A DNA stretch of 64,000 nucleotides from Candidatus Eiseniibacteriota bacterium (lineage in GTDB: Bacteria; Eisenbacteria; RBG-16-71-46), in the NCBI GenBank assembly GCA_963717505.1, contig OY970342.1, forward strand, positions 1,600,001 through 1,664,000, in the 5' to 3' direction. The notes below the pieces were generated by a model. That model ran no database searches and was not told where the DNA came from. It saw only the letters and a list, made by a program, of their open reading frames with translations. The translations under genes were made by a program, and so were the position numbers. Shown here one piece after another: positions 1-64,000 of the stretch. Positions within the stretch are counted from its first letter, which is position 1. The number at the start of each line of letters is the position of its first letter.

Positions 1-468
1 TGCGGGGTCCACGACATGCGGCTCTCCACGGTTCACGCTCGGCTCTACTTCCAGGTGCCGTGCACGCAGACGTTCGCGGTCAGCATCGTCGCCGCCATCG
101 TGGACACGTGCCTGCGCCCGGATCCCGATCAGGTTCTGTGCGGGCCAATGATCGTCGACTACGCGTCCACCACCGGAACGCAGGATGTGACCTTCGACTT
201 GCCTTCCGGATGCGCGATCGACGGTCCGGCCTTCCTCAACATTTCATTCGTCGAACTCGAACCGGGCTGTGCGGACTTGGGCACGCGGCCGGCGCTGGTG
301 ACCAGCAACGAGTGCCAACCCTGTTCGAGCTACAACTTCTACCCGGCCGCCCAGGTCGACGTGTGCGCCGTGCCGTTGCCCGGAAGGCCGATCATGTACG
401 TCGAGGCCGAATCGACCGTACCCGTGCTGCGTTCCACGTGGGGTGCCGTGAGAATCCGCTATCGCTGA
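1..468 (+). CDS. Cys-rich, probably secreted protein (5'-partial) with C-terminal STWGAVRIRYR tag
   Basis: Frame 1 is open from the window edge (TGC GGG GTC CAC GAC ATG...); ends ...STVPVLRSTWGAVRIRYR*. Confidence 0.75.
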   Translation, partial: CGVHDMRLSTVHARLYFQVPCTQTFAVSIVAAIVDTCLRPDPDQVLCGPMIVDYASTTGTQDVTFDLPSGCAIDGPAFLNISFVELEPGCADLGTRPALVTSNECQPCSSYNFYPAAQVDVCAVPLPGRPIMYVEAESTVPVLRSTWGAVRIRYR

Positions 469-532
469 TGGTCGCGTTCGACTACCGTTCGGGCGCCGCT
501 TCGAGCAATCAGGATCGTCGACCTCGAAAGGA

Positions 533-1798
533 GTGACCGTGTACACGAATCGCAGCTTCCTTCGCCGCGCGGGTGCGCTGATCTTCGTCGCCGGCATGCT
601 GCTCCAAGGGTGCAGCAGCGACTCGGACTCACCGACCTATCCGGGAGGCCCGGCGGCGATCGGTGGTTACGTGAGCAAGGGGCCGATCGCCGGAGCCGTG
701 GTCGCCGTCCACTCACTGCAAGCCAACGGAACGCTGGGCAGTCAGGTCGTGGGCCCCGACACCACGGATGCCCTGGGCTACTGGGCGGGGGAAGTCCCGA
801 CCAGCGCCGTGGCGCCGTTCGTTCTCGCCGCCGCCGGTGGCACCTACGACGACGAATCGACCGGCAACCCGGTGAGCCTCATCCCCGGACAGGTGCTGTA
901 CGGGCTGGTCAAAGGCGCTTCGTCACAAGTGACGCCGCTCAGCCACACGACGTTCATCGGCATGCAGTACCTGGTGTCGGGCAGCGCGACCCTGACCGAC
1001 GCGATCAATCAGGCTACGGCCAGCTCGGTCACCGCGTTCGGCTTCGACTTCGCGACCACGGTGCCGCGCAATTCGGCGACCGCGACCGACAGCGAGAAAC
1101 GCTACGCCGCGCTGCTCGGTGGGCTCTCGACCTTGATCGACAACAACCCGGCACTGAGCGCCTTCTCGACGTCGCACCCGGTGGATCTGATCCTGGGCCT
1201 GGCGCGTGACATGGCCGACGGCCACCTCGATGGTCTCGATCCCTCCGGCAGCCCGATCGACGTGCCGACCAGCGGGCCAGGCACTTTGGCCGCACTCTTG
1301 CCGGGGCTGAGCGTGGACGACCTGTCCGCGTGGCTCGACGCCTGCAACACTTATGCGGCCTCGCAGGCCAACCTGAGTGGCATCAGTTTCAACACGGCCC
1401 TGGTGTGGGCGGCGGCGGGCTCGCCGGGCAGCGGGAACTGCGAAGTGACGTTCACGGGGACCGGCGCCGCACTCCTGCCGGAAGCCTGCTTCGATGAGAC
1501 CTCCAGCGCCTTGCTCAAGGAGCAATTCACCTGGAACGACGGGCCCGATGACGTGCAGATTCTTGCGATTCTGGTGACGCCGACCTCGAACCTCTTCCGG
1601 ACCCTGTATGTCACGCGGCCCGATAACGGCGGCGCAGTGTGGAACGCGTTCAACGGCTCGGGCATCCCGGGTGTCAGCCTTTCGGGTGGGGTGGTCACGT
1701 TCACGAACGTCGTGCTGCCCGAGCTGACCTCGGGGGGAACGTCGTTGACGCTCAACGGTCAGCTCGACGAACCCAGTCCCAGCGCGCCAGCGCCGTGA
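533..1798 (+). CDS. Lipoprotein of unknown function
   Basis: AAGGAG RBS; signal peptide with lipobox LLQGC; SKGPIAGAVV motif typical of Ig-like surface lipoproteins. Confidence 0.75.
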   Translation: MTVYTNRSFLRRAGALIFVAGMLLQGCSSDSDSPTYPGGPAAIGGYVSKGPIAGAVVAVHSLQANGTLGSQVVGPDTTDALGYWAGEVPTSAVAPFVLAAAGGTYDDESTGNPVSLIPGQVLYGLVKGASSQVTPLSHTTFIGMQYLVSGSATLTDAINQATASSVTAFGFDFATTVPRNSATATDSEKRYAALLGGLSTLIDNNPALSAFSTSHPVDLILGLARDMADGHLDGLDPSGSPIDVPTSGPGTLAALLPGLSVDDLSAWLDACNTYAASQANLSGISFNTALVWAAAGSPGSGNCEVTFTGTGAALLPEACFDETSSALLKEQFTWNDGPDDVQILAILVTPTSNLFRTLYVTRPDNGGAVWNAFNGSGIPGVSLSGGVVTFTNVVLPELTSGGTSLTLNGQLDEPSPSAPAP

Positions 1799-1800
1799 GT

Positions 1801-3090
1801 CTAGCGACGTTTGGCCGGAGCCGAGGCTGCGATCAGCGGCTCGGTCACGGGCGGCATCTCCAGACCTCGTAGCAGCGCGAGCGCCGCGTCTCGTTCGGGG
1901 CGGAATGCGTCCATCTGCTCCGGTCCGAGCGCCGACGCGGCCGGCAGGCTCACCGTCAGCGGGTTCCGGTGCTGCCCGTTCTTGATGAACTCGTAGTGCA
2001 GGTGCGAGCCGGTCGCGAGTCCGGTGGAACCGACACGCCCGATGATCTGCCCCTGGTCGACCCGCGCGCCGGGACGCACGCCAATCGAGCTCAGGTGGGC
2101 GTAGCGGGTCCAGATGCCGTGCGTGTGGCGAATCTCGACGGTCTTGCCGTAGGCGCCCCACGCGCCGGCGCGGGTCACGGTGCCGGCGGCGGTGGCCCGC
2201 ACCGCGGCGCCGTGCGGGGCGCCATAGTCGATGCCTTGATGCGGCCGGCTGCGTTTGAGGATCGGGTGGTAGCGACGGTTCGTGAACCCGCTGGTGATTC
2301 GGTACGGCACGGGGTAACGGAGGAAGACACCACGGAGTGCGTGGCCTTCGATGTCGTAGTACTCGCGCCGGCCGCCCGGCGCGGTGAACGGGATCGCGGG
2401 CAGCACGTGCTCTTCATTCCGGAACTCGATCGCCAGGAATCGACGAGCGCGAATCGATCGATCGGGGCGCACCTCGCGCTCGACCGCGACCCGGAACGCG
2501 TCGCCCGCTCGCAGGTCTCGGGTGAAGTCGATCTTCCACGCGAATACTTCGGCCAGGTCGTAGACGAATTCCTCGTACTCCCCGTCCTGGAGGCGATCCA
2601 CTTCACCGCTCAACCGGGCGAGCCAGAGGTTCGACTCGATCAGCCCGGCCAGCCGCACGGTGTCGACCACCACCGGCACGACTTCTTTCCACGCCGTCCA
2701 GCCGGAATCGGCGGGAGCCACGTGCAGGATGGTGTCCTGGTCCACGTGCAGCGCGAGCAGCCTCGGTCGTTGGCCGGCGAAGCCAGTGAACGACAGGATC
2801 GCGCCCGGACGCAGGCTGCGCGGGCTCTTGTGCTCCCGGATGGCGGCGCCGATCTCGTGGATCTCGAACTCGTCGAATTGATGCTCGGCCATGATCTCGG
2901 CGAGGGTCTCGCCGGAGCCCAGCGTGTCCGCAATCGTTACGCGCTCAGGGGGCGGCGACGCCGCGACGGCGCGCACTTCGGCCGACGGCATCGAACGGCC
3001 CGTGAGCGTCGAGGCCACGAGCCAGCAGCCCGCGATGATGGCAGGGACCGCGACCCACAGGGCCCGAAGTGGGGGAGACGGCTTCAGCAT
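1801..3090 (-). CDS. M23 family peptidoglycan DD-endopeptidase (MepM-like)
   Basis: HQGIDYGAP, RYAHLS and HLHYEF motifs; IDFTRDLRAGD (Csd3-like N-region); N-terminal TM. Confidence 0.92.
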   Translation of the reverse strand: MLKPSPPLRALWVAVPAIIAGCWLVASTLTGRSMPSAEVRAVAASPPPERVTIADTLGSGETLAEIMAEHQFDEFEIHEIGAAIREHKSPRSLRPGAILSFTGFAGQRPRLLALHVDQDTILHVAPADSGWTAWKEVVPVVVDTVRLAGLIESNLWLARLSGEVDRLQDGEYEEFVYDLAEVFAWKIDFTRDLRAGDAFRVAVEREVRPDRSIRARRFLAIEFRNEEHVLPAIPFTAPGGRREYYDIEGHALRGVFLRYPVPYRITSGFTNRRYHPILKRSRPHQGIDYGAPHGAAVRATAAGTVTRAGAWGAYGKTVEIRHTHGIWTRYAHLSSIGVRPGARVDQGQIIGRVGSTGLATGSHLHYEFIKNGQHRNPLTVSLPAASALGPEQMDAFRPERDAALALLRGLEMPPVTEPLIAASAPAKRR

Positions 3091-3262
3091 CGCGCGGCAG
3101 GATAGATCATGAGGTCGGGGTCCGCGAGCCGCATCGTTCCTCCATGGCGCCCACCAGGCCGGACAAACCGATTATCGGCGGCAAGGGCGATCGCCTTCAT
3201 TTCCACGGCACTTGCCCGTTCGCAGGTTCAAACCTCGCCACGCTGCGTACGAACCAGTTGCC

Positions 3263-5518
3263 TCAGTCGTCGAGGCGCATTCGGGCGAGCAGGGTGCGGA
3301 ATCTCGGTTCGCCGCGCAGGCTGTCGAGGCGCGGGTGCACCTTGAGGAACACCAGCGAGCTGTCGCGCTCGGCATAGGCGCGCTCGAGCCAGTCGAGTGC
3401 TCGAGAGTTCTCGCCGGCGATTGCGTGGAACGACGCGATCCCGAAGGGCGCGACGTATGAAGTCTTGGCCAGCTCCAGGACTTCGGCCATCACCCGCCGG
3501 GCCTCGTCGCGCTGGCCATTGCGCCACAGCATGATCGCGAGCCCGGTGGACGGCGGCTCGGTGCCATCGGAACGGGTCACGCCGCGGCGGAAGAAGGCGA
3601 GTGCTTCTTCGTAGCGGCCGACGTGCTCGAGCGAGCGGGCCAGATCGGTGTTGCCGGGGCCGAACGACGGGTCCAGCTCCTGGCAGCGCTGGTTGTACGT
3701 GATCGATTCCTCGAATCGTCTCGCCCAGAACATGACGTCGCCGACCATCGTGTAGGTGATCAGCGACAACGGGTCCAGCTCGAGTCCGTGAATCGCCTCG
3801 CCGATCGCTTCCTGGTGGCGGCCCATGCACGAGAGGTGAACGGCGAACCGCCCGTGGGTTTCCGCGAGCCCCGGATTCAACTCGAGCGCGCGCATGAACT
3901 CCCGCTCCGCAGCCGGCCAATCCCAGTCCTGGAGCCGGAGCATCGACGCCAGCGAGCTGTGCAGCTCTCCGACCGAAGGATCGATCGCGAGGCCCTGCTC
4001 GGCGGCGGCGCGGGCCTTCGAATTGGCCTCATCGGGCGGCAACGCGCGGGTCGTGCCGAGGACCCGGTAGGAGTCGCTGATTCCGGCGTATGCGAGTGGG
4101 TACTTGGGATCGGCGGCGATCGCCTCCTCGAAGCAACGAATACTCTTGCGCACCGCGTCCGGCGACCAGCGATTCCACAGGTACCGGCCGCGCAGGTAGG
4201 CAACGTGCGCCGTCGGATCGATGGGACCGCGCGGCTGCAAGCGCACTTGCTCGGCGGGAGTCACCTTGACCCGAATCTCTTCGGCGATCGCACCCGCTAC
4301 CTCACTCTGGATCGCAAGGATGTCGGTCAGGTCGCGGTCGTAGCTCTTGGCCCACAGACTGCGATCGGCGAGCGCATCGACCAATTGCACCGTGACGCGG
4401 ACACGATCGCCGACGCGCAGCGCGGAGCCCTCGACCACGTGCTGCACGTTGAGCTCGCGCGCGATGTCGGCGAGCGCCCGGCCGCCGCCCTTGAAGCGCA
4501 TGGCCGAGGTGCGCGAGATCACGCGCAGTGCGCCGATCTGGGCGAGGTCCGCGATCAACATGTCGGTCAGGCCGTCGGCGAGAAACTCCTGCGTTGGGTC
4601 GCCCGAGCGGTTCTCGAACGGCAGGACCACGAGGGACCGCGTGCCGTCACTGCCCGAGGAGTCCGGCGACGGGGCCCGAGGCTCGAGAGCGTTCTCGCGC
4701 CCGCGCAGCGCGCGCGCCAGCGTCGCGGCATCGGGAAATCGCTGGGCCGGCGCTTTTTCGAGGCATCGAGCCACGATGGCGTCGAAATCGCGCGACACGC
4801 CGGGGTGCGAGTCCCGAATGCGCGGCGCGGGTTCGTGCACGATGCGATAGAGCGTCGCCACCGGCTCGCCGCCCGCGAACACGGCCCGACCCGCCACCAT
4901 TTCATAGAGCAGCAGTCCGAGCGCGTGCACGTCGGTGCGCGCGTCGACCGGGTGCTGTTGGATCTGTTCGGGCGCCATGTAGGGGACGGTGCCCGCAATC
5001 CAATTCGAGTCGCTGGCGGTCGCCGCGCGCGTCGGATCGCCGGCGCCGGCCACGAAGTGCGCCAGTCCGAAGTCGAGCACCTTGGCGCGTCCGCGCGGGG
5101 TGATCGCCACGTTGCTCGGCTTCAGGTCGCGGTGAACGACCCCCAGCTCGTGTGCGGTCTGCAACGCCTCGGCGATCTCGAACCCGATGGCGCGCGCACG
5201 AGCCTCGGGCAGCGGTCCCCCGGCGAGCAGGTCCGCCAGCGTTCCCCCTGAAACGAACTCCATGACCAGGAAGTCCGCACCGTCCTGGGCGTCGAGGTCG
5301 AACAACGTCGCGATCCCGGGATGCAACAGGCGCGAAAGCGCGCGGGCCTCGGCGGTGAAGCGCCGCCGAACGTCCTGGCTGTCGAGCGCATCCGGGCGGA
5401 TCAGCTTGAGCGCGACCTCGCGGCCGAGGCGGGGGTCCTCGGCGCGATACACCACACCCATCCCGCCCTGGCCCAAACGTTCAACGATGCGATATCGACC
5501 CAGCGAAGAACCGATCAT
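3263..5518 (-). CDS. Ser/Thr protein kinase with TolB-like and TPR domains
   Basis: LGQGGMGVVY, VALK, HRDLKPSN, DFG, YMAPE; LVVLPFENRSGD...ISRTS TolB_N-like region; TPR repeats. Confidence 0.93.
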   Translation of the reverse strand: MIGSSLGRYRIVERLGQGGMGVVYRAEDPRLGREVALKLIRPDALDSQDVRRRFTAEARALSRLLHPGIATLFDLDAQDGADFLVMEFVSGGTLADLLAGGPLPEARARAIGFEIAEALQTAHELGVVHRDLKPSNVAITPRGRAKVLDFGLAHFVAGAGDPTRAATASDSNWIAGTVPYMAPEQIQQHPVDARTDVHALGLLLYEMVAGRAVFAGGEPVATLYRIVHEPAPRIRDSHPGVSRDFDAIVARCLEKAPAQRFPDAATLARALRGRENALEPRAPSPDSSGSDGTRSLVVLPFENRSGDPTQEFLADGLTDMLIADLAQIGALRVISRTSAMRFKGGGRALADIARELNVQHVVEGSALRVGDRVRVTVQLVDALADRSLWAKSYDRDLTDILAIQSEVAGAIAEEIRVKVTPAEQVRLQPRGPIDPTAHVAYLRGRYLWNRWSPDAVRKSIRCFEEAIAADPKYPLAYAGISDSYRVLGTTRALPPDEANSKARAAAEQGLAIDPSVGELHSSLASMLRLQDWDWPAAEREFMRALELNPGLAETHGRFAVHLSCMGRHQEAIGEAIHGLELDPLSLITYTMVGDVMFWARRFEESITYNQRCQELDPSFGPGNTDLARSLEHVGRYEEALAFFRRGVTRSDGTEPPSTGLAIMLWRNGQRDEARRVMAEVLELAKTSYVAPFGIASFHAIAGENSRALDWLERAYAERDSSLVFLKVHPRLDSLRGEPRFRTLLARMRLDD

Positions 5519-5604
5519 GATGCTCCGATGACCCCGGCCTCGTGAACTGATCCGGCCGAGTTTACTTCACACCGCGCCTCGGACCCTGCTAGTGTCCCGC
5601 CTCC

Positions 5605-7371
5605 ATGAGTCCGGCCGACGCCGCGTCTTTCTCCGAGACCCCCGGAATCAAGCCTCCGGGTACGCGCGAACTCACCTTCCGCTCGATGGTCACCGCGGTG
5701 GTGGTCGCGGCCGTGATCGGCGCCTCCTACCCGTACGTCGTCCTCAAGCTCGGCTTCGGCCCCAACATTTCCGTGGTCTCCGCGTTCTTCGGCTATCTGG
5801 CGCTCGGGATCGCGTTCCGCAACTTCCATCGCTGGGAGAACAACATCGTCCAGACCGCGGGGACGTCGGCGGGACAGACCGCGTTCCTGTGCACGATCAT
5901 GGCCGCATTCGACCTGCTGCGTATGGACGCTTCGGCCAACTTCACGTTCGAGCTGACGCCGATGCAGTCGTTCATCTGGCTGACCACCGCCGGCGCGCTC
6001 GGCGTTCTGCTGTCGGTGCCGATGCGGCGCCACTTCATCGTCGACGAGAAGCTCACCTTCGCCGACGGTGTGGCGGCCGCGGAAACCCTGGTGGTGCTCG
6101 ACTCGCGCGACGACGCATCCAAGGGTGCGGCGCGCGCCATGGCGCTGGGCGGCATCCTGTCGGCGGTGACCATGGCGATTCGCGAGGACGCGCGCCTGAT
6201 CGCGGCCGCGTGGTACCGGATTCCCGAGATGCTGCCGCTTGGGCCCACCGGAGCGACCATGAACGTCGGTATCAGCTGGAGCCTGCTGTCGATGGGGTCC
6301 GGAATGATCGTCGGCATGCGCATCACGCTCAGCATGCTGCTCGGGATGATCCTGGCGTGGGTGGTTGCGCCGCCGCTGCTGCAGCAGAGTGGTGCCGTGC
6401 CCAACATGGTGCGCCGCGAAATGCTGCTGTGGGTGATGTGGCCCGCCGTCGGTTGCCTGGTGGCCGGGGGACTGACCGCGCTCGTGCTGCGCTGGAAGTT
6501 GCTGGTCAAGACATTCCAGAGTCTGCGGACCGCACAGCTCGACAGCGGCGACTTCCCGATCAAGTGGGTGATCTGGGGCTCGATCGTGTGCACCATCGCG
6601 CTCGTGGCCTTCCAGAAGATAAGCCTCGGGATGCCGATCTGGCTGACGCTCTCGGCGATCGTGCTCTCGATTCCGCTGATGCTGGTCGGCATCCGCGTGC
6701 TGGGCGAAACCAATTGGGGTCCGATCAGCCCGTTGTCGAACATGATGCAGGGCATCTTCGGGGTGCTGGCGCCCGGTCAGCTGTTGCCCAACATCGTGTC
6801 GGTCGGCGTCACCGGCTCGGTGGCCACACAGTCCGAAGGACTGATGCAGGACTTCAAGACCGGCCACATCATCGGCAGCACGCCGCGCTTCCTGACTTAC
6901 GCGCAGTTGCTCGCGGTGCCGGTCGGTGCTGCGGCGGTCGCCATCGTCTATCCGTTGCTGCGCAATACCTACGGCATCGGCGGCGAGCACGGACTGCAGT
7001 CGCCGATCTCCCAGCGCTTCGCCGGCTTCGGCAAGATTCTCTCGCAGGGCGTCGAGGCGTTGCCGCCGGGAGCCGTGGTCGCGCTGATGATCGGCGTCGC
7101 GATCGGCATCATCCTGACGCTGCTCGAAGGCACCAAGTATCGCGGCATGGTCCCATCGCCCACCGGCATCGGCATCGGCATGCTGGTGCCGGGCAGTGCC
7201 GTGGTGTCGATGTTCATTGGCGCTGTCGGCGCCGAGGCCTGGAAGTGGGCGCGACCCAAGCAGGCGAATCAGAACCTGATTCCGCTGGCCTCGGGATTCA
7301 TCGCCGGCGAGGCCCTGGTCGCGGTGATCATTCCGATATTGGTGGCCGTGGGGATCGTGACCCTGCGCTGA
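5605..7371 (+). CDS. OPT/YSL family oligopeptide transporter
   Basis: RELTFRS, ENNIVQT, GETNWGP and LMQDFKTG motifs; many TM helices. Confidence 0.92.
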   Translation: MSPADAASFSETPGIKPPGTRELTFRSMVTAVVVAAVIGASYPYVVLKLGFGPNISVVSAFFGYLALGIAFRNFHRWENNIVQTAGTSAGQTAFLCTIMAAFDLLRMDASANFTFELTPMQSFIWLTTAGALGVLLSVPMRRHFIVDEKLTFADGVAAAETLVVLDSRDDASKGAARAMALGGILSAVTMAIREDARLIAAAWYRIPEMLPLGPTGATMNVGISWSLLSMGSGMIVGMRITLSMLLGMILAWVVAPPLLQQSGAVPNMVRREMLLWVMWPAVGCLVAGGLTALVLRWKLLVKTFQSLRTAQLDSGDFPIKWVIWGSIVCTIALVAFQKISLGMPIWLTLSAIVLSIPLMLVGIRVLGETNWGPISPLSNMMQGIFGVLAPGQLLPNIVSVGVTGSVATQSEGLMQDFKTGHIIGSTPRFLTYAQLLAVPVGAAAVAIVYPLLRNTYGIGGEHGLQSPISQRFAGFGKILSQGVEALPPGAVVALMIGVAIGIILTLLEGTKYRGMVPSPTGIGIGMLVPGSAVVSMFIGAVGAEAWKWARPKQANQNLIPLASGFIAGEALVAVIIPILVAVGIVTLR

Positions 7372-7424
7372 GAGGTCCAACCTCGCGTGCGCCGAAAGCG
7401 GCGCTGCGCTAGCGTCGTCCCCCG

Positions 7425-9086
7425 ATGGATCGAACGTACGCCCGGCAAGGCTGGATCATCGCGCTCACCCTCGCTGTCCTCGCCGCCGGACTGCACACCG
7501 CATTCTCACCCTTCGGTTTCAATCCCACCGACGAAGGATTCGTGCTGGCCTACAGCCGCCGAGCCCTGGACGGCCAGGTTCCGCACCGCGACTTCATCTC
7601 GATCCGCCCGGCGGGATCAGCCTACCTGCACGTGGCCGAAGTCGCGTTGGGCGGCGACCACACGCTTCTGGCATCCCGCGCGACGATCTGGCTCCAGTTC
7701 GCCTTGATCGCGTGGTTGTGGACGATGATGGCGCTGTCGCCGGCAGGCGCGGGCTGTTGTCCGTTGCCCGCCCCGGTCCCGGGTCGCGTCATGGCGGTGC
7801 TGCGTAGCCTGGCCGCGGCGGCGCTGTCGGCGCTGGTGCTCGCGCTGACCTCCAATCTCTTCCCGCTCATGCCCTGGCACACGGTGGACGGGCTCCTGCT
7901 TTGGGCCGTCGCCTCGTTCTGTCTGTTCCACGGCGGTCCGCGCGCGCGCAGTTTGGGCCTGGTCGCGGCCGGCGCCGCCGTGCTGTGCAAGCAGAGTTTC
8001 CTGCCGCTCGCGCTGGCCACTCCCTTGATTTGGGGCGGCGCGCGCGAAGTTCGGACCTGGGTCTTGGTGCTCGGCCCGATCGTGCTCTACGCCGTTGCGA
8101 TCACCATTGCCGGAGGCGCCACCGACGGGATCGCCCAGCTATTCGCGCAGCAGGGTTTCGCCGCCGTCGCTGTGCTCACCTATCTCGTGTCGATCCGCTT
8201 CTGGGAGGGAGCGGGACTCGGACTCGCGGCGGTGGGACTCGCCTGGCTCTCGGGTCGGTCGGTGGATGAGCGCATCGCCCAACTCGGCAAGGGTGCTGTG
8301 GGCGTGGTGATCACGGGCGTGCTGGCCGTAGTCGCCGGCTCGGTGGGCAAGCCGGATTTCGGCGCGCGAGAAGCGCATCTGCTGTTCGGGTTCGGCATCG
8401 TGCTGCTGCTGGCTCCTGGAATCGAGCGACGCGGGCTGGGCGCGGCATTGGCCGGGGCGTGGTGCGCGGCCATCTCCATTGGGCGCGCCACGCCCGACTT
8501 GGGAAGCGGCGCGATCCTCGCCATGCTCGCTCGGTACGGAGGCACGATGCTGCCCCCGATGCCACGGGCCGCGGCCGCCGGCGCGATCGTGACCGTCTTG
8601 TTCGCAGTCACGGCTTTGGCTCAGGTCAGTGCCGGGCGTGCGAGCCACGTCTACCGCGACCGTCCTCGAGCCGAGTTGCATCACGATCTCGGCGCAGTAT
8701 TCGCGGGCGGCTCCGGAATCCGAACCAGTGCTCGAACCTTGGAGGTGATGGCCGACTTGCACGACTGGTCGACCAAGCTCCAGGGCCGGCGTTTCGCGAT
8801 CGTGCCCGACTTTCCGGTGTGGTGGACGACGTCCCCGGAGCCGAATCCCTTGCCGATCGACTGGCCGCAGGACACCGAGCTGGCCACGCCCGCGCTGCTC
8901 GCGCGGGTGACCGAAGCCCTCGACTCCCAGCGCGGGCACATCACCGTGCTGGTCGAAAGGCGAGAGGTTCGCCTGCTCGCTCGCCGCCCACCGCCACCGA
9001 TGCTCGGCCACTACGCCGTGGTCGCGCACGTGCGGAATCGCTGGCGGCCGGTCGGAGAGTCGGAGTACTTTATCGCCTACGAGTAG
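7425..9086 (+). CDS. Polytopic membrane protein, putative GT-C (ArnT/PMT-like) glycosyltransferase
   Basis: TM1 followed by PTDEG...GQVPHRDF loop; conserved KQ after a TM; soluble C-terminal domain. Confidence 0.55.
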
Positions 9087-9154
9087 CGCGCGGTCACGCC
9101 CCGAACCCCCGCGCCCAGCGGCCCCGACGACGCCGCGATGCCAGGAGAACCGCC

Positions 9155-10030
9155 ATGATCCAGACGCAGTCCAAGATCGAAAGCCGCGGATATGTTCAGC
9201 CCGACGTTCTGGTGAGCACCGATTGGGTGGAGGCGCACCTGCGCGATCCCGACGTGCGCATCATCGAATCGAACGAGGATCCGCTCCTCTACCCGTCCGG
9301 CCACATTCCGGGAGCGGTCGAGGTGGATTGGGCGCGAGACCTGAATCACCCGCTGCGCCGCGACTATCTGGACCGGGTGTCCTTCGGCCAGCTCATGTCG
9401 CGCATCGGCGTCACTCGCGACACGCGCGTGATCTTCTACGGGGACAAGAACAATTGGTGGGCCTGCTATGCGTTCTGGATCTTCCAGCTCTTCGGACACA
9501 AGAACGCGCGGGTGATGGACGGCGGCCGGCTCAAGTGGGAGAAGGAAGGCCGGATGATGTCACGCGAGGCGCCACGCTACCCGGCGACCGCCTACGAGGC
9601 GCCCGAGCGCGACGACCGAACGATCCGCATCTTCCGCGACCAGGTGCTGAAGCACATGGAGGCCGGCAAGCCGCTGGTGGACGTGCGCAGTCCGCAGGAA
9701 TACTCGGGCGAGCGCACGCACATGGCGGAGTATCCGCAAGAGGGTGTGCTGCGCGGCGGGCACATTCCGGGTGCCAGGAGCGTGCCGTGGGCGCGGGCCG
9801 TGAATCCCGAAGACGGCACGTTCAAGACCGCGGCCGAGTTGCGCGACATCTACGAAAAGGAACAAGGGCTGACGCCCAACGACGACGTCGTCGCCTACTG
9901 CCGGATCGGGGAGCGCAGCAGCCTGACCTGGTTCGTGCTCAGCTACCTGCTCGGTTATCCCAAGGTCAGGAACTACGACGGCAGCTGGACCGAATGGGGG
10001 AACTCCGTCGGACTCCCGATCGAGCGCTGA
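9155..10030 (+). CDS. sseA: Tandem-rhodanese sulfurtransferase (SseA/CysA type)
   Basis: AGGAG RBS, ATG at 9155; GHIPGA twice, CRIGER active loop, YDGSWTEW. Confidence 0.9.
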
Positions 10031-10034
10031 CGCG

Positions 10035-10490
10035 GTGGTGGATGCTCCCTTGCCCGAGCGGCTCGACGAGTTGGTCCGCGAGGTCCAGAGCCTGGATCGC
10101 ACCGACCGCGCCGAGACGCTGATCGACTACGCGGACCGATTCGTCGAGGTGCCGCCGGAAGTGGCGATCCGGCCGTTCCCCGAGTCGCAACGCGCGCCGC
10201 GCTGTGAGTCCGACGCCTACGTCTGGGTGACCGATCGGCCCGACGGCACGCTCCAGCTGTACTTCGCGGTCGAGAACCCGCAGGGCATCTCGGCCAAGGC
10301 GTGGGCCGTGATCCTCGACGAGACGCTCTCGGGCCTGCCCGCCGAGCAGATCGCTCGCGTTCCCGGCGACATCGTGTTCGACATCTTCGGCAAGGACCTG
10401 TCGATGGGCAAAGGCCAGGGCCTGCTCGGGATGCTCGAGGTGGTCCACCACGAGGCTCGCCGGCGCCTGAGGGCGCGACACGCGCCGTGA
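10035..10490 (+). CDS. SufE family sulfur-acceptor protein
   Basis: LIDYAD...PRCES..YVW motif with conserved Cys; directly follows the rhodanese. Confidence 0.85.
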   Translation: MVDAPLPERLDELVREVQSLDRTDRAETLIDYADRFVEVPPEVAIRPFPESQRAPRCESDAYVWVTDRPDGTLQLYFAVENPQGISAKAWAVILDETLSGLPAEQIARVPGDIVFDIFGKDLSMGKGQGLLGMLEVVHHEARRRLRARHAP

Positions 10491-10623
10491 GCCGACTCAG
10501 GGACTGACCGCCGCTCGCCGATAACCGCGCCACGACGCACCCCCTCGGGCGATGAAGCGCGCTGCCGACCCCCGGCGCGCCCGAAACCGCGGGCGGGTGC
10601 GGCCTGAATCCGCGGAGGCCGAA

Positions 10624-12543
10624 GTGTCTGCCGGTGTTCGATTTGCGATTCTGCTGTTGCTCGTTGCCGCCGTCGCCCACGGCGACGACGCGGTCGTGAA
10701 CCCGCGAGCGGTGACGCTGGTCGATCGCTACCTCGAAGGCACCGGTGGGTTCGAAACCTTCGAGGCGCAACCGGACCTCCACGTGCGCGGTCGTATCCGG
10801 TCGATGGGCATGACCGGGACCTTCGAGCAATGGACGCGCCGGCCCGACCGGCTTCTACAGAAGATCCACGTTGGCCCGCTGCGCATCCGGCGTGGTTTCG
10901 ACGGAGTGGTGGGCTGGGAGACCGACCTCAACTCGAAGAAGGTCCGGATCCTGGACGGCAAGGATCTCGAGGCGATTCGCTCCGAAGCCTGGTTCGAGAA
11001 CGAAGCGTGGGCCATGGAGGACTACGGCGGCGGCACGCTGACTCCCGGCGGAACGTCTTTCCGCCACGGCCGCCGGTTCCGCTCCCTCGACATCGCTCCG
11101 CCCGTCGGGCCCTCGCGGCAGCTGTGGTTCGACGACGAAACCGGCCGCATCGACCGGATCGTCAGTCGTCGCGATCAGCACGAGTGGAAGCAGTGGGCGA
11201 TCGGCACAATCGAGGCCCGCGGGCGCACCCACTACCGCACGCTGACCTCCGAGGCGCCGCCGGCGGACGACGGACGGCGCGCCGGCCGCGACCCCGAGCG
11301 CGAGCGGTGGGAGGAGCGGATCGATCTGGATTCGATGTGGGTCCACCGGCCGGTTCCCGATTCGATCTTTTCGCCGCCCGGGCTTCGCGCGAATCGAGTG
11401 GCCTGGAGAAAGGCGTCGGGCCGGATCGACGTGCCGTTCCGCTACGGGACGCGCCACGTGTGGATCAAGGCCTCGATCAATGGCGCCCCGCCCGCCGACT
11501 TCCTGCTCGACACCGGTTGCAGCATCACCGCCATCGATCGGCACTACGCGGATCGTATCGGGCTCAAGGCCGAGGGCACGATGGCGGTCCAGGGTGTCGC
11601 CGGCACTGACGAGGGCTCGTTCGCGCGGATCACCTCGCTGGCCGTGTCGTCGTCCGGAAGTGCGCGCGTCACGGTGCGCGATCTCAAGGTCGGCTTGGTC
11701 GACCTGGGCGAAGGATTCGAAGCCGTGCTCTGGCGGCCGGTCGCCGGGCTGATTGGCTACGACTTCCTCAGCAACTTCGTGGTTCGTATCGACTACGACC
11801 GCGGGATCGTGACCCTGACCGATCCCAAGAAGTTCGCCTACACCGGCGCCGCCGAGCCGATTCCGATTCGCTTGTTCTCCGGGATTCCCACCGTCCAGGT
11901 CACGGTCGACGGCGGTTGCACCGGCGAGTTCGTCGTCGATTGCGGCAACGGCTTCGGGCTCGACGTCCATGCATCGATGGTGCGCCAGTGCCGGTTGCTG
12001 AGTCGGGTTGCGGGACGGCGCCAGGTCGAGGTCTACAGCGGCGGCATCGGCGGGGCCACGATCAACTGGTTCAGCCGGCTCGACAGCGTGCGGATCGGCG
12101 GGCATACGTGGCCCGAGCCGATTGCCGGTCTGACGCTGGGCAGCCGCGGCCTGATCGGCAGCCGCGACTACGCCGGTAACATCGGCAATGGCGTACTCGA
12201 GCGCTTCGTGGTCACGATCGACTACGAGCGCCGACGTCTCTACCTCGAGCCCGGACGCCGGTTCCTGGAGCGCGATCGATTTTCACGGAGTGGTGCGTTC
12301 CTGGTGAAGCTGACCGACCGCGTGCTTGCGGGCCAGATCATCCGCGGCTCTGCCGCCCATCAGGCCGGGCTCAAGCTGCGCGACCTGGTGGTGACCATCG
12401 ACGGGAAACCGGCCTCGAGATTTACTCCCGAGGAGCTGGACCGGATGTTCGTACGCGGCGACGAAGGGTCCACGCACACGCTGGTCATCGAGCGCGACGG
12501 CGAACGGCGCACGCTCGAGCTGAAGCTCAAGGACGTGCTGTAG
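10624..12543 (+). CDS. Secreted aspartyl protease (two retropepsin-like domains) with C-terminal PDZ
   Basis: GGAGG plus GTG at 10624; FLLDTG, GLIGYDFL, FVVDCG, GNIGNGVL; PDZ (SAAHQAGLKLRDLVVTIDG). Confidence 0.85.
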   Translation: MSAGVRFAILLLLVAAVAHGDDAVVNPRAVTLVDRYLEGTGGFETFEAQPDLHVRGRIRSMGMTGTFEQWTRRPDRLLQKIHVGPLRIRRGFDGVVGWETDLNSKKVRILDGKDLEAIRSEAWFENEAWAMEDYGGGTLTPGGTSFRHGRRFRSLDIAPPVGPSRQLWFDDETGRIDRIVSRRDQHEWKQWAIGTIEARGRTHYRTLTSEAPPADDGRRAGRDPERERWEERIDLDSMWVHRPVPDSIFSPPGLRANRVAWRKASGRIDVPFRYGTRHVWIKASINGAPPADFLLDTGCSITAIDRHYADRIGLKAEGTMAVQGVAGTDEGSFARITSLAVSSSGSARVTVRDLKVGLVDLGEGFEAVLWRPVAGLIGYDFLSNFVVRIDYDRGIVTLTDPKKFAYTGAAEPIPIRLFSGIPTVQVTVDGGCTGEFVVDCGNGFGLDVHASMVRQCRLLSRVAGRRQVEVYSGGIGGATINWFSRLDSVRIGGHTWPEPIAGLTLGSRGLIGSRDYAGNIGNGVLERFVVTIDYERRRLYLEPGRRFLERDRFSRSGAFLVKLTDRVLAGQIIRGSAAHQAGLKLRDLVVTIDGKPASRFTPEELDRMFVRGDEGSTHTLVIERDGERRTLELKLKDVL

Positions 12544-12569
12544 AGCGCCTCGCCGTTCGCGCGGGTTCC

Positions 12570-13214
12570 CTAGACCTTGCTGCGGAACTTGATCGTGCAG
12601 CCGAGCGACTTGGTCTCGGCGAGCGGCACCACCTGCCCGGCCACGACCGCGTCGACCGCCTGCTTGAGGTAGGCGTCCTTCACCGCCGCCGGATCCCGCG
12701 GGCTGTCGTCGATCGTGCCGTGATAGACCAGCTTGCCTTCGGCGTCGAACAGGAACGCCTCCGGTGTCCGCGTCGCGCCGAACGCGCGCGCCACGTCCGA
12801 GGTCGCGTCGACCACGTACGGGAACTTGATCCCCAGCTTCTTCGCGCGCTTCTTCATTTCGTCGTAGCCGTCTTCGGCGTTCTTCGACGGGTCATTGGAG
12901 TTGATCGCAATCACGCCGATCCCGGCCTTGTGTGCGGCGTTGCCGACTTCCGAGATCCGCGTCTCCCAGTTCTTCACCCACGGGCAGGCGTTGCAGGTGA
13001 AGACCACGAGGGTTCCCTTCTTGCCCGCGGCCTTGGCGATGGTCAGCGACTTGCCATCGATGCCTTTCATCGCGGCGTCCGCCATCGGCACGGTCGACCC
13101 CAGGACCAGCGCAGCCGGAGCTTCCGAGTCGGCGGGCTTCGCCGACTCCTGCGCGAGAGCGGGCAGGACGAACACCAGCAAGGCGAGCGGAATCATCAGA
13201 CGCATCGAACGCAT
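12570..13214 (-). CDS. Exported AhpC/TSA thioredoxin-fold protein
   Basis: GGAGG RBS; signal peptide; FTCNACPWV, FPYVVD, ATRTPE, GCTIK. Confidence 0.88.
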   Translation of the reverse strand: MRSMRLMIPLALLVFVLPALAQESAKPADSEAPAALVLGSTVPMADAAMKGIDGKSLTIAKAAGKKGTLVVFTCNACPWVKNWETRISEVGNAAHKAGIGVIAINSNDPSKNAEDGYDEMKKRAKKLGIKFPYVVDATSDVARAFGATRTPEAFLFDAEGKLVYHGTIDDSPRDPAAVKDAYLKQAVDAVVAGQVVPLAETKSLGCTIKFRSKV

Positions 13215-13234
13215 GGATCCTCCAGGTTGCGCCG

Positions 13235-13792
13235 CTAACGGGCGGCGGTAGCGCCGTCGAGCACTTCGAGCACGGCGGCTTCGAACTTCGCATAGTCGGC
13301 GCGGCCTTCCCAGAAGCGAGTCTGCTGACCGCGAGCATCGTAGACCAGCGTGGCGGGCAGTGCGCCCGACCACTTCGGGTTGAGTCCGTCGATGAACTCC
13401 ATGTCCTTGCCGGTCTTGAGATAGGTCGGCATGCGCACGTCGTGCTGCGCCAGGAAACGGCGCACGTCCGCGAGTTGGTCGTCGAAGTCGGCGGACACCA
13501 GGATCAATCGCATGCCGCGATCGCGATAGCTGCGCTCGAGCTTCAGGAGATCGGGGAATTCTTCGCGGCAGGGCACGCACCAGGTCGCCCACACATTGAC
13601 CACCGTGACCTTGGCGCCCGGCGACTGCGCGACGGCGACCACGTCCTCGGCCGAGGCGGGAATGATCTCGAGCGAGTCGGCGGCCAACTCCGCCGCGTTA
13701 CGCGCCGGCTCGGGCGAGCCTCCGGTGCGCGAGACCGGGGTGGAGCAGCCCGACACGATCGCAGCGATCAGTACCAGCAGGGCGGGGCGCAT
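13235..13792 (-). CDS. TlpA/ResA family disulfide reductase lipoprotein
   Basis: Lipobox VSGC; NVWATWCVPCREEFP; GALPAT. Confidence 0.9.
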   Translation of the reverse strand: MRPALLVLIAAIVSGCSTPVSRTGGSPEPARNAAELAADSLEIIPASAEDVVAVAQSPGAKVTVVNVWATWCVPCREEFPDLLKLERSYRDRGMRLILVSADFDDQLADVRRFLAQHDVRMPTYLKTGKDMEFIDGLNPKWSGALPATLVYDARGQQTRFWEGRADYAKFEAAVLEVLDGATAAR

Positions 13793-14007
13793 GAGGCGGG
13801 GAGCATGCCCGCTCGCGGAACGGCGTTTGTTCGGCGGTCGTCAACGATCCGCCACGACACGACCGGCGCACGGTCCGGGCGGACGAGTGCCGCCGCGGGG
13901 GCTCGTGGAGATCGTTCGAGGGATGGCCGATATCCGCGGGGTCCATGACTCCCGCCCGCCGCGGAGCGGCTGCCGAACGGTGGGCCGGGGCACCCCAAGG
14001 AGGCCCC

Positions 14008-14400
14008 ATGTACCTCAATGCCTTCCGGATTCGCGTCGCACTGATCGGCGCCGGGATCGTGACGACGTTGATCTACCTCGCGATGGGCGGGCGTTTCGGC
14101 CCCGGAAACAAGGGAGCGATCCAGATCGAGTACGGCATGTACCCGGACGAGTTCCAGGGCGCCGAGGTCGTGATCGACGGCGCCGTCGCCGGCATGCTCA
14201 AACCGTTCGGCAGCGCGACCCGCACGGGGTTCGAAGTCGAACAGGGCGAGCACGTCGTGACCATCCGTCACCCCAGATTCGACTCACGCGAGCGCAGAGT
14301 CGAGATCAAACCCGGCCGGGGCGTGCTGCTGATCCTCAACATCGGCAGCGATCTGAGCGCAAGCGGGCAGGAACGGCCGACGATCACCTTCGACGGCTGA
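14008..14400 (+). CDS. PEGA-like domain membrane protein
   Basis: AAGGAGG RBS; N-terminal TM; GAEVVIDG...GEHVVTIRHP. Confidence 0.7.
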   Translation: MYLNAFRIRVALIGAGIVTTLIYLAMGGRFGPGNKGAIQIEYGMYPDEFQGAEVVIDGAVAGMLKPFGSATRTGFEVEQGEHVVTIRHPRFDSRERRVEIKPGRGVLLILNIGSDLSASGQERPTITFDG

Positions 14401-14423
14401 TCGTCTCTCCGGCTACGCCGAAC

Positions 14424-15986
14424 TCACGACGACCGGGTATCGCGCCGGCCGGCCGATTCCATTCCGGCGCCGGCATCGAGCCCGTAGAGCGCGCCGAACT
14501 TGCCGGTCAGGTACTTCATGTACGGTTCGATCGTCATCGGCGATCCCGCGACCCGCTCGACCAGCTCGTTGGCCGTGAACTTGGAGCCGTGCTGGTAGAT
14601 GTTCTCGCGCAGCCACCCATGGAGCGTCGAGAAGCGGCCACGGCCGATTTCCTCCGGGATCGAAGGGTGCGCCCGGACCGCGGCGTCGAAGAACTGGGCG
14701 CCCAGGATGTTGCCGAGCGTGTAGCCTTGGAACGCGCCGCCGATCGGGCCGGCGTACCAATGCACGTCCTGCAAGACCCCGTCGCGATCGTCGGGCGAGG
14801 CGGTGCCGAGGTCGGCCTGGTAGCGATCGCGCCACGCCTGGGCCAGATCCTTGACCGCGAGCTTGCCCTCGAGCAGCGCCAGCTCGAAGTCGAATCGGAT
14901 CATGACGTGCAGGTTGTAGGTGACTTCGTCGGCGTCGATCCGGATCAGCGAACGATCGACGCGATTGATCGCACGAAAGAAGGCGTCGAACGGAACCTTG
15001 CCGAGCTGGGCGGGGAACGCGGCCTGGAGCTTGGGATAGAAGTGGTTCCAGAAAGCGCGGCTGCGCCCGACCAGGTTCTCCCACAGCCGCGATTGGCTCT
15101 CGTGCACGCCCGATGAAGTTCCATGGGCGAGCGGCGTGCCCTCGAACTCCATCCGAATTCCCTGCTCGTACATGGCGTGACCCGATTCGTGCAGCGTGCT
15201 GAACAGGGCGTTGCACAGGTCTTCGCGAACGCGGGTGGTGATGCGGACGTCGCCGAGCGAGAACTTGGTCATGAACGGGTGGGTGGTGAGATCCTCGCGA
15301 CCGCGATCGAAGTCGTAGCCGAAGGCGCGAATCACCTCGCGGCCGAAGGCGAGCTGCTGCTCGGCCGAGGCGTCCTGGGTCAGGAAACGGTCGTCCGGAG
15401 CCGGGCGGCTCGTGATCTCGCGCACCAGTGGCACCAGGCGCGAACGCAACTCGCCGAACACGGCTTTCACGCTCGAAGCCTTCATGCCGTAGTCGCTGGC
15501 GTCGATCAGCGGATCCGCGATGTGCTCGTACCCGGGGAAGCAGTCGGCGTGACGGCGACTGAGATCCAGCGTCTTCTGCAGTCGCGGCACCATGCCCGCG
15601 AAGTCGTTGGCCGGTCGCGCGGCGAGCCAGGCTTGATACGTGTCGGAGAAGTGCTGGTTCATCTCCGAAACCAGGTCGGCGGGCACTTTGACGGCTCGGT
15701 CGTACTCGCGACGAGACACGCGCACCAGGGCGGCATCATCGGAGTCGTACGGCTGTTGGGCGGCCCAGGGCTCGAGTGCGTCGAGCAGTCGTCCGACCTC
15801 GGGATCCGTGAGCCGCTCGTGCGCGAGCCGGCTGAGCAGCGCCATCTGGCGACCCCGCGCCTCGGCGCCGCCCGGGGGCATATAGGTCGTCTGATCCCAG
15901 CTGAGGAGCGAGTTCGCCATGTACAGATCGTAGATCACGCCGAGATGGTTCTTGAGTGCGTCGAGCTTGGCCTTCATCGCATTCAC
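14424..15986 (-). CDS. M32 family carboxypeptidase (Taq-type)
   Basis: HPF, DVRITTR, HESGHAMYEQG, HESQSR, IRIDADE, GVLQDVHW. Confidence 0.95.
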   Translation of the reverse strand: MNAMKAKLDALKNHLGVIYDLYMANSLLSWDQTTYMPPGGAEARGRQMALLSRLAHERLTDPEVGRLLDALEPWAAQQPYDSDDAALVRVSRREYDRAVKVPADLVSEMNQHFSDTYQAWLAARPANDFAGMVPRLQKTLDLSRRHADCFPGYEHIADPLIDASDYGMKASSVKAVFGELRSRLVPLVREITSRPAPDDRFLTQDASAEQQLAFGREVIRAFGYDFDRGREDLTTHPFMTKFSLGDVRITTRVREDLCNALFSTLHESGHAMYEQGIRMEFEGTPLAHGTSSGVHESQSRLWENLVGRSRAFWNHFYPKLQAAFPAQLGKVPFDAFFRAINRVDRSLIRIDADEVTYNLHVMIRFDFELALLEGKLAVKDLAQAWRDRYQADLGTASPDDRDGVLQDVHWYAGPIGGAFQGYTLGNILGAQFFDAAVRAHPSIPEEIGRGRFSTLHGWLRENIYQHGSKFTANELVERVAGSPMTIEPYMKYLTGKFGALYGLDAGAGMESAGRRDTRSS

Positions 15987-15996
15987 CTCCTGGGGC

Positions 15997-18900
15997 TCAA
16001 CCGCCGATCGTGGTCGTCACCGTCTTGAATCGGGACGGCGGCGGGCCCTTCAGGTCCTCGCGGAAGACCTCGATCCGCACCGTCTTCTTCTTGCGCTCCA
16101 GCCAATCTTCCATGTTCTGCGCGAGCAGCTCGCGCGACACCTGCTCGCGGTCGACCTCGTACGTCGCGCCATCCATCGATTTGCGTTCCTCGACCCGGAT
16201 CCACGTCACGCCGTTGGTGATCCTGAGCGAATCGCTGGTCTCGCCCACTTTGAGGGCAAAGGCCTTGTCGAGCACGCGGGGCTCGGCGCCGAGCTGAGGG
16301 ACGAATCCACCCTGGCGGCCGAGCAAACCGCTCTCCCGGACGCCGCCGTAGCCGGCGGCCACCGAGTCGAGCGAGGCGCCGGCCTGGAGCTGGCGGCGCA
16401 CCGCGGCCGCGCGCGCGGCGACGATATCGAGCTTCTTCGCGTTCTTCATGTCGTCGACCGCCTGGCGCCGCACCTCGGGAAACTCGGCGCGGCCCGGCGG
16501 CTTGCGCTCGGTGACGCGCACCAGAATCCACGAGTTCGATCCCCGGTACGGCTTCGCCGCCCACGCGCCGACCGCGAGTCCCTCCAGATCCTTGCCGAGA
16601 TCCTGGACGTTGCCCAGCCGCGGAATCGGCTCGTTGGCGGCGACCGGGCCTGCGGTCTTGACGCCGCCGACCGCGGAAGCGGCAACCGCCGCACCCGCCT
16701 TCGGGATGCGCCGCCGGATCGCCTCGGCGCTCTGTCGGGCGAGCGAGTCGCCTTTGGTCCGCGCCAGCTCGTTTCGGATCTCGAGGCGCACCTCCTCGAA
16801 CGCGCGTACCCCGGCTTCCTTCCGCTCGTCGACCCGAATGATGTGGTATCCGAAGCGAGTCTGGACCGGCTGGCTGATGGCGCCGACCTTGAGCGCGAAC
16901 GACGTGTCGGAGAACTCCGGGACCATGCGCCCCCGGGCGAAGAAGCCGAGGTCGCCGCCCTGGACCGCCGAGCCCGGATCGTCGGATCGCGTGCGTGCGA
17001 GCTCTTCGAAGTTGGCGCCGGCCAGGATCGCGGCCCGGATCGAGTCGGCGCGCGCCCGCGCGGCCTCCGGGCTCAGTCCGCCCCGAGTCGACACGAGGAT
17101 GTGACGGGCGCGGACCTCCTCTTCCTGACGGTAGCGATCCGCGGCATGGGCCTCGTAGAACTGCCGCAGATCCTGGTCGGAGATCGCGACCGAATCGGGT
17201 GGAGGGATCGGCACTTGCACGTATTCGAGCGCGAACTTCTTCGGGGTCGGGTACTGGGCTCGATGGGCGTCGAAGTAGACGCGGGCCTCTTCGTCTTCCT
17301 GAATGCGGCGGGCTTCGCTGAATCCGCGCTCGACCCGGCTGCGCGCATCCTCGAACGAGGGCGTGAAGGCCGTGTCGACCGCGTCCACACGCCACAGCAC
17401 CAGGCGCGTGCCCATGGGCCGCGGCCCTTGGAAGACGCCATGGGGCTGCCGGTCGGTCAGGATCGAGTCGACCAGCGACAGCGGAAACATGGAATCGGGC
17501 GGCGCTTCGCGCGACAGGGTCAGTGTGTCGAACCCGGCGTGCGCGCTGCGCGCCACCTGCGCCGGATCTCGACCGCGCCCCAGGTCCTGGCTCATCCGTT
17601 CGATCGTGGTCGCCAATTTAGCCGCGCGATCGTCCTCCTCGAGCCGCGCCCCGACCACCGCCCGCAACGAGTCGTCGATCTTCGGTGGTGCGGCGGCGCG
17701 CACGCTGTCGCCCGCCGCCTGGAACAGGCTCGCAGCGTTCTTCCGGTACCACGAGTCGATGGTGCGGCGCGACGGACTCTTGACCGCCACCTCACTCGGA
17801 TCGAGATGGATCCGGGTGGTCTGGGCCCGCGCCGTCTTCAGCTCACCCAGGTGCTCGTCGTACCACGCGCGCTTGTCGGCTTCGAGCTGGACCCGCTGTT
17901 TTTCGACGTCGGCCCGGCGTTTGACGTCGGCCCGGATCTCTTCGATCGGCGGCACACGGCGCGGTTCGCGTGCCGCGATCACGCCGACCACCACGCCGAG
18001 GGGGGTGACCCCGGGCCCCAGGACCCGTCGTGACGTGTCTCGCTCGGAGGCCTCGAGATCCTCGATCAGGTCCGGTGAGTTGCCGAGCCCCGGAATCATG
18101 GTCGCCGGCAGGTCGAACCATCCGGTCTCGACCGCGCCCCCGAGCGGGGCCGCCACCGAATCGATCGCAATACCGCGGCGCAGCGTGTCCGCGAGGCTGC
18201 GGCCGCGCGACATCAGCCGGCGCTCCTCGCTCGCCCGCAGCGAGTCGTCTTCGCCGGGTAAGGCGAGGCGGAGGTACCGGACGTTCGCCCGCGGCTTGCG
18301 CTCGAACTGCTCCGGATGCTCGCGATAGTAGGTGAGCTGTTCGTCGGCGGTGGCCTCGGGCTCGAGCGTGACTTCGCGCGTGGTCAGCGGCAGGAACGAG
18401 AAACGGACCTGTTCCTTGCGCTTCGACCACTCCTCGCGCACCGCCTTCGGTCCGGGGGCGAGCCGCGCGAGCAGCTGGCGTTCGTACTTGTCGGCCGCAG
18501 CCGCCTCGCGGACACGCGGCAGGATCGCCAGGTAGTTCGACTGCGGACTGCGCTTGAACTGTTCGAGCTTGGCCGGGTCGAACTTGCCGTTGGTGTAGAA
18601 GAACGGATCGGTCGCCAGGATCGCGTCGGTGTCCTTTTCAGTGACTTCCAGGTTCAGCTTGCGCGCCTCGAGCGTCATGAGTTCGCGCCGGATCAGCTCG
18701 TTGAACACGTTGTACTCAGCGTATTTTCGCAGATGCTCGTCCTTGAGTCCGTCGCCGAGTTGCTCCTGGAGGCGCGCGAAGTAGGGGCCGGCGATGCGAT
18801 CGTAGTCGCGCTGGGTGATCGGACGACCCTCGACGCGGGCAATGATCGGCGAATCGCTGGCCGGCGGTGGCGGCGGCGTCGACCGCGGCGGAGTCGTGGC

Positions 18901-19119
18901 GCCCGGCGCTCCGGGCACCGGCGCTCCCGGCACGGAGCCGGGGGGGGTCGCCGGCGGCGTGGGATTGGCCCACGGGCGCGCGGGATCGGGCTTCTGCTGA
19001 GCCGCGGCCGGACCCGAGGCCACGAGGATCATGGCCGCGGCCGCGGCAAAGCGGGTCGCGAAGGTGCGAGCCCTGCGGGACCGGAATCGGGGGACGAATG
19101 CGGGATCCAATGCGCCCAT
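15997..19119 (-). CDS. Large SurA/PpiD-like parvulin peptidyl-prolyl isomerase/chaperone
   Basis: IIARVEGRPIT SurA_N; RARHILVS...SDDPGSAVQGGDLGFF...FGYHII parvulin domain; start set at the ATG downstream of a TGCTAGGCT -10 box (uncertain). Confidence 0.85.
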   Translation of the reverse strand: MGALDPAFVPRFRSRRARTFATRFAAAAAMILVASGPAAAQQKPDPARPWANPTPPATPPGSVPGAPVPGAPGATTPPRSTPPPPPASDSPIIARVEGRPITQRDYDRIAGPYFARLQEQLGDGLKDEHLRKYAEYNVFNELIRRELMTLEARKLNLEVTEKDTDAILATDPFFYTNGKFDPAKLEQFKRSPQSNYLAILPRVREAAAADKYERQLLARLAPGPKAVREEWSKRKEQVRFSFLPLTTREVTLEPEATADEQLTYYREHPEQFERKPRANVRYLRLALPGEDDSLRASEERRLMSRGRSLADTLRRGIAIDSVAAPLGGAVETGWFDLPATMIPGLGNSPDLIEDLEASERDTSRRVLGPGVTPLGVVVGVIAAREPRRVPPIEEIRADVKRRADVEKQRVQLEADKRAWYDEHLGELKTARAQTTRIHLDPSEVAVKSPSRRTIDSWYRKNAASLFQAAGDSVRAAAPPKIDDSLRAVVGARLEEDDRAAKLATTIERMSQDLGRGRDPAQVARSAHAGFDTLTLSREAPPDSMFPLSLVDSILTDRQPHGVFQGPRPMGTRLVLWRVDAVDTAFTPSFEDARSRVERGFSEARRIQEDEEARVYFDAHRAQYPTPKKFALEYVQVPIPPPDSVAISDQDLRQFYEAHAADRYRQEEEVRARHILVSTRGGLSPEAARARADSIRAAILAGANFEELARTRSDDPGSAVQGGDLGFFARGRMVPEFSDTSFALKVGAISQPVQTRFGYHIIRVDERKEAGVRAFEEVRLEIRNELARTKGDSLARQSAEAIRRRIPKAGAAVAASAVGGVKTAGPVAANEPIPRLGNVQDLGKDLEGLAVGAWAAKPYRGSNSWILVRVTERKPPGRAEFPEVRRQAVDDMKNAKKLDIVAARAAAVRRQLQAGASLDSVAAGYGGVRESGLLGRQGGFVPQLGAEPRVLDKAFALKVGETSDSLRITNGVTWIRVEERKSMDGATYEVDREQVSRELLAQNMEDWLERKKKTVRIEVFREDLKGPPPSRFKTVTTTIGG

Positions 19120-19153
19120 GGGATGGACCGGGGAGCCTAGCATCGCCGCGCGA

Positions 19154-19975
19154 TCACGTCACCCCGACGACGATCGCGAGCCAGCCGTCCTGGTTCGTGA
19201 ATCTCGTGCGCAGCCGATAGAAGTCGTCGGGCTTGTTGGCGCGCTCGTTCCAGCCGTCGACGTAGACCAGTGTGTCGCGAAATCCGGCTTCGAGCAGGGC
19301 GTCACGGATTTCGGGCACGGTCCACAGCCGCCAGTCGTAGGTGAAAGCCCGGCGCATCCACGTGCCGTCCTTCAGCTGGAAATGGATGTGACACAGGATC
19401 TCGTGGTCGAGTGCGTTGAATCGTTTCTGCTCCCACACGTAGGTGAACGGGGGCACCCGTTCGCCGTCCACGCTGTACGACCCCGGGATGCGCGTGCGCT
19501 CGGAGAGCGTCCCCATGGCGCGGCTGCCCGCAAACGCGGTGACGAAGAACAGGCCTCCGGGGCGCAGGGAGTGCCGCGCGCCGCGGAAGTAGCGCATCAG
19601 GTCGCGACGATGCTTGAACACCCAGAACGAGTAATTGTAGGCGGCGATGACGTCGACCCGCGGACGCGTGACCGATCGGACGTCGGCGCGCACCAGCGTC
19701 AGGCGCCTCGCGCGTTCGCGCATGCGCGCCAGGCGATGCCGGCGCGCCCACGCCAGAGTCGGTCGGTCGAGATCGACGCCCCACGCGCGGTTCTGGGGCC
19801 GGCGCAACACCCACGCCCCGGCCATCTGCGCCGTGCCGCAGAAGTCTTCGCGAAAGTGAACGAAGCGCCGGCCGCGAAGTCGGCGGTAGATGCGCTCCAT
19901 CAGGTCCAGGTCGAAGTCGACGCCCTGGACGGCGGCCTCGTACAGCACGTGTGGATCGGGTCGTCGGGCGGGCAT
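19154..19975 (-). CDS. Class I SAM-dependent methyltransferase
   Basis: LYEAAVQ, REDFCGTA, GVDLD, LRPGGLF, FTYDWRLW. Confidence 0.8.
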   Translation of the reverse strand: MPARRPDPHVLYEAAVQGVDFDLDLMERIYRRLRGRRFVHFREDFCGTAQMAGAWVLRRPQNRAWGVDLDRPTLAWARRHRLARMRERARRLTLVRADVRSVTRPRVDVIAAYNYSFWVFKHRRDLMRYFRGARHSLRPGGLFFVTAFAGSRAMGTLSERTRIPGSYSVDGERVPPFTYVWEQKRFNALDHEILCHIHFQLKDGTWMRRAFTYDWRLWTVPEIRDALLEAGFRDTLVYVDGWNERANKPDDFYRLRTRFTNQDGWLAIVVGVT

Positions 19976-20148
19976 GGCGGGGCAATGTACCCGCGCAAGT
20001 CGCGCTCGGCCAACGCGTGGCCGCCCATGTTCAGTGTTCGCCAAACTCCAGGCACCCGGCACGATTCGCGTCGACAGCGAGCGCACAAGCGGGTATGGTC
20101 TACCGCCGCTCGACCCACCCCGTTTCCTAACTGGAGGAGAAGAAGCAC

Positions 20149-20883
20149 ATGAAGCGATTCTTGATCGCCGCGACGCTGCTCGCTGTGGCGGTTCCCGCGT
20201 TCGCTCAGAAGGAAGAGGCGAAGTCTGCGACGCCGGCCAAGCCGGCGACCGAAAAGGCAGCCGCGACGACCGCGGCCAAGTCGACCCCCTCGATCAAGGA
20301 CAAAGCCGTGCAGGACATCGATGCTCAGATCGCCGCCGCCAAAGTCGACAAGTCCGTGCCGACCTGGAAGACCACGCTGCCCAAGCCCAAGGTCACGACG
20401 TTCGATCCGGAGCACTCCTACTACGTGCTGATGCAGACCAATAAGGGTCCGATCGAGATCCGGCTCCTGCCGAACGTGGCGCCGATGCACGTGACCAGCT
20501 TCATGTACCTGACCAAGCTCGGTTTCTACGACGGCATCATCTTCCACCGGGTCATCAAGAACTTCATGGCCCAGGGCGGCTGTCCGCTGGGAACCGGCAC
20601 CGGTGGCCCCGGCTACCAGTTCGACGGCGAGTACAGCGCCGAGGTCAAGCACACCAAGCCCGGCCTGCTGTCGATGGCCAACGCCGGTCCCGGCACCGAC
20701 GGCAGCCAGTTCTTCCTGACCTTCGTGCCGACGCCGTGGCTCGATGGCAAGCACACGATCTTCGGTGAAGTGACCAAGGGTATGGACGTGGTCAAGAAGC
20801 TCGAGGCGGTGGGCTCGCAGTCCGGCGCCACCAGCGAGTCGCTGAAGATGGAAAAGCTGACGATCGAGGTGCGCGCGTCCTAA
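20149..20883 (+). CDS. Exported cyclophilin-type peptidyl-prolyl isomerase
   Basis: GGAGG RBS; signal peptide; [37 protein letters not shown]. Confidence 0.95.
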
Positions 20884-20930
20884 CGCGTCCCCTGACGCGT
20901 CCAAAGACGCCCTCGCTCCTGAAGAACACG

Positions 20931-20964
20931 ACGGCCCCGCGGCAACGCGGGGCCGTTCTGTTTC
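20931..20964 (+). terminator. Rho-independent terminator
   Basis: ACGGCCCCGCG-GCAA-CGCGGGGCCGT perfect stem followed by TCTGTTTC. Confidence 0.75.
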
Positions 20965-21027
20965 GCCGCGGGATTCGGGACGTGGGGGGGGCGCGCTCGT
21001 GAAGCGCGATCGGCCTCGCCTGCGCGG

Positions 21028-21432
21028 CTAGGAGCCCAACTTCTCGATGCGCGCCACCTGTGCGGCCGTCAACGTCATCACCGACAGCCGCGGCAGCCGG
21101 GGCAGGTCGCAGGTCTTGAGCACCGCGTCGGTTCGAAACGTCGAGAGTGGCACCGGGGTTTCGAGCTTGTGCCGAGGTGCGAGGTCGACGACCGCGCGCT
21201 TGGGATCCCCGAGCTTGGGATCCGGATAAGGATCGGAGGCCGCGACTGCGAACCCGACCACCGCTTTCTCGTCGCCGGTGTGGTAGACGGCAACCGTGTC
21301 GCCCTTGGCCACAGTCCGCAGGTGCTTGAGCGCCACCGGGTTCTTGACGCCGTCCCATGTGGTTCGCCGATCGCGGACCAGGTCGTCGAACGAGTACGTC
21401 GAAGGCTCGGTCTTGAACAGGAAGGCCGCCAC
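21028..21432 (-). CDS. EVE domain protein
   Basis: FLFKTEPSTYS, WDGVKN, YHTG, RLSV. Confidence 0.9.
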   Translation of the reverse strand: MAAFLFKTEPSTYSFDDLVRDRRTTWDGVKNPVALKHLRTVAKGDTVAVYHTGDEKAVVGFAVAASDPYPDPKLGDPKRAVVDLAPRHKLETPVPLSTFRTDAVLKTCDLPRLPRLSVMTLTAAQVARIEKLGS

Positions 21433-21438
21433 GGGCGG

Positions 21439-21482
21439 ACTCTAGCACGCCCATTCGCCGCCCGCGCCACCGGTGCTAGAGT
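21439..21482. promoter_or_regulatory. Back-to-back divergent extended -10 promoters (TGCTAGAGT on each strand)
   Basis: ACTCTAGCAC (21439-21448) and GTGCTAGAGT (21473-21482); the minus-strand copy sits 6 nt before the EVE GTG start. Confidence 0.6.
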
Positions 21483-21541
21483 TCGGCCGTCACGGGCTTC
21501 GGCCCGCACGCCGATCCGTTCCCCAAACCCGGAGAGTCGCC

Positions 21542-22105
21542 ATGAAGCTCGTTCGCTCCCTCGCCGTCGGCGCCGCACTGCTGGCCACCGCCGGCATCGC
21601 GTCGGCGGATGAAGAAATGTCCGCTCTGCACAAAGACGTCCTCGCCAGCCTCGGCGATGCTCGCGGCAAGATTCAGCAATTGGCCGAAGCCATGCCGGAC
21701 AAGAAGTACTCGTGGCGTCCGGCAAAGGGCGTGCGTTCGGTGAGCGAAGTCGCGATGCACGTCACCAGCGCAAACTATTTCTTCGCGAGCATGATGGGGA
21801 CGCCGGTTCCCGAAGGCATCGATCCGATGAAGCTGGAAACCTCGGTGACCGAGAAGGCGCAGGTGGTCGAAGCTCTGAAGAAGTCTTTCGACCACGTGGA
21901 AGGCGCGATCAAGGCGCTGCCCGAGTCCCAGTTCGACGAGATGACCAAGACGCCGATGGGCGAGATGTCCAAGCGCTCGCTCATGCTGCTGGTCATGCGC
22001 CACGCCGACGAGCACCTCGGCCAGTCGATCGCGTACGCGCGCATGAACGGTGTGACGCCGCCGTGGTCGGCCAAGCAGGAGGCGGCGGCCAAGGGCGGGC
22101 GTTAG
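21542..22105 (+). CDS. Exported DinB family protein
   Basis: GGAG RBS; signal peptide; WRPAKGVRSVSEVAMH and HADEHLGQ His motifs. Confidence 0.88.
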   Translation: MKLVRSLAVGAALLATAGIASADEEMSALHKDVLASLGDARGKIQQLAEAMPDKKYSWRPAKGVRSVSEVAMHVTSANYFFASMMGTPVPEGIDPMKLETSVTEKAQVVEALKKSFDHVEGAIKALPESQFDEMTKTPMGEMSKRSLMLLVMRHADEHLGQSIAYARMNGVTPPWSAKQEAAAKGGR

Positions 22106-22151
22106 CCGAACTCGCATTCGCATCGGTCCACGAAACGCATCGGGGCGATCC

Positions 22152-23795
22152 TCAGGGTCGCCCCGAAGTCTTGAGGCGCGAATGCCCCGCGTGACAACCG
22201 ATGCAGCGGGTCACCTGCCCGGGCGCACCGGCATTCGATCCGGCAACGTGCGCGGGCCCGCGCGCGGTCTCGACCGGCGCCCCGCGCGCATTCACGAGTT
22301 GCTCGAACAGGGGGATGCCGGCCGGGAGATCTCGGGCGCGGATCGCGCCGTCCTCGCCCACCGGCTCGGTCCGGATCAGGACGACCGAGTCGCCGATGGC
22401 GCCTGCGAGCCGCGGCAGCATCGCGAAGAACCGGAGCGCCAGACCTGGCTCACGCGCCGGAACGCCCGGAAGTCCGCCGCCGGCGAACACGTCCTCGCAC
22501 TCGAACGCGAAGCTGCCGAGGGCAGGGCTCGCTCTATCGTGAGCGAGCAGCGCGCGATCTGCGTCGGGTCCGAACCCGGGGACCCGGTCCCAATCCAGCG
22601 TGCGCAGCCGACGCGCCACCAGTGGAACCGGATCCAATTCGAGCGTGCCCCGCAGATCCACGATCGGCTCGGGCCGGCTGCCGTCCGCACGCGCCAACCA
22701 GAGTCCCAGGTCGCCGCGCGCGCCCGGCGCCCACGCAAATACGATTCGGCCGTCGGGTAGCGCCGCGGGCGAGCACGCCGAAGGCGAGGCGAGCCCGAGG
22801 GTTCCGGCGTAGGCGCCCAATCCGGAATCGGGAACCAGCGCGCCGATCACCCGCCGCGTCGGGCGTCCACGGGCGTCGAGTCGGTGGAGTCCGGTGGCGC
22901 CGGGGCCGGGCGAGAGGCCCAGGTTCTCGGCGTAGGTGCCGAGCCACGAACCGTCGGGCATTGGAGCGGCCTCGGCGGCCATCGCGTGCAATCGTGAATC
23001 GACCGCTCCCGCCGCCAGGCGTGGGCCGAGTGAGGCGGGCTCGATCGCGACCAGCTGCCAGAGATTGACCGTGTCGCGTGGGATCGCGTGTGCCGGCGCA
23101 AGTGTGATCCCGCTCGGATCCTGCGCCGAGGCGCGCCACGGATTGAACCACCAGCGCGCGTACACGATGCGACCGGTGCGTGGCTCGACCCGCGGCTCGG
23201 CGGCGCCGTTCCGCTCGGTGGTGATGCGCCGAAGCCCGGAGCCGTCGGCCCGAACCCGATAGAGATTCGCGACCGCGACGTCGGCGTACTGCGCGCGCAG
23301 CGGCAGCCGCGTGCTGGAGAACACCAGGAGGTCCTCGGACACCCAGCAGGGGTCGACGTCGTCGTAGCGCTGGATCGACACCGATTCACCCAGCGAGCGC
23401 AGATCGAGCGCGCGATCGCTGTGCGTAATCGCGGCGAGCTCCGAACCGTCGGATCGAAGCCGCCAGATCCGCCAGCCGCTGTCGGGGTGAGTCACGCCCG
23501 CGAACGCGATCCATCGCCCCGAGGGCGAAACCGAAGGATCGCTGACGTCGTGGAACTCGCCTTCGGGCAGAAGCGATGTGATCGCCCCTTCCGGCGTCCG
23601 CAGCAACAGCCGGCCTCCGGGCGCCGAATGAGCGTGGTGCGGTCCGAGCCCGGGGAGGACGCCCGGCTCGTCGAGCGGCTGTCGCGACACGAACACGATC
23701 GCGGGCACGCCGCGAGGTGCGGAGGCCGACACGCACACCGCAGCCACGGCCAGAACGCCAAACCCAAGGAGGCCCTGAATGCGCCGGCGCGACAT
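22152..23795 (-). CDS. Secreted beta-propeller protein with hydrazine-synthase-alpha-like middle domain and CxxCH
   Basis: PD40-like repeats (DPSVSPSG, DVDPCW, ITTERNG); LPAGIPLFEQLVN; C-terminal CIGCH. Confidence 0.7.
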   Translation of the reverse strand: MSRRRIQGLLGFGVLAVAAVCVSASAPRGVPAIVFVSRQPLDEPGVLPGLGPHHAHSAPGGRLLLRTPEGAITSLLPEGEFHDVSDPSVSPSGRWIAFAGVTHPDSGWRIWRLRSDGSELAAITHSDRALDLRSLGESVSIQRYDDVDPCWVSEDLLVFSSTRLPLRAQYADVAVANLYRVRADGSGLRRITTERNGAAEPRVEPRTGRIVYARWWFNPWRASAQDPSGITLAPAHAIPRDTVNLWQLVAIEPASLGPRLAAGAVDSRLHAMAAEAAPMPDGSWLGTYAENLGLSPGPGATGLHRLDARGRPTRRVIGALVPDSGLGAYAGTLGLASPSACSPAALPDGRIVFAWAPGARGDLGLWLARADGSRPEPIVDLRGTLELDPVPLVARRLRTLDWDRVPGFGPDADRALLAHDRASPALGSFAFECEDVFAGGGLPGVPAREPGLALRFFAMLPRLAGAIGDSVVLIRTEPVGEDGAIRARDLPAGIPLFEQLVNARGAPVETARGPAHVAGSNAGAPGQVTRCIGCHAGHSRLKTSGRP

Positions 23796-23878
23796 GACCC
23801 CGATGCTACACTGGCGCGCGTGTGGGCGGATCCCGCCCTTCTCCGGCTTCACACCCACGTCACACCGGGAGCATCGCG

Positions 23879-24208
23879 GTGACCGAGAACCTGATTGCGT
23901 TCACGACGTTCGCCTCGGAGGACGATGCGGCCCGGGTCGCCCGCGTCCTGGTCGACGAGCGACTCATCGCCTGCGCCAACCTGCTGCCCGGAGCGCGCTC
24001 GATCTATCGCTGGCAGGAAGGCATCCAGGACGAGCGCGAAGTGGTCGTCTTGATGAAGACGCGCAAACAGGATTGGGCGGCCCTGATGTCGCGGCTCCAC
24101 GAACTGCATCCCTACGAGACGCCGGAGTGCATCGCGGTGCGTGTGGCCGCGGGCGCTCCCAAGTATCTCGAGTGGCTGGATCGGGCGCTGGATCCCGAGG
24201 GTTCGTGA
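23879..24208 (+). CDS. cutA: Divalent-cation tolerance protein CutA
   Basis: LIACANL, SIYRWQ, KT, HPYETPE. Confidence 0.93.
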   Translation: MTENLIAFTTFASEDDAARVARVLVDERLIACANLLPGARSIYRWQEGIQDEREVVVLMKTRKQDWAALMSRLHELHPYETPECIAVRVAAGAPKYLEWLDRALDPEGS

Positions 24209-24215
24209 GCGGCGC

Positions 24216-25265
24216 ATGACGCGCGATCCCGCCCAACGCGTGCTCGGCATCGAGACCTCGTGTGACGACACCTCGGTCGCGGTACTCGAGCGCGGCCGTG
24301 TCCTGCGCGCCCACCTGATCGCCGCCCAGGACCATGCGCTCTACGGCGGCATCGTTCCCGAGCTGGCCTCGCGCGCACATCTCGAGTTGCTGCCTGCCAT
24401 GGTCGCCCAAGCGCTCGACGAAGCCACGGTTTCGCCGGAAGCACTCACCGGGATCGCCGTCACGAACGCTCCGGGCCTGGTCGGTTCGCTGGTGGTCGGC
24501 GTCGCGTTCGCCAAAGCCTATGGATACGGGCTCGGAATTCCGGTGATCGGGGTCAATCACATCGAGGCCCACCTGCACTCGGCGGCACTCGAGCACGGCG
24601 AATCTCCGCTGCCGTCGGTGGCGCTCGTGGTTTCCGGCGGACACACCGAGTTGGTCGAGATCCGCGGGCTCGGCGACTACCGCTGGCTCGGAAGCACGCG
24701 CGACGACGCCGCGGGGGAGGCCTACGACAAGGTCGCAAAGCTCCTCGGTCTGGGATTCCCCGGGGGTCCGGCGATCGATCGTCTCGCCGCCGAGGGCCGG
24801 GCCGGCGCCTTTGCCTTTCCTCGTCCGATGATCGATCAGCCCGGCTTCGACTTTTCGTTCTCGGGTTTGAAGACCGCGGTGGCGGTGGAACTCGCGGCCC
24901 ACCCTGGTCCGCCCTATCCGCGCTCGGTGGTTGCCGACGTCGCCGCGTCGTTCCAGGCGGCGGTGGTCGACACGCTGGTGGCAAGGACCGTCCGGGCGCT
25001 CGAAGCCACCGGCGCCAAGGCCCTCAATCTCGGGGGCGGAGTCGCCTGCAATCGCGACTTGAGGGCCCGGCTCGACATCGAGTGCCGGCGGCGGGGCGTT
25101 TCGCTGCGTATCCCCTCGCCGCGACTCTGTGCCGATAACGCGGCCATGATCGCTCAGTTGGGAGCCTGGCGGCTCGAACGCGGCGAGGGTGGAGATCCGG
25201 CCCTCGACGCCGCCGCCTCGCTCGAAGACTCGGGTCTCGCCGCGGGCCTCGCCTCCGGCCGCTGA
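24216..25265 (+). CDS. tsaD: tRNA threonylcarbamoyltransferase TsaD
   Basis: LGIETSCDDT, HIEAH, VSGGHT, DDAAGEAYDK, FSFSGLKT, DNAAMIA. Confidence 0.96.
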   Translation: MTRDPAQRVLGIETSCDDTSVAVLERGRVLRAHLIAAQDHALYGGIVPELASRAHLELLPAMVAQALDEATVSPEALTGIAVTNAPGLVGSLVVGVAFAKAYGYGLGIPVIGVNHIEAHLHSAALEHGESPLPSVALVVSGGHTELVEIRGLGDYRWLGSTRDDAAGEAYDKVAKLLGLGFPGGPAIDRLAAEGRAGAFAFPRPMIDQPGFDFSFSGLKTAVAVELAAHPGPPYPRSVVADVAASFQAAVVDTLVARTVRALEATGAKALNLGGGVACNRDLRARLDIECRRRGVSLRIPSPRLCADNAAMIAQLGAWRLERGEGGDPALDAAASLEDSGLAAGLASGR

Positions 25266-25394
25266 TCCCTGGGCGCCCTCGCCCGGAAACCGCGATCAGT
25301 TTCCGGCCACTCCGGCCGATAACCCCGCGGGATCCTGGATCACACCCGGTCCGGGTGTGATCCCTCAAGTCATGACTCCTCAACCTCATACGCT

Positions 25395-26429
25395 ATGGCC
25401 AAACCCCGGCGAGCCACCGAGCGCGCGAAGACTGACAAGGCCGACCCGGCCGACCAGGCCGAGAAGCCCAAGATTCCCAAGGCTCGCCTCCTCGTTGCCG
25501 AGGATGAGACCAGCCTGCGGGACATCTTGCGCTTTCAGCTGCAGAGCGTCGGCTACGAGGTCCACGAGGCGGTCGACGGCAAGGAAGCGCTCGAGAAGAC
25601 GGGCTCCCTGCAGCCCGACCTCATTCTGCTCGACGTGATGATGCCGCAGGTCGACGGCTACGACGTGTGCCGGAAGCTGCGGGCGTCGTTCCTGACCCGG
25701 CACATCCCGATCATCATGCTCACCGCCAAGACCACGAAGAGCGACAAGCAAACCGGTCTCGAGGGCGGCGCGAACGATTACGTCACCAAGCCGTGGGACG
25801 CGAAGGAGCTTCAGCTGCGCGTGCGCAACGTGCTCGAGTGGAGCCGCCAGCAGCGCTCCGCCAGCCCGCTGACCGGCCTGCCCGGGAACCTGTCGATCAA
25901 CGAGGAGATCCGCACCCGGATCGAAAGCAACACGCCGTTCGCAATGCTCCAGATCGACGTCGACTACTTCAAGTCGTTCAACGATCGCTACGGCTATCAG
26001 CGCGGTGACGATGCGATCCAGACCGTCGCGCGGATCTTGATTCGGGCCGCCCAGGAATTCGGCGCCGAGACCAGCTTTGTCGGCCACATCGGCGGCGACG
26101 ACTTCGTCTTGATCACGCGACCCGACGATTCGGAGGAGATGGCCGAGTTCATCGTCAATGAATTCAACACGACGGTCCCCGGACTCTACGATCGCGAGGA
26201 CCAGGAGCGCGGCCACGTCGAAGTCCGCAACCGCTCGCACCAGATGGACCAGTTTCCGCTGATGAGCCTGACGGTCGCGCTGGTCAGCACCGACAGCGTG
26301 TCGGTCACCCACCTGGCCCAGCTCATCGACATCGCCCAGGAGCTGAAGGAACACGGCAAGGGTATTCCGGGCAGCGTCGTGGTCGGCGAACGCCGCCGGC
26401 CGGGAGACGGCCGCCAGAGCGCGGCCTAG
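25395..26429 (+). CDS. Response regulator with GGDEF-family domain (GGDDF)
   Basis: REC domain (ED, LLDVMMP, TA, TKP); SPLTGLPGN, FKSFNDRYG, HIGGDDF. Confidence 0.92.
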   Translation: MAKPRRATERAKTDKADPADQAEKPKIPKARLLVAEDETSLRDILRFQLQSVGYEVHEAVDGKEALEKTGSLQPDLILLDVMMPQVDGYDVCRKLRASFLTRHIPIIMLTAKTTKSDKQTGLEGGANDYVTKPWDAKELQLRVRNVLEWSRQQRSASPLTGLPGNLSINEEIRTRIESNTPFAMLQIDVDYFKSFNDRYGYQRGDDAIQTVARILIRAAQEFGAETSFVGHIGGDDFVLITRPDDSEEMAEFIVNEFNTTVPGLYDREDQERGHVEVRNRSHQMDQFPLMSLTVALVSTDSVSVTHLAQLIDIAQELKEHGKGIPGSVVVGERRRPGDGRQSAA

Positions 26430-26438
26430 GAGTCGACC

Positions 26439-29156
26439 ATGCGCCAGCCCCGATCCAGCGGCCCCAGCGCCCTCGAGATCAAGCTGCGCGGAGATCTCGA
26501 TCGGGCCCGTCGCGAGCTGGCGCGCCTCAAGAAGGCGACCGACGGCGATGGCCCCCCAGACACCGAAGGGCTGACCCACGAGGAACGCGACGAGCTCGGT
26601 CGGCTGCGCGAGGACATGCGCGAGATCGAGCAGCTGCGCACCGAGGCCGAAGTTTCGGGCATGCTGCGGGCCCAGCTCGACGAGTTCGAGCGGGTTCAAA
26701 ACGAAGTCGAGGACCTGCGTCATGCCAAGGAGCGTCTGAGCAAGCTCTACTACGCGCAGGTCGACGCCACGCGCCAGCGCGCCGCCAAGCTGCAGCAGGT
26801 CATCACCGCGCTGTGCAGCGTCAGCTCGGCACTCGACCTGGACACCCTGCTTCCCCGGCTCGCCGAGCACATTCAGGCGTGCGTGGGGTTCCGCAGCGTG
26901 CTGATCCGGCTGCGCGACCCCGAGCATCAGACCCTGAAGGCCCGGGCGTTCGCCGGCGTCGAGGAATCGGACATGGTCCAGCTCGAGGCCTCGGAAGTCA
27001 CGGTCAGCGAATTCCTGTCGTGGCTGCGGGACGAGTTCAAGGTCAGCCGTTCGTTCTTGATCCGTCACGACCACTCCTTCAACCGCAAGCTGCCGCGCGG
27101 CGTCACCAAGGATCTCGGCGCGCGCGAAGAATGGGAGTGGCACGACAAAGACGTCCTGCTGACTCCGATGTTCGCGATGGACGGGAAGGTGCTCGGCTAC
27201 GTCTCGGTAGACGACCCCGAGGACCGGCTGGTGCCCGCGGTCGACGTGGTCGAACTGATCGAGATCTTCGCCAACCACGCGGCGGTGGCGATCGAGAACG
27301 GCCGGCTCTACCACGAGCTCGAGCAGCACACCCGCGAGGTGGAGCAGGCCGGCCAGCACCTGCACGAGCTGCACGCGCTCAAGAGCAACTTCGTTTCGAC
27401 GGTCTCGCACGAGCTGCGCACGCCGCTGACCGCGATCCGCGCCTACACCGAGACTCTGATGAACGCCGGGGAGGGCGAAGTGCCCCACGTCCAGGCGCAG
27501 CGGTTCCTGTCGGTCATCCACGAGGAGAGCCAGCGGCTCGCCCGGCTGATCGAGTCGATCCTCGACCTGAACCGCTTCGACTCGGGGGCGGCGCAGTTGA
27601 CACGACGGCCCGTGGATCTCGGAGAAGTGCTGCAGGAGTCGGCCGGAGTGCTGGAATCACTGGCCCAGGTGGGTCAGGTGACCCTCAAGGTGCAGGTGAA
27701 AGCGGACGATACCCGCGTGGAAGCAAACCGGGACCAGATGCGGCAACTGGTGCTGCACCTGGGCAGTAACGCCGTCAAGTTCACGCCTGCCGGCGGGGCG
27801 GTGACGTTGCGTCTGTCCGGGGAGGAGCACCAGGTGACGCTGCAGGTCGAGGACACCGGGATCGGAATCGCCGAGGACGAGCTCGAGAAGGTCTTCGAGC
27901 GGTTCTACCAGGTGGACTCCTCGCTCGCGCGGCGGCATGGCGGCACCGGCCTCGGGCTCGCGATCTGCAAGTCCATCGTCGAGTGGCACGGCGGCCGGAT
28001 CTCTGCCGAGAGCGAGGAAGGCCGCGGGTCGCGCTTCACGGTGGTGATACCGCGACGCACGGCGCCGCGGGTTTCGGTACGACCCTCGCCGCGACCGGTT
28101 GCGGCCGCGGAGGACGTGCTGAGGCTCGCGATCGAGATGGTGGCGGAGGTCATGGACGCTGGAGTCGTTTCACTGCTGACGGTGGAGCCGGACGGCGACC
28201 TCGTGGTTCGGGCTGCGATCGGCCTGGACGACGACGTCGTTCAGAACGTGCGCATCCGTCCCGGGACCGGGGTTGCCGGCTGGGTGGCCGAGCATCGCCG
28301 GCCGGTGTGCGTTTCGGGGCAGGAGTCGCGCACCGACGTCCAGGGTTCGCGTCGTCGCCGCTACCGCTCCGGCACGTTCCTGTCGGTCCCCCTCGAGGGC
28401 AACGAAGGCCTGCTCGGTGTGCTCAACGTGACCGAGCCGCTGTCGCAGCGGACCTTTGACGCCGAGGACTGTCACCTCCTGCTGCACCTGGCCCAGCGGG
28501 TCGCTTCGGCCTGGCAACAGACCACCCGGATGGAGAAGAGTCAGGCGGGAGTCGAGACCACCGCCGACGCCCTGCGCGAGGTGCTGCGCCACCTGGAACG
28601 CGGACGCCGGGAATCTCCGGATCGCGTTCGTCTGGCTCGCGCCACCGCGCGGCTCCTGGGCCTCGGGGAATCCGAGGCCGGCGTCATCAGCTTCGCCGCC
28701 AGTGTCCACGATGTCGGAATGGGCCAGCTCGGCGAGACCGTGGTCGAAGGTGTCGGTTCGCTGTCGCGCGAGGAGCGCGATGATGTCGAGCGCCATCCGG
28801 AGATCGGCGCCAACGTGCTCGAGCCGCTCGACACCGTCGGCGTCGTTCGCGACATCGTGCTTTCGCACCACGAGTGGTGGGATGGAACCGGGTATCCGCG
28901 CGGCCTGCAGGGCGCTGAGATTCCGGTCGGGGCCCGGATTCTCGCGGTGGTCGACGCCTACGAGAGCATGACCGTCGGCCGTTCCCACCGGCCACCGGTT
29001 CCGGCAGAAGAGGCCCGGCGAGAACTCAACCGCCTCAAGGGCAAGCAGTTCGATCCCGAAGTCGTTGACGCGTTCAAGCGCGTCCTCGATGGATACGGCA
29101 GCGACCAGGGCGGCGGGTCCACCGACCGCGCCGCGAAGACGCACGACAGGGGGTGA
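26439..29156 (+). CDS. Hybrid GAF-HisKA-HATPase-GAF-HD-GYP signalling protein
   Basis: SHELRTPL, NAVKFT, DTGIG, GTGLGL; second GAF; HDVG, HHEWWDGTGYP, DAYESM. Confidence 0.9.
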   Translation: MRQPRSSGPSALEIKLRGDLDRARRELARLKKATDGDGPPDTEGLTHEERDELGRLREDMREIEQLRTEAEVSGMLRAQLDEFERVQNEVEDLRHAKERLSKLYYAQVDATRQRAAKLQQVITALCSVSSALDLDTLLPRLAEHIQACVGFRSVLIRLRDPEHQTLKARAFAGVEESDMVQLEASEVTVSEFLSWLRDEFKVSRSFLIRHDHSFNRKLPRGVTKDLGAREEWEWHDKDVLLTPMFAMDGKVLGYVSVDDPEDRLVPAVDVVELIEIFANHAAVAIENGRLYHELEQHTREVEQAGQHLHELHALKSNFVSTVSHELRTPLTAIRAYTETLMNAGEGEVPHVQAQRFLSVIHEESQRLARLIESILDLNRFDSGAAQLTRRPVDLGEVLQESAGVLESLAQVGQVTLKVQVKADDTRVEANRDQMRQLVLHLGSNAVKFTPAGGAVTLRLSGEEHQVTLQVEDTGIGIAEDELEKVFERFYQVDSSLARRHGGTGLGLAICKSIVEWHGGRISAESEEGRGSRFTVVIPRRTAPRVSVRPSPRPVAAAEDVLRLAIEMVAEVMDAGVVSLLTVEPDGDLVVRAAIGLDDDVVQNVRIRPGTGVAGWVAEHRRPVCVSGQESRTDVQGSRRRRYRSGTFLSVPLEGNEGLLGVLNVTEPLSQRTFDAEDCHLLLHLAQRVASAWQQTTRMEKSQAGVETTADALREVLRHLERGRRESPDRVRLARATARLLGLGESEAGVISFAASVHDVGMGQLGETVVEGVGSLSREERDDVERHPEIGANVLEPLDTVGVVRDIVLSHHEWWDGTGYPRGLQGAEIPVGARILAVVDAYESMTVGRSHRPPVPAEEARRELNRLKGKQFDPEVVDAFKRVLDGYGSDQGGGSTDRAAKTHDRG

Positions 29157-29163
29157 GGACCAA

Positions 29164-29559
29164 ATGGCGAAGGGCAAGATCCTGGTTGTGGACGACGAGA
29201 TCTACATCGTGCACATCCTCGACTTCAGCCTGGGTATGGAAGGCTACCAGGTGATCACGGCATTGGACGGCGAGCAGGGGCTCGAGAAGGCGCAAACCGA
29301 GCGCCCCGATCTCATCGTGCTCGACATCATGATGCCGAAACTCGATGGCTACGAGACGTGCAAGGCGCTCAAGGCCGATCCAGCGACGCGCGCCATTCCG
29401 GTGATCCTGCTCTCGGCCAAGGGGCGGAACATGGATCAAAAGATCGGCTTCGAGGTCGGAGCCGACGACTACATCACCAAGCCGTTCAGTCCGCGAAAGC
29501 TCGTCGAGCGCATCAACGCCATTCTCGGGCAGTCCAGCTCCCAGCGCATGCAGGCCTGA
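29164..29559 (+). CDS. Single-domain response regulator (CheY-like)
   Basis: VVDDE, LDIMMP, LSA, YITKPF. Confidence 0.93.
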   Translation: MAKGKILVVDDEIYIVHILDFSLGMEGYQVITALDGEQGLEKAQTERPDLIVLDIMMPKLDGYETCKALKADPATRAIPVILLSAKGRNMDQKIGFEVGADDYITKPFSPRKLVERINAILGQSSSQRMQA

Positions 29560-29655
29560 CGGCCGGTTCGATTCCGTCTGCGAACCGTCGATCGGTTCGG
29601 ACGTAGGACCGGCCGTCCCTGTTTTTCCCCGCCTGCGTTATCCTCCGCGGTCGTC

Positions 29656-31737
29656 ATGTCGATCGCGCACGTCGCCCTGCCCCTGCCGCTGCGACGCACC
29701 TTCGCCTACTCGATCCCCGACGAGCTTTTGCCTCACGTGCGCCCCGGCGCCCAGGTCGACGTCCCGTTTCGCGCGCGCCGGCGCCGCGGCATCGTCACCC
29801 GCGTCGACCGCGAGCCCCTGACGCCGGACTCGACGCCCGTCCAGCCGATTTCCTCGGTGGCCGAGCCCGAGGCGGTTTCGGCCCACGTGCTCGAGCTGGC
29901 GACGTGGATTGCCGACTACTACCTGGCGCCGATCGGTGAGGTGCTGATCGCCGCGTTGCCCGGCGGACTCGAGGGGTTCGCGCGCAGCCGCGGGCGCAAG
30001 TCGGCGGTCGAGGATCGCACGGTGCGGCTGGCGCTGCCGGAACGGATTCGCCTGAGCGAGGGGCAGCGAGTGGCGCTCGAAGCGGCCACCGCGGCACTCG
30101 CCGCCGGCGGCTTCGCCCCGTTGTTGTTGCACGGGGTGACGGCGAGCGGCAAGACCGAGATCTACCTGCGTGCGGCACTCACGGCGCGCGAACAGGGCCG
30201 GCAGACCCTGTTGCTGGTGCCCGAGGTCGCGCTCAGCGACCAGCTGGTCGCCGAGTTCGAGCGCCGTTTCGGCGGACGGGTCGGCGTGCTGCACAGCTAT
30301 CTCGCGGTGGGCGAGCGGCGGCGGAACTGGGAGCTGGCGCGCCGCGGCGGGCTCGACGTCGTGGTCGGGGCGCGCTCGGCGGTGTTCGCCCCGCTGGCAC
30401 GACTCGGATTGATCGTGGTCGACGAGGAACACGAGCCGGCCTACAAGCAGAGCGAGCGACTCCGTTATCACGCGCGCGACGTCGCCGTCCGCCGCGCGCA
30501 GATGCTCGGGATCCCGGTGCTGTTGGGTTCGGCGACGCCGAGCCTCGAATCGCGCGCGAATGCGGCACGCGGCAAGTACCGCAGCGTGCGCCTGCCCGAA
30601 CGCGTCGACCACCGCTCGCTCCCGCGCATGCACGTCGTCGACCTGAGGCGCGAGGCCGGGCCGCCCGGACTGCTCAGCGCCCCGTTGCGAGCGGCGATCG
30701 CTGCGCGCCTCGAACGCCGCGAGCAGGTCCTGCTGTTCTTGAACCGCCGCGGACATTCACACCACGTCCAGTGCCGCGCCTGTGGCTCGGTACCCGAGTG
30801 TCCGCACTGCGACATCGCGCTCACGCTGCACGTCGAGCCGCGGGAGCTCAAATGCCACTACTGCGATCACCGCGCTCCGGTTCCCCAGGCGTGCCCGCAA
30901 TGCCAGGGACGCCTGTTTCGCTACTCGGGAAGCGGAACCCAGCGAGCCGAGCGCGAGCTCAGGTCGGTGTTTCCCACGGCTCGGCTCCTGCGCCTGGACA
31001 CCGACGTGTCTCGCGGACGCGAAAGTGTGGCGGCGATCGTCGGTCAGTTCCGCAAGGGTGACGCCGACATCCTGATCGGCACCCAGATGGTCGCAAAGGG
31101 ATTCGACTTTCCCGGCATCACGCTGGTCGGTGTGCTGGATGCCGACATCGGGCTCCACCTTCCGGACTTTCGCGCCGCCGAGCGTACCTACCAGTTGCTG
31201 GTGCAGGTCTCGGGGCGCTCCGGCCGCGGCCCCGTCGCCGGTGAGGTCCTGGTGCAGACCTGCACGCCGGAACATCCCGCGATCGTCGCCGCCGTGCTGC
31301 ACGACGATCGCAAGTTCCTCGACCACGAGCTCGCCCAACGCCGCGACGCGGGCTATCCGCCGTTCGTGCGCCTGGTCGTGCTGCTGTTCTCCGGCCCGTC
31401 GGAGTCCGCGGTGTCGCGCGTCGCGACCGAGGCGGCGGAATTGCTCCGCGCCGAGACCGTGGTGACGGCTGCGGTGACGGCGGCGCCGTTCGGACCGGGA
31501 GACCTCGTCACCGAAATCGACCCGTTCCCCGAGGCGAACGACGTGGTGCGCGTGCTGGGCCCGGCGCCGCACGCGCTGGCGCGAATCCGCGGGCAGCACC
31601 GGTGGCACGTGCTGCTCAAGTCCGCGGATGGTAGGCGACTGCACGAGGCGGCGCGGCGCGTGCTCGAACACTTCGAGGGTTCGCGCCCGGGGACTGTGAA
31701 AGTCGGGATCGACGTGGATCCGATCGACGTCCTGTAG
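29656..31737 (+). CDS. priA: Primosomal protein N'
   Basis: GVTASGKT, DEEH, SAT, four CxxC pairs, GTQMVAKG, QVSGRSGR, IDVDP. Confidence 0.96.
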   Translation: MSIAHVALPLPLRRTFAYSIPDELLPHVRPGAQVDVPFRARRRRGIVTRVDREPLTPDSTPVQPISSVAEPEAVSAHVLELATWIADYYLAPIGEVLIAALPGGLEGFARSRGRKSAVEDRTVRLALPERIRLSEGQRVALEAATAALAAGGFAPLLLHGVTASGKTEIYLRAALTAREQGRQTLLLVPEVALSDQLVAEFERRFGGRVGVLHSYLAVGERRRNWELARRGGLDVVVGARSAVFAPLARLGLIVVDEEHEPAYKQSERLRYHARDVAVRRAQMLGIPVLLGSATPSLESRANAARGKYRSVRLPERVDHRSLPRMHVVDLRREAGPPGLLSAPLRAAIAARLERREQVLLFLNRRGHSHHVQCRACGSVPECPHCDIALTLHVEPRELKCHYCDHRAPVPQACPQCQGRLFRYSGSGTQRAERELRSVFPTARLLRLDTDVSRGRESVAAIVGQFRKGDADILIGTQMVAKGFDFPGITLVGVLDADIGLHLPDFRAAERTYQLLVQVSGRSGRGPVAGEVLVQTCTPEHPAIVAAVLHDDRKFLDHELAQRRDAGYPPFVRLVVLLFSGPSESAVSRVATEAAELLRAETVVTAAVTAAPFGPGDLVTEIDPFPEANDVVRVLGPAPHALARIRGQHRWHVLLKSADGRRLHEAARRVLEHFEGSRPGTVKVGIDVDPIDVL

Positions 31738-31864
31738 CGCCGCTGCCACGGTCGCGTCCGACACACCGCGGAACGTCAAGGCATGGTCAGAATCAGGGCC
31801 GAATCGAAGCCGGCGTGGAGAATCCGGAATCAGAATGCCGTCGCGGCGTAACCACTTCCGTGGC

Positions 31865-31893
31865 TTGACCCCCCCGGGGGCCGCGCCTAGAGT
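31865..31893 (+). promoter_or_regulatory. Putative sigma70-type promoter
   Basis: TTGACC-N17-TAGAGT upstream of the HD gene. Confidence 0.5.
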
Positions 31894-31970
31894 CCGATCG
31901 CTTCCCGAGACCCCCGGTTTTCCGGCAATTTGCCGGGTCTGATTGCCTTCCGACTGCCAAAGGAAGCCTG

Positions 31971-32705
31971 ATGAACCCAAGAAGCGCACCGCGTACTGCC
32001 GAGGCCATGGGAACCGCCCAAACCCGGAGCGATGGCGCTCCGGCGCCGATCACCTTCGCGTTCGTTCGCGAACATCCCAGGGTCAAGATCTACGTGCGCA
32101 AGGCCGACGAGGCCCTGGCCGAGATCGGCTACACCGAACATGGCGAGCGGCACGTCGGCCTGGTGGCGCACATCGCCTACAACACGCTCAAGCGGCTCGG
32201 CCATCCCGAGCGCGAGGCGGAGCTGGCGGCGATCGCCGGGTACCTGCACGACGTCGGCAATCTGGTGAACCGCGAGAATCACGCGCAGATCGGCGCGGTG
32301 ATGGCGATGCAGCTCCTGGGCGACATGGGAATGTCCGATCCCGAAATCGTCCAGATCATGGGTGCGATCGGCAATCATCACGAAAACGACGGCGATCCGG
32401 TGAGCCCGGTCGCGGCGGCGCTCATCCTCGCCGACAAGAGCGACGTCCACCGGACCCGGGTGCGCAACCCGGACATGATCAAGTTCGACATTCACGACCG
32501 CGTGAACTACGCGGTCGAGAAGAGCTTCCTCAACGTCAACGAGAACGAAAAGCTCGTGACCCTGGAGCTCACGATCGACACCGCCATTTCCCAGGTCATG
32601 GAGTACTTCGAGATCTTCATGACCCGGATGCTCGCGGCCCGCAAGGCGGCGTTGTACCTGGGGACGACGTTCGGTCTCTCGGTCAACGGCAACCGCCTGA
32701 CCTGA
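31971..32705 (+). CDS. HD-domain metal-dependent phosphohydrolase
   Basis: GYTEHG..H, LHDVGN, GNHHE, LILADKSDV; alternative start at 32007. Confidence 0.88.
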   Translation: MNPRSAPRTAEAMGTAQTRSDGAPAPITFAFVREHPRVKIYVRKADEALAEIGYTEHGERHVGLVAHIAYNTLKRLGHPEREAELAAIAGYLHDVGNLVNRENHAQIGAVMAMQLLGDMGMSDPEIVQIMGAIGNHHENDGDPVSPVAAALILADKSDVHRTRVRNPDMIKFDIHDRVNYAVEKSFLNVNENEKLVTLELTIDTAISQVMEYFEIFMTRMLAARKAALYLGTTFGLSVNGNRLT

Positions 32706-32722
32706 AGCAAGGAGGAGAACCC

Positions 32723-34168
32723 GTGACACGCCACTCGCTCGCCGCGGCGCTCGCCGCCTTGGGCATTCTGGGTTTCGCTGCTTCGGCGCACGCGCGCAAT
32801 CCGCACTGCGCCGGCGGAATTCAGTACGTCGTCCAGGGCATCCGCGACAAGGATCGCGGCAACATGGAGGACTATCAGCGCCAGATGTCCAAGGCGATCC
32901 AGCAGCTCGAAATGTGCTCGAGCGAGGACCCCCAGGACTTCGAGGCGATCGGCTACCTGGGCTGGGCCTACGCCGAAGTCGACAGCATGTGCGCGGCCGG
33001 GAAGGCCTTCCAGATCGCGATCGACGGCCTTCAGACCAAGGGCGACAAGAAGAAGGTCGAGATGGCGACCACCAATCGCGAGTCTTACTGGGCGACCAGC
33101 TTCAACAAGGGCATCGAGGCGATCAACGCGGCCCAGGCGGCTTATCCGAACTACATCGCGGAGCCGCAAAACGAGGCCGACAAGGCGTTGCGCGCCGAGG
33201 CCGGTAAGAAGTACTCGGAGGCCGAGAGCCAACTGAAGCGCGCGCTCTGCCTCAAGCCCACCGATGCGCGCACGCTGCGCAACCTGGGCTCGGTGTATGC
33301 GTTCATGGGTCAATGGGACCAGGCGGAGAAGTGCTTCAGCGAGGGGCTCAAGGTGGCTCCGAACGACGCCGACCTCAAGGCGGCCACCGCGTCGGTCCGC
33401 GCGAGCAAAGCCGGCGGTATGGTCGACGCGGGCAAGTACGACGAAGCCATCGCCTACTATGGCACCCTGACCCAGGCGGACCCGAAGAACCCGGATCTGT
33501 TCCTCGGACTGGGCGAGGCGCATTTCAAGAAGGCCCAGGCGCTGCAGGGCGATGCCCGCAAGCCGGAGTACAAGCTGGCGGGCGACGGCTACGCCAAGGC
33601 CGGCATGCTCAAGGCCGACAACGCCGACCTGCCGTTCAATGCCGCGCTCGCGTACCAGAACGCCGGCGAGTTCGCGCTGGCCGAAGCGCAGTGGCGGCGC
33701 GCGCTGGCGTTGCGCCCTGACGACAACGATGCCAAGTCGGCGCTCGGGTCGACGCTCGCCGAACTCAAGAAGTTCGACGAAGCCGTTCAGGTCCTGCACA
33801 GCGCCGTGGTCTCCGATCCCAAGAACAAGTCGTTGCACCGCCAGCTCGGCGCCGTCTATACCAAGGCCGGAATGAACGTGAAGGGGACCGAGGAGTTGAT
33901 GGTGTTCCTCGCGCTCCAGAACGGAACCGCAGCCGGCGACGCGGGTGCTCGCGCCAAGGAGGCCCCGGCCGGCAGCGACGCGGCCAAGGCCCTGGCGTCG
34001 ATGGGCGCTCCGGACCAGGTCAACCGCTGGGAAGCAGACGGCGCGAACTACGACACCTGGTTCTACTGGGAGAAGCGGCAGGCCCTGCACTTCGCCGCCG
34101 ATGGCCGGCAGGCGCAGAAATCCGATTGGACCGCGCCCGCCCTCAAGTCCACCGCGGGTAAGAAGTAG
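32723..34168 (+). CDS. Exported TPR-repeat protein
   Basis: AAGGAGGAG RBS plus GTG; signal peptide ASAHA; multiple TPRs; C-terminal MGAPD...TWFYW module. Confidence 0.85.
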   Translation: MTRHSLAAALAALGILGFAASAHARNPHCAGGIQYVVQGIRDKDRGNMEDYQRQMSKAIQQLEMCSSEDPQDFEAIGYLGWAYAEVDSMCAAGKAFQIAIDGLQTKGDKKKVEMATTNRESYWATSFNKGIEAINAAQAAYPNYIAEPQNEADKALRAEAGKKYSEAESQLKRALCLKPTDARTLRNLGSVYAFMGQWDQAEKCFSEGLKVAPNDADLKAATASVRASKAGGMVDAGKYDEAIAYYGTLTQADPKNPDLFLGLGEAHFKKAQALQGDARKPEYKLAGDGYAKAGMLKADNADLPFNAALAYQNAGEFALAEAQWRRALALRPDDNDAKSALGSTLAELKKFDEAVQVLHSAVVSDPKNKSLHRQLGAVYTKAGMNVKGTEELMVFLALQNGTAAGDAGARAKEAPAGSDAAKALASMGAPDQVNRWEADGANYDTWFYWEKRQALHFAADGRQAQKSDWTAPALKSTAGKK

Positions 34169-34178
34169 AGCGTTCCTG

Positions 34179-35135
34179 ATGACGATCGCCGGCGACCGAC
34201 CGATCGCGGCGATCGTCGGCTACGGCAACCAGGGCGGTCCACAGGCGCGCATGTTGCGGCGCGCCGGCCTGCATGTGGTGGTCGGCGCGCGCCCGGGCGG
34301 CGAATCCGAGCGTCGCGCTCGCATGGACGAGTTCCCGGTATCGGCGCCGAGTGCTGCCGTCGCCGACGCCTCGATGATCGGCATGTTGGTGCCCGACGAG
34401 GCGGTGCCCGAACTGTGGTCCGAGATCTCGGGTGCGGTGCGCGACCGATCGACGATCGTATTCGCCCATGGGTTCAGCCTGCTCTACGGCGAGCTTTCGT
34501 TCGCCGGCACACTCGACGTGGTGCTGGTTTCGCCGGCCGGACCGGGACGGCTGCTGGAGCCCGGTCCCGGGCGCGAGCCGCTCGCGGCTTACCTGGCGGT
34601 TCATCAGGATCGCACCGGGTCCGCATGGTCGAGCGCCGAGTCGTGGGCCGGCTGGCTCGGGTGTTCGCCCTGGTGGCGAACCACGGTGGCCGAGGAGACC
34701 GAGGTCGATCTCTTCGGGGAGCAGGTGGTGCTGTGCGGTGGGATGAACGCGCTGGTGCGGGCCGCGTTCGAGACGCTGGTCGAGCGCGGCTACGCCCCCG
34801 AGATCGCTTACCTCGAGTGCGTCCACCAGCTCAAGCACCTGGCGGACCTGCTCCACGAGCGCGGGATCACGGGACTGAGGCGGTCGATCAGCGGGACGGC
34901 CCTGTTCGGCGACCTGACCCGCGGCGAGCGGGTGATCGGTTCCGAGAGCCGGGCGGCCATGGCCTCGATTCTCGAGGAAATCCGGCGCGGGGCCTTCGCC
35001 CGGGAGTGGCGGGCCGAGGTCGCCTCCGGCCGGCCAACCCTGGTGGCGGGGCTCCGGGAAGGGGCCCGGCAGCCGATCGAATTGGCGCGCCGCCGGGCCC
35101 TGGGGATCCCGGAGCCGCCGGCCGAATCCTCCTGA
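34179..35135 (+). CDS. ilvC: Ketol-acid reductoisomerase homolog (divergent)
   Basis: GYGNQG, PDE, FAHGF, DLFGEQ..LCGG, AYLEC; several consensus residues substituted. Confidence 0.8.
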   Translation: MTIAGDRPIAAIVGYGNQGGPQARMLRRAGLHVVVGARPGGESERRARMDEFPVSAPSAAVADASMIGMLVPDEAVPELWSEISGAVRDRSTIVFAHGFSLLYGELSFAGTLDVVLVSPAGPGRLLEPGPGREPLAAYLAVHQDRTGSAWSSAESWAGWLGCSPWWRTTVAEETEVDLFGEQVVLCGGMNALVRAAFETLVERGYAPEIAYLECVHQLKHLADLLHERGITGLRRSISGTALFGDLTRGERVIGSESRAAMASILEEIRRGAFAREWRAEVASGRPTLVAGLREGARQPIELARRRALGIPEPPAESS

Positions 35136-35163
35136 ATCGCGCAACGCCTTGTCCAAAAACTGA

Positions 35164-35193
35164 TTGACAGGTTTTTCGGCCCCTTGTTAGCCT
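35164..35193 (+). promoter_or_regulatory. Putative sigma70-type promoter of the HU gene
   Basis: TTGACA-N18-TAGCCT with TGn extension. Confidence 0.6.
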
Positions 35194-35254
35194 CCCCCCG
35201 AGTCCAGTTCCGTCACGCGCGAGGGCCGACCCGGCCCGAAGGAGCGAACCGAAG

Positions 35255-35533
35255 ATGACCAAGGCCGATATCGTCGATCAGATTGCCGAGCGCACCGGGC
35301 TCACCAAGAAGGATGTCGCCGAGACGGTGGACCGGTTTCTCGAGGCCGTTGCCAAGGCCTTGGCGAATGGACATCACATCGAGATCCGCGGCTTCGGAAC
35401 ATTCCGGGTGAAGGACCGCAAGTCGCGCATCGCGCGTAACCCGAGGACGGGTGAGGCGGTACCGGTTCCGCCGCGCAAGGTGCCGGTCTTCAAGGTGTCG
35501 AAAGAACTGAAGGACATGGTCGCCCAGAGCTAA
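35255..35533 (+). CDS. HU/IHF family DNA-binding protein
   Basis: MTKADIV, IRGFGTF, ARNPRTGE, PVFK. Confidence 0.95.
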   Translation: MTKADIVDQIAERTGLTKKDVAETVDRFLEAVAKALANGHHIEIRGFGTFRVKDRKSRIARNPRTGEAVPVPPRKVPVFKVSKELKDMVAQS

Positions 35534-35639
35534 ACATCGCGCGACCGGGGTAGCGAGGGATCGCCGCTGAGAATCGGGCTGCTCCGGGGCGAGGAATCGA
35601 GCTGCCTTAGGCGAGGAACCGAGCCGCTGGAAAAATCAA

Positions 35640-35664
35640 TCGGGCAGGCGAACCGCCTGCCCGA
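35640..35664. terminator. Hairpin between convergent genes (probable terminator)
   Basis: TCGGGCAGGCG-AAC-CGCCTGCCCGA; AAAAATCAA upstream gives a U-rich tail on the minus strand. Confidence 0.65.
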
Positions 35665-35692
35665 GAATCGTTTCCGGCGAAACCCGCGACTG

Positions 35693-36385
35693 CTAGTCGC
35701 GGCTGTTGCGCAACAGGACCATGCGCAGCAGGTGCAGGGCCGCCACCGCCGCCGCCGCCACGTAGGTCAGTGCCGCCGCGTCGAGTACCTGCTTGGCCCC
35801 GGCCACTTCCTGCGGTGCGATCGCCCCCGATTCGGTGAGCTGAGCCAGAGCTCGTTTCGAAGCGTCGAACTCGACCGGCAGAGTGACCAGGTGGAACAGG
35901 ACTGCGCCCGAGAAGAACAGAATCGCGATGTCCATCAGGATGCGCGCCGTTCCGCCGCCGACCAGGAACCCGATGAAGAACAGCGGGAATGCCAGCATGC
36001 TGCCGAAGCCGGCGACCGGTGCCACTGCCGAGCGAATCGCAAGCGGCGCGTAGCCTTGCGCGTGCTGCAGTACGTGACCGACCTCGTGCGCGCCGACCGC
36101 GATCGCCGCGATCGAAGGCTCGCGATAGTTGTGGTGGGACAGGCGCACTTTCTTGACCCGAGGGTCGTAGTGGTCGCTGAGAACCCCGCCAACTTCCTCG
36201 ATGGTGACGTCCTGGACGCCGTTCCGGGTCATGATCGCCTGCGCCATCTCGCGCCCGGTCCGACCGGACGCCGCGCGCACGCGGGACCACTTGTTGTAGG
36301 TGTGCTGCACCTTCCACTGGGCCCACATCGCGAAGATCATGGCCGGGATCAGGATGATCATCGTCGGGTCGAAGAAGAATGGCAT
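35693..36385 (-). CDS. Membrane zinc metallopeptidase (YugP-like)
   Basis: LSDHYDP, AHEVGH, VTLPVEFDASKRA, AAALTYVA. Confidence 0.93.
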   Translation of the reverse strand: MPFFFDPTMIILIPAMIFAMWAQWKVQHTYNKWSRVRAASGRTGREMAQAIMTRNGVQDVTIEEVGGVLSDHYDPRVKKVRLSHHNYREPSIAAIAVGAHEVGHVLQHAQGYAPLAIRSAVAPVAGFGSMLAFPLFFIGFLVGGGTARILMDIAILFFSGAVLFHLVTLPVEFDASKRALAQLTESGAIAPQEVAGAKQVLDAAALTYVAAAAVAALHLLRMVLLRNSRD

Positions 36386-36613
36386 CTGAACTCACGCTCC
36401 TCTTGGGTTGCCCGCACGGCGGGCGGGCGCTGGACCGCCTACCGAACCGGGCCCCTTGGATGACGGTTCCGGGCTCGTCGGTTCAGCGGGGTGCCGCTGG
36501 GCCGTCAGCGTGGGCTAAACTCGGTGCGACTTCAAGCCCTCGACCGCCGCGGGTCACGACCCAGTCAAGACCGTTCGGCGGCGTGTGAACCCCAGTCCAA
36601 ACGGAGTGCTTCC

Positions 36614-37672
36614 ATGACGCTCGACCCCGTGGACCTGCGCAGCGATACCGTGACCCGTCCGACCGTCGACATGCGGCAGGCGATCGCCCGCGCCGTCGTG
36701 GGCGACGATGTCTTCAATGACGATCCCACGGTGCACGAGCTGCAGGCGAGGATCGCGACACTGACCGACAAGGAAGCCGCGCTCTACGTGCCGAGCGGCA
36801 CCATGGGAAACCAGCTCGCGATCGCGTGTTTGACTCGCCCCGGCGACGAAGTCCTGCTCGAAGCCATGTCGCACATCTACCTCTACGAATCGGGCGGACT
36901 CGGGGCCAACTCGGGATGCCTCGCGCACCCGGTCGCGACCCCGCGTGGTGTCCTCGAGCCGGAGTCGATCACCGAAGCGTTGCGCAACGAAGACGACCAT
37001 GTCGCTCGCGTGTCGCTCGTGTGCCTGGAGAACACGCACAACCGCCACGGCGGCTCGATCTGGCCGCTCGAATCACTCGCGGCGATCTCGACGACCGCGC
37101 GCCAGCACGGACTCGCCGTCCATCTCGATGGCGCGCGATTGTGGAACGCCGCGGTCGCCACCGGAATCCCGATCCGCACGTGGGCGTCGCACGCCGACAC
37201 CGTGACCATGTGTTTCTCCAAGGGTCTCGGAGCACCAGTCGGCTCGATTCTCTCGGGGCCTACCGAGCTGATTCGTCGCGCGCGCCGTGTGCGTAAGCGT
37301 TGGGGCGGTGGCATGCGGCAGGTCGGGATTCTGGCTGCGGCCTGCCTCCACGCGCTCGACCATCATGTCGATCGGCTGGCCGACGACCACCGACGTGCCA
37401 AGACCCTGGCCGCTGCGATTCGCGAGCTTCCCGGCCTGTCGGTGGTCGAGCCTGAGACCAACATCGTGTTCGTGAACCTCGAGCATGCGGCACTCGAACG
37501 CCAGGCGATGATCGAAGGGTTGGCGGCGCGCGGCATTCGACTTTCGGCGTACGGCCCGCGCCTGCTGCGCATGATCACGCACTTGGATGTCGACGACGCC
37601 GGCATCGCGCGGACGATCGCGGCGTTCACCGCGATCGTCGAAGAGAAGGTCGGGGCCGCCGCGCGCGGGTAG
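36614..37672 (+). CDS. ltaE: Low-specificity L-threonine aldolase
   Basis: [39 protein letters not shown]. Confidence 0.93.
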
Positions 37673-37687
37673 GCGGTCATTGCTCCT

Positions 37688-38356
37688 TTAGTGGCAGACG
37701 GTGTTGGCGGCGCTGACCTGCGAGTCGCCGGCGATCGACACGTCCAGCAGCTTCGCGAGGTCGACCGGTGTCACCGTGCCCGAGCAATCGTAGTCGGCGC
37801 GTGACCAGTACTGGGGTGCGAATGAGTCCTCGAGCCAGCGGGACATGTCGGGCGGCGCCACCCCCTGGCCACCGTCGAGATCGAACGCACCAACCACGAT
37901 CGGCGGATGACTCGAATAGGCGAAGCTGATGCCGTCGGCGTAGATCACCGGCGGGCATGCGGGTCGAGCCGGCGAGGCCGTCGAGTATCCGACCAGCGAG
38001 AGCCGCAGGACACCGTCATGGGCGATCGCCGTCACCTGACAGCCGTCGGCGCTGACGCCGACGATGTCGACATCGGGCTGCGAGGCGGGGAGGCAAAACC
38101 CCTGCGCTCCGGCGCAGGCGCAGAAGTCGATCGACACCGTGCAGCCGTACACCGGAGTGCCGACCAGGTCGCGGAGCACGATCGTGAATTCGCCGCGAGG
38201 ATCGGCAACGCCGTCGCGCGTGCCCACGAGATTGATGCCGCAGGGAACGTCGGAGTTCTCGGGGCTCGGGAGTTTGGCGGGATCCGCATGCACAACAGCG
38301 GGCCATGCCGCGATGAGTATGGCCACGATCCAGGATCGGATACGAGCAAGATTCAT
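37688..38356 (-). CDS. Secreted Cys-rich protein with duplicated Ca-binding (dockerin-like) loops, paralog 1
   Basis: GGGAG RBS; signal peptide; FDLDGGQGVAPPD and ADYDCSGTVTPVD loops; ends VCH. Confidence 0.75.
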   Translation of the reverse strand: MNLARIRSWIVAILIAAWPAVVHADPAKLPSPENSDVPCGINLVGTRDGVADPRGEFTIVLRDLVGTPVYGCTVSIDFCACAGAQGFCLPASQPDVDIVGVSADGCQVTAIAHDGVLRLSLVGYSTASPARPACPPVIYADGISFAYSSHPPIVVGAFDLDGGQGVAPPDMSRWLEDSFAPQYWSRADYDCSGTVTPVDLAKLLDVSIAGDSQVSAANTVCH

Positions 38357-38401
38357 GATGCGATCTCCCGGTGACGCCACCACGTTAGGGTTTCCTCGAG
38401 A

Positions 38402-38423
38402 CCACTGGCCCCGGGGCCAGTGG
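38402..38423. repeat. Perfect 22-bp palindrome
   Basis: CCACTGGCCCCGGGGCCAGTGG is its own reverse complement. Confidence 0.85.
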
Positions 38424-38485
38424 GTGTGAGTTGTTTCCGAAAATGGGACGAGCACATGCAACCGTGAGATCCGTTTCTCTTCTGA

Positions 38486-39148
38486 CTAGTGACAGTATGA
38501 TCCGGTTGCGCTCGACAGAGAACCTCCACCGAGTGAAACGTCGAGCAACTTCGCCAGGTCGGGCGGGGACACCGTGCGCGAGCAGTCGTAGTCAGCCCGA
38601 GCGTGATACTCCGAAGCGAAGGAGTCGTCGAGCCAGTGCGAGATGTCGGGCGGAGCGACGCCCTGTGCGCCGTCGAGATCGAACGCGCCGACAATGATCG
38701 GGGGACGATCGATCACGAAGTTGGCCCCGTCACCGTAGATCTTTGGGGGGCAATAGGGACTGGCTGGCCCGGCAAAGGCGTGCCCAACCAGCGACAGTCG
38801 CAGAGTGCCGGAACCGTCCGTTGTCCCTCTTACCCGACAGCCATCCGGGCTGACCTCAACCACGTCGGGATCCGGCTGGTCATCTCCCAGGCAGAATCCC
38901 GTGGAGCCCACACAGTCACAGAAATCGATCACGATCTCCGAACCGGCGATCGGATTCTGCGCCAGGTCGCGCGAGACGATGGTGAACTCACCTCGCGGGT
39001 CGGGGACGCCCCCCCGAATGCCGACGAGATTGATGCCGCAAGGAACTTGGGAATCGTCGGGGCTCGGGAGTCCGGCGAGGACCGGGGTGGCGGGGACGAT
39101 TGCGATCAGGCCACAAAGAAACCAGGAGATGGGTCGACGGGATGACAT
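38486..39148 (-). CDS. Secreted Cys-rich protein with duplicated Ca-binding (dockerin-like) loops, paralog 2
   Basis: GGAGG RBS; signal peptide; aligns end to end with paralog 1 (VPCGINLVG, DPRGEFTI, AFDLDG, ADYDCS, ends CH). Confidence 0.78.
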   Translation of the reverse strand: MSSRRPISWFLCGLIAIVPATPVLAGLPSPDDSQVPCGINLVGIRGGVPDPRGEFTIVSRDLAQNPIAGSEIVIDFCDCVGSTGFCLGDDQPDPDVVEVSPDGCRVRGTTDGSGTLRLSLVGHAFAGPASPYCPPKIYGDGANFVIDRPPIIVGAFDLDGAQGVAPPDISHWLDDSFASEYHARADYDCSRTVSPPDLAKLLDVSLGGGSLSSATGSYCH

Positions 39149-39338
39149 CGGCTGCCTCCATGCGGAACTCGGGGGCAGCGACCCCTCTGGACGAATCATC
39201 CATACCCTCACCACCGGCCCCGGTTCGGTGTATTTCAGTTTTAGGGCCGCAGCGATCGTTGTTGCTGGCCGCGTCCCCATGCTAGCGTCGAGCCCCTTTG
39301 GCGGCCTTGGGCCGGCTAGGCCCGCTCCTTGAGGCGGC

Positions 39339-40073
39339 GTGACTCACGTCCAACCCACCCGCGATCGTGACCGGCACGCGGGAACCTTGTTCCTGGTGGC
39401 CACTCCGATCGGCAATCTCGACGACATCACCCCGCGAGCGCTGCGGGTTCTCGGCGAAGCGGACCTGATCGCCGCCGAGGACACTCGCCATACCCGCCGA
39501 TTGCTCGATCACTTCGGCATCAGCACGAGGCTCGTGAGCTTGTTCGAGCACAACGAGCGCGCACGAACCCGCGAGCTGGTCGATCGCTTGGAGCAGGGCG
39601 AGGACGTCGCGGTGGTCACCGACGCGGGTTCGCCCGGCATCAGCGACCCCGGGTTTCCGGTGGTGCGCGCAGCAGTTGCCGCAGGGCTCAGGGTCGAGAG
39701 CATCCCCGGACCGAGCGCCGTGATCGCCGCACTCCAGGTCAGCGGCCTGCCGACCGACGCATTCACGTTCATCGGTTTCCTGCCACCCAAGTCGGCGGCC
39801 CGGCGCAAGCGGCTGGAGGATCTCGCCGATCGCCGCGAGACGCTGGTGGCGTTCGAGTCTCCGCACCGCATCGACGCGAGTCTCGCGGATCTCGCCGAGG
39901 TGTGGGGCGAGCGGCCGGTGGCGCTGGCGCGCGAGTTGACCAAGTTGCACGAGCAGGTGCTGCGCGGAACGGCGTCCGAGATTCGCGCGGCATTGGCGCC
40001 GGGGCAGCGACGCGGCGAGATCGTGCTGGTGCTCGGCGGCAGCGTGCGACGCCGGTCGGGTCCGCCCACATGA
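39339..40073 (+). CDS. rsmI: 16S rRNA C1402 2'-O-methyltransferase
   Basis: VATPIGNLDD, AEDTR, DAGSPGISDPG, FESPHR, ARELTKLHE. Confidence 0.96.
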   Translation: MTHVQPTRDRDRHAGTLFLVATPIGNLDDITPRALRVLGEADLIAAEDTRHTRRLLDHFGISTRLVSLFEHNERARTRELVDRLEQGEDVAVVTDAGSPGISDPGFPVVRAAVAAGLRVESIPGPSAVIAALQVSGLPTDAFTFIGFLPPKSAARRKRLEDLADRRETLVAFESPHRIDASLADLAEVWGERPVALARELTKLHEQVLRGTASEIRAALAPGQRRGEIVLVLGGSVRRRSGPPT

Positions 40074-40786
40074 GCCCGGGGAGCGCAAAGGTGGCGCAGA
40101 TCGGGACCCTCGGGCACCTGAAGGACGGCGCCAAGCGGCTGGCGCACGCCGCCGTCGACCCGCTGGTCACGCTGTGCGTGCGCGCCGGAATCGGCCCCGA
40201 CGCCCTGACCGTCATCGGGACGTTGATCAGCGCCGGCGCCGGGCTCGCGTTCCTCGACGGCAACTTCCGGTTGGGCTCGCTGCTGCTGTTGTCAGGCGGG
40301 TTGTGCGATTTGCTCGACGGTCAGGTTGCGCGCCGCCAGGGAATCTCGACGCGGTTCGGCGCATTCCTCGACTCGACCCTCGACCGACTCTCCGAATCCC
40401 TGGTGCTGGTCGGGATCAGCGGGTTCTACGTCAACGGACTGCTCGAGCGGGTGTACGACCCGGAACGCGTGATCGCCGAGCTGGGCCGGGGCCAGGAACC
40501 TTTGACCTGGGCGGTGCTCGCGCTCACCGGGATGATGGCGCTCGTCGGATCGTTCATGGTGTCCTACACTCGCGCCCGCGCCGAGGGGTTGGGGCTGGAG
40601 TGCCGGGTGGGCTGGTTCGAGCGGCCCGAGCGTTTGGTGCTCGTCCTGATCGCTGGATTGTTTGGAATCGGGCCGGCGATGCCGGCCGCGTTGCTGATCT
40701 TGACCGTGCTGTCGTTCGCCACCGCTGCTCAGCGCGTGGTGCACGTCTGGAAACATACTCGGGCGGACGGAACGCCCGGAGCCTAG
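40070..40786 (+). CDS. CDP-alcohol phosphatidyltransferase (PIP-synthase-like)
   Basis: DLLDGQVAR...[10 protein letters not shown] signature; SYTRARAE; ERPER. Confidence 0.9.
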
Positions 40787-40799
40787 GAGGACGCGTTTC

Positions 40800-42071
40800 A
40801 TGGGCAAGGTCCGCGTGGCCATCATCGGCGTCGGCAACTGCGCCTCGTCCCTGGTTCAGGGGCTTCACTACTATCGGAACGCGCGCGAGAGCGACCGCGT
40901 CCCGGGACTGATGCACGTGAACCTGGGCGGGTACCACATTCGCGACGTCGAGATCTCGGCGGCGATCGACATCGACCGCAACAAGGTCGGCCGCGACGTC
41001 GCCGACGCGATCGTCGCGTGGCCGAACAACACCTACGTGTTCGCCAAGGTGCCGCGCACCGGCATCGTGGTCCAGCGCGGCATGACCCACGACGGCCTCG
41101 GCAAGTACCTGTCGAAGATCATCCAGAAGGCGCCGGGCTCGACCGTGGACATCGTCAAGCTGCTGCGCGACACCGGCACCGACGTGGTCGTGAACTACCT
41201 GCCGGTCGGCTCCGAAGAGGCGACCAAGTGGTACGTCGAGCAGGTGCTCGAGGCCGGCTGCGCGTTCGTCAATTGCATCCCGGTATTCATCGCCCGCGAG
41301 AAGTACTGGCAACAGCGCTTCGAAAAGAAGGGCCTGCCGGTGATCGGCGACGACATCAAGTCCCAGGTCGGCGCGACCATCACCCATCGCGTGCTCGCCA
41401 ATCTGTTCGTCGACCGTGGCGTGCGGATCGATCGCACCTACCAGCTCAACTTCGGCGGCAATACCGACTTCCTCAACATGCTCGAGCGAGAGCGGCTCGA
41501 GTCCAAGAAGATCTCCAAGACCTCGGCGGTGACCAGCAGCATTCCCTATACGTTGGCCGAGGAGGATGTCCACGTCGGCCCGAGCGACTACGTGCCTTGG
41601 CTCAAGGATCGCAAGTGGTGCCACATTCGAATGGAAGGGACGACGTTCGGCGACGTGCCGCTCAACCTCGAGCTCAAGCTCGAAGTCTGGGACTCGCCCA
41701 ACTCGGCGGGCATCGTCATCGACGCCGTGCGCTGCGCGAAGCTGGGGCTCGACCACAAACTCAAGGGCGCCCTGATCGCGCCCTCCTCGTACTTCAAGAA
41801 GTCGCCGCCGATACAGATTCCCGACGATCGGGCGCGCGAGCTGGTCGAGGAGTTCATTCGCGATCCCAAGGCGCTGGAGAAGCGCCTGCGCGACAAGGGG
41901 GCTCCCATCCTACAAAGGGACGCGGCGCCACAAACCTCGGGCCGCAAAGGAGCGCGGGCCAAGGCGGCGACACGCGCGCCGTCCGCCAACGGCGGCGGCA
42001 ACGGCGCCTACGCGGGCGCGGCGCCGTCGCGTCGCACGTCCAAGCGCAAGCGCACCGCTCGGGCGCGCTGA
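40800..42071 (+). CDS. ino1: Inositol-3-phosphate synthase
   Basis: [42 protein letters not shown]. Confidence 0.95.
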
Positions 42072-42095
42072 CGCCACCCCGAGTTCCGTGACGTC

Positions 42096-42740
42096 ATGAC
42101 CCGCGGCGGCTTCGTCACCTTCGAAGGCGGGGACGGGTCGGGCAAGTCCACTCAATTGCGACGACTCGCCGCCCGGCTGCGGGCCGAGGGCCGCGACGTG
42201 GTCGAGACCCGCGAGCCCGGGGGCACGCCGCTCGCCGAGCGCATTCGCGCACTGCTGCTCGAGAGCCGCGCCGACTTCGAGGGGCCCGGACCGTGGTCCG
42301 AGGCGTTCCTCATGGAGGCGGCGCGCGCCGACCTGGTCGAGCGCGTGATCCGGCCGGCGCTGGCCGAAGGGCGAATCGTGCTCTGCGATCGATACGGGGA
42401 CTCGACCCTGGCGTATCAGGGGGGCGGACGCGGCCTCGACGCGTCACAGCTCGAAGCCATGAATCGTGCGGCCACCGGCGGGCTCGAACCCGATGTCACG
42501 TTGTGGTTCGACCTCGATCCGGCGGCCGGGCTCGCGCGGCGCGCCGCGGCGGAGGGCGGGGACAATCGCATCGACCGCGAGCCGCTGAGCTTTCATGTTC
42601 GGGTGCGCGAGTGCTACCGCAAGCTGGCGGCAGCGGCACCACGCCGTTTCGTCCTCCTGGATGCCACGCTCGATCCCGACTCGCTCGCCGAGCGCGTCTG
42701 GGACGCCGTCGCGCACCGTCTGGCCGCCGCCCGCTCCTGA
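42096..42740 (+). CDS. tmk: Thymidylate kinase
   Basis: FEGGDGSGKST, TREPGG, CDRY..S.LAYQG. Confidence 0.95.
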   Translation: MTRGGFVTFEGGDGSGKSTQLRRLAARLRAEGRDVVETREPGGTPLAERIRALLLESRADFEGPGPWSEAFLMEAARADLVERVIRPALAEGRIVLCDRYGDSTLAYQGGGRGLDASQLEAMNRAATGGLEPDVTLWFDLDPAAGLARRAAAEGGDNRIDREPLSFHVRVRECYRKLAAAAPRRFVLLDATLDPDSLAERVWDAVAHRLAAARS

Positions 42741-42746
42741 GCCCCA

Positions 42747-42755
42747 TGCTATAGT
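42747..42755 (+). promoter_or_regulatory. Extended -10 promoter box
   Basis: TGCTATAGT upstream of the S41 peptidase. Confidence 0.5.
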
Positions 42756-42824
42756 CCCAGGGCTCCTGCCAGGCCGTGGGTCGGGCCCGGCGCTCCCCGG
42801 AAATCGTTACGGAAGGACTCACCC

Positions 42825-44414
42825 TTGAAGCGCAGTCACGTCCTCATCGCTGTCTTCATGATCGGCTTGTTCCTGCTCGGCTGGCGCGTCGGGCGTGGTT
42901 CGAGTCGGGATCTGTACGCCAATCTCGACGTCTTCGTCGAAGTGCTCAAGCGCGTCCAGGACCACTACGTCGATCCGGTCGAACCGGCGGCGATGATCGA
43001 AGGCGCGGTCGAGGGCATGCTCAAGGATCTCGATCCCTACTCGCAGTTCCTGAACGACCAGAATTTCGGCCAGCTCCAGGATCAGACGCGCGGCTCGTTC
43101 AGCGGCATCGGGATCGTGGTCGGCATTCGCGACGGCTATCCCACGGTGATCTCGCCGATCGAAGGCAGCCCGGCGTGGGACGCCGGCCTGCACTCGGGCG
43201 ACATCATCGTCGCGATCAACGGTGCCTCCAGCGCCGGCATCACGGTCGAGGACGCCGCCAAGCAGCTACGGGGCCAGGATGGCACGTCGGTCCAGGTGAC
43301 CGTGCGCCGCGAGGGCAACGACGGACAACAGGACTACTCGCTGACCCGCCGCGAGATCGTGACCAAGAGCGTTCCCTATGCGTTCGTGGTCGGCAAGGAT
43401 CTCGGATATGTCCGACTCGCCGCGTTCTCCGAAACCTCGGGCGAAGAAGTTCGCGCCGCGCTCGATGATCTGCGCCGGCAGGGTGCGCGCCGCTTCGTCC
43501 TCGACATGCGACTGAACCCGGGCGGGCTGCTGTCCGAGGCGGTCGGCGTGGCGGAGCAGTTCGTGCCCAAGGGCAATCTGGTGGTCTCGACCCGTGGCCG
43601 CGCCAAGAACCAGAATCAGCGCTACTACGCCTCGGCGAGTCACGCCGACGTGCGCTCGCCACTGGTGGTGCTGGTCGACGACGGCAGCGCTTCGGCGGCC
43701 GAGATCGTCGCCGGCGCGTTGCAGGATCTGGATCGGGCGCTGGTGGTCGGACGCACCACGTTCGGCAAGGGTTCGGTGCAGAGCGTGTTCCCATTGCGCG
43801 GCACGCAGTCGGCGCTCAAGCTGACCACGGCGCTCTACTACACGCCTGCCGGACGCTCGATCCACCGGGCGGTGCATCTGGAAGACGCCGAACTCGCGGA
43901 CTCGGACGGCGGCGAGGGCCGGGAGCCGGAAGCCTCCGCCGACACCGCGGTCGCGCGCCCGGTGCACCACACCGCGGCCGGCCGCGTCGTCTATGGCGGC
44001 GGCGGGATCACGCCCGACGTCGTGGTGCTCTCCGACACGCTTCCGCCGCTGGCCCAGCGTATTGAACAACGCGGTCTCGCGTTCCGCTTCGCCAACCGCT
44101 GGGTCAACACGCACCCGGGCGCCAAGGTGCCGGCCGAAGTCACTGGCGCTCTGTGGACGGAATACGTGGCGTTCGTCCGGAGCCAGGAGGTTGTGGCACC
44201 CGACTCGGCGCTGGCCGCCGAGCGTACGATTCTCGCCCGCGCCGTGCGCCGCGAAATCGCCCGCCGCACCTCCGGCAACGGGGAGGGGATGCGCATCGCA
44301 CTCGAAGGCGATCCGGTGTTCCAGCGGGCGGCCGCGATCCTCGGACGCGCCGGACGGGCGAGCGACGTCTTCGCCTCGGCGACGCCGGACCCCGCGCTGG
44401 AAACGGTGCGGTGA
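42825..44414 (+). CDS. S41 C-terminal processing peptidase (CtpA-like)
   Basis: LDPYS, PDZ GIG, LDMRLNPGG, SASAAEIVAG, FGKGSVQ. Confidence 0.94.
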   Translation: MKRSHVLIAVFMIGLFLLGWRVGRGSSRDLYANLDVFVEVLKRVQDHYVDPVEPAAMIEGAVEGMLKDLDPYSQFLNDQNFGQLQDQTRGSFSGIGIVVGIRDGYPTVISPIEGSPAWDAGLHSGDIIVAINGASSAGITVEDAAKQLRGQDGTSVQVTVRREGNDGQQDYSLTRREIVTKSVPYAFVVGKDLGYVRLAAFSETSGEEVRAALDDLRRQGARRFVLDMRLNPGGLLSEAVGVAEQFVPKGNLVVSTRGRAKNQNQRYYASASHADVRSPLVVLVDDGSASAAEIVAGALQDLDRALVVGRTTFGKGSVQSVFPLRGTQSALKLTTALYYTPAGRSIHRAVHLEDAELADSDGGEGREPEASADTAVARPVHHTAAGRVVYGGGGITPDVVVLSDTLPPLAQRIEQRGLAFRFANRWVNTHPGAKVPAEVTGALWTEYVAFVRSQEVVAPDSALAAERTILARAVRREIARRTSGNGEGMRIALEGDPVFQRAAAILGRAGRASDVFASATPDPALETVR

Positions 44415-45109
44415 CCCGACCGCGCGTCTGGCTCTGCGACTTCGACGGCACCGTGGCCCCGGAGGACGTCGGCGCTTCGTTCATGCGCGAGTTCTCGCCC
44501 GGCCACGACGCCGAGCGCCGGGTACTGCTCGAGTCCTGGCGAAGCGAGCGCATCGGCAGCCGTGAACTGGCTGCGGCCGAATGCGAATTCGTGCGCGCGA
44601 CCGAGACGGCGGCCTCGGCGTACGCGCTGCGATTCGCGATCGATCCGGACTTCCCCGGGTTCGCGCGCGACGTCGAATCGCGCGGGGACTCGGTTCTGAT
44701 CGTCAGCGACGGGTTCGATTTCTACATTCGCCCGCTGCTCGCCGCCGCCGGGCTCGGCCATCTTCGGGTCGCCGCGAATCGCATGCTCTTTGCCGGCGAA
44801 CGGCTGACCCCCGAGTTCCCGCACGACGGCGGATGCGGGCGCTGCGGCAACTGCAAGGGCCAGTACGTCGCCGCCTATCGAGCCCGGGGTTTCGAAACCG
44901 TTCTGGTCGGCGACGGCTATTCCGACCGCTGCGCGGCGCGCACCGCCCAGGTGGTCCTCGCGCGCGGCTCGTTGGCCGCCTGGTGCGCGGCCGAGGGCAT
45001 TCGGGCGCACACCTTCGAGTCGTTCGCCGACGTATCCCGGATCGCTCGCCGGCTCGCCAGGGACGCCGGTGACGGCGAAGGTCGGGATCGAGTGGGAGCG
45101 GTGGCGTGA
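44411..45109 (+). CDS. HAD-IB phosphatase (MtnX-like)
   Basis: CDFDGTV, VSDG, CGNCK, VGDGYSD. Confidence 0.85.
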   Translation: MTRPRVWLCDFDGTVAPEDVGASFMREFSPGHDAERRVLLESWRSERIGSRELAAAECEFVRATETAASAYALRFAIDPDFPGFARDVESRGDSVLIVSDGFDFYIRPLLAAAGLGHLRVAANRMLFAGERLTPEFPHDGGCGRCGNCKGQYVAAYRARGFETVLVGDGYSDRCAARTAQVVLARGSLAAWCAAEGIRAHTFESFADVSRIARRLARDAGDGEGRDRVGAVA

Positions 45110-46149
45110 AGATCGGGCCCGTCGAGATCGATCATCCGTTCCTGCTGGCTCCGCTCGCCGGAGTCAGCGATTCGCCGTTCCGGCGCCTGGCGCGCGAACA
45201 GGGCGCGGCCGCGGTCTACACCGAAATGGTTTCCGCCGATGGCTTGGTGCGCGGCAACCAGGCGACCCTCGACTACTGCGCGTTCGATCCCAGCGAGCGC
45301 CCGATCGGGGTCCAGATCTTCGGCTCCGACCCCGGAGTCATGGCCGAGGCCACGCAGGTCCTGTGCGCGTTGCCGGAGGCACGGCGGCCCGACCTGATCG
45401 ACATCAACATGGGATGCCCGGTGCGCAAGGTGGTCAACCGGTGCGCCGGTGCGGCGCTGCTCCAGGATGTCCCGTTGATCGAGAACATCGTGTCGCGCAT
45501 GGTCGCCGCGAGCACGGCGCCGGTCACCGCCAAGATCCGTCTGGGCTGGGACGGCAACTCGCGCAACGTGGTCGAAGTCGCCCGGGTACTCGAAGGCGCG
45601 GGTGCTGCGGCGGTCGCGATCCATGCGCGGACGCGCGCCGAGAAATTCGAGGGCGATGCGCACTGGGAGATGATCGGCGAGGCGCGCCGCGCGGTCGGGA
45701 TTCCGGTGATCGGCAACGGCGACGTCAAGAGCCCGGCGGATGCGCTGCGTATGCTCGAAACCACCGGTTGCGATGCGGTCATGCTGGGTCGGGCCGCGTT
45801 CGGGGATCCATGGGTGTTTCGGCGCGTGCTCGCCGGCTGGACGGAGGGCGCGGAATTGCCCCTTCCGACTCCGGCCGAGCGCCTCGAGTCCGGAATCCGC
45901 CATCTGGCGATGATGGTCGAGAGCGTCGGACCGGAATGCGCGGCACGCGAGATGCGCAAGCACGTCGCGTGGTACGTGCGCGGCTTGCCGAACAGCGCCC
46001 GCGTGCGCGAGCAGGTCAACCGCACGCGCTCGGTCGACGAAATGGCCGACCTGCTGCGCGGATACCTGCTCGAACTCGAGGGCGCGGGCAGCCCCGACGC
46101 GTGCATCGCGGAGGATCGGACGTGGGAGGGCGCAGGTGCGACCGGATGA
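45106..46149 (+). CDS. dusB: tRNA dihydrouridine synthase B
   Basis: LAPLAG, DINMGCP, KIRLGW, HAR, IGNGD, MLGR. Confidence 0.93.
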   Translation: MKIGPVEIDHPFLLAPLAGVSDSPFRRLAREQGAAAVYTEMVSADGLVRGNQATLDYCAFDPSERPIGVQIFGSDPGVMAEATQVLCALPEARRPDLIDINMGCPVRKVVNRCAGAALLQDVPLIENIVSRMVAASTAPVTAKIRLGWDGNSRNVVEVARVLEGAGAAAVAIHARTRAEKFEGDAHWEMIGEARRAVGIPVIGNGDVKSPADALRMLETTGCDAVMLGRAAFGDPWVFRRVLAGWTEGAELPLPTPAERLESGIRHLAMMVESVGPECAAREMRKHVAWYVRGLPNSARVREQVNRTRSVDEMADLLRGYLLELEGAGSPDACIAEDRTWEGAGATG

Positions 46150-46909
46150 ACTGCGTGCGCTGCTGCGCCGGGTACGCGGGGGGCGAGTGTCGACCGCCGA
46201 GGCCGAGCGCGCGATCCGTGCCGAGCCGCTCGAGCGGCTCGGGTTCGCGACCCTCGATCACCAGCGGGGCCTGAGAGCCGGCTTCCCTGAAGTCGTCTAC
46301 GCCGAGGGCAAGACGCCCGAGGATCTCACTGCGATCGTCGATCGGCTCCACCGGCGAAACGGAGTCGTGCTCGCCACACGCGTCGACGACCGCCAGCGCC
46401 AAGTGCTGGCGAAGATCTGGCCCCGTGCGGTCTACCACCCGCGGGCGCGCGCCTTCGTGTTGGGTGCCCGGGCAGTGCGCGGCCGTGGCCGGGTTCTGGT
46501 GGTGTGCGCCGGCACCGCCGACCTTCCGGTGGCCGAGGAAGCACTGGTGACTGCGCGCGTGCTGGGCAGTCGCGTCGAGCTGATCGCCGACGTCGGCGTC
46601 GCCGGGCTCCATCGCCTGATGGCGCATCGGCGCCGGTTGCGCGGCGCCCGAGTGTTGGTCGTGGTTGCCGGCCTCGAGGGAGCGCTGCCGAGCGTGGTCG
46701 GCGGCCTGGTCGACCGGCCGGTGATCGCCGTGCCGACCAGCGTCGGCTACGGCACGCACTTCGGCGGTTTGGCGCCATTGCTCGCCATGCTCAATTCCTG
46801 CGCGGCAGGGGTTACCGTGGTCAACGTCAACAACGGATTCGGCGCCGGCTACGCAGCCCACCTCATCAACATCGGAGCCCCGGCGCGGGCCACTCGGAGG
46901 CCATCGTGA
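46136..46909 (+). CDS. larB: Nickel-pincer cofactor biosynthesis protein LarB
   Basis: PEVVYAEGK, AGTAD..VAEE, DVGVAGLHR, PTSVGYG, MLNSC, VNVNNGFGA. Confidence 0.93.
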   Translation: MRPDELRALLRRVRGGRVSTAEAERAIRAEPLERLGFATLDHQRGLRAGFPEVVYAEGKTPEDLTAIVDRLHRRNGVVLATRVDDRQRQVLAKIWPRAVYHPRARAFVLGARAVRGRGRVLVVCAGTADLPVAEEALVTARVLGSRVELIADVGVAGLHRLMAHRRRLRGARVLVVVAGLEGALPSVVGGLVDRPVIAVPTSVGYGTHFGGLAPLLAMLNSCAAGVTVVNVNNGFGAGYAAHLINIGAPARATRRPS

Positions 46910-48093
46910 AGCTCGCCTACTTCGATTGCTTCTCCGGCGTGAGCGGCGACATGTGCCTGGGGGCGCTGGTGGCGGCCGGGTATCCGGCCGAACGCCTCGC
47001 CGATCTGCCGCGCCGGCTCGGCCTCGAAGGGGTGCGCATCGAGATCGGCGTCGCGCGGCGTGGACCGTTTTCCGCGACTCGAGTCCAGGTCGAGGTCGCG
47101 GGTCGTCCGGCTCACCGCCACCTCAAGCATTTGCTCGCGATCATCGAGCAGGGTGACATCGCCCCGAGCGTTCGCGATCGATCGCTCGACGTGTTTCGCC
47201 GCCTCGCCGCTGCCGAAGCCGAAGTCCACGGCCAGACCATCGAAAAGGTGCACTTTCACGAAGTCGGCGGCGCCGATGCGCTGGTCGACATCGTCGGCAC
47301 GGTCGAGGCGCTCCACGAGCTGGGCGTCGAGCGCACCTACTGCTCGACCCTGAGGCTCGGCCGCGGTTCGGTGCCCTCGGAGCATGGCGTGATTCCGGTG
47401 CCGGCGCCGGCGACGACGTTGCTCTTGCGCGGGGCGCCGATCGAGATCCCGGCGATCGACGCGGAGCTGGTCACCCCGACCGGTGCGGCGCTGATGGCGT
47501 CCCTGGTTGCCGACTGGGGGTCGCCGCCGCCGTTTCGCCTCGAGGCCGCTGGGACTGGGGCGGGCGGCCGCGACCTCGAGGAGCAGGCGAACGTGCTTCG
47601 AGTCCTGATCGGTGAGGTCCGGACCGGTTCGCTCGGGCACCGCCGGGTTTCGGTTCTCGAGACGGCACTCGACGACGAAAGCCCGCAGATCCTGGCCGAC
47701 CTCGCCCCCCGGCTGCTCGCGGCCGGTGCCCTGGACGTCATGAGCGTCCCGGTACTCATGAAGAAAGGGCGACAGGGGACCTGGCTCGTCGTGCTCGCCG
47801 ATCCCGAGCGATCGCAGGCGCTGGCGACGATGTTGTTGAGCGAGACATCGACCTTGGGGGTTCGGGTTCGAGAGGATGAGCGGATCGAACTCGAGCGCCG
47901 CTCGGCCACCGTAGAGACCGAGTACGGGCCGATCGCTATGAAGGTGGCGATGCTGCCCGACGGCGGCACACGGGCAATCCCCGAGTTCGAGTCGGTGCGC
48001 GCCGCTTCGGAGCGGGCCTCGGTCCCGAGCCGAGAAATACGGGACGCCGCGCTCGCCGCCTGGAGGTCGAAGCGTGGAGCAGGAACGCCTTAG
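46906..48093 (+). CDS. larC: Nickel-pincer cofactor nickel insertase LarC
   Basis: FDCFSGVSGDM, HFHEVG..D...D, PVPAPAT, ELVTPTG, MKKGR, ETSTLG, PEFE. Confidence 0.93.
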   Translation: MKLAYFDCFSGVSGDMCLGALVAAGYPAERLADLPRRLGLEGVRIEIGVARRGPFSATRVQVEVAGRPAHRHLKHLLAIIEQGDIAPSVRDRSLDVFRRLAAAEAEVHGQTIEKVHFHEVGGADALVDIVGTVEALHELGVERTYCSTLRLGRGSVPSEHGVIPVPAPATTLLLRGAPIEIPAIDAELVTPTGAALMASLVADWGSPPPFRLEAAGTGAGGRDLEEQANVLRVLIGEVRTGSLGHRRVSVLETALDDESPQILADLAPRLLAAGALDVMSVPVLMKKGRQGTWLVVLADPERSQALATMLLSETSTLGVRVREDERIELERRSATVETEYGPIAMKVAMLPDGGTRAIPEFESVRAASERASVPSREIRDAALAAWRSKRGAGTP

Positions 48094-49441
48094 CCCTCGG
48101 CTGGTGGCGTCCGACATCTCGGTCGGTCCCCCCGGAGGGGAGCCCATCCTTCGCGGGGTAAACCTCGAGGTCGATGCCGGCGAGTGGCTGGGGATCACGG
48201 GCGCCAACGGCTCCGGGAAGACGACTCTGGCCCTGGCACTGGCGGGCCTGGCGCGGGTGCGGCAAGGCCGAGTGTGCGTCGCGGGCGAGCCCCTGCTCAC
48301 CGGCTCGGCTTCGAGGACGCGCGTCGCCGCGATCCTTCAGGAGCCCGGGTCCCAGCTTCTTTGCGATCGTGTGCTCGACGAAATCGCGCTCACTGCCATC
48401 AATCTCGGGATCGATCGTGGGGCTGCTCTGAAGGCCGCCCGCGAAATCGCAGAACGACTCGCGATTCGAGAGTTGGAACAGAACCCAGCGGCGCTATCGG
48501 CGGGTCGCCAGCAGGTCGTATTGCTGGCCGCCGCGCTGGCGGCTCGGCCGGCAGTTCTGATCGCGGACGAGGCCCTGGCACACGTGGACGCCCCCACCCG
48601 CTACCGGGTGCAGTCGGTTCTCAAGGAAGAGACCTCGAGGGGGCTGGCGGTGATCTGGGTCACTCAAAGTGCCGCCGAGCTGGCCAACGCCGACCGCGCC
48701 ATCGAAGTGACTCGGCATGGGATCATCGCCTGGCGGCAGGCTCAGGCATCCGACTCGCTCGAGCCGCGCACCGCATCGGCTTCGGTCCAGAGCGAGATCG
48801 GGCGTATTCGCGTCAAGTCCAACTCGAATCATGACAATCGGATACGGGTCGAGCACTCGATCGAGATCCCGATCCCGACAACCGGTCTGGTGGTGGTAAC
48901 CGGCGCCAACGGCGTCGGCAAGACCACACTGCTCGAGGCGATCGCGGGAGGGTTCGATCGACCTGAGGTCGAAGTCGAATGGCTTGGAAGGTCGGGCAGT
49001 AATTCCTTTTCCGGCTCCAAGTTCGGCCCGCTTCTGGTCGGGGAGAGACCGGAGACTCAGATCGTCCACGAGCAGGTCGCGGACGAAGTGGTTTACGCGG
49101 CCACAGCCAGAGGCAGGTCGCGTTCGGAGTCTCTGGCCCACGCCCGGGAACTCCTGAGAGCGCTTCCCTTTGGGACCGATCTGCTCGAGCGCCGGACGTG
49201 GTCCCTTTCCGTGGGAGAGAAAAGGGTCGTGTTGAACATCGGCGGGTTGATCGCACCCACAACTTTGCTTGCCATCGATGAACCAACCGCGGGCCTCGAC
49301 GCCGGTGGAAGTGAAGCCATGGCGAATCTGGTTCAGCAACGCGCAACGTCAGGGCCGGTTTTCGTTGCCACTCAGGACGTGGATCGGTTCAGAGGTCTGG
49401 CGGGTCATTATGTCGACCTGGGGGTCGCTTCAAGCCGCTGA
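48074..49441 (+). CDS. Tandem ECF-type ABC ATPase (divergent)
   Basis: Two Walker A motifs (GANGSGKT, GANGVGKT); QEP..Q; LSAG and LSVG signatures; DE and DEPT. Confidence 0.7.
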   Translation: MEQERLSPRLVASDISVGPPGGEPILRGVNLEVDAGEWLGITGANGSGKTTLALALAGLARVRQGRVCVAGEPLLTGSASRTRVAAILQEPGSQLLCDRVLDEIALTAINLGIDRGAALKAAREIAERLAIRELEQNPAALSAGRQQVVLLAAALAARPAVLIADEALAHVDAPTRYRVQSVLKEETSRGLAVIWVTQSAAELANADRAIEVTRHGIIAWRQAQASDSLEPRTASASVQSEIGRIRVKSNSNHDNRIRVEHSIEIPIPTTGLVVVTGANGVGKTTLLEAIAGGFDRPEVEVEWLGRSGSNSFSGSKFGPLLVGERPETQIVHEQVADEVVYAATARGRSRSESLAHARELLRALPFGTDLLERRTWSLSVGEKRVVLNIGGLIAPTTLLAIDEPTAGLDAGGSEAMANLVQQRATSGPVFVATQDVDRFRGLAGHYVDLGVASSR

Positions 49442-49497
49442 AATGGGGCGCATCACCCGGGGGAGGGGAATTCGGCAAGTTGCGGTCGAAAAACGGA

Positions 49498-49527
49498 TTG
49501 ACAGACCCATGTCAGACGGCCTAGCCT
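49498..49527 (+). promoter_or_regulatory. Near-consensus sigma70-type promoter of the giant secreted protein
   Basis: TTGACA-N18-TAGCCT; same boxes and spacing as the HU promoter. Confidence 0.6.
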
Positions 49528-49876
49528 TCTCGGTGCTGGGTAGCAGGTGGCTCCCCTCAAAACCCCTGGGAGCCCACCGTCGAGTTTCATCGGTCGTGGC
49601 TTCCGTTCTTGAAAGCTGGCAGCGGCTTTGAACGAGCGACGACGGAATCGCTGTCTGTGAAAGAGCAAATACCAATGCGCCGGGCCGCGTCCGACCTGCC
49701 AAGGGCGCGCGACCGGAAGCGGAAAGGGGGGATTCCGACTCTCGAGCCGGCTGCGCGGATGTTTCTGTCGTGAATTGCGACAGTCTCCGGTCGTCAGCCT
49801 ACTGCGAAACCTCGCTCGCAATCCGTACTGGAAGACTTCGCATTGCCCATGCATTGCGACGATGGAGGTACTGAAC

Positions 49877-52800
49877 ATGAGGAAATCGCTCGTGACGCTG
49901 TTGCTCTCTTTGGGAGTAGCCGCGTTTTCGGCGAATTTGGCACTGGCTGCGGTTAACGCCGGTGATACGGACCTGCAGGTCAAACTGCAGAACGCCCGTA
50001 TGGCCAGCGAACTGCAGTCTCGTGCTTCTGCGCTGTCGACGTCGGCTACCGACGTGGACACGAATTACGTCGGTTTTACCCCCGGCAAGTCGGCCTCGAA
50101 CTATTGGTCGATCTGGTCGGGCACGGACAAGTTCCACGATGGTGGTCCATACCACCGGCCGTATGCCCCGGGTAACGGCGGCACGTGGTCTTGGGAATCC
50201 GCAGTGAGTGGCGATTCGCTTCAGGGCTGGACCCCGGTTCGCAACCAGATGAGCGGAACCGGTGGTCTGACGATTCCTGACGCGGGCCGTCCGTGGCGCT
50301 GCTTGGACTACGGCAACGAAGCCAACGCGGTCATTCCGGGTGTCGGTCGCACGCATGGTGTTACGGGCGTGTGGCACGTCGACGCGGGCGACACGCAGGC
50401 GGTTCCGGCGTCGGTCAACGATACGCAGGACGGCCTGAATGGCGCCGGACTGGGTGTCGGTGGTGTCAACTGGACCCCGCTCGTCGGGACGCACTCGGCG
50501 TGGATGGGTCTTCGTCGTCACGGTGACGTCACGCACACCGACCAGACTGTGTTTGGCGGCACCGGCAACGCGTTCAACGAGGACGTGCTGGTCTACAACG
50601 CTCTGGCGGGCTCGGCTTCGCTGGGCGGCACGGACAAGCGCTTCCCTGGCTACGGCGATCAGATGGACCAGCTCCTGTATCGCGACGTGGACGTGACGGG
50701 CACGGGCACCCTGACGGTTGGGTTCTCGTACCGGACGAACATGTCGACGGGCGTGGTGACCAACAACATCACGCGCAGCGGTTGGTTCCAGTGGGATCCG
50801 CTGACGGTCGTAACCGGCGGCGCCAACCCCAACTTCATCGAGAGCACCGCCAACGCGACGCCGCCTGCAGACTCCTTCATGGTGTACGTAGGGGCTCCGG
50901 CGGAGAGCTCGGTCGTCCTGTCGGACGGCTCCTCGCATCCGATCTTCGACAAGAAGCGTCGTTGGGCGGGCGAGGTCATCCGCGGCGCCGAGGGTCTGTA
51001 CACTCAGATCCTGAGCCTGGGTGGCGCCAATGTGACCACCGCGTTCAGTGCGACGGTGAGTGCCACCGAGATCGATCGGATCACGGCATCGCCCACCGCG
51101 GGGGTGTCGAACAAGGTCCGCATCGTCTTCCGCGTCAAGACCAATCAGACGTTCAGCGATGAGAGCGTGAACAACACCGGTTCCTCGTCCGAAGGCGCGG
51201 GCGCTGTCATTGTCGACAACGTCACGGTCGCGAAGGACGGCGGGGCCGCATCGGTCATCGGCGGGTTCGAGGTTCATGGCGACATCAACAACTCGACGGG
51301 CTACGGTCCGTACGGGAACCTCGGTTCGTCCACTCATCCGTTGAACGTGTGGAAGTCCACCGGCAAGCCGACCAAGGTTTACACGCACATCCATCCGCTG
51401 GCGGGCCGCAGCGGCGGCTACATCCCGCTCGTCTACCAGGATCTGTGCGGTCAGCCTGGCAACCCGGCCCGTATCTGCGACATGGACGGGACGGTGGTTT
51501 CGACCGGTAATCATGACAACTTCGAGTCGTCGGGTGGCACGTTCGGCACTGCCGAGCAGGAGCCGTTCGACGGCATGGTCTCGCCGACCATCAGCCTGGT
51601 CGGTCAGGGCTTCACGACCCGCATCATCGGTGGCGTTTCGACGTCGGTGAACAACCAAGGTCTGTCCGCTGCAGATGCGGATGCGACCGAGGACTACTAC
51701 GTCGACTACGAGCTCTACACCGGCCGGTTCAATATCTTCACGACCGGCAGTGCCTGGCGCTTTGGCTTCTTCAGCTACCCGGCCGGCATCTCCGCGGCTC
51801 AGGGTACGCAGTACAAGCGCTGGAGCATGGTGCGGTATCCGGGCTTCATCTACTTCAACCCGGACAAGCAGTGCTTCCGGAACCTCGACGCGGCACTGGG
51901 CAACGGTCTGATCCGTACGACCAATGCCTCGGGCATTCCCGACTCGATCAAGATGTTCGTTGGTCCGCGTCAGGAGGCCTACCGCTTCGGAGTGCCGGTA
52001 TCCGAGAACTTCGACGGCTGCTACTGGGACAACGTCAGCCTCGCGATTGTGGACGGGGCGGGCGCGGATCCCGTGTCGGTCGACATTTGGCAGCTCTACC
52101 AGGACACGTTCCCGTCGAACACCAACGACGGTATCGTGGGCTTTACGGCTGCCTTCGACAGCACCGCCGGCCTCATGAAGAGCGGCATCAACATCGCCCC
52201 GGTCACCGGCAGCACGTCGCGGTTCGACGTGCCGGGTGACACGACGGTGGTCATCGCGGAAGGCGACAACGTCCGCGTGGACCTGGTGTTCCGCATCCTT
52301 CCGGGCCCGGGTAACTACACGAATCCTGGTGCAGCACCGGCCGCCCAGTTGCTGAAGCGAGTGCCCAACGCCGCGACCGCCGTCTCGGGTGGCGTGGTTG
52401 GCTCCGCGAACTTCTGGGAGAATTTCATGGGTGATCGTGGCGCCAAGGGCGCGGGGACGCATCCCTCGCCGCGTTGGAGCCCGCACGTGTGGAATGCGGC
52501 GCGCATGGATACCGCGGAAGTCAACATCTTCCAGCAGCAGAAGCGGATCAATGCGACGCCGGGCAACTCCGGTCTGTTCATGACCTCGTACCACGAAGAC
52601 GAACTCGTGGCTCCGGGAACCCGTCGTGCTCTGTCCGTCCCCCGCAATATCTGCTTCATCTCGGATACGGCGGCGGCGGTTCCGACCACGTCGGTGATCT
52701 GCGGCTCGGGTGCGGTTCCTGTCGGCGCGTCGTATCCGCCGGTGTGGGCCTATGCTCCGGGCACGGGTATCGCGACTGCCGGAACCGGCAATCCGCTGGC

Positions 52801-54379
52801 ATCCGCAACGCAGATTCAAAGCTGCCCGGGACCTGCCGGGTCGGGTCTGTGCCGTACCATCGAAGGCACCAAGATCCTGCCGGACGGCATGTTCACCCCC
52901 GGAACGCACATCGCTTACTTCTTCCGCCGGGAAGATCTGCCTCCGTCAGCGGTCTTCACGTTCAATTGCCCCGACACGAATGTCGTGTCGCCGCAGAACT
53001 CTGAAGGCTCGACGGACGGTCACCGCTGGCAGGAAGTTTCCGTCCTGCCGGACCGTTGGAAGGACGGCGACTACATTCACCCGGTGCTCGGAACTGTGGG
53101 CGGCGGTGAAGCGTGCGTGCTGTTTGTCGACAACAACGACCGCCGCGGCAACGAGCGCGTGTTCATTGGACTCGCCGACTCGCTCGGCATGAACAGCGCC
53201 GCGAAGCGCGGTGGCAGCAACGGTTGGAGCGCGGCTGGTGACGCTGACGTCAACGATCCGACGTACTTCGTCCGCCGTCATGTCGGCCAGGCCGGCACGA
53301 CGTTCGACAAGTACGACATCAAGGCGTCCGAGTCGCTGACCACCAACACCGGCAGCATCGGCAGCCGTGTTGCGTTCTCCAACCCGACGAACACCCAGAT
53401 CGACGGTCAGAAGTCCCTGCAGGGACCGTCGCCGACCATGCTGACGACCTTCTACAAGGTCCTCGTCACGCTGACCGGTGACCTGAACTCGAGCATCTGG
53501 GGTCCGTTCAACAACAAGAGCTCAAATGACGCCGGCATCATGACCAGCTTCGCGACCAGCGGCGATCCTACCGATCCCAATCGTGGCTTCTACACGACGG
53601 GTGACGGCTGGAACGAAGCGGCCACGGGGCCTGCGTATGCCTTCATCACCTCGATTCTCGGCGCCGATCTGATCAACGTGAGCTACCTGGCGAACTCGGG
53701 TAACACGGCGTTCAGCGCGGACATCCTCCCGACCGCGGCTCTGCCGTCAGCGACGGGCGACATTTACGGTCTCCGTAATGCTTGCACGTTCACGCTCGAC
53801 GTCCAGATCCCGGTGTTGGCCGAAGCCACCGAGTCCTCGTTCTACGAGGATCCGTTCGGCAACGGTCCGCATCCGTCGGGCATTCTGAAGACGCACACCG
53901 CGCTCAACCCGTGGATGGCGCTTTCGGACGGATGGGACATCGAGGTTCTGCGTGCGCGGGACGAGATTTCGTCTCGTGGACGTCTGACCTACTACTACAA
54001 GGCGTTCCAGGATGCGTTCGGGACGATCGCCGGCTGCAACATCGTCGGCGCGCCGATCTCGACCACCGACACGCCGAACAACGGTAGTGGGCGGCTCTAC
54101 AACTTCATGAGCCTCCGCAACAACCCGCTGCGTACGGGTTCTGCGACCTTCGCGATCGGTCTCGCCAAGAGCGATCGCGTCAAGATCCAGATCTTCGACG
54201 TCGCTGGGCGTCTGGTTCGTGACCTCGCCGACCGCAACTTCGTGGCGGGCGAGCACTCACTGACCTGGGACGGTGTCGACAATGCGGGCAAGCAGGTCGC
54301 TCGCGGCGTCTACTTCGCGCGGCTGGAGTACGCGGCCCAGAAGTTCACGAGCAAGGGTAAGCTCGTCGTCCTGAAGTAG
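49877..54379 (+). CDS. 1500-aa secreted protein with C-terminal FlgD-Ig/CTD-like domain (candidate major surface protein)
   Basis: GGAGG RBS; signal peptide MRKSLVTLLL..ALA; NNPL...IFDVAGRLVRDL...WDG....GKQVARGVYF...KLVVLK terminus. Confidence 0.85.
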   Translation: MRKSLVTLLLSLGVAAFSANLALAAVNAGDTDLQVKLQNARMASELQSRASALSTSATDVDTNYVGFTPGKSASNYWSIWSGTDKFHDGGPYHRPYAPGNGGTWSWESAVSGDSLQGWTPVRNQMSGTGGLTIPDAGRPWRCLDYGNEANAVIPGVGRTHGVTGVWHVDAGDTQAVPASVNDTQDGLNGAGLGVGGVNWTPLVGTHSAWMGLRRHGDVTHTDQTVFGGTGNAFNEDVLVYNALAGSASLGGTDKRFPGYGDQMDQLLYRDVDVTGTGTLTVGFSYRTNMSTGVVTNNITRSGWFQWDPLTVVTGGANPNFIESTANATPPADSFMVYVGAPAESSVVLSDGSSHPIFDKKRRWAGEVIRGAEGLYTQILSLGGANVTTAFSATVSATEIDRITASPTAGVSNKVRIVFRVKTNQTFSDESVNNTGSSSEGAGAVIVDNVTVAKDGGAASVIGGFEVHGDINNSTGYGPYGNLGSSTHPLNVWKSTGKPTKVYTHIHPLAGRSGGYIPLVYQDLCGQPGNPARICDMDGTVVSTGNHDNFESSGGTFGTAEQEPFDGMVSPTISLVGQGFTTRIIGGVSTSVNNQGLSAADADATEDYYVDYELYTGRFNIFTTGSAWRFGFFSYPAGISAAQGTQYKRWSMVRYPGFIYFNPDKQCFRNLDAALGNGLIRTTNASGIPDSIKMFVGPRQEAYRFGVPVSENFDGCYWDNVSLAIVDGAGADPVSVDIWQLYQDTFPSNTNDGIVGFTAAFDSTAGLMKSGINIAPVTGSTSRFDVPGDTTVVIAEGDNVRVDLVFRILPGPGNYTNPGAAPAAQLLKRVPNAATAVSGGVVGSANFWENFMGDRGAKGAGTHPSPRWSPHVWNAARMDTAEVNIFQQQKRINATPGNSGLFMTSYHEDELVAPGTRRALSVPRNICFISDTAAAVPTTSVICGSGAVPVGASYPPVWAYAPGTGIATAGTGNPLASATQIQSCPGPAGSGLCRTIEGTKILPDGMFTPGTHIAYFFRREDLPPSAVFTFNCPDTNVVSPQNSEGSTDGHRWQEVSVLPDRWKDGDYIHPVLGTVGGGEACVLFVDNNDRRGNERVFIGLADSLGMNSAAKRGGSNGWSAAGDADVNDPTYFVRRHVGQAGTTFDKYDIKASESLTTNTGSIGSRVAFSNPTNTQIDGQKSLQGPSPTMLTTFYKVLVTLTGDLNSSIWGPFNNKSSNDAGIMTSFATSGDPTDPNRGFYTTGDGWNEAATGPAYAFITSILGADLINVSYLANSGNTAFSADILPTAALPSATGDIYGLRNACTFTLDVQIPVLAEATESSFYEDPFGNGPHPSGILKTHTALNPWMALSDGWDIEVLRARDEISSRGRLTYYYKAFQDAFGTIAGCNIVGAPISTTDTPNNGSGRLYNFMSLRNNPLRTGSATFAIGLAKSDRVKIQIFDVAGRLVRDLADRNFVAGEHSLTWDGVDNAGKQVARGVYFARLEYAAQKFTSKGKLVVLK

Positions 54380-54401
54380 CGGAGTCTGAAGTCGATACAC
54401 C

Positions 54402-54443
54402 GCCGGGGGGCGGGGCGAAAGCTCCGCCCCCCGGTGCTTGTTT
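54402..54443 (+). terminator. Rho-independent terminator
   Basis: GCCGGGGGGCGGGGC-GAAA-GCTCCGCCCCCCGGT followed by GCTTGTTT. Confidence 0.8.
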
Positions 54444-54597
54444 GGCCTCCTGGCCCTCCCGTGGCCGGCCCCCCGGGCGGCCCGGCCCCAACGCCGGGTC
54501 AAGTTTTCAGCCCCGAGAGCCGATCGCCTGGGGAGAGGGACACCATCCTCCAGGCCCACCGGGTGGCTGCGGAGCGCCCCCGGACCGTTGCAGGCTC

Positions 54598-54626
54598 TTG
54601 ACGCCTCCGGGGTCGGCTGCTAGGTT
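54598..54626 (+). promoter_or_regulatory. Putative sigma70-type promoter
   Basis: TTGACG-N17-TAGGTT with TGC extension. Confidence 0.55.
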
Positions 54627-54675
54627 TCACGCACTTTCCCCTGACCAATTGACTGGGCGTGCTGGAGGGGCGTGA

Positions 54676-56712
54676 ATGCGCTTTCGTTCCGGTCTGCTTT
54701 TGCTTTTCCTGATCACGATGGTTGGTGTCGGGTGTCGAAAACCCCTCACCCCGAACGTCGACACCAATCAGGCTCCAGAAACCTGGATCACCCAGGCCCC
54801 CCAAGACACGATTACCTATCGCGACCCGGATTCGGGAGACCCGAGGGTTACTGAGATCGGGACGATTCCCGTTCGCTTCCACATGTATTGGGCGGGATCC
54901 GATCGGGATGGTGCGATCACGGGCTTCTACTGGGCCGTGGTCGAGACCCTCGATGTTCCGCCGCCCGGGCTGCCGTTGCCGCCGCTGCCGGGGCCCAAGC
55001 CGCGGGACTACCGGTACACCAGCAAGACCGACAGCGTGTTCGTGTTCAACGTGTCGCAGGAGCGGACCAGCCGGGCGCATGCGTTCTTCATCTACGCTGT
55101 CGACGACAAGGGCAAGCCCGACGCCACTCCGGCGCGGTTCATCTTCAGCGCGCTCGATCGCTTTCCGCCCGACATCTACATCTACGAGGCCTATGGCCAG
55201 GGGCCGATCTACCGGTGGGACAAGGTCCTGCGCCGCGTGACCACCAAGGACACGCTGATCTTCATCCGCGACTCACTGACCCTGGAGGGGCTCGGAGTGC
55301 CGCCCAAGGACACCGTGACCGCGGCCGCGAACCTGGTCTTCAGGTGGCGGACCGAGCTTTCCGCACCCGGTTCCAGCGTCACCGGGTTCCGGTACAAGCT
55401 GGATGAGTCGGTGTTCCAGGACCTGCCCCCGGAGTCCGCGCAGAAGGTCTATCCGATCGGGGCGGTCGCGGCGGGCACCAAAATCTTCTCGCTGCGGGCG
55501 CTCGACGAGGCGTCCGGCGCCAGCAACCGAAACCGGCGATTCCAGATGAACATGCGTCCCGACAGCTGGTTTGCCGGCCCGGATCCCAGTCGATTCCCCC
55601 TCATCGGGCGTGATCGCTACATCGATATTCCGAGCTGGTCCGATGCGGCGTTGCGCGCGACCCCCGAGTTGGCCGGGACCATGATGAGTTCCGACTCGCT
55701 GGTCCGGCTACCGGCCGAGCGCAGCACGCGCGAGACGTTTTACGAGATCTATCGAGATCGCCTCTACATCCGCTCCGAAGGCGATACCGTGCACATGAAC
55801 TCGTGGGTGCTGTTCCACGGGGGCGGTGTGGACCTCGATTCGCCCTACAGCGTCAAGGTCGGCGCGAACGACCCCGACCTGGCGAACGACACGGCCTTCG
55901 TCACCGAACCACCCCTGGTCGTGCGCCCGTCGGGGCCGAACGGATCCCCGATCGGGATGCAATTCGGCTATACCCTCGAGCAGACGCCGCTCGGGTCCCT
56001 GTCGGTCCAGCCGCGCGGCATCTCGATTCCGGTGTTCGATCCGGCCGACGTGCAGCGCGGCGAGAACCCCGCCGTCGGCGCCTACATTGCGGCCCGCACC
56101 GGTGGCAAGATGTACTTCACCGTCAACTCCGTCGACGGAAACAACGGCGCCGACCGTCGGGTGAGCACCGATCCGCGCAGCACCTACAACACGCGGCCGG
56201 AACTGCGAAATCTGATCGTGTTGTTCTACGTCAACAAGGATCCGTTCTTGTTGATCGACCAGCCGGGGTTCGTGCCGCGCCCCGACACCACGTTCTTCAC
56301 CCGCTTGAACCTGCGCTTCAACCTCCCGGCGGGCGACGTCGATCCCTACGACTTCGCCAATCCGCCGTCGCGGGTCGGCGGCCCCTCGAGCAGCACCGTG
56401 CTGCGCTGGACGCTGACCCTCAAGGGCAAGAGCACCTGGACCGGAGCGGATACCACGATCGCGCCGCCCGGTGGCTACCAGTTCAGCGCCCCGCAGATCA
56501 CGGTCACGGTTCCGAACGACATCCGTGGCCCCGAGGTGGAGGCGATCGTCGAGCTGTGCGACTGCAAAGATTGCGAGATTACCAACGGCGGACGTTGCAT
56601 CAGGAGATCGATCCCGTTCAACGTGCCGGCGATCCCGGCTCCGACGCGGGCCGCCGCAACTTCCAACGACCGACCGGGCCAGGATCCAGACAACCAGAGG
56701 AGGAGTCCATGA
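54676..56712 (+). CDS. Large lipoprotein with Ig/FN3-like modules
   Basis: Lipobox VGVGC; NQAPETWITQAP, WAGSDRDGAITGF, FFIYAVDDKG..DATPA. Confidence 0.8.
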   Translation: MRFRSGLLLLFLITMVGVGCRKPLTPNVDTNQAPETWITQAPQDTITYRDPDSGDPRVTEIGTIPVRFHMYWAGSDRDGAITGFYWAVVETLDVPPPGLPLPPLPGPKPRDYRYTSKTDSVFVFNVSQERTSRAHAFFIYAVDDKGKPDATPARFIFSALDRFPPDIYIYEAYGQGPIYRWDKVLRRVTTKDTLIFIRDSLTLEGLGVPPKDTVTAAANLVFRWRTELSAPGSSVTGFRYKLDESVFQDLPPESAQKVYPIGAVAAGTKIFSLRALDEASGASNRNRRFQMNMRPDSWFAGPDPSRFPLIGRDRYIDIPSWSDAALRATPELAGTMMSSDSLVRLPAERSTRETFYEIYRDRLYIRSEGDTVHMNSWVLFHGGGVDLDSPYSVKVGANDPDLANDTAFVTEPPLVVRPSGPNGSPIGMQFGYTLEQTPLGSLSVQPRGISIPVFDPADVQRGENPAVGAYIAARTGGKMYFTVNSVDGNNGADRRVSTDPRSTYNTRPELRNLIVLFYVNKDPFLLIDQPGFVPRPDTTFFTRLNLRFNLPAGDVDPYDFANPPSRVGGPSSSTVLRWTLTLKGKSTWTGADTTIAPPGGYQFSAPQITVTVPNDIRGPEVEAIVELCDCKDCEITNGGRCIRRSIPFNVPAIPAPTRAAATSNDRPGQDPDNQRRSP

Positions 56713-59172
56713 ACGGTCCAGGTTCTCTGTTCAGACTGCTCCGGATACCGGCGGCGGTGGCCGCGGTCGTCGCCCTGTTTGGCTGCGAATCGGCCATCAA
56801 AGGGGTTCTGACCAACCGGCTTCCGGAAGTGCGGCTGACCGCCGCACCCATCGATACCACCGGCAGGTACTACTACTCGATCACCTTGAACTGGGTGGGT
56901 TTCGACCCCGACGGGCGGGTCGAGCACTACATCTACACCGTGGATCCACACCTGCTGACGGCGGGGCAGGACACGGTCTGGCAGCAGACGACCGCAAACG
57001 AGTTGCGCATGTCGTTCGATTCGACCATCCCGTTGCGCGAACAACCCAGCAATCGAATGCTGGGCTCCGATTACCATACGTTCCTCATCCGTGCGGTGGA
57101 CAACCAGGGCGAGGTCGGCCCCTATTCGGCGCGCGCGTTCAACTCGTACACGGTGGCGCCCGAGGTTTTTCTGATCGCGCCGCCACCTTCGAGTTTTCAG
57201 TTCATGGTGACTCCGGCGGTGCGGATTTCGTGGCGTGGCGAGGACCCCGACGGCGTGTTCACCCAGAAGCCGGTCAAGTACAAGTACATCCTGCTGACCG
57301 CGTCTTCGCTCTTTCCCTGGGACGTGGCGTGGGCCAAACCGGATTCGTTGCGCCGATTCTATGAGAATCACCCGGACGGACCCTGGGCGGGCTGGGATTC
57401 GACCAGCGCCGAGACGACGATGGCGCGCTACACGAGTCTGACCCCCAACACCGATGCCGTGTTCTGCGTCATTGGCTTCGACGAAGCCGGGGCCTACAAC
57501 CCGCTGTTCTCGTTCCAGACCAACATGACGCATCTCAGGATCGGCTTCGCCGGGGCGAGCGGCCCCAAGATCGGGATGTTCAACGAGTCCTTCAACTACG
57601 AATACACGCTGGGAGGGATCTGCAACGACGCCGACCGATGCCAGGTCGTGCTCGAGGTTCCCGCCGGCCGCAGGGTGACCATCAACTGGTACGCCATACC
57701 CCCGTCCGGCTCGGACATCGAGAGCTACCGGTGGGGGCTCGACATCGAGGACCTGTTCGACTACGTGACCCCGCGCAATCCCGAGACGACCGACTTGAAA
57801 CACTGGAGCACGCCGAGCGCCAGCGTGACCCAGGCCACCGTCGGACCGTTCGCGGGCGGCGAGATCCACTTCTTCTACATCCTGGCCGAGGACAACAACA
57901 CGCTCAAGAGCATGGGAACCATTCGACTCGAGGTGGTGGCGCCGACCTTCAATCGGCCACTGCTGGTGATCGACGACACCCGACTCAAACCCACCGTCTA
58001 TCGGTCCTCGCGGGACACGTGCCCGATATCGCCCTCCGGGCCATGGCCGAACCGCGCCGAGATGGATTCGTTCATGTTCGCCCGCGGCGGCAAGTGGTGG
58101 AAGTGCCAGGGTCGGATGTCGAATCAGGGGTTGTTCGGCGCCTACGACTACGACACGTTCGGCACGCGGATCAACAAGGAAGTGCTGACCGTCAAGCTGT
58201 CGCTTCTGGCCAAGTACCGCCACGTCGTGTGGATGGTCGACGGCCCGGGTGCCGGCAACGACAAGCCCGGCACCGATCCGGTCGATCCGGGCGTCGCGCT
58301 GCGTTACATGGGCGGGCGGGGACGGGTGAACACGCTGGCGACCTACGTCCGTCAGGGTGGCAAGATCTGGCTGAACGGCGGTGGCGCGGCCTATGCGGTC
58401 ACCGATCCGTGGAACGATCGCAACAACGACGCCGGGAGCAAGAAGTACTCCTCGGTCGACGGCCGCAACGAGCTGGGTCCCGGCCGATTCATGTTCGACG
58501 TGGCCAAGTGGCAGTCTTCGTTCCAGATCAGCAAGCCGGTCGCGAGCATCCAGCGCGAGCTGGGGCGCTTCCGGGGACCGCCGCCGCTCAAGTACGGCGA
58601 GTTGCCGCTGGCGATGGAGGTCAAGGATGCGGCGAGCGACCCGGTCGCCATCGAGGCGCCCGATCGTTTCAACATCTACAGCAGTACCGTGGACATCGAG
58701 TACCTGAGGCAGGACGCGAACTTACATCATCGAGGACATCGACCCGGGCGTGATCGAGAATCTGCAGTCGACGCTCGACACGCTCTACCGGGTGCAGGCG
58801 TCCACGCTCAACAATCCGCCGGAACGCAGCAACCCTTATCTTCCCGGGATGCCCACGTACGTGATCATGACGCACTACCATGGACCGCCTCCCGACAACG
58901 TCTCGGTGACGCACACCGGTTTCCCGCTGTGGTGGCCGAAGCGCGTCCAGGGGCAGGCACTGGTCGACTACGTCCTGGGCACGCTCTGGGGTGGAGCGGC
59001 CGTCGGACTGGACAGGCGACCGTGGCCCGGGAACGCTCCGAGTACCACCATGCTGCGGGCGACGTCGGTGGCTCCCGGCGACCGTGCGACGAGCGTCGCA
59101 CGACCCGTCCCCGGTCGCGGGGCGGCGGTTGGCGTCAGCCGCCCGAGTTCGGCGCGGGTGCCGCGGGACTGA
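56709..59172 (+). pseudogene. Large lipoprotein related to 54676..56712, split by a +1 frameshift at 58722 (pseudogene or sequence error); about 820 aa if repaired
   Basis: GGAG RBS; lipobox LFGC; NRLPEVRLTAAP, WVGFDPDG; ...GCG AAC T TAC ATC ATC GAG... joins the 58750..59172 frame. Confidence 0.7.
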
Positions 59173-59173
59173 C

Positions 59174-60313
59174 ATGACCCGAGCGACTCGATTCCGCCGA
59201 ATCCTGATTCCGGCCCTGGCCCTCGCGGCCTGGGCCGGGATCCTGAGTGTGGCGTGGGCGCCCGAGGCGCGTGCCCAGATCGGACACACGCCCGGATGTG
59301 ACTTCAACTATGCCGCTCGGGGAGAGGTGCGGCCGAACTTCCCCGCGATTCCCATTTGCGCGTTCGTCGGCGCCTACCAGGACAGCTCATTGATCATTCC
59401 GCAGGCCTGCTCGGGCCAGTTCGCGGGGCCGTTGGCCGACAGCGTTCGCCTCGATTCTCGGACGATCACCGTGCGGTTCCTGCGCGATCGCCGTGCCGAG
59501 TCCCGAAAGGACTTTGGTGGGTATCGCATCTATCGAATGACCAACCAGCCGGATTCGAATCGGGCAGTGCTCCTGCGCCGCTTCTCGCGCCAGGACAACG
59601 ACAATCTCCTCTGGCACTTCTCGCGGGTCGACACCTCCAACGAGGTCACGAACCCGAACTTCCTCTGCAACGGCACGGTGATCAACGACAGCGTGGTCAC
59701 CTTCGTCGACCCCGATTCGAGCGGGTCGTTCGTCAAGGTGTGCCGGATCGTCGATCATCTCGATCGCTGCCTGTCACTCGGCGATTCGGTGTTCAAGCTG
59801 GTGACGCCGCCGGGCCCGCACGACGGCTTCCGGACCTGGTATTCGGTGACCTACGAGCTGAAGAACACGACTCTGGATGGTCCCTACGACGAAATGTTCG
59901 TGCCCGACACCCTGGACAACTTCGCCCGCTGCACCGCCCCGGTGCGGGACAGCTGCCCGAATCTGAACAGCAAGCTCAGCAACATGACCGCCGAGCCGGT
60001 CGAAGCGACCACCGGTCCCGAATCGAACCTCGAGCAGGTGGTCGTGGTCCCGAATCCATTCCGCGCGCGCGAAGCCTGGGATGGAACGTCGAACGAGGTG
60101 CACTTCACCAAGCTTCCGGCGCGCGCCACGATCAGGATCTACACGGTCGCCGGCGATCTGGTCGCCGAGCTCCTGCACGACGACTCGATTCGCGACTTCG
60201 AGCCCTGGAACCTCCGGAACCAGCAAGGGGAGGACGTGGCCTCCGGGATCTACATGTTCCGCGTCGAGTCCGACGCGTTCACGTTCCAGCATCGGTTCGT
60301 GGTCATCCGCTAG
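59174..60313 (+). CDS. Secreted protein with C-terminal VVPNP-type CTD-like domain
   Basis: Signal peptide ARA; DFGGYRIYR; VVVVPNPF...FTKLP..ATIRIYTVAGDLV...WNLRN..GEDVASGIY...FVVIR. Confidence 0.82.
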   Translation: MTRATRFRRILIPALALAAWAGILSVAWAPEARAQIGHTPGCDFNYAARGEVRPNFPAIPICAFVGAYQDSSLIIPQACSGQFAGPLADSVRLDSRTITVRFLRDRRAESRKDFGGYRIYRMTNQPDSNRAVLLRRFSRQDNDNLLWHFSRVDTSNEVTNPNFLCNGTVINDSVVTFVDPDSSGSFVKVCRIVDHLDRCLSLGDSVFKLVTPPGPHDGFRTWYSVTYELKNTTLDGPYDEMFVPDTLDNFARCTAPVRDSCPNLNSKLSNMTAEPVEATTGPESNLEQVVVVPNPFRAREAWDGTSNEVHFTKLPARATIRIYTVAGDLVAELLHDDSIRDFEPWNLRNQQGEDVASGIYMFRVESDAFTFQHRFVVIR

Positions 60314-60332
60314 GCGGGAGAGCAGGCCCACC

Positions 60333-61352
60333 ATGCGCCTGCATGTCGAGGTCAGGGTCCGACGCGGCGACATCGTCGAGTCGCGGCACCAGGTCGAGGT
60401 CGCTGCCGCGGACTCGGCGGGTGCCCCGATCGCGGGCACCGAGAATCCCGATCGGGTCACGACCTACCGCTCGTCCGCCAAGCCGTTCCAGTTGCTGCCC
60501 CTGGTCGAACGCGGACACGCCGAGCGTTGGGGATTCAGCGACCCGGAGTTGGCGGTGATGACGGCGTCGCACACCGGCAGCGCCGATCACCTTCGGCTGG
60601 TGCGTGGCATCCTCGATCGCCTCGGCCTCGGCGCCGCCGACCTGGCGTGCGGCTACCACGATCCCCTGGACCCCGAGGCACGCACCCGGCTGGCATCGCA
60701 TCCGGAAGAGGCGTCTCCGCTCTACAACAACTGTTCGGGCAAACACGCCGCGATGTTGTGCCTGGCCCTATCCGAGGGCTGGCCGGTGCGTGGCTACGAG
60801 CAACCCGAGCATCCGGTCCAGCAGCTCATGCGCCGAACCGTAGCCGAAGTCGCGGGGCTCTCCGCCGATGCCCTGAGTGTGGCGATCGACGGCTGCAACG
60901 TGCCGGTGTTCGCACTGCCGTTGTCGGCGATGGCTCGGTCCTATGCCCGGCTGGCTTCCGCTCACCCCGGATCGGATGCCCGCGAGGCTGCACTCGCGCG
61001 CATTCGAGGCGCTATGATCGCGCACCCCGAGGTGGTCGGCGGCGCCGGCCGATTCAGCACCGCGCTGATGCGCGCGACCTCGGGGATGGTGGTCGCCAAA
61101 GGTGGCGCCGAAGGCCTCGAGTGCGCCGGAGTGCCCGGGCGCGGACTCGGGCTCGCAATCAAGGTCCTGGATGGCGGCACTCGTGCGGTGGCGCCCGCGA
61201 TGGTGGCGGCTCTCGAGTGCCTCGGGCTCATCGACGCCGAGGCCCGCCGCGCCCTCGAGTCGGAAGCACGCCCGCCGATTCTCAATGCCGCAGGCCGCGT
61301 GGTCGGCAACCTCGAGGCCGTGGCCCGTGTGCCGGCGCACTCGACCCGCTGA
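60333..61352 (+). CDS. L-asparaginase II (Rhizobium AnsA-type)
   Basis: RGDIVESRH, RSSAKPFQ, ASHTG, NNCSGKH, DGC, AKGGAEG, KVLDG. Confidence 0.9.
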   Translation: MRLHVEVRVRRGDIVESRHQVEVAAADSAGAPIAGTENPDRVTTYRSSAKPFQLLPLVERGHAERWGFSDPELAVMTASHTGSADHLRLVRGILDRLGLGAADLACGYHDPLDPEARTRLASHPEEASPLYNNCSGKHAAMLCLALSEGWPVRGYEQPEHPVQQLMRRTVAEVAGLSADALSVAIDGCNVPVFALPLSAMARSYARLASAHPGSDAREAALARIRGAMIAHPEVVGGAGRFSTALMRATSGMVVAKGGAEGLECAGVPGRGLGLAIKVLDGGTRAVAPAMVAALECLGLIDAEARRALESEARPPILNAAGRVVGNLEAVARVPAHSTR

Positions 61353-63177
61353 CCTCGCGGCCTTCGGCCTGACCGCGGCGAGCGCGCTGCTGTTCGCGGC
61401 TCTCGCCGGGGCTCAGACGGCGTTGCCCGCGCGACTGGACCCGCGTCTCGAGAGTTTGCGGACCTCGTCCCAGGAGATTTCCGTTTGGGTCGTGTTCCGG
61501 GACAAGGGTCTGGCCGAGGGGGCCGAGCGCGCGCAGGCACTGGCTCGGGCCGAAGCGGCACTCACACCGCGAAATCTCGCGCGCCGACTCCGGGCGCGGG
61601 TGCAGCCGCTGGTCGACGATCGGGACCTGCCGGTCGCCGAGGCGAACCTGAACGTCTTGCGCGGATTCGGCCTCGAGCCGTATGCGGTCTCGCGTTGGCT
61701 GAACCGTGCTGCGGTGCGCATCTCCGGCCTGGGCCTCGATGCGCTGGTGCGTCTGCCCGGAGTCGCCGCAGTCACACCGGTCGCGCGCGTTCAGCGACAG
61801 ACGCCGCCCGTGGTCCGCGATGGGCACGGCGAGCTGTGGCCAACCTTCGGGCCCTCATCCGGACCCTCATTCGGATCCTTGGGGCCGGGGCTGGCGGCGC
61901 GCTCGAGCAGCGTCGATCACGGCCGGCTCGAGGCCGCGATCCGGCAGATCGGCGCGAGCGCACTTCACGACTCGGGCTACACCGGTGCCGGTGTCCTGGT
62001 CTGCGTGCTCGACGCCGGGTTCAACCGTCATGACACCCACGAGGCGCTGCGCGACCGCATTCCCGCGCCCGGCCACCGGCGCGACTTCGTCGAGGGCGAC
62101 AGCACGGTCACCGACACCACCACGGGGTTCCTGCTCAACCACGGCACCTGGGTGCTCGGGTGCCTCGCGGGGAACCGAGCCGGCGCCTACGTCGGTGCGG
62201 CACCCGGCGCGGATCTGGCTCTGGCGCGCACCGAGAACGAGTTCAGCGAAACACCCGCCGAGATGCTGTACTGGGCGCAGGGCGCCGAGTGGGCCGACAG
62301 CCTGGGAGCGGACCTCATCACTTCATCGCTCGGTTATTTCACCTTCGACGATCCGGCCCCCGACTACTCCTACGCCGACATGGACGGCCAAACCACCGAC
62401 GTCAGCCGCGCGGCCCAGATCGCGGCGAGCAAGGGAATCCTGCTGGTCAACTCGGTCGGCAACGAAGGCGCTTCGCTCTGGCACTACCTGATCGCGCCCG
62501 CCGACGTCGACGGGGACAGTCTGATTGCGGTCGGCTCCGTCGACGATTTGGGTGCGGTCGCGGCGTCCTCGTCGTTCGGGCCGTCGGCCGACGGCCGGAT
62601 CAAGCCCGATCTGGCGGCGCGAGGCGTGAACGTGCCCATTGTTTCGACGTCCGGGAACCCGACCGGTTATAGTTCCGCGTCCGGAACCTCGCTTGCGGCT
62701 CCATTGGTCGCCGGGCTCGCCGCCTGCCTGATGCAGGCGCGTCCGGGATGGAGTCCGCAGGAGCTGATCCGCGCGCTGCGCGAAACCGCCTCGCGGTCCA
62801 CGAATCCGGACATGCGGGTCGGTTTCGGCATTCCCAACGGGGCGCGGGCGGCGGGGCTTCCGGAACCGGAGTTCTCCGGAACCCTCGGGATTCGAACGGA
62901 AGGCGGCAACCCGTTCGCTCCCGAACGCGGCGATCTGCGGATTCGCTTCGGGATGTCCGCGGACGCCGCGGCCCGCTCGGTCCGGGTTCGCATCCACGAC
63001 AGCGCGGGTCGTGCGGTGCGCGCGCTCTGGTCGGGCGCGCTGATTCCAGGTTCAGTTGCGGAAGTCCCGTGGAACGGGCGGGACGACGACGGGCGCTCGC
63101 TGCCGCCGGGCGTCTATTGGGTGGCCGTGGCGGGTGACGGTGAAATCGCGAGCGCCCGCATCGTGCTGTTGAGGTGA
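61327..63177 (+). CDS. S8 subtilisin-like protease with propeptide and C-terminal FlgD-Ig/CTD-like domain
   Basis: VLDAG, HGT, NSVGNEG, GTSLAAP triad motifs; IHDSAGRAVR...WNGRDDDGRSLPPGVYW; start uncertain. Confidence 0.88.
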   Translation: MCRRTRPADLAAFGLTAASALLFAALAGAQTALPARLDPRLESLRTSSQEISVWVVFRDKGLAEGAERAQALARAEAALTPRNLARRLRARVQPLVDDRDLPVAEANLNVLRGFGLEPYAVSRWLNRAAVRISGLGLDALVRLPGVAAVTPVARVQRQTPPVVRDGHGELWPTFGPSSGPSFGSLGPGLAARSSSVDHGRLEAAIRQIGASALHDSGYTGAGVLVCVLDAGFNRHDTHEALRDRIPAPGHRRDFVEGDSTVTDTTTGFLLNHGTWVLGCLAGNRAGAYVGAAPGADLALARTENEFSETPAEMLYWAQGAEWADSLGADLITSSLGYFTFDDPAPDYSYADMDGQTTDVSRAAQIAASKGILLVNSVGNEGASLWHYLIAPADVDGDSLIAVGSVDDLGAVAASSSFGPSADGRIKPDLAARGVNVPIVSTSGNPTGYSSASGTSLAAPLVAGLAACLMQARPGWSPQELIRALRETASRSTNPDMRVGFGIPNGARAAGLPEPEFSGTLGIRTEGGNPFAPERGDLRIRFGMSADAAARSVRVRIHDSAGRAVRALWSGALIPGSVAEVPWNGRDDDGRSLPPGVYWVAVAGDGEIASARIVLLR

Positions 63178-63199
63178 CTCAGTGATGGAGTTTCATACG

Positions 63200-64000
63200 A
63201 TGAAAGTTCGGCGGTTCTCGGCGGTGGTTGCGATGCTGACCATCGCCCTCGCGACATTGCCCCCGGGGTCTCCCGCCTTCGCTGCCGATTCCCCGGCCAA
63301 GCCCAAGATCCAGAAGTCGCGACTCGGGAACGGGCTCGAAGTGCTGCTCGCGCCGGACCCCGCGGCCATGGGCGCTGACATCGCCCTGTGGTATCGCGCC
63401 GGCTCGGCCTACGAGCCGCCCGGTGCCTCCGGAATCTCGCACCTGCTCGAACGCATGACCTTCCGGGCTTCCACCGACTCGGCGCACGACTACCGGCGCC
63501 TCCTGCTCGCCGAGGGCGCGACCGCCAGCACCTCGACGACGCCGGACTTCACGAGCTTCTTCGCCACCGTTCCCACCGAGGCAGTGGCGCTCGCGATCAG
63601 GCTGACGGCCGAGCGCATGGCCGCGGGCCCATTCGACCAGGCGGCGTTCGACCGCGAGCGCGAGTTCGTTCAGCGCGAGCGAGACAATTTCGTGGAAACC
63701 AATCCCGTCGGCCGCTCGGTGGAGCGGTTGTTTGCGGCCGCCTATCCGGGCCACGGCTACGGCCGTCCGGTGCTGGGCGCCGAGTCCGACCTTGCCGCTG
63801 CCACGCTCGAGCAGGTTCAAGCCTATCGACGCGAACGCTACGTGCCCGAGAACGCGGTGCTCACGGTGACCGGACGCTTCGATCCCAAGGCCGCACTCGC
63901 CGCGATTCGCGAATCGTTCGGCGTGCTCGGGCGCGGCGCGCGCACGACGGCCGTCGTCGCCGCCGAGCCGGCTTCACCCGAGGCGCGCTCCGAGGGCACG
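63200..64000 (+). CDS. M16 (pitrilysin-like) peptidase homolog, 3'-partial, probably inactive
   Basis: Hand-translated (absent from the ORF track): GGAG RBS, signal peptide, LGNGLEV, WYRAGSAYE, SHLLERMTF, YVPENAVLTVTG. Confidence 0.85.
   Translation, partial: MKVRRFSAVVAMLTIALATLPPGSPAFAADSPAKPKIQKSRLGNGLEVLLAPDPAAMGADIALWYRAGSAYEPPGASGISHLLERMTFRASTDSAHDYRRLLLAEGATASTSTTPDFTSFFATVPTEAVALAIRLTAERMAAGPFDQAAFDREREFVQRERDNFVETNPVGRSVERLFAAAYPGHGYGRPVLGAESDLAAATLEQVQAYRRERYVPENAVLTVTGRFDPKAALAAIRESFGVLGRGARTTAVVAAEPASPEARSEGT

Follow-up and report, generated by a model that had tools for sequence, protein, structure and literature searches.

The window analysed here, a stretch of 64,000 nucleotides from Candidatus Eisenbacteria, carries a run of seven genes on its plus strand (G1 to G7), the first of which may encode a major cell-surface protein of this lineage. 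We assign a probability of roughly 40% to the model in which G1 is exported by a type IX secretion system (T9SS)-type route and the products of G2, G3 and G4 make up an outer-membrane scaffold that holds or organises it. This model is favoured by 1) the folds of the C-terminal domains (CTDs); 2) the SprA-, PorU- and PorV-like genes; 3) the homology between G2 and G3, their tight coupling with G4 and the fold common to G1 and G3; 4) the gene order; 5) the promoter, leader and hairpin that set G1 apart as a unit, and its coverage by RNA-library contigs; and 6) the absence of any match of G1, G2, G3 or G4 to a peptidase, hydrolase or other enzyme family in family profile searches. We infer the export route, surface location and abundance of G1, its contact with G2, G3 or G4, and any lattice. 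More broadly, G1 to G4 and their neighbours probably serve the cell surface together, and reading G1 as an S-layer- or sheath-like subunit with G2 to G4 as its putative anchor is plausible; G6 and G7 would be no more than candidates for its maturation. The same-strand run of seven genes with these features had been described in a first-pass annotation, and it is real. For the families of the four core proteins the only annotations are 'hypothetical' and 'FlgD Ig-like domain', and that of G1 is unannotated.

G1 (49877..54379) encodes a secreted protein of 1500 residues, with a signal peptide that was read from the translation and is kept in orthologs. The AlphaFold model of residues 301-1500 (pLDDT 78.8, pTM 0.72) has a beta-rich body with a MAM-like jelly roll at about residues 498-726, an alpha/beta domain and a CTD (residues ~1405-1500, 54089..54376). 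The protein had been thought to end in a FlgD-Ig-like domain, and indeed FlgD_ig (PF13860) scores 39.1 bits against a cut-off of 27 at residues 1421-1485 and is found in 14 of 14 members of the family. The CTD is a beta-sandwich as in solved T9SS CTDs, aligning to that of PorU (6za2_B; Z 11.3, rmsd 3.1, 94 residues, 26% identity), to PorZ (5m11_A, Z 8.9) and to the CTD of mirolase (8qb1_A, Z 8.5). The combination of signal peptide and C-terminal beta-sandwich is that of Bacteroidota type A cargo, as portrayed in extracts of PMC4804311, PMC10994853 and PMC5445135. Unlike this cargo, the tails are best recognised as FlgD_ig and lie at or below the cut-offs of the dedicated profiles (for G1, 22.9 against 23 with TIGR04183 and 13.7 against 27 with PF18962).

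A T9SS-related route had been proposed from the window, and the fold of the G1 tail together with genes elsewhere in the genome now speaks for it. The genome encodes a SprA above the cut-off (226 bits against 200), as do 35 of 41 relatives. Its PorU-like gene is broken and scores 356 bits against 420, and PorU exceeds the cut-off in 31 of the 41 relatives. Directly after it lies a PorV-like gene (44 bits against 250); in the relatives the PorV-like proteins score 92-127 bits against the same cut-off, reach E<=1e-25 in 33 of 41 genomes and follow PorU directly in the places listed. This set, with PorV-like next to PorU, resembles the Bacteroidota T9SS with its PorU sortase and PorV shuttle. It differs in its lineage, in PorV-like scores below the cut-off and in the motor: a search for the Gld components, which the first-pass annotation had also called for, gave no match to GldL, GldM or GldN in 41 genomes, and GldK at 25.6 bits in the own genome, with models that matched no control genome either. 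At least 48 other reading frames of the genome end in a PorU-CTD-like tail. Eisenbacteria have the outer-membrane half of a type IX system with no recognisable motor, which bears on how such systems are powered outside Bacteroidota.

G2 and G3 encode two lipoproteins. G2 (54676..56712, 678 residues) has a lipobox cysteine, Cys20, conserved without exception (21 of 21 sequences). At its N-terminus it carries a pair of FN3-like domains with the motif W-x-G-x-D-x-D-G, and beyond these an unfolded remainder of ~400 residues and a Cys-rich C-terminal motif; Atlas gives only Ig-like leads, below 0.9, and homologs occur in 38 of 41 relatives. G3 (56709..59172, ~820 residues) has its invariant lipobox cysteine at Cys25 (20 of 20 sequences), followed by three FN3-like domains and a domain resembling class I glutamine amidotransferases (GATase1-like). 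The two N-terminal FN3-like domains are common to both proteins, and the similarity of their N-termini, noticed at the outset, is borne out at the profile level: across 218 columns hhalign reaches a probability of 99.5% (E 5.6e-23), whereas plain BLASTP reaches no more than E 0.012. The G3 frame shifts by one base within 58708-58722, a junction that is read straight through in the paralog of the same genome and in orthologs; the shift looks like an assembly error. G4 (59174..60313, 379 residues) has a signal peptide, read from the translation and kept in orthologs, and an FGGYRIYR motif of FN3-like type. Its 'VVPNP...' tail had been taken for a CTD and does match the PorZ C-terminus (42.9 bits), with TIGR04183 at 20.1, below 23. 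The start of G3 overlaps the end of G2 by ATGA. No more than 10 nt lie between G2 and G3 in 44 of 58 loci, or between G3 and G4 in 39 of 56; judged by this spacing, the three genes are tightly coupled.

The domains of G1 at residues ~1047-1395 (53015..54061) and of G3 at about 57940-59040 are modelled as one and the same class-I-glutamine-amidotransferase-like (ThuA/GIFT-like) alpha/beta fold. For G3 we used the intact ortholog of locus L063 (57% identical, pLDDT 87.1), whose residues 412-776 match 5xb7_A (Z 13.4), 2gk3_A (Z 12.4), 4jqs_A (Z 12.2) and 3rht_A (Z 11.9). The G1 domain aligns with 3rht_A (Z 12.4, rmsd 3.3, 204 aligned), 2gk3_A (Z 12.3), 4jqs_A (Z 11.9), the GH42 protein 5xb7_A (Z 11.3) and IFT52 (5fms_A, Z 10.9) in VIA-align. 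The two proteins share their top PDB matches (3rht, 2gk3, 5xb7), with about 200-217 residues aligned. At the level of sequence profiles G1 and G3 have no significant relation (probability 2.8%), neither has a GATase match in Pfam, and Gly-rich stretches are conserved in both (GDG in G1 and GGG in G3, read from the consensus). The wider set of fold relatives comprises ThuA-like proteins (4jqs, 1t0b), 3rht, 2gk3, the GIFT domain of IFT52 (5fms), OST48/Wbp1 (6s7o_G, 6c26_B) and domain B of GH42 (5xb7). With Z of 10-13 the G1 and G3 domains resemble non-catalytic GATase1-like domains. They differ from all of these in having no Pfam or NCBIfam match to the families concerned and only 7-15% sequence identity, and in being extracytoplasmic and fused to a T9SS tag (G1) or a lipoprotein stalk (G3). 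In other proteins the ThuA/GIFT-like fold has a role in assembly, not catalysis. Given its invariant polar residues (D1144, S1153, Y1193), the G1 domain may still be catalytic or bind a ligand.

G1 is a separate transcription unit, with a conserved promoter-like element, a covarying leader and a terminator hairpin. The element (TTGACA-N18-CTAGCCT, 49498..49527) follows a conserved A-tract in the alignment, and both the window and 33 of 45 orthologous loci have the pattern TTGAC[AT]-N15-19-[CT]TAG[CA][CA]T at 360-380 nt upstream of the G1 start. The start coordinate given in the first-pass annotation, 49498, is exactly the -35 box of this predicted promoter. The leader RNA (49534..49876, ~340 nt) is predicted to form 54 pairs, with 94.4% of cells paired in an alignment of 32 leaders. 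Both partners of a pair are changed in 172 cells, whereas shuffles give 57.3+/-6.8 (none of 500 reached the observed number) and slid controls 31-40. Covariation falls in helices 3, 5, 6 and 7. Helices 8 and 10, which would mask the Shine-Dalgarno sequence, are invariant across the alignment, their pairing being predicted: CCUC at 49810-49813 would pair with GGAGG at 49864-49868. Such masking of the ribosome-binding site suggests control of G1, beyond mere stabilisation. Covariance models gave no Rfam match at E<=1 for 49300-55000, and the leader is a covariation-supported cis-regulatory RNA without an Rfam family. Downstream, a GC-rich terminator-like hairpin (54401..54436; 16 pairs, 14 of them G-C) lies in the spacer between G1 and G2, which measures at least 164 nt (median 313) in 42 loci. 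Of 42 orthologous loci, 40 have a hairpin of 9 bp or more no further than 150 nt past the G1 stop; among 303 control pieces taken inside G1 genes, 9 have one. Three soil samples of a single study yielded RNA-library contigs that run from 49580 or 49605, within the leader, to 54394-54411, near the hairpin; the pieces listed show not one differing letter. Low abundance of the large protein had been named as an argument against the surface-layer proposal; G1 is covered by these contigs, which by their nature cannot give its expression level. S-layer genes and ompA are examples of highly expressed genes for surface proteins that have long structured 5' leaders. G1 is like them in its strong promoter, leader of several hundred nucleotides, monocistronic unit and strong terminator, and unlike them in a leader whose sequence and fold are new to Rfam and in its conserved CCUC predicted to mask the ribosome-binding site.

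The core genes keep their order across relatives, the outcome that the first-pass annotation required of a synteny comparison. Counting loci with enough flank, G3 follows G2 in 62 of 62 and G4 follows G3 in 56 of 56, G1 is present in 41 of 49, and the order G1-G2-G3-G4, which holds wherever flanks allow, extends to class-level relatives at 23-35% identity. Synteny alone is no proof of joint function, since unrelated housekeeping genes upstream are conserved to about the same extent: a LarC and/or ABC-ATPase homolog precedes G1 in 28 of 30 loci, and Dus is widely conserved there too. A single assembly locus is also made doubtful by the transcription of G1 on its own, by its absence from two loci and by lone paralogs. 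No G1 homolog was detected at these two (L121 and L125), in which a stretch of about 150-180 nt separates the end of the ABC-ATPase match from G2. Elsewhere in the genome there are three further G1 copies (76-78% identical) and a single G3 paralog; they have no partner genes and stand next to unrelated ones, namely HlyD/MacB, a sigma54 two-component pair and an M14 peptidase. These observations would fit the absence of any joint function, with G1 an independent surface or secreted protein, G2 to G4 an unrelated envelope operon, G5 to G7 ordinary neighbours, and the order a mere result of infrequent rearrangement in this part of the Eisenbacteria chromosome. We regard this as rather unlikely, as the proteins share export features and domains (GATase1-like in G1 and G3; FN3-like in G2, G3 and G4; CTD in G1, G4 and G6) and genomes with several G1-family copies still have one of them here.

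Similarly doubtful is the idea that G2 to G7 form a single operon for scavenging proteins and peptides, whose products would digest protein outside the cell and put the amino acids to use. The products of the last three genes were correctly named at the outset as an asparaginase, a subtilase with a FlgD-like tail and an M16 homolog. G5 (60333..61352) is an L-asparaginase II homolog (Asparaginase_II, PF06089, 388 bits) with no signal peptide evident in its sequence. G6 (about 61327..63177, start codon uncertain) has a signal peptide, read from the translation as are the D, H and S motifs, and combines Peptidase_S8 (137.6 bits) with a FlgD_ig tail of T9SS type (39.8 bits, cut-off 27). G7 (63182..64000, continuing past the window) has a signal peptide and a Peptidase_M16 domain (74.9 bits) with HLLER in place of the HxxEH motif; another M16 gene comes next (L029:423-2627). 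Scavenging would rely on G6 as a secreted S8 protease, on G7 and the second M16 protein as a periplasmic pair and on G5 as a cytoplasmic asparaginase, with G2, G3 and G4 as surface substrate-binders akin to the Ig-domain lipoproteins of Bacteroidota utilisation loci. G1 would be an abundant protein that captures substrate, or else a hydrolase that has escaped recognition. It would account for the tight packing of G2 to G7 on one strand of the window (gaps of -4 to about 20 nt) and for the conservation of G5 (40 of 54 loci), G6 (41 of 45) and G7 (38 of 44). Further points in its favour are the M14 carboxypeptidase beside the G3 paralog, which has a MAM-like domain and a CTD, the invariant polar residues of G1, and the MAM-like jelly roll of G1 (7uab_A, Z 8.8; InhA-like_MAM at 0.79 in Atlas), both of these matches being weak leads. 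Against it stand the lack of a peptidase or hydrolase family in G1 to G4, the weakness of the MAM and Atlas matches, a gene run with no transporter or TonB-dependent receptor, the absence of G5 from 14 of 54 loci, and the absence of G5 to G7 from the class-level relatives.

In the surface-protein model, G1 would be expressed from its own strong promoter as a monocistronic mRNA of ~4.9 kb, whose structured leader could mask the ribosome-binding site. The protein would pass the inner membrane via Sec and the outer membrane via a SprA-type translocon, with the C-terminal beta-sandwich as its tag, and a PorU-like sortase and a PorV-like barrel would probably see to its processing and surface attachment. 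G2, G3 and G4 would be a translationally coupled operon, perhaps running on into G5 to G7, whose products are two lipoproteins that are paralogs of each other, each on an FN3-like stalk, and a small FN3-like protein with a CTD tag. Together these may form the scaffold, in which the head of G3 would have the fold of the G1 domain, one used elsewhere in assembly. The idea of a secreted surface protein encoded beside those that hold it on the cell recalls Bacteroidota type B CTD proteins, which in the extract of PMC9143113 are cargo with dedicated PorP/SprF-like outer-membrane partners. Compared with the system in that extract, the candidate partners of G1 are stalked, FN3-bearing lipoproteins in place of PorP-like barrels, the CTD is type-A-like, and G1 has its own transcription unit.

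Eisenbacteria are a widespread phylum of soils and sediments with, to our knowledge, no cultured member, and the locus offers a probable main surface protein, one of perhaps several, with a concrete set of candidate partners. We think it improbable that it specifies a new kind of surface layer in all its parts, with G1 exported by a reduced T9SS (SprA, PorU and PorV, no GldLM-type motor), tethered to the outer membrane by FN3-stalked lipoproteins via paired ThuA/GIFT-like domains, and made in amounts that a novel class of structured leader RNA sets by gating the ribosome-binding site. One of the closest parallels is in Tannerella forsythia, whose S-layer proteins TfsA and TfsB carry a CTD and are encoded by adjacent genes; we know of no lipoprotein pair that accompanies them. 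They depend on the T9SS, according to the extract of PMC4175972. Like them, G1 would be a large secreted surface protein using a type IX route; unlike them, it belongs to another phylum, is only a candidate lattice protein, comes with no detected GldL/M/N-type motor and shows no sequence or fold match to them. If the surface-layer reading is true, Eisenbacteria would join Tannerella as the second lineage in which such a layer depends on the T9SS, though with a different architecture. The sole S-layer entry among the fold hits of G1, 7ptp_A (Z 8.6), matches no part of the protein other than the CTD-type Ig domain.

The same-strand run reported by the first-pass annotation is confirmed and comprises seven genes on the + strand, from 49.5 kb to the window end. 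G1 (49877-54379) encodes a protein of 1500 aa with a signal peptide, whose sole family match is a C-terminal FlgD_ig domain (39.1 bits, cut-off 27); the T9SS model TIGR04183 scores 22.9 on it, slightly below the cut-off of 23. It is followed by two lipoprotein genes with no family match, G2 (54676-56712) and G3 (56709-59172), and by G4 (59174-60313), which has a signal peptide and a 'VVPNP' tail scoring 42.9 bits against the C-terminus of the PorZ model. Then come an asparaginase II homolog (G5, 388 bits), a subtilase of family S8 that also ends in FlgD_ig (G6), and an M16-family protein (G7, 63182-64000, continuing past the window end), behind which lies a second M16 gene (L029:423-2627). The genes upstream of 49441 are housekeeping ones (duplicated ABC ATPase, LarC, Dus, S41 protease, and others). 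The M16 zinc motif HxxEH is HLLER in G7, where the second His is lost; therefore, G7 may lack catalysis and act as partner to the next M16 gene.

The first-pass annotation proposed an S-layer- or sheath-like subunit with its anchoring and maturation factors, exported by a T9SS-related route. The reading that we tentatively favour, with a probability of roughly 0.4, is that G1 is a major surface protein, which would be exported via the T9SS and expressed from its own strong RNA-gated signal, and that G2, G3, and G4 would form an outer-membrane scaffold that may hold G1. The S-layer of Tannerella forsythia is reported to depend on the T9SS (PMC4175972), which is a precedent for the idea that G1 might be an S-layer subunit.

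A number of observations suggest that the locus is made of two transcription units, in which G1 stands apart from G2-G3-G4. First, a promoter-like element, TTGACA-N16-18-CTAGCCT preceded by an A-tract, is located 360-380 nt 5' of the start codon of G1 and is found in the window (49498-49527, + strand) and in 33 of 45 orthologous loci. A scan of the region with the sigma-70 consensus gave one site for 1.3 expected and missed the lineage-specific -10 box, and a sigma-54 site inside the leader (49617-49631) was dropped because its -12 part is not conserved in the alignments. Second, the leader of ~340 nt between promoter and gene is conserved among species whose G1 proteins are just 36-59% identical, and it has no match in Rfam. 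The consensus fold of 32 aligned leaders has 54 pairs, with 94.4% of the alignment cells paired (86.6% when shuffled, 36-52% in slid controls), 172 cells changed on both sides (57.3+/-6.8 when shuffled, with 0/500 as high, and 31-40 in slid controls), and a covariation score of 0.291 (0.144 and 0.047-0.080, respectively). Covariation is seen in four helices; the 3' part does not vary and thus falls outside the covariation test, and there CCUC (49810-49813) is predicted to pair with GGAGG (49864-49868). Third, a GC-rich hairpin of 16 bp follows the stop codon of G1 (54401-54436). A hairpin with 9 bp or more, no further than 150 nt from the stop, is present in 40 of 42 orthologous loci vs 9 of 303 control pieces from the interior of G1 genes; if it must be followed by at least five T among 12 nt, 20/42 and 0/303 remain. 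Fourth, the spacer between G1 and G2 is at least 164 nt in 42 loci (median 313), the gap between G2 and G3 is at most 10 nt in 44 of 58 loci (24 of these with a 4-nt overlap), and that between G3 and G4 is as short in 39 of 56; the spacing from G4 to G7 in the window is tight as well.

Contigs from three soil RNA libraries of one study span the G1 unit, beginning at 49580/49605 and ending at 54394-54411, and the listed pieces match without a differing letter; such contigs give neither expression levels nor true transcript ends. The flanks (46000-49580 and 54414-64000) have no contig match in these runs (X1, X3, X8), save one piece of 34 letters at 48901-48934 with unmatched sequence on either side, and the DNA run X5 has contigs on G2, G3, and G6. 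We did not use the missing RNA cover as a sign of silent G2-G7 or of higher expression of G1, because an uncovered part proves nothing and all three RNA runs come from one study. We also rejected as evidence the fact that 45 of the 120 listed G1 relatives sit on contigs of 4.33-5.28 kb, about the size of the G1 unit, since short contigs are the commonest anyway and the conserved leader or the hairpin could break assemblies.

The arrangement of the genes is conserved within the phylum. Searching one genome per species with the G2 profile gave 79 loci. Candidatus Eisenbacteria is the title of almost all of them, and a few are called 'uncultured bacterium' or oddly labelled. Among the relatives, 38 of 41 have a G2 homolog. 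In 20 fetched loci, every contig that is long enough shows the order G1-G2-G3-G4, and this includes class-level relatives at 23-35% identity. When only those of the 79 loci with enough flank are counted, G3 follows G2 in 62/62 and G4 follows G3 in 56/56, G1 precedes G2 in 41/49, and G5, G6, and G7 are present in 40/54, 41/45, and 38/44, respectively. G1 was not found before G2 in L121, L125, and six distant loci (L134-L139), and in the latter its position is occupied by a CTD protein of 1100-1200 aa, only 21-25% identical to G1. The co-location in relatives on which the first-pass annotation had staked its proposal thus holds as far as order goes, but the order is not specific to these genes, because the upstream ones are conserved as well: in 28 of 30 loci, the 3.6 kb upstream of G1 contain a homolog of LarC and/or the ABC ATPase, and Dus, too, is widely kept. 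The whole chromosomal region is stable in the phylum. Directly upstream, at 45914-49441, are the genes of an AIR-carboxylase-like protein of LarB type, of LarC, which serves nickel insertion, and of the duplicated ABC ATPase; they keep this place in most relatives. Mere neighbourhood of genes with no joint function would fit such a stable region, and we regard it as less probable than the favoured reading.

The paralogs bear on the same question. The genome encodes three full-length G1 paralogs at 76-78% identity (C1:1887414-1891910, C1:1909974-1914371, and C1:1914656-1919125), none of which has homologs of G2-G4 as neighbours. HlyD and MacB-type genes come after one of them, and the other two are a tandem pair that immediately follows the genes for a sigma54-type response regulator and a histidine kinase. 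The regions upstream of the paralogs resemble that of G1 in a TTGAC...CCTAGC(C/A)T element, but their leader is shorter and differs from that of G1. Several G1-family matches per relative are frequent, and 34 of 41 genomes are matched at E<=1e-20. In a large protein collection, 295 proteins match the G1 body (E<=1e-5) among 7,997 candidates scored. Among the 120 relatives listed, which are named 'hypothetical protein' or 'FlgD Ig-like domain', 118 carry PF13860 only, one has no Pfam domain, and one, of 1802 aa (P0106), has FG-GAP/VCBS-type repeats added before the FlgD_ig tail.

The models of the proteins give the only concrete hint of a link between G1 and the presumed scaffold, an alpha/beta domain common to G1 (residues ~1047-1395) and G3 (412-776, after three FN3-like sandwiches at ~36-150, 150-280, and 280-410). 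It is predicted in a G1 model of residues 301-1500 (pLDDT 78.8, pTM 0.72) and in that of an intact G3 ortholog (pLDDT 87.1, pTM 0.75). In both it resembles 3rht_A (Z 12.4 to G1, 11.9 to G3), 2gk3_A (12.3, 12.4), the ThuA-like 4jqs_A (11.9, 12.2), the GH42 domain 5xb7_A (11.3, 13.4), the IFT52 GIFT domain 5fms_A (10.9, 10.9), and OST48/Wbp1 (10-10.6, 9.7-10.3), with Foldseek in agreement for G1, so that the modelled domain is of the class-I-glutamine-amidotransferase-like fold. In several of these structural relatives, the fold serves assembly, not catalysis. The profiles of G1 and G3 have no significant sequence relation (hhalign probability 2.8%). Elsewhere in G1, there is a similarity to a MAM jelly roll at residues ~498-726 (7uab_A, Z 8.8, 132 aligned), and the tail (1405-1500) can be superposed on the PorU (Z 11.3, 26% identity), PorZ (Z 8.9), and mirolase (Z 8.5) CTDs. 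The similar N-termini that had been noticed in the two lipoproteins were recovered (hhalign 99.5%, E 5.6e-23): the homology of G2 and G3 covers the signal peptide plus FN3-like domains one and two, and a W-x-G-x-D-x-D-G motif is found in either domain. In G4, the CTD is accompanied by a conserved FGGYRIYR motif of the kind usual in FN3-like domains. Searches of PDB sequences returned nothing but FN3 and FlgD/PorU-CTD matches, and Pfam searches member by member found nothing besides FlgD_ig, CHU_C, and Por_Secre_tail in the G1 family, and fn3 in G3 (11/20) and G2 (2/21). The Atlas look-alikes of G1 are unnamed FlgD_ig/Por_Secre_tail clusters, and residues 290-678 of G2 gave only Ig-like leads there (<0.9). 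That G2-G7 are instead a protein-scavenging operon with G1 as capture protein is, in our estimation, less probable than the favoured reading and as probable as mere neighbourhood; the asparaginase, the subtilase, and the M16 gene, tightly spaced behind G4, would suit such a function.

Export of G1 by a T9SS is consistent with the rest of the genome, which encodes a SprA homolog (226 bits, cut-off 200), a PorU-like gene (356 bits) directly followed by a PorV-like one, and at least 48 further reading frames ending in a PorU-CTD-like tail. Across the 41 Eisenbacteria genomes (G000-G040), SprA exceeds the cut-off in 35 and PorU in 31 (40 at E<=1e-40), PorV-like genes occur in 33 at 92-127 bits (below the cut-off of 250), and they lie just after PorU in the places listed. 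SprA and the adjacent PorU/PorV-like pair are thus general in this sample. The tallies over 41 genomes, those of G1 and G2 included, take in one unpublished genome (G026), on which no conclusion depends. The genome-wide search that the first-pass annotation had called for thus yielded the outer-membrane components and not the motor: GldL, GldM, and GldN were not found in the 41 genomes, which does not mean absent since the models matched no control genome either, and GldK, whose model likewise matched no control, had a single match of 25.6 bits, in this genome. The T9SS of Eisenbacteria may be an outer-membrane module without the known motor or with a very divergent one. According to a review, the T9SS is a system of the Fibrobacteres-Chlorobi-Bacteroidetes superphylum (PMC11205867). 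In the library searched, we found no paper joining 'Eisenbacteria' with 'type IX secretion', and none on Eisenbacteria and secretion systems is on this subject by title; the passage on Eisenbacteria in PMC11495043 is about nucleases, and passages of 10.1101/2022.03.11.484050, found in a search for metaproteomes, are silent on these proteins.

The frame of G3 shifts by one base within 58708-58722, a point through which its paralog in the same genome and all orthologs read uninterrupted. The assembly is a single contig, in which the homologs of SprA, PorU, and PorV are likewise split over several frames (C1:2397432-2401563 and C1:2957688-2962381), whereas in relatives SprA is a single frame of ~1,800-2,450 aa and PorU one of mostly ~1,400-1,600 aa. 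Hence, the frameshift, at a site that no read overlapped, is probably an assembly error. The completeness of the genome is 86.7%, and together with the split genes it fits indel errors in the assembly. The single paralog of G3, 45% identical (C1:195498-197651, - strand), sits among other CTD-tagged genes and adjoins one for an M14 carboxypeptidase, which contains an InhA-like MAM domain and ends in FlgD_ig. The G2 orthologs have in common a Cys-rich motif near the C-terminus (consensus IELCDCxxCExxxGxGRC, 56560-56640 in the window), which may form a disulfide knot or bind a metal. Finally, the G+C content of the window ranges over 0.64-0.70, with 0.635-0.656 across 48000-60000 and 0.67-0.70 in most of the window; the lower values are no sign of recent transfer, because the locus is vertically conserved in the phylum.
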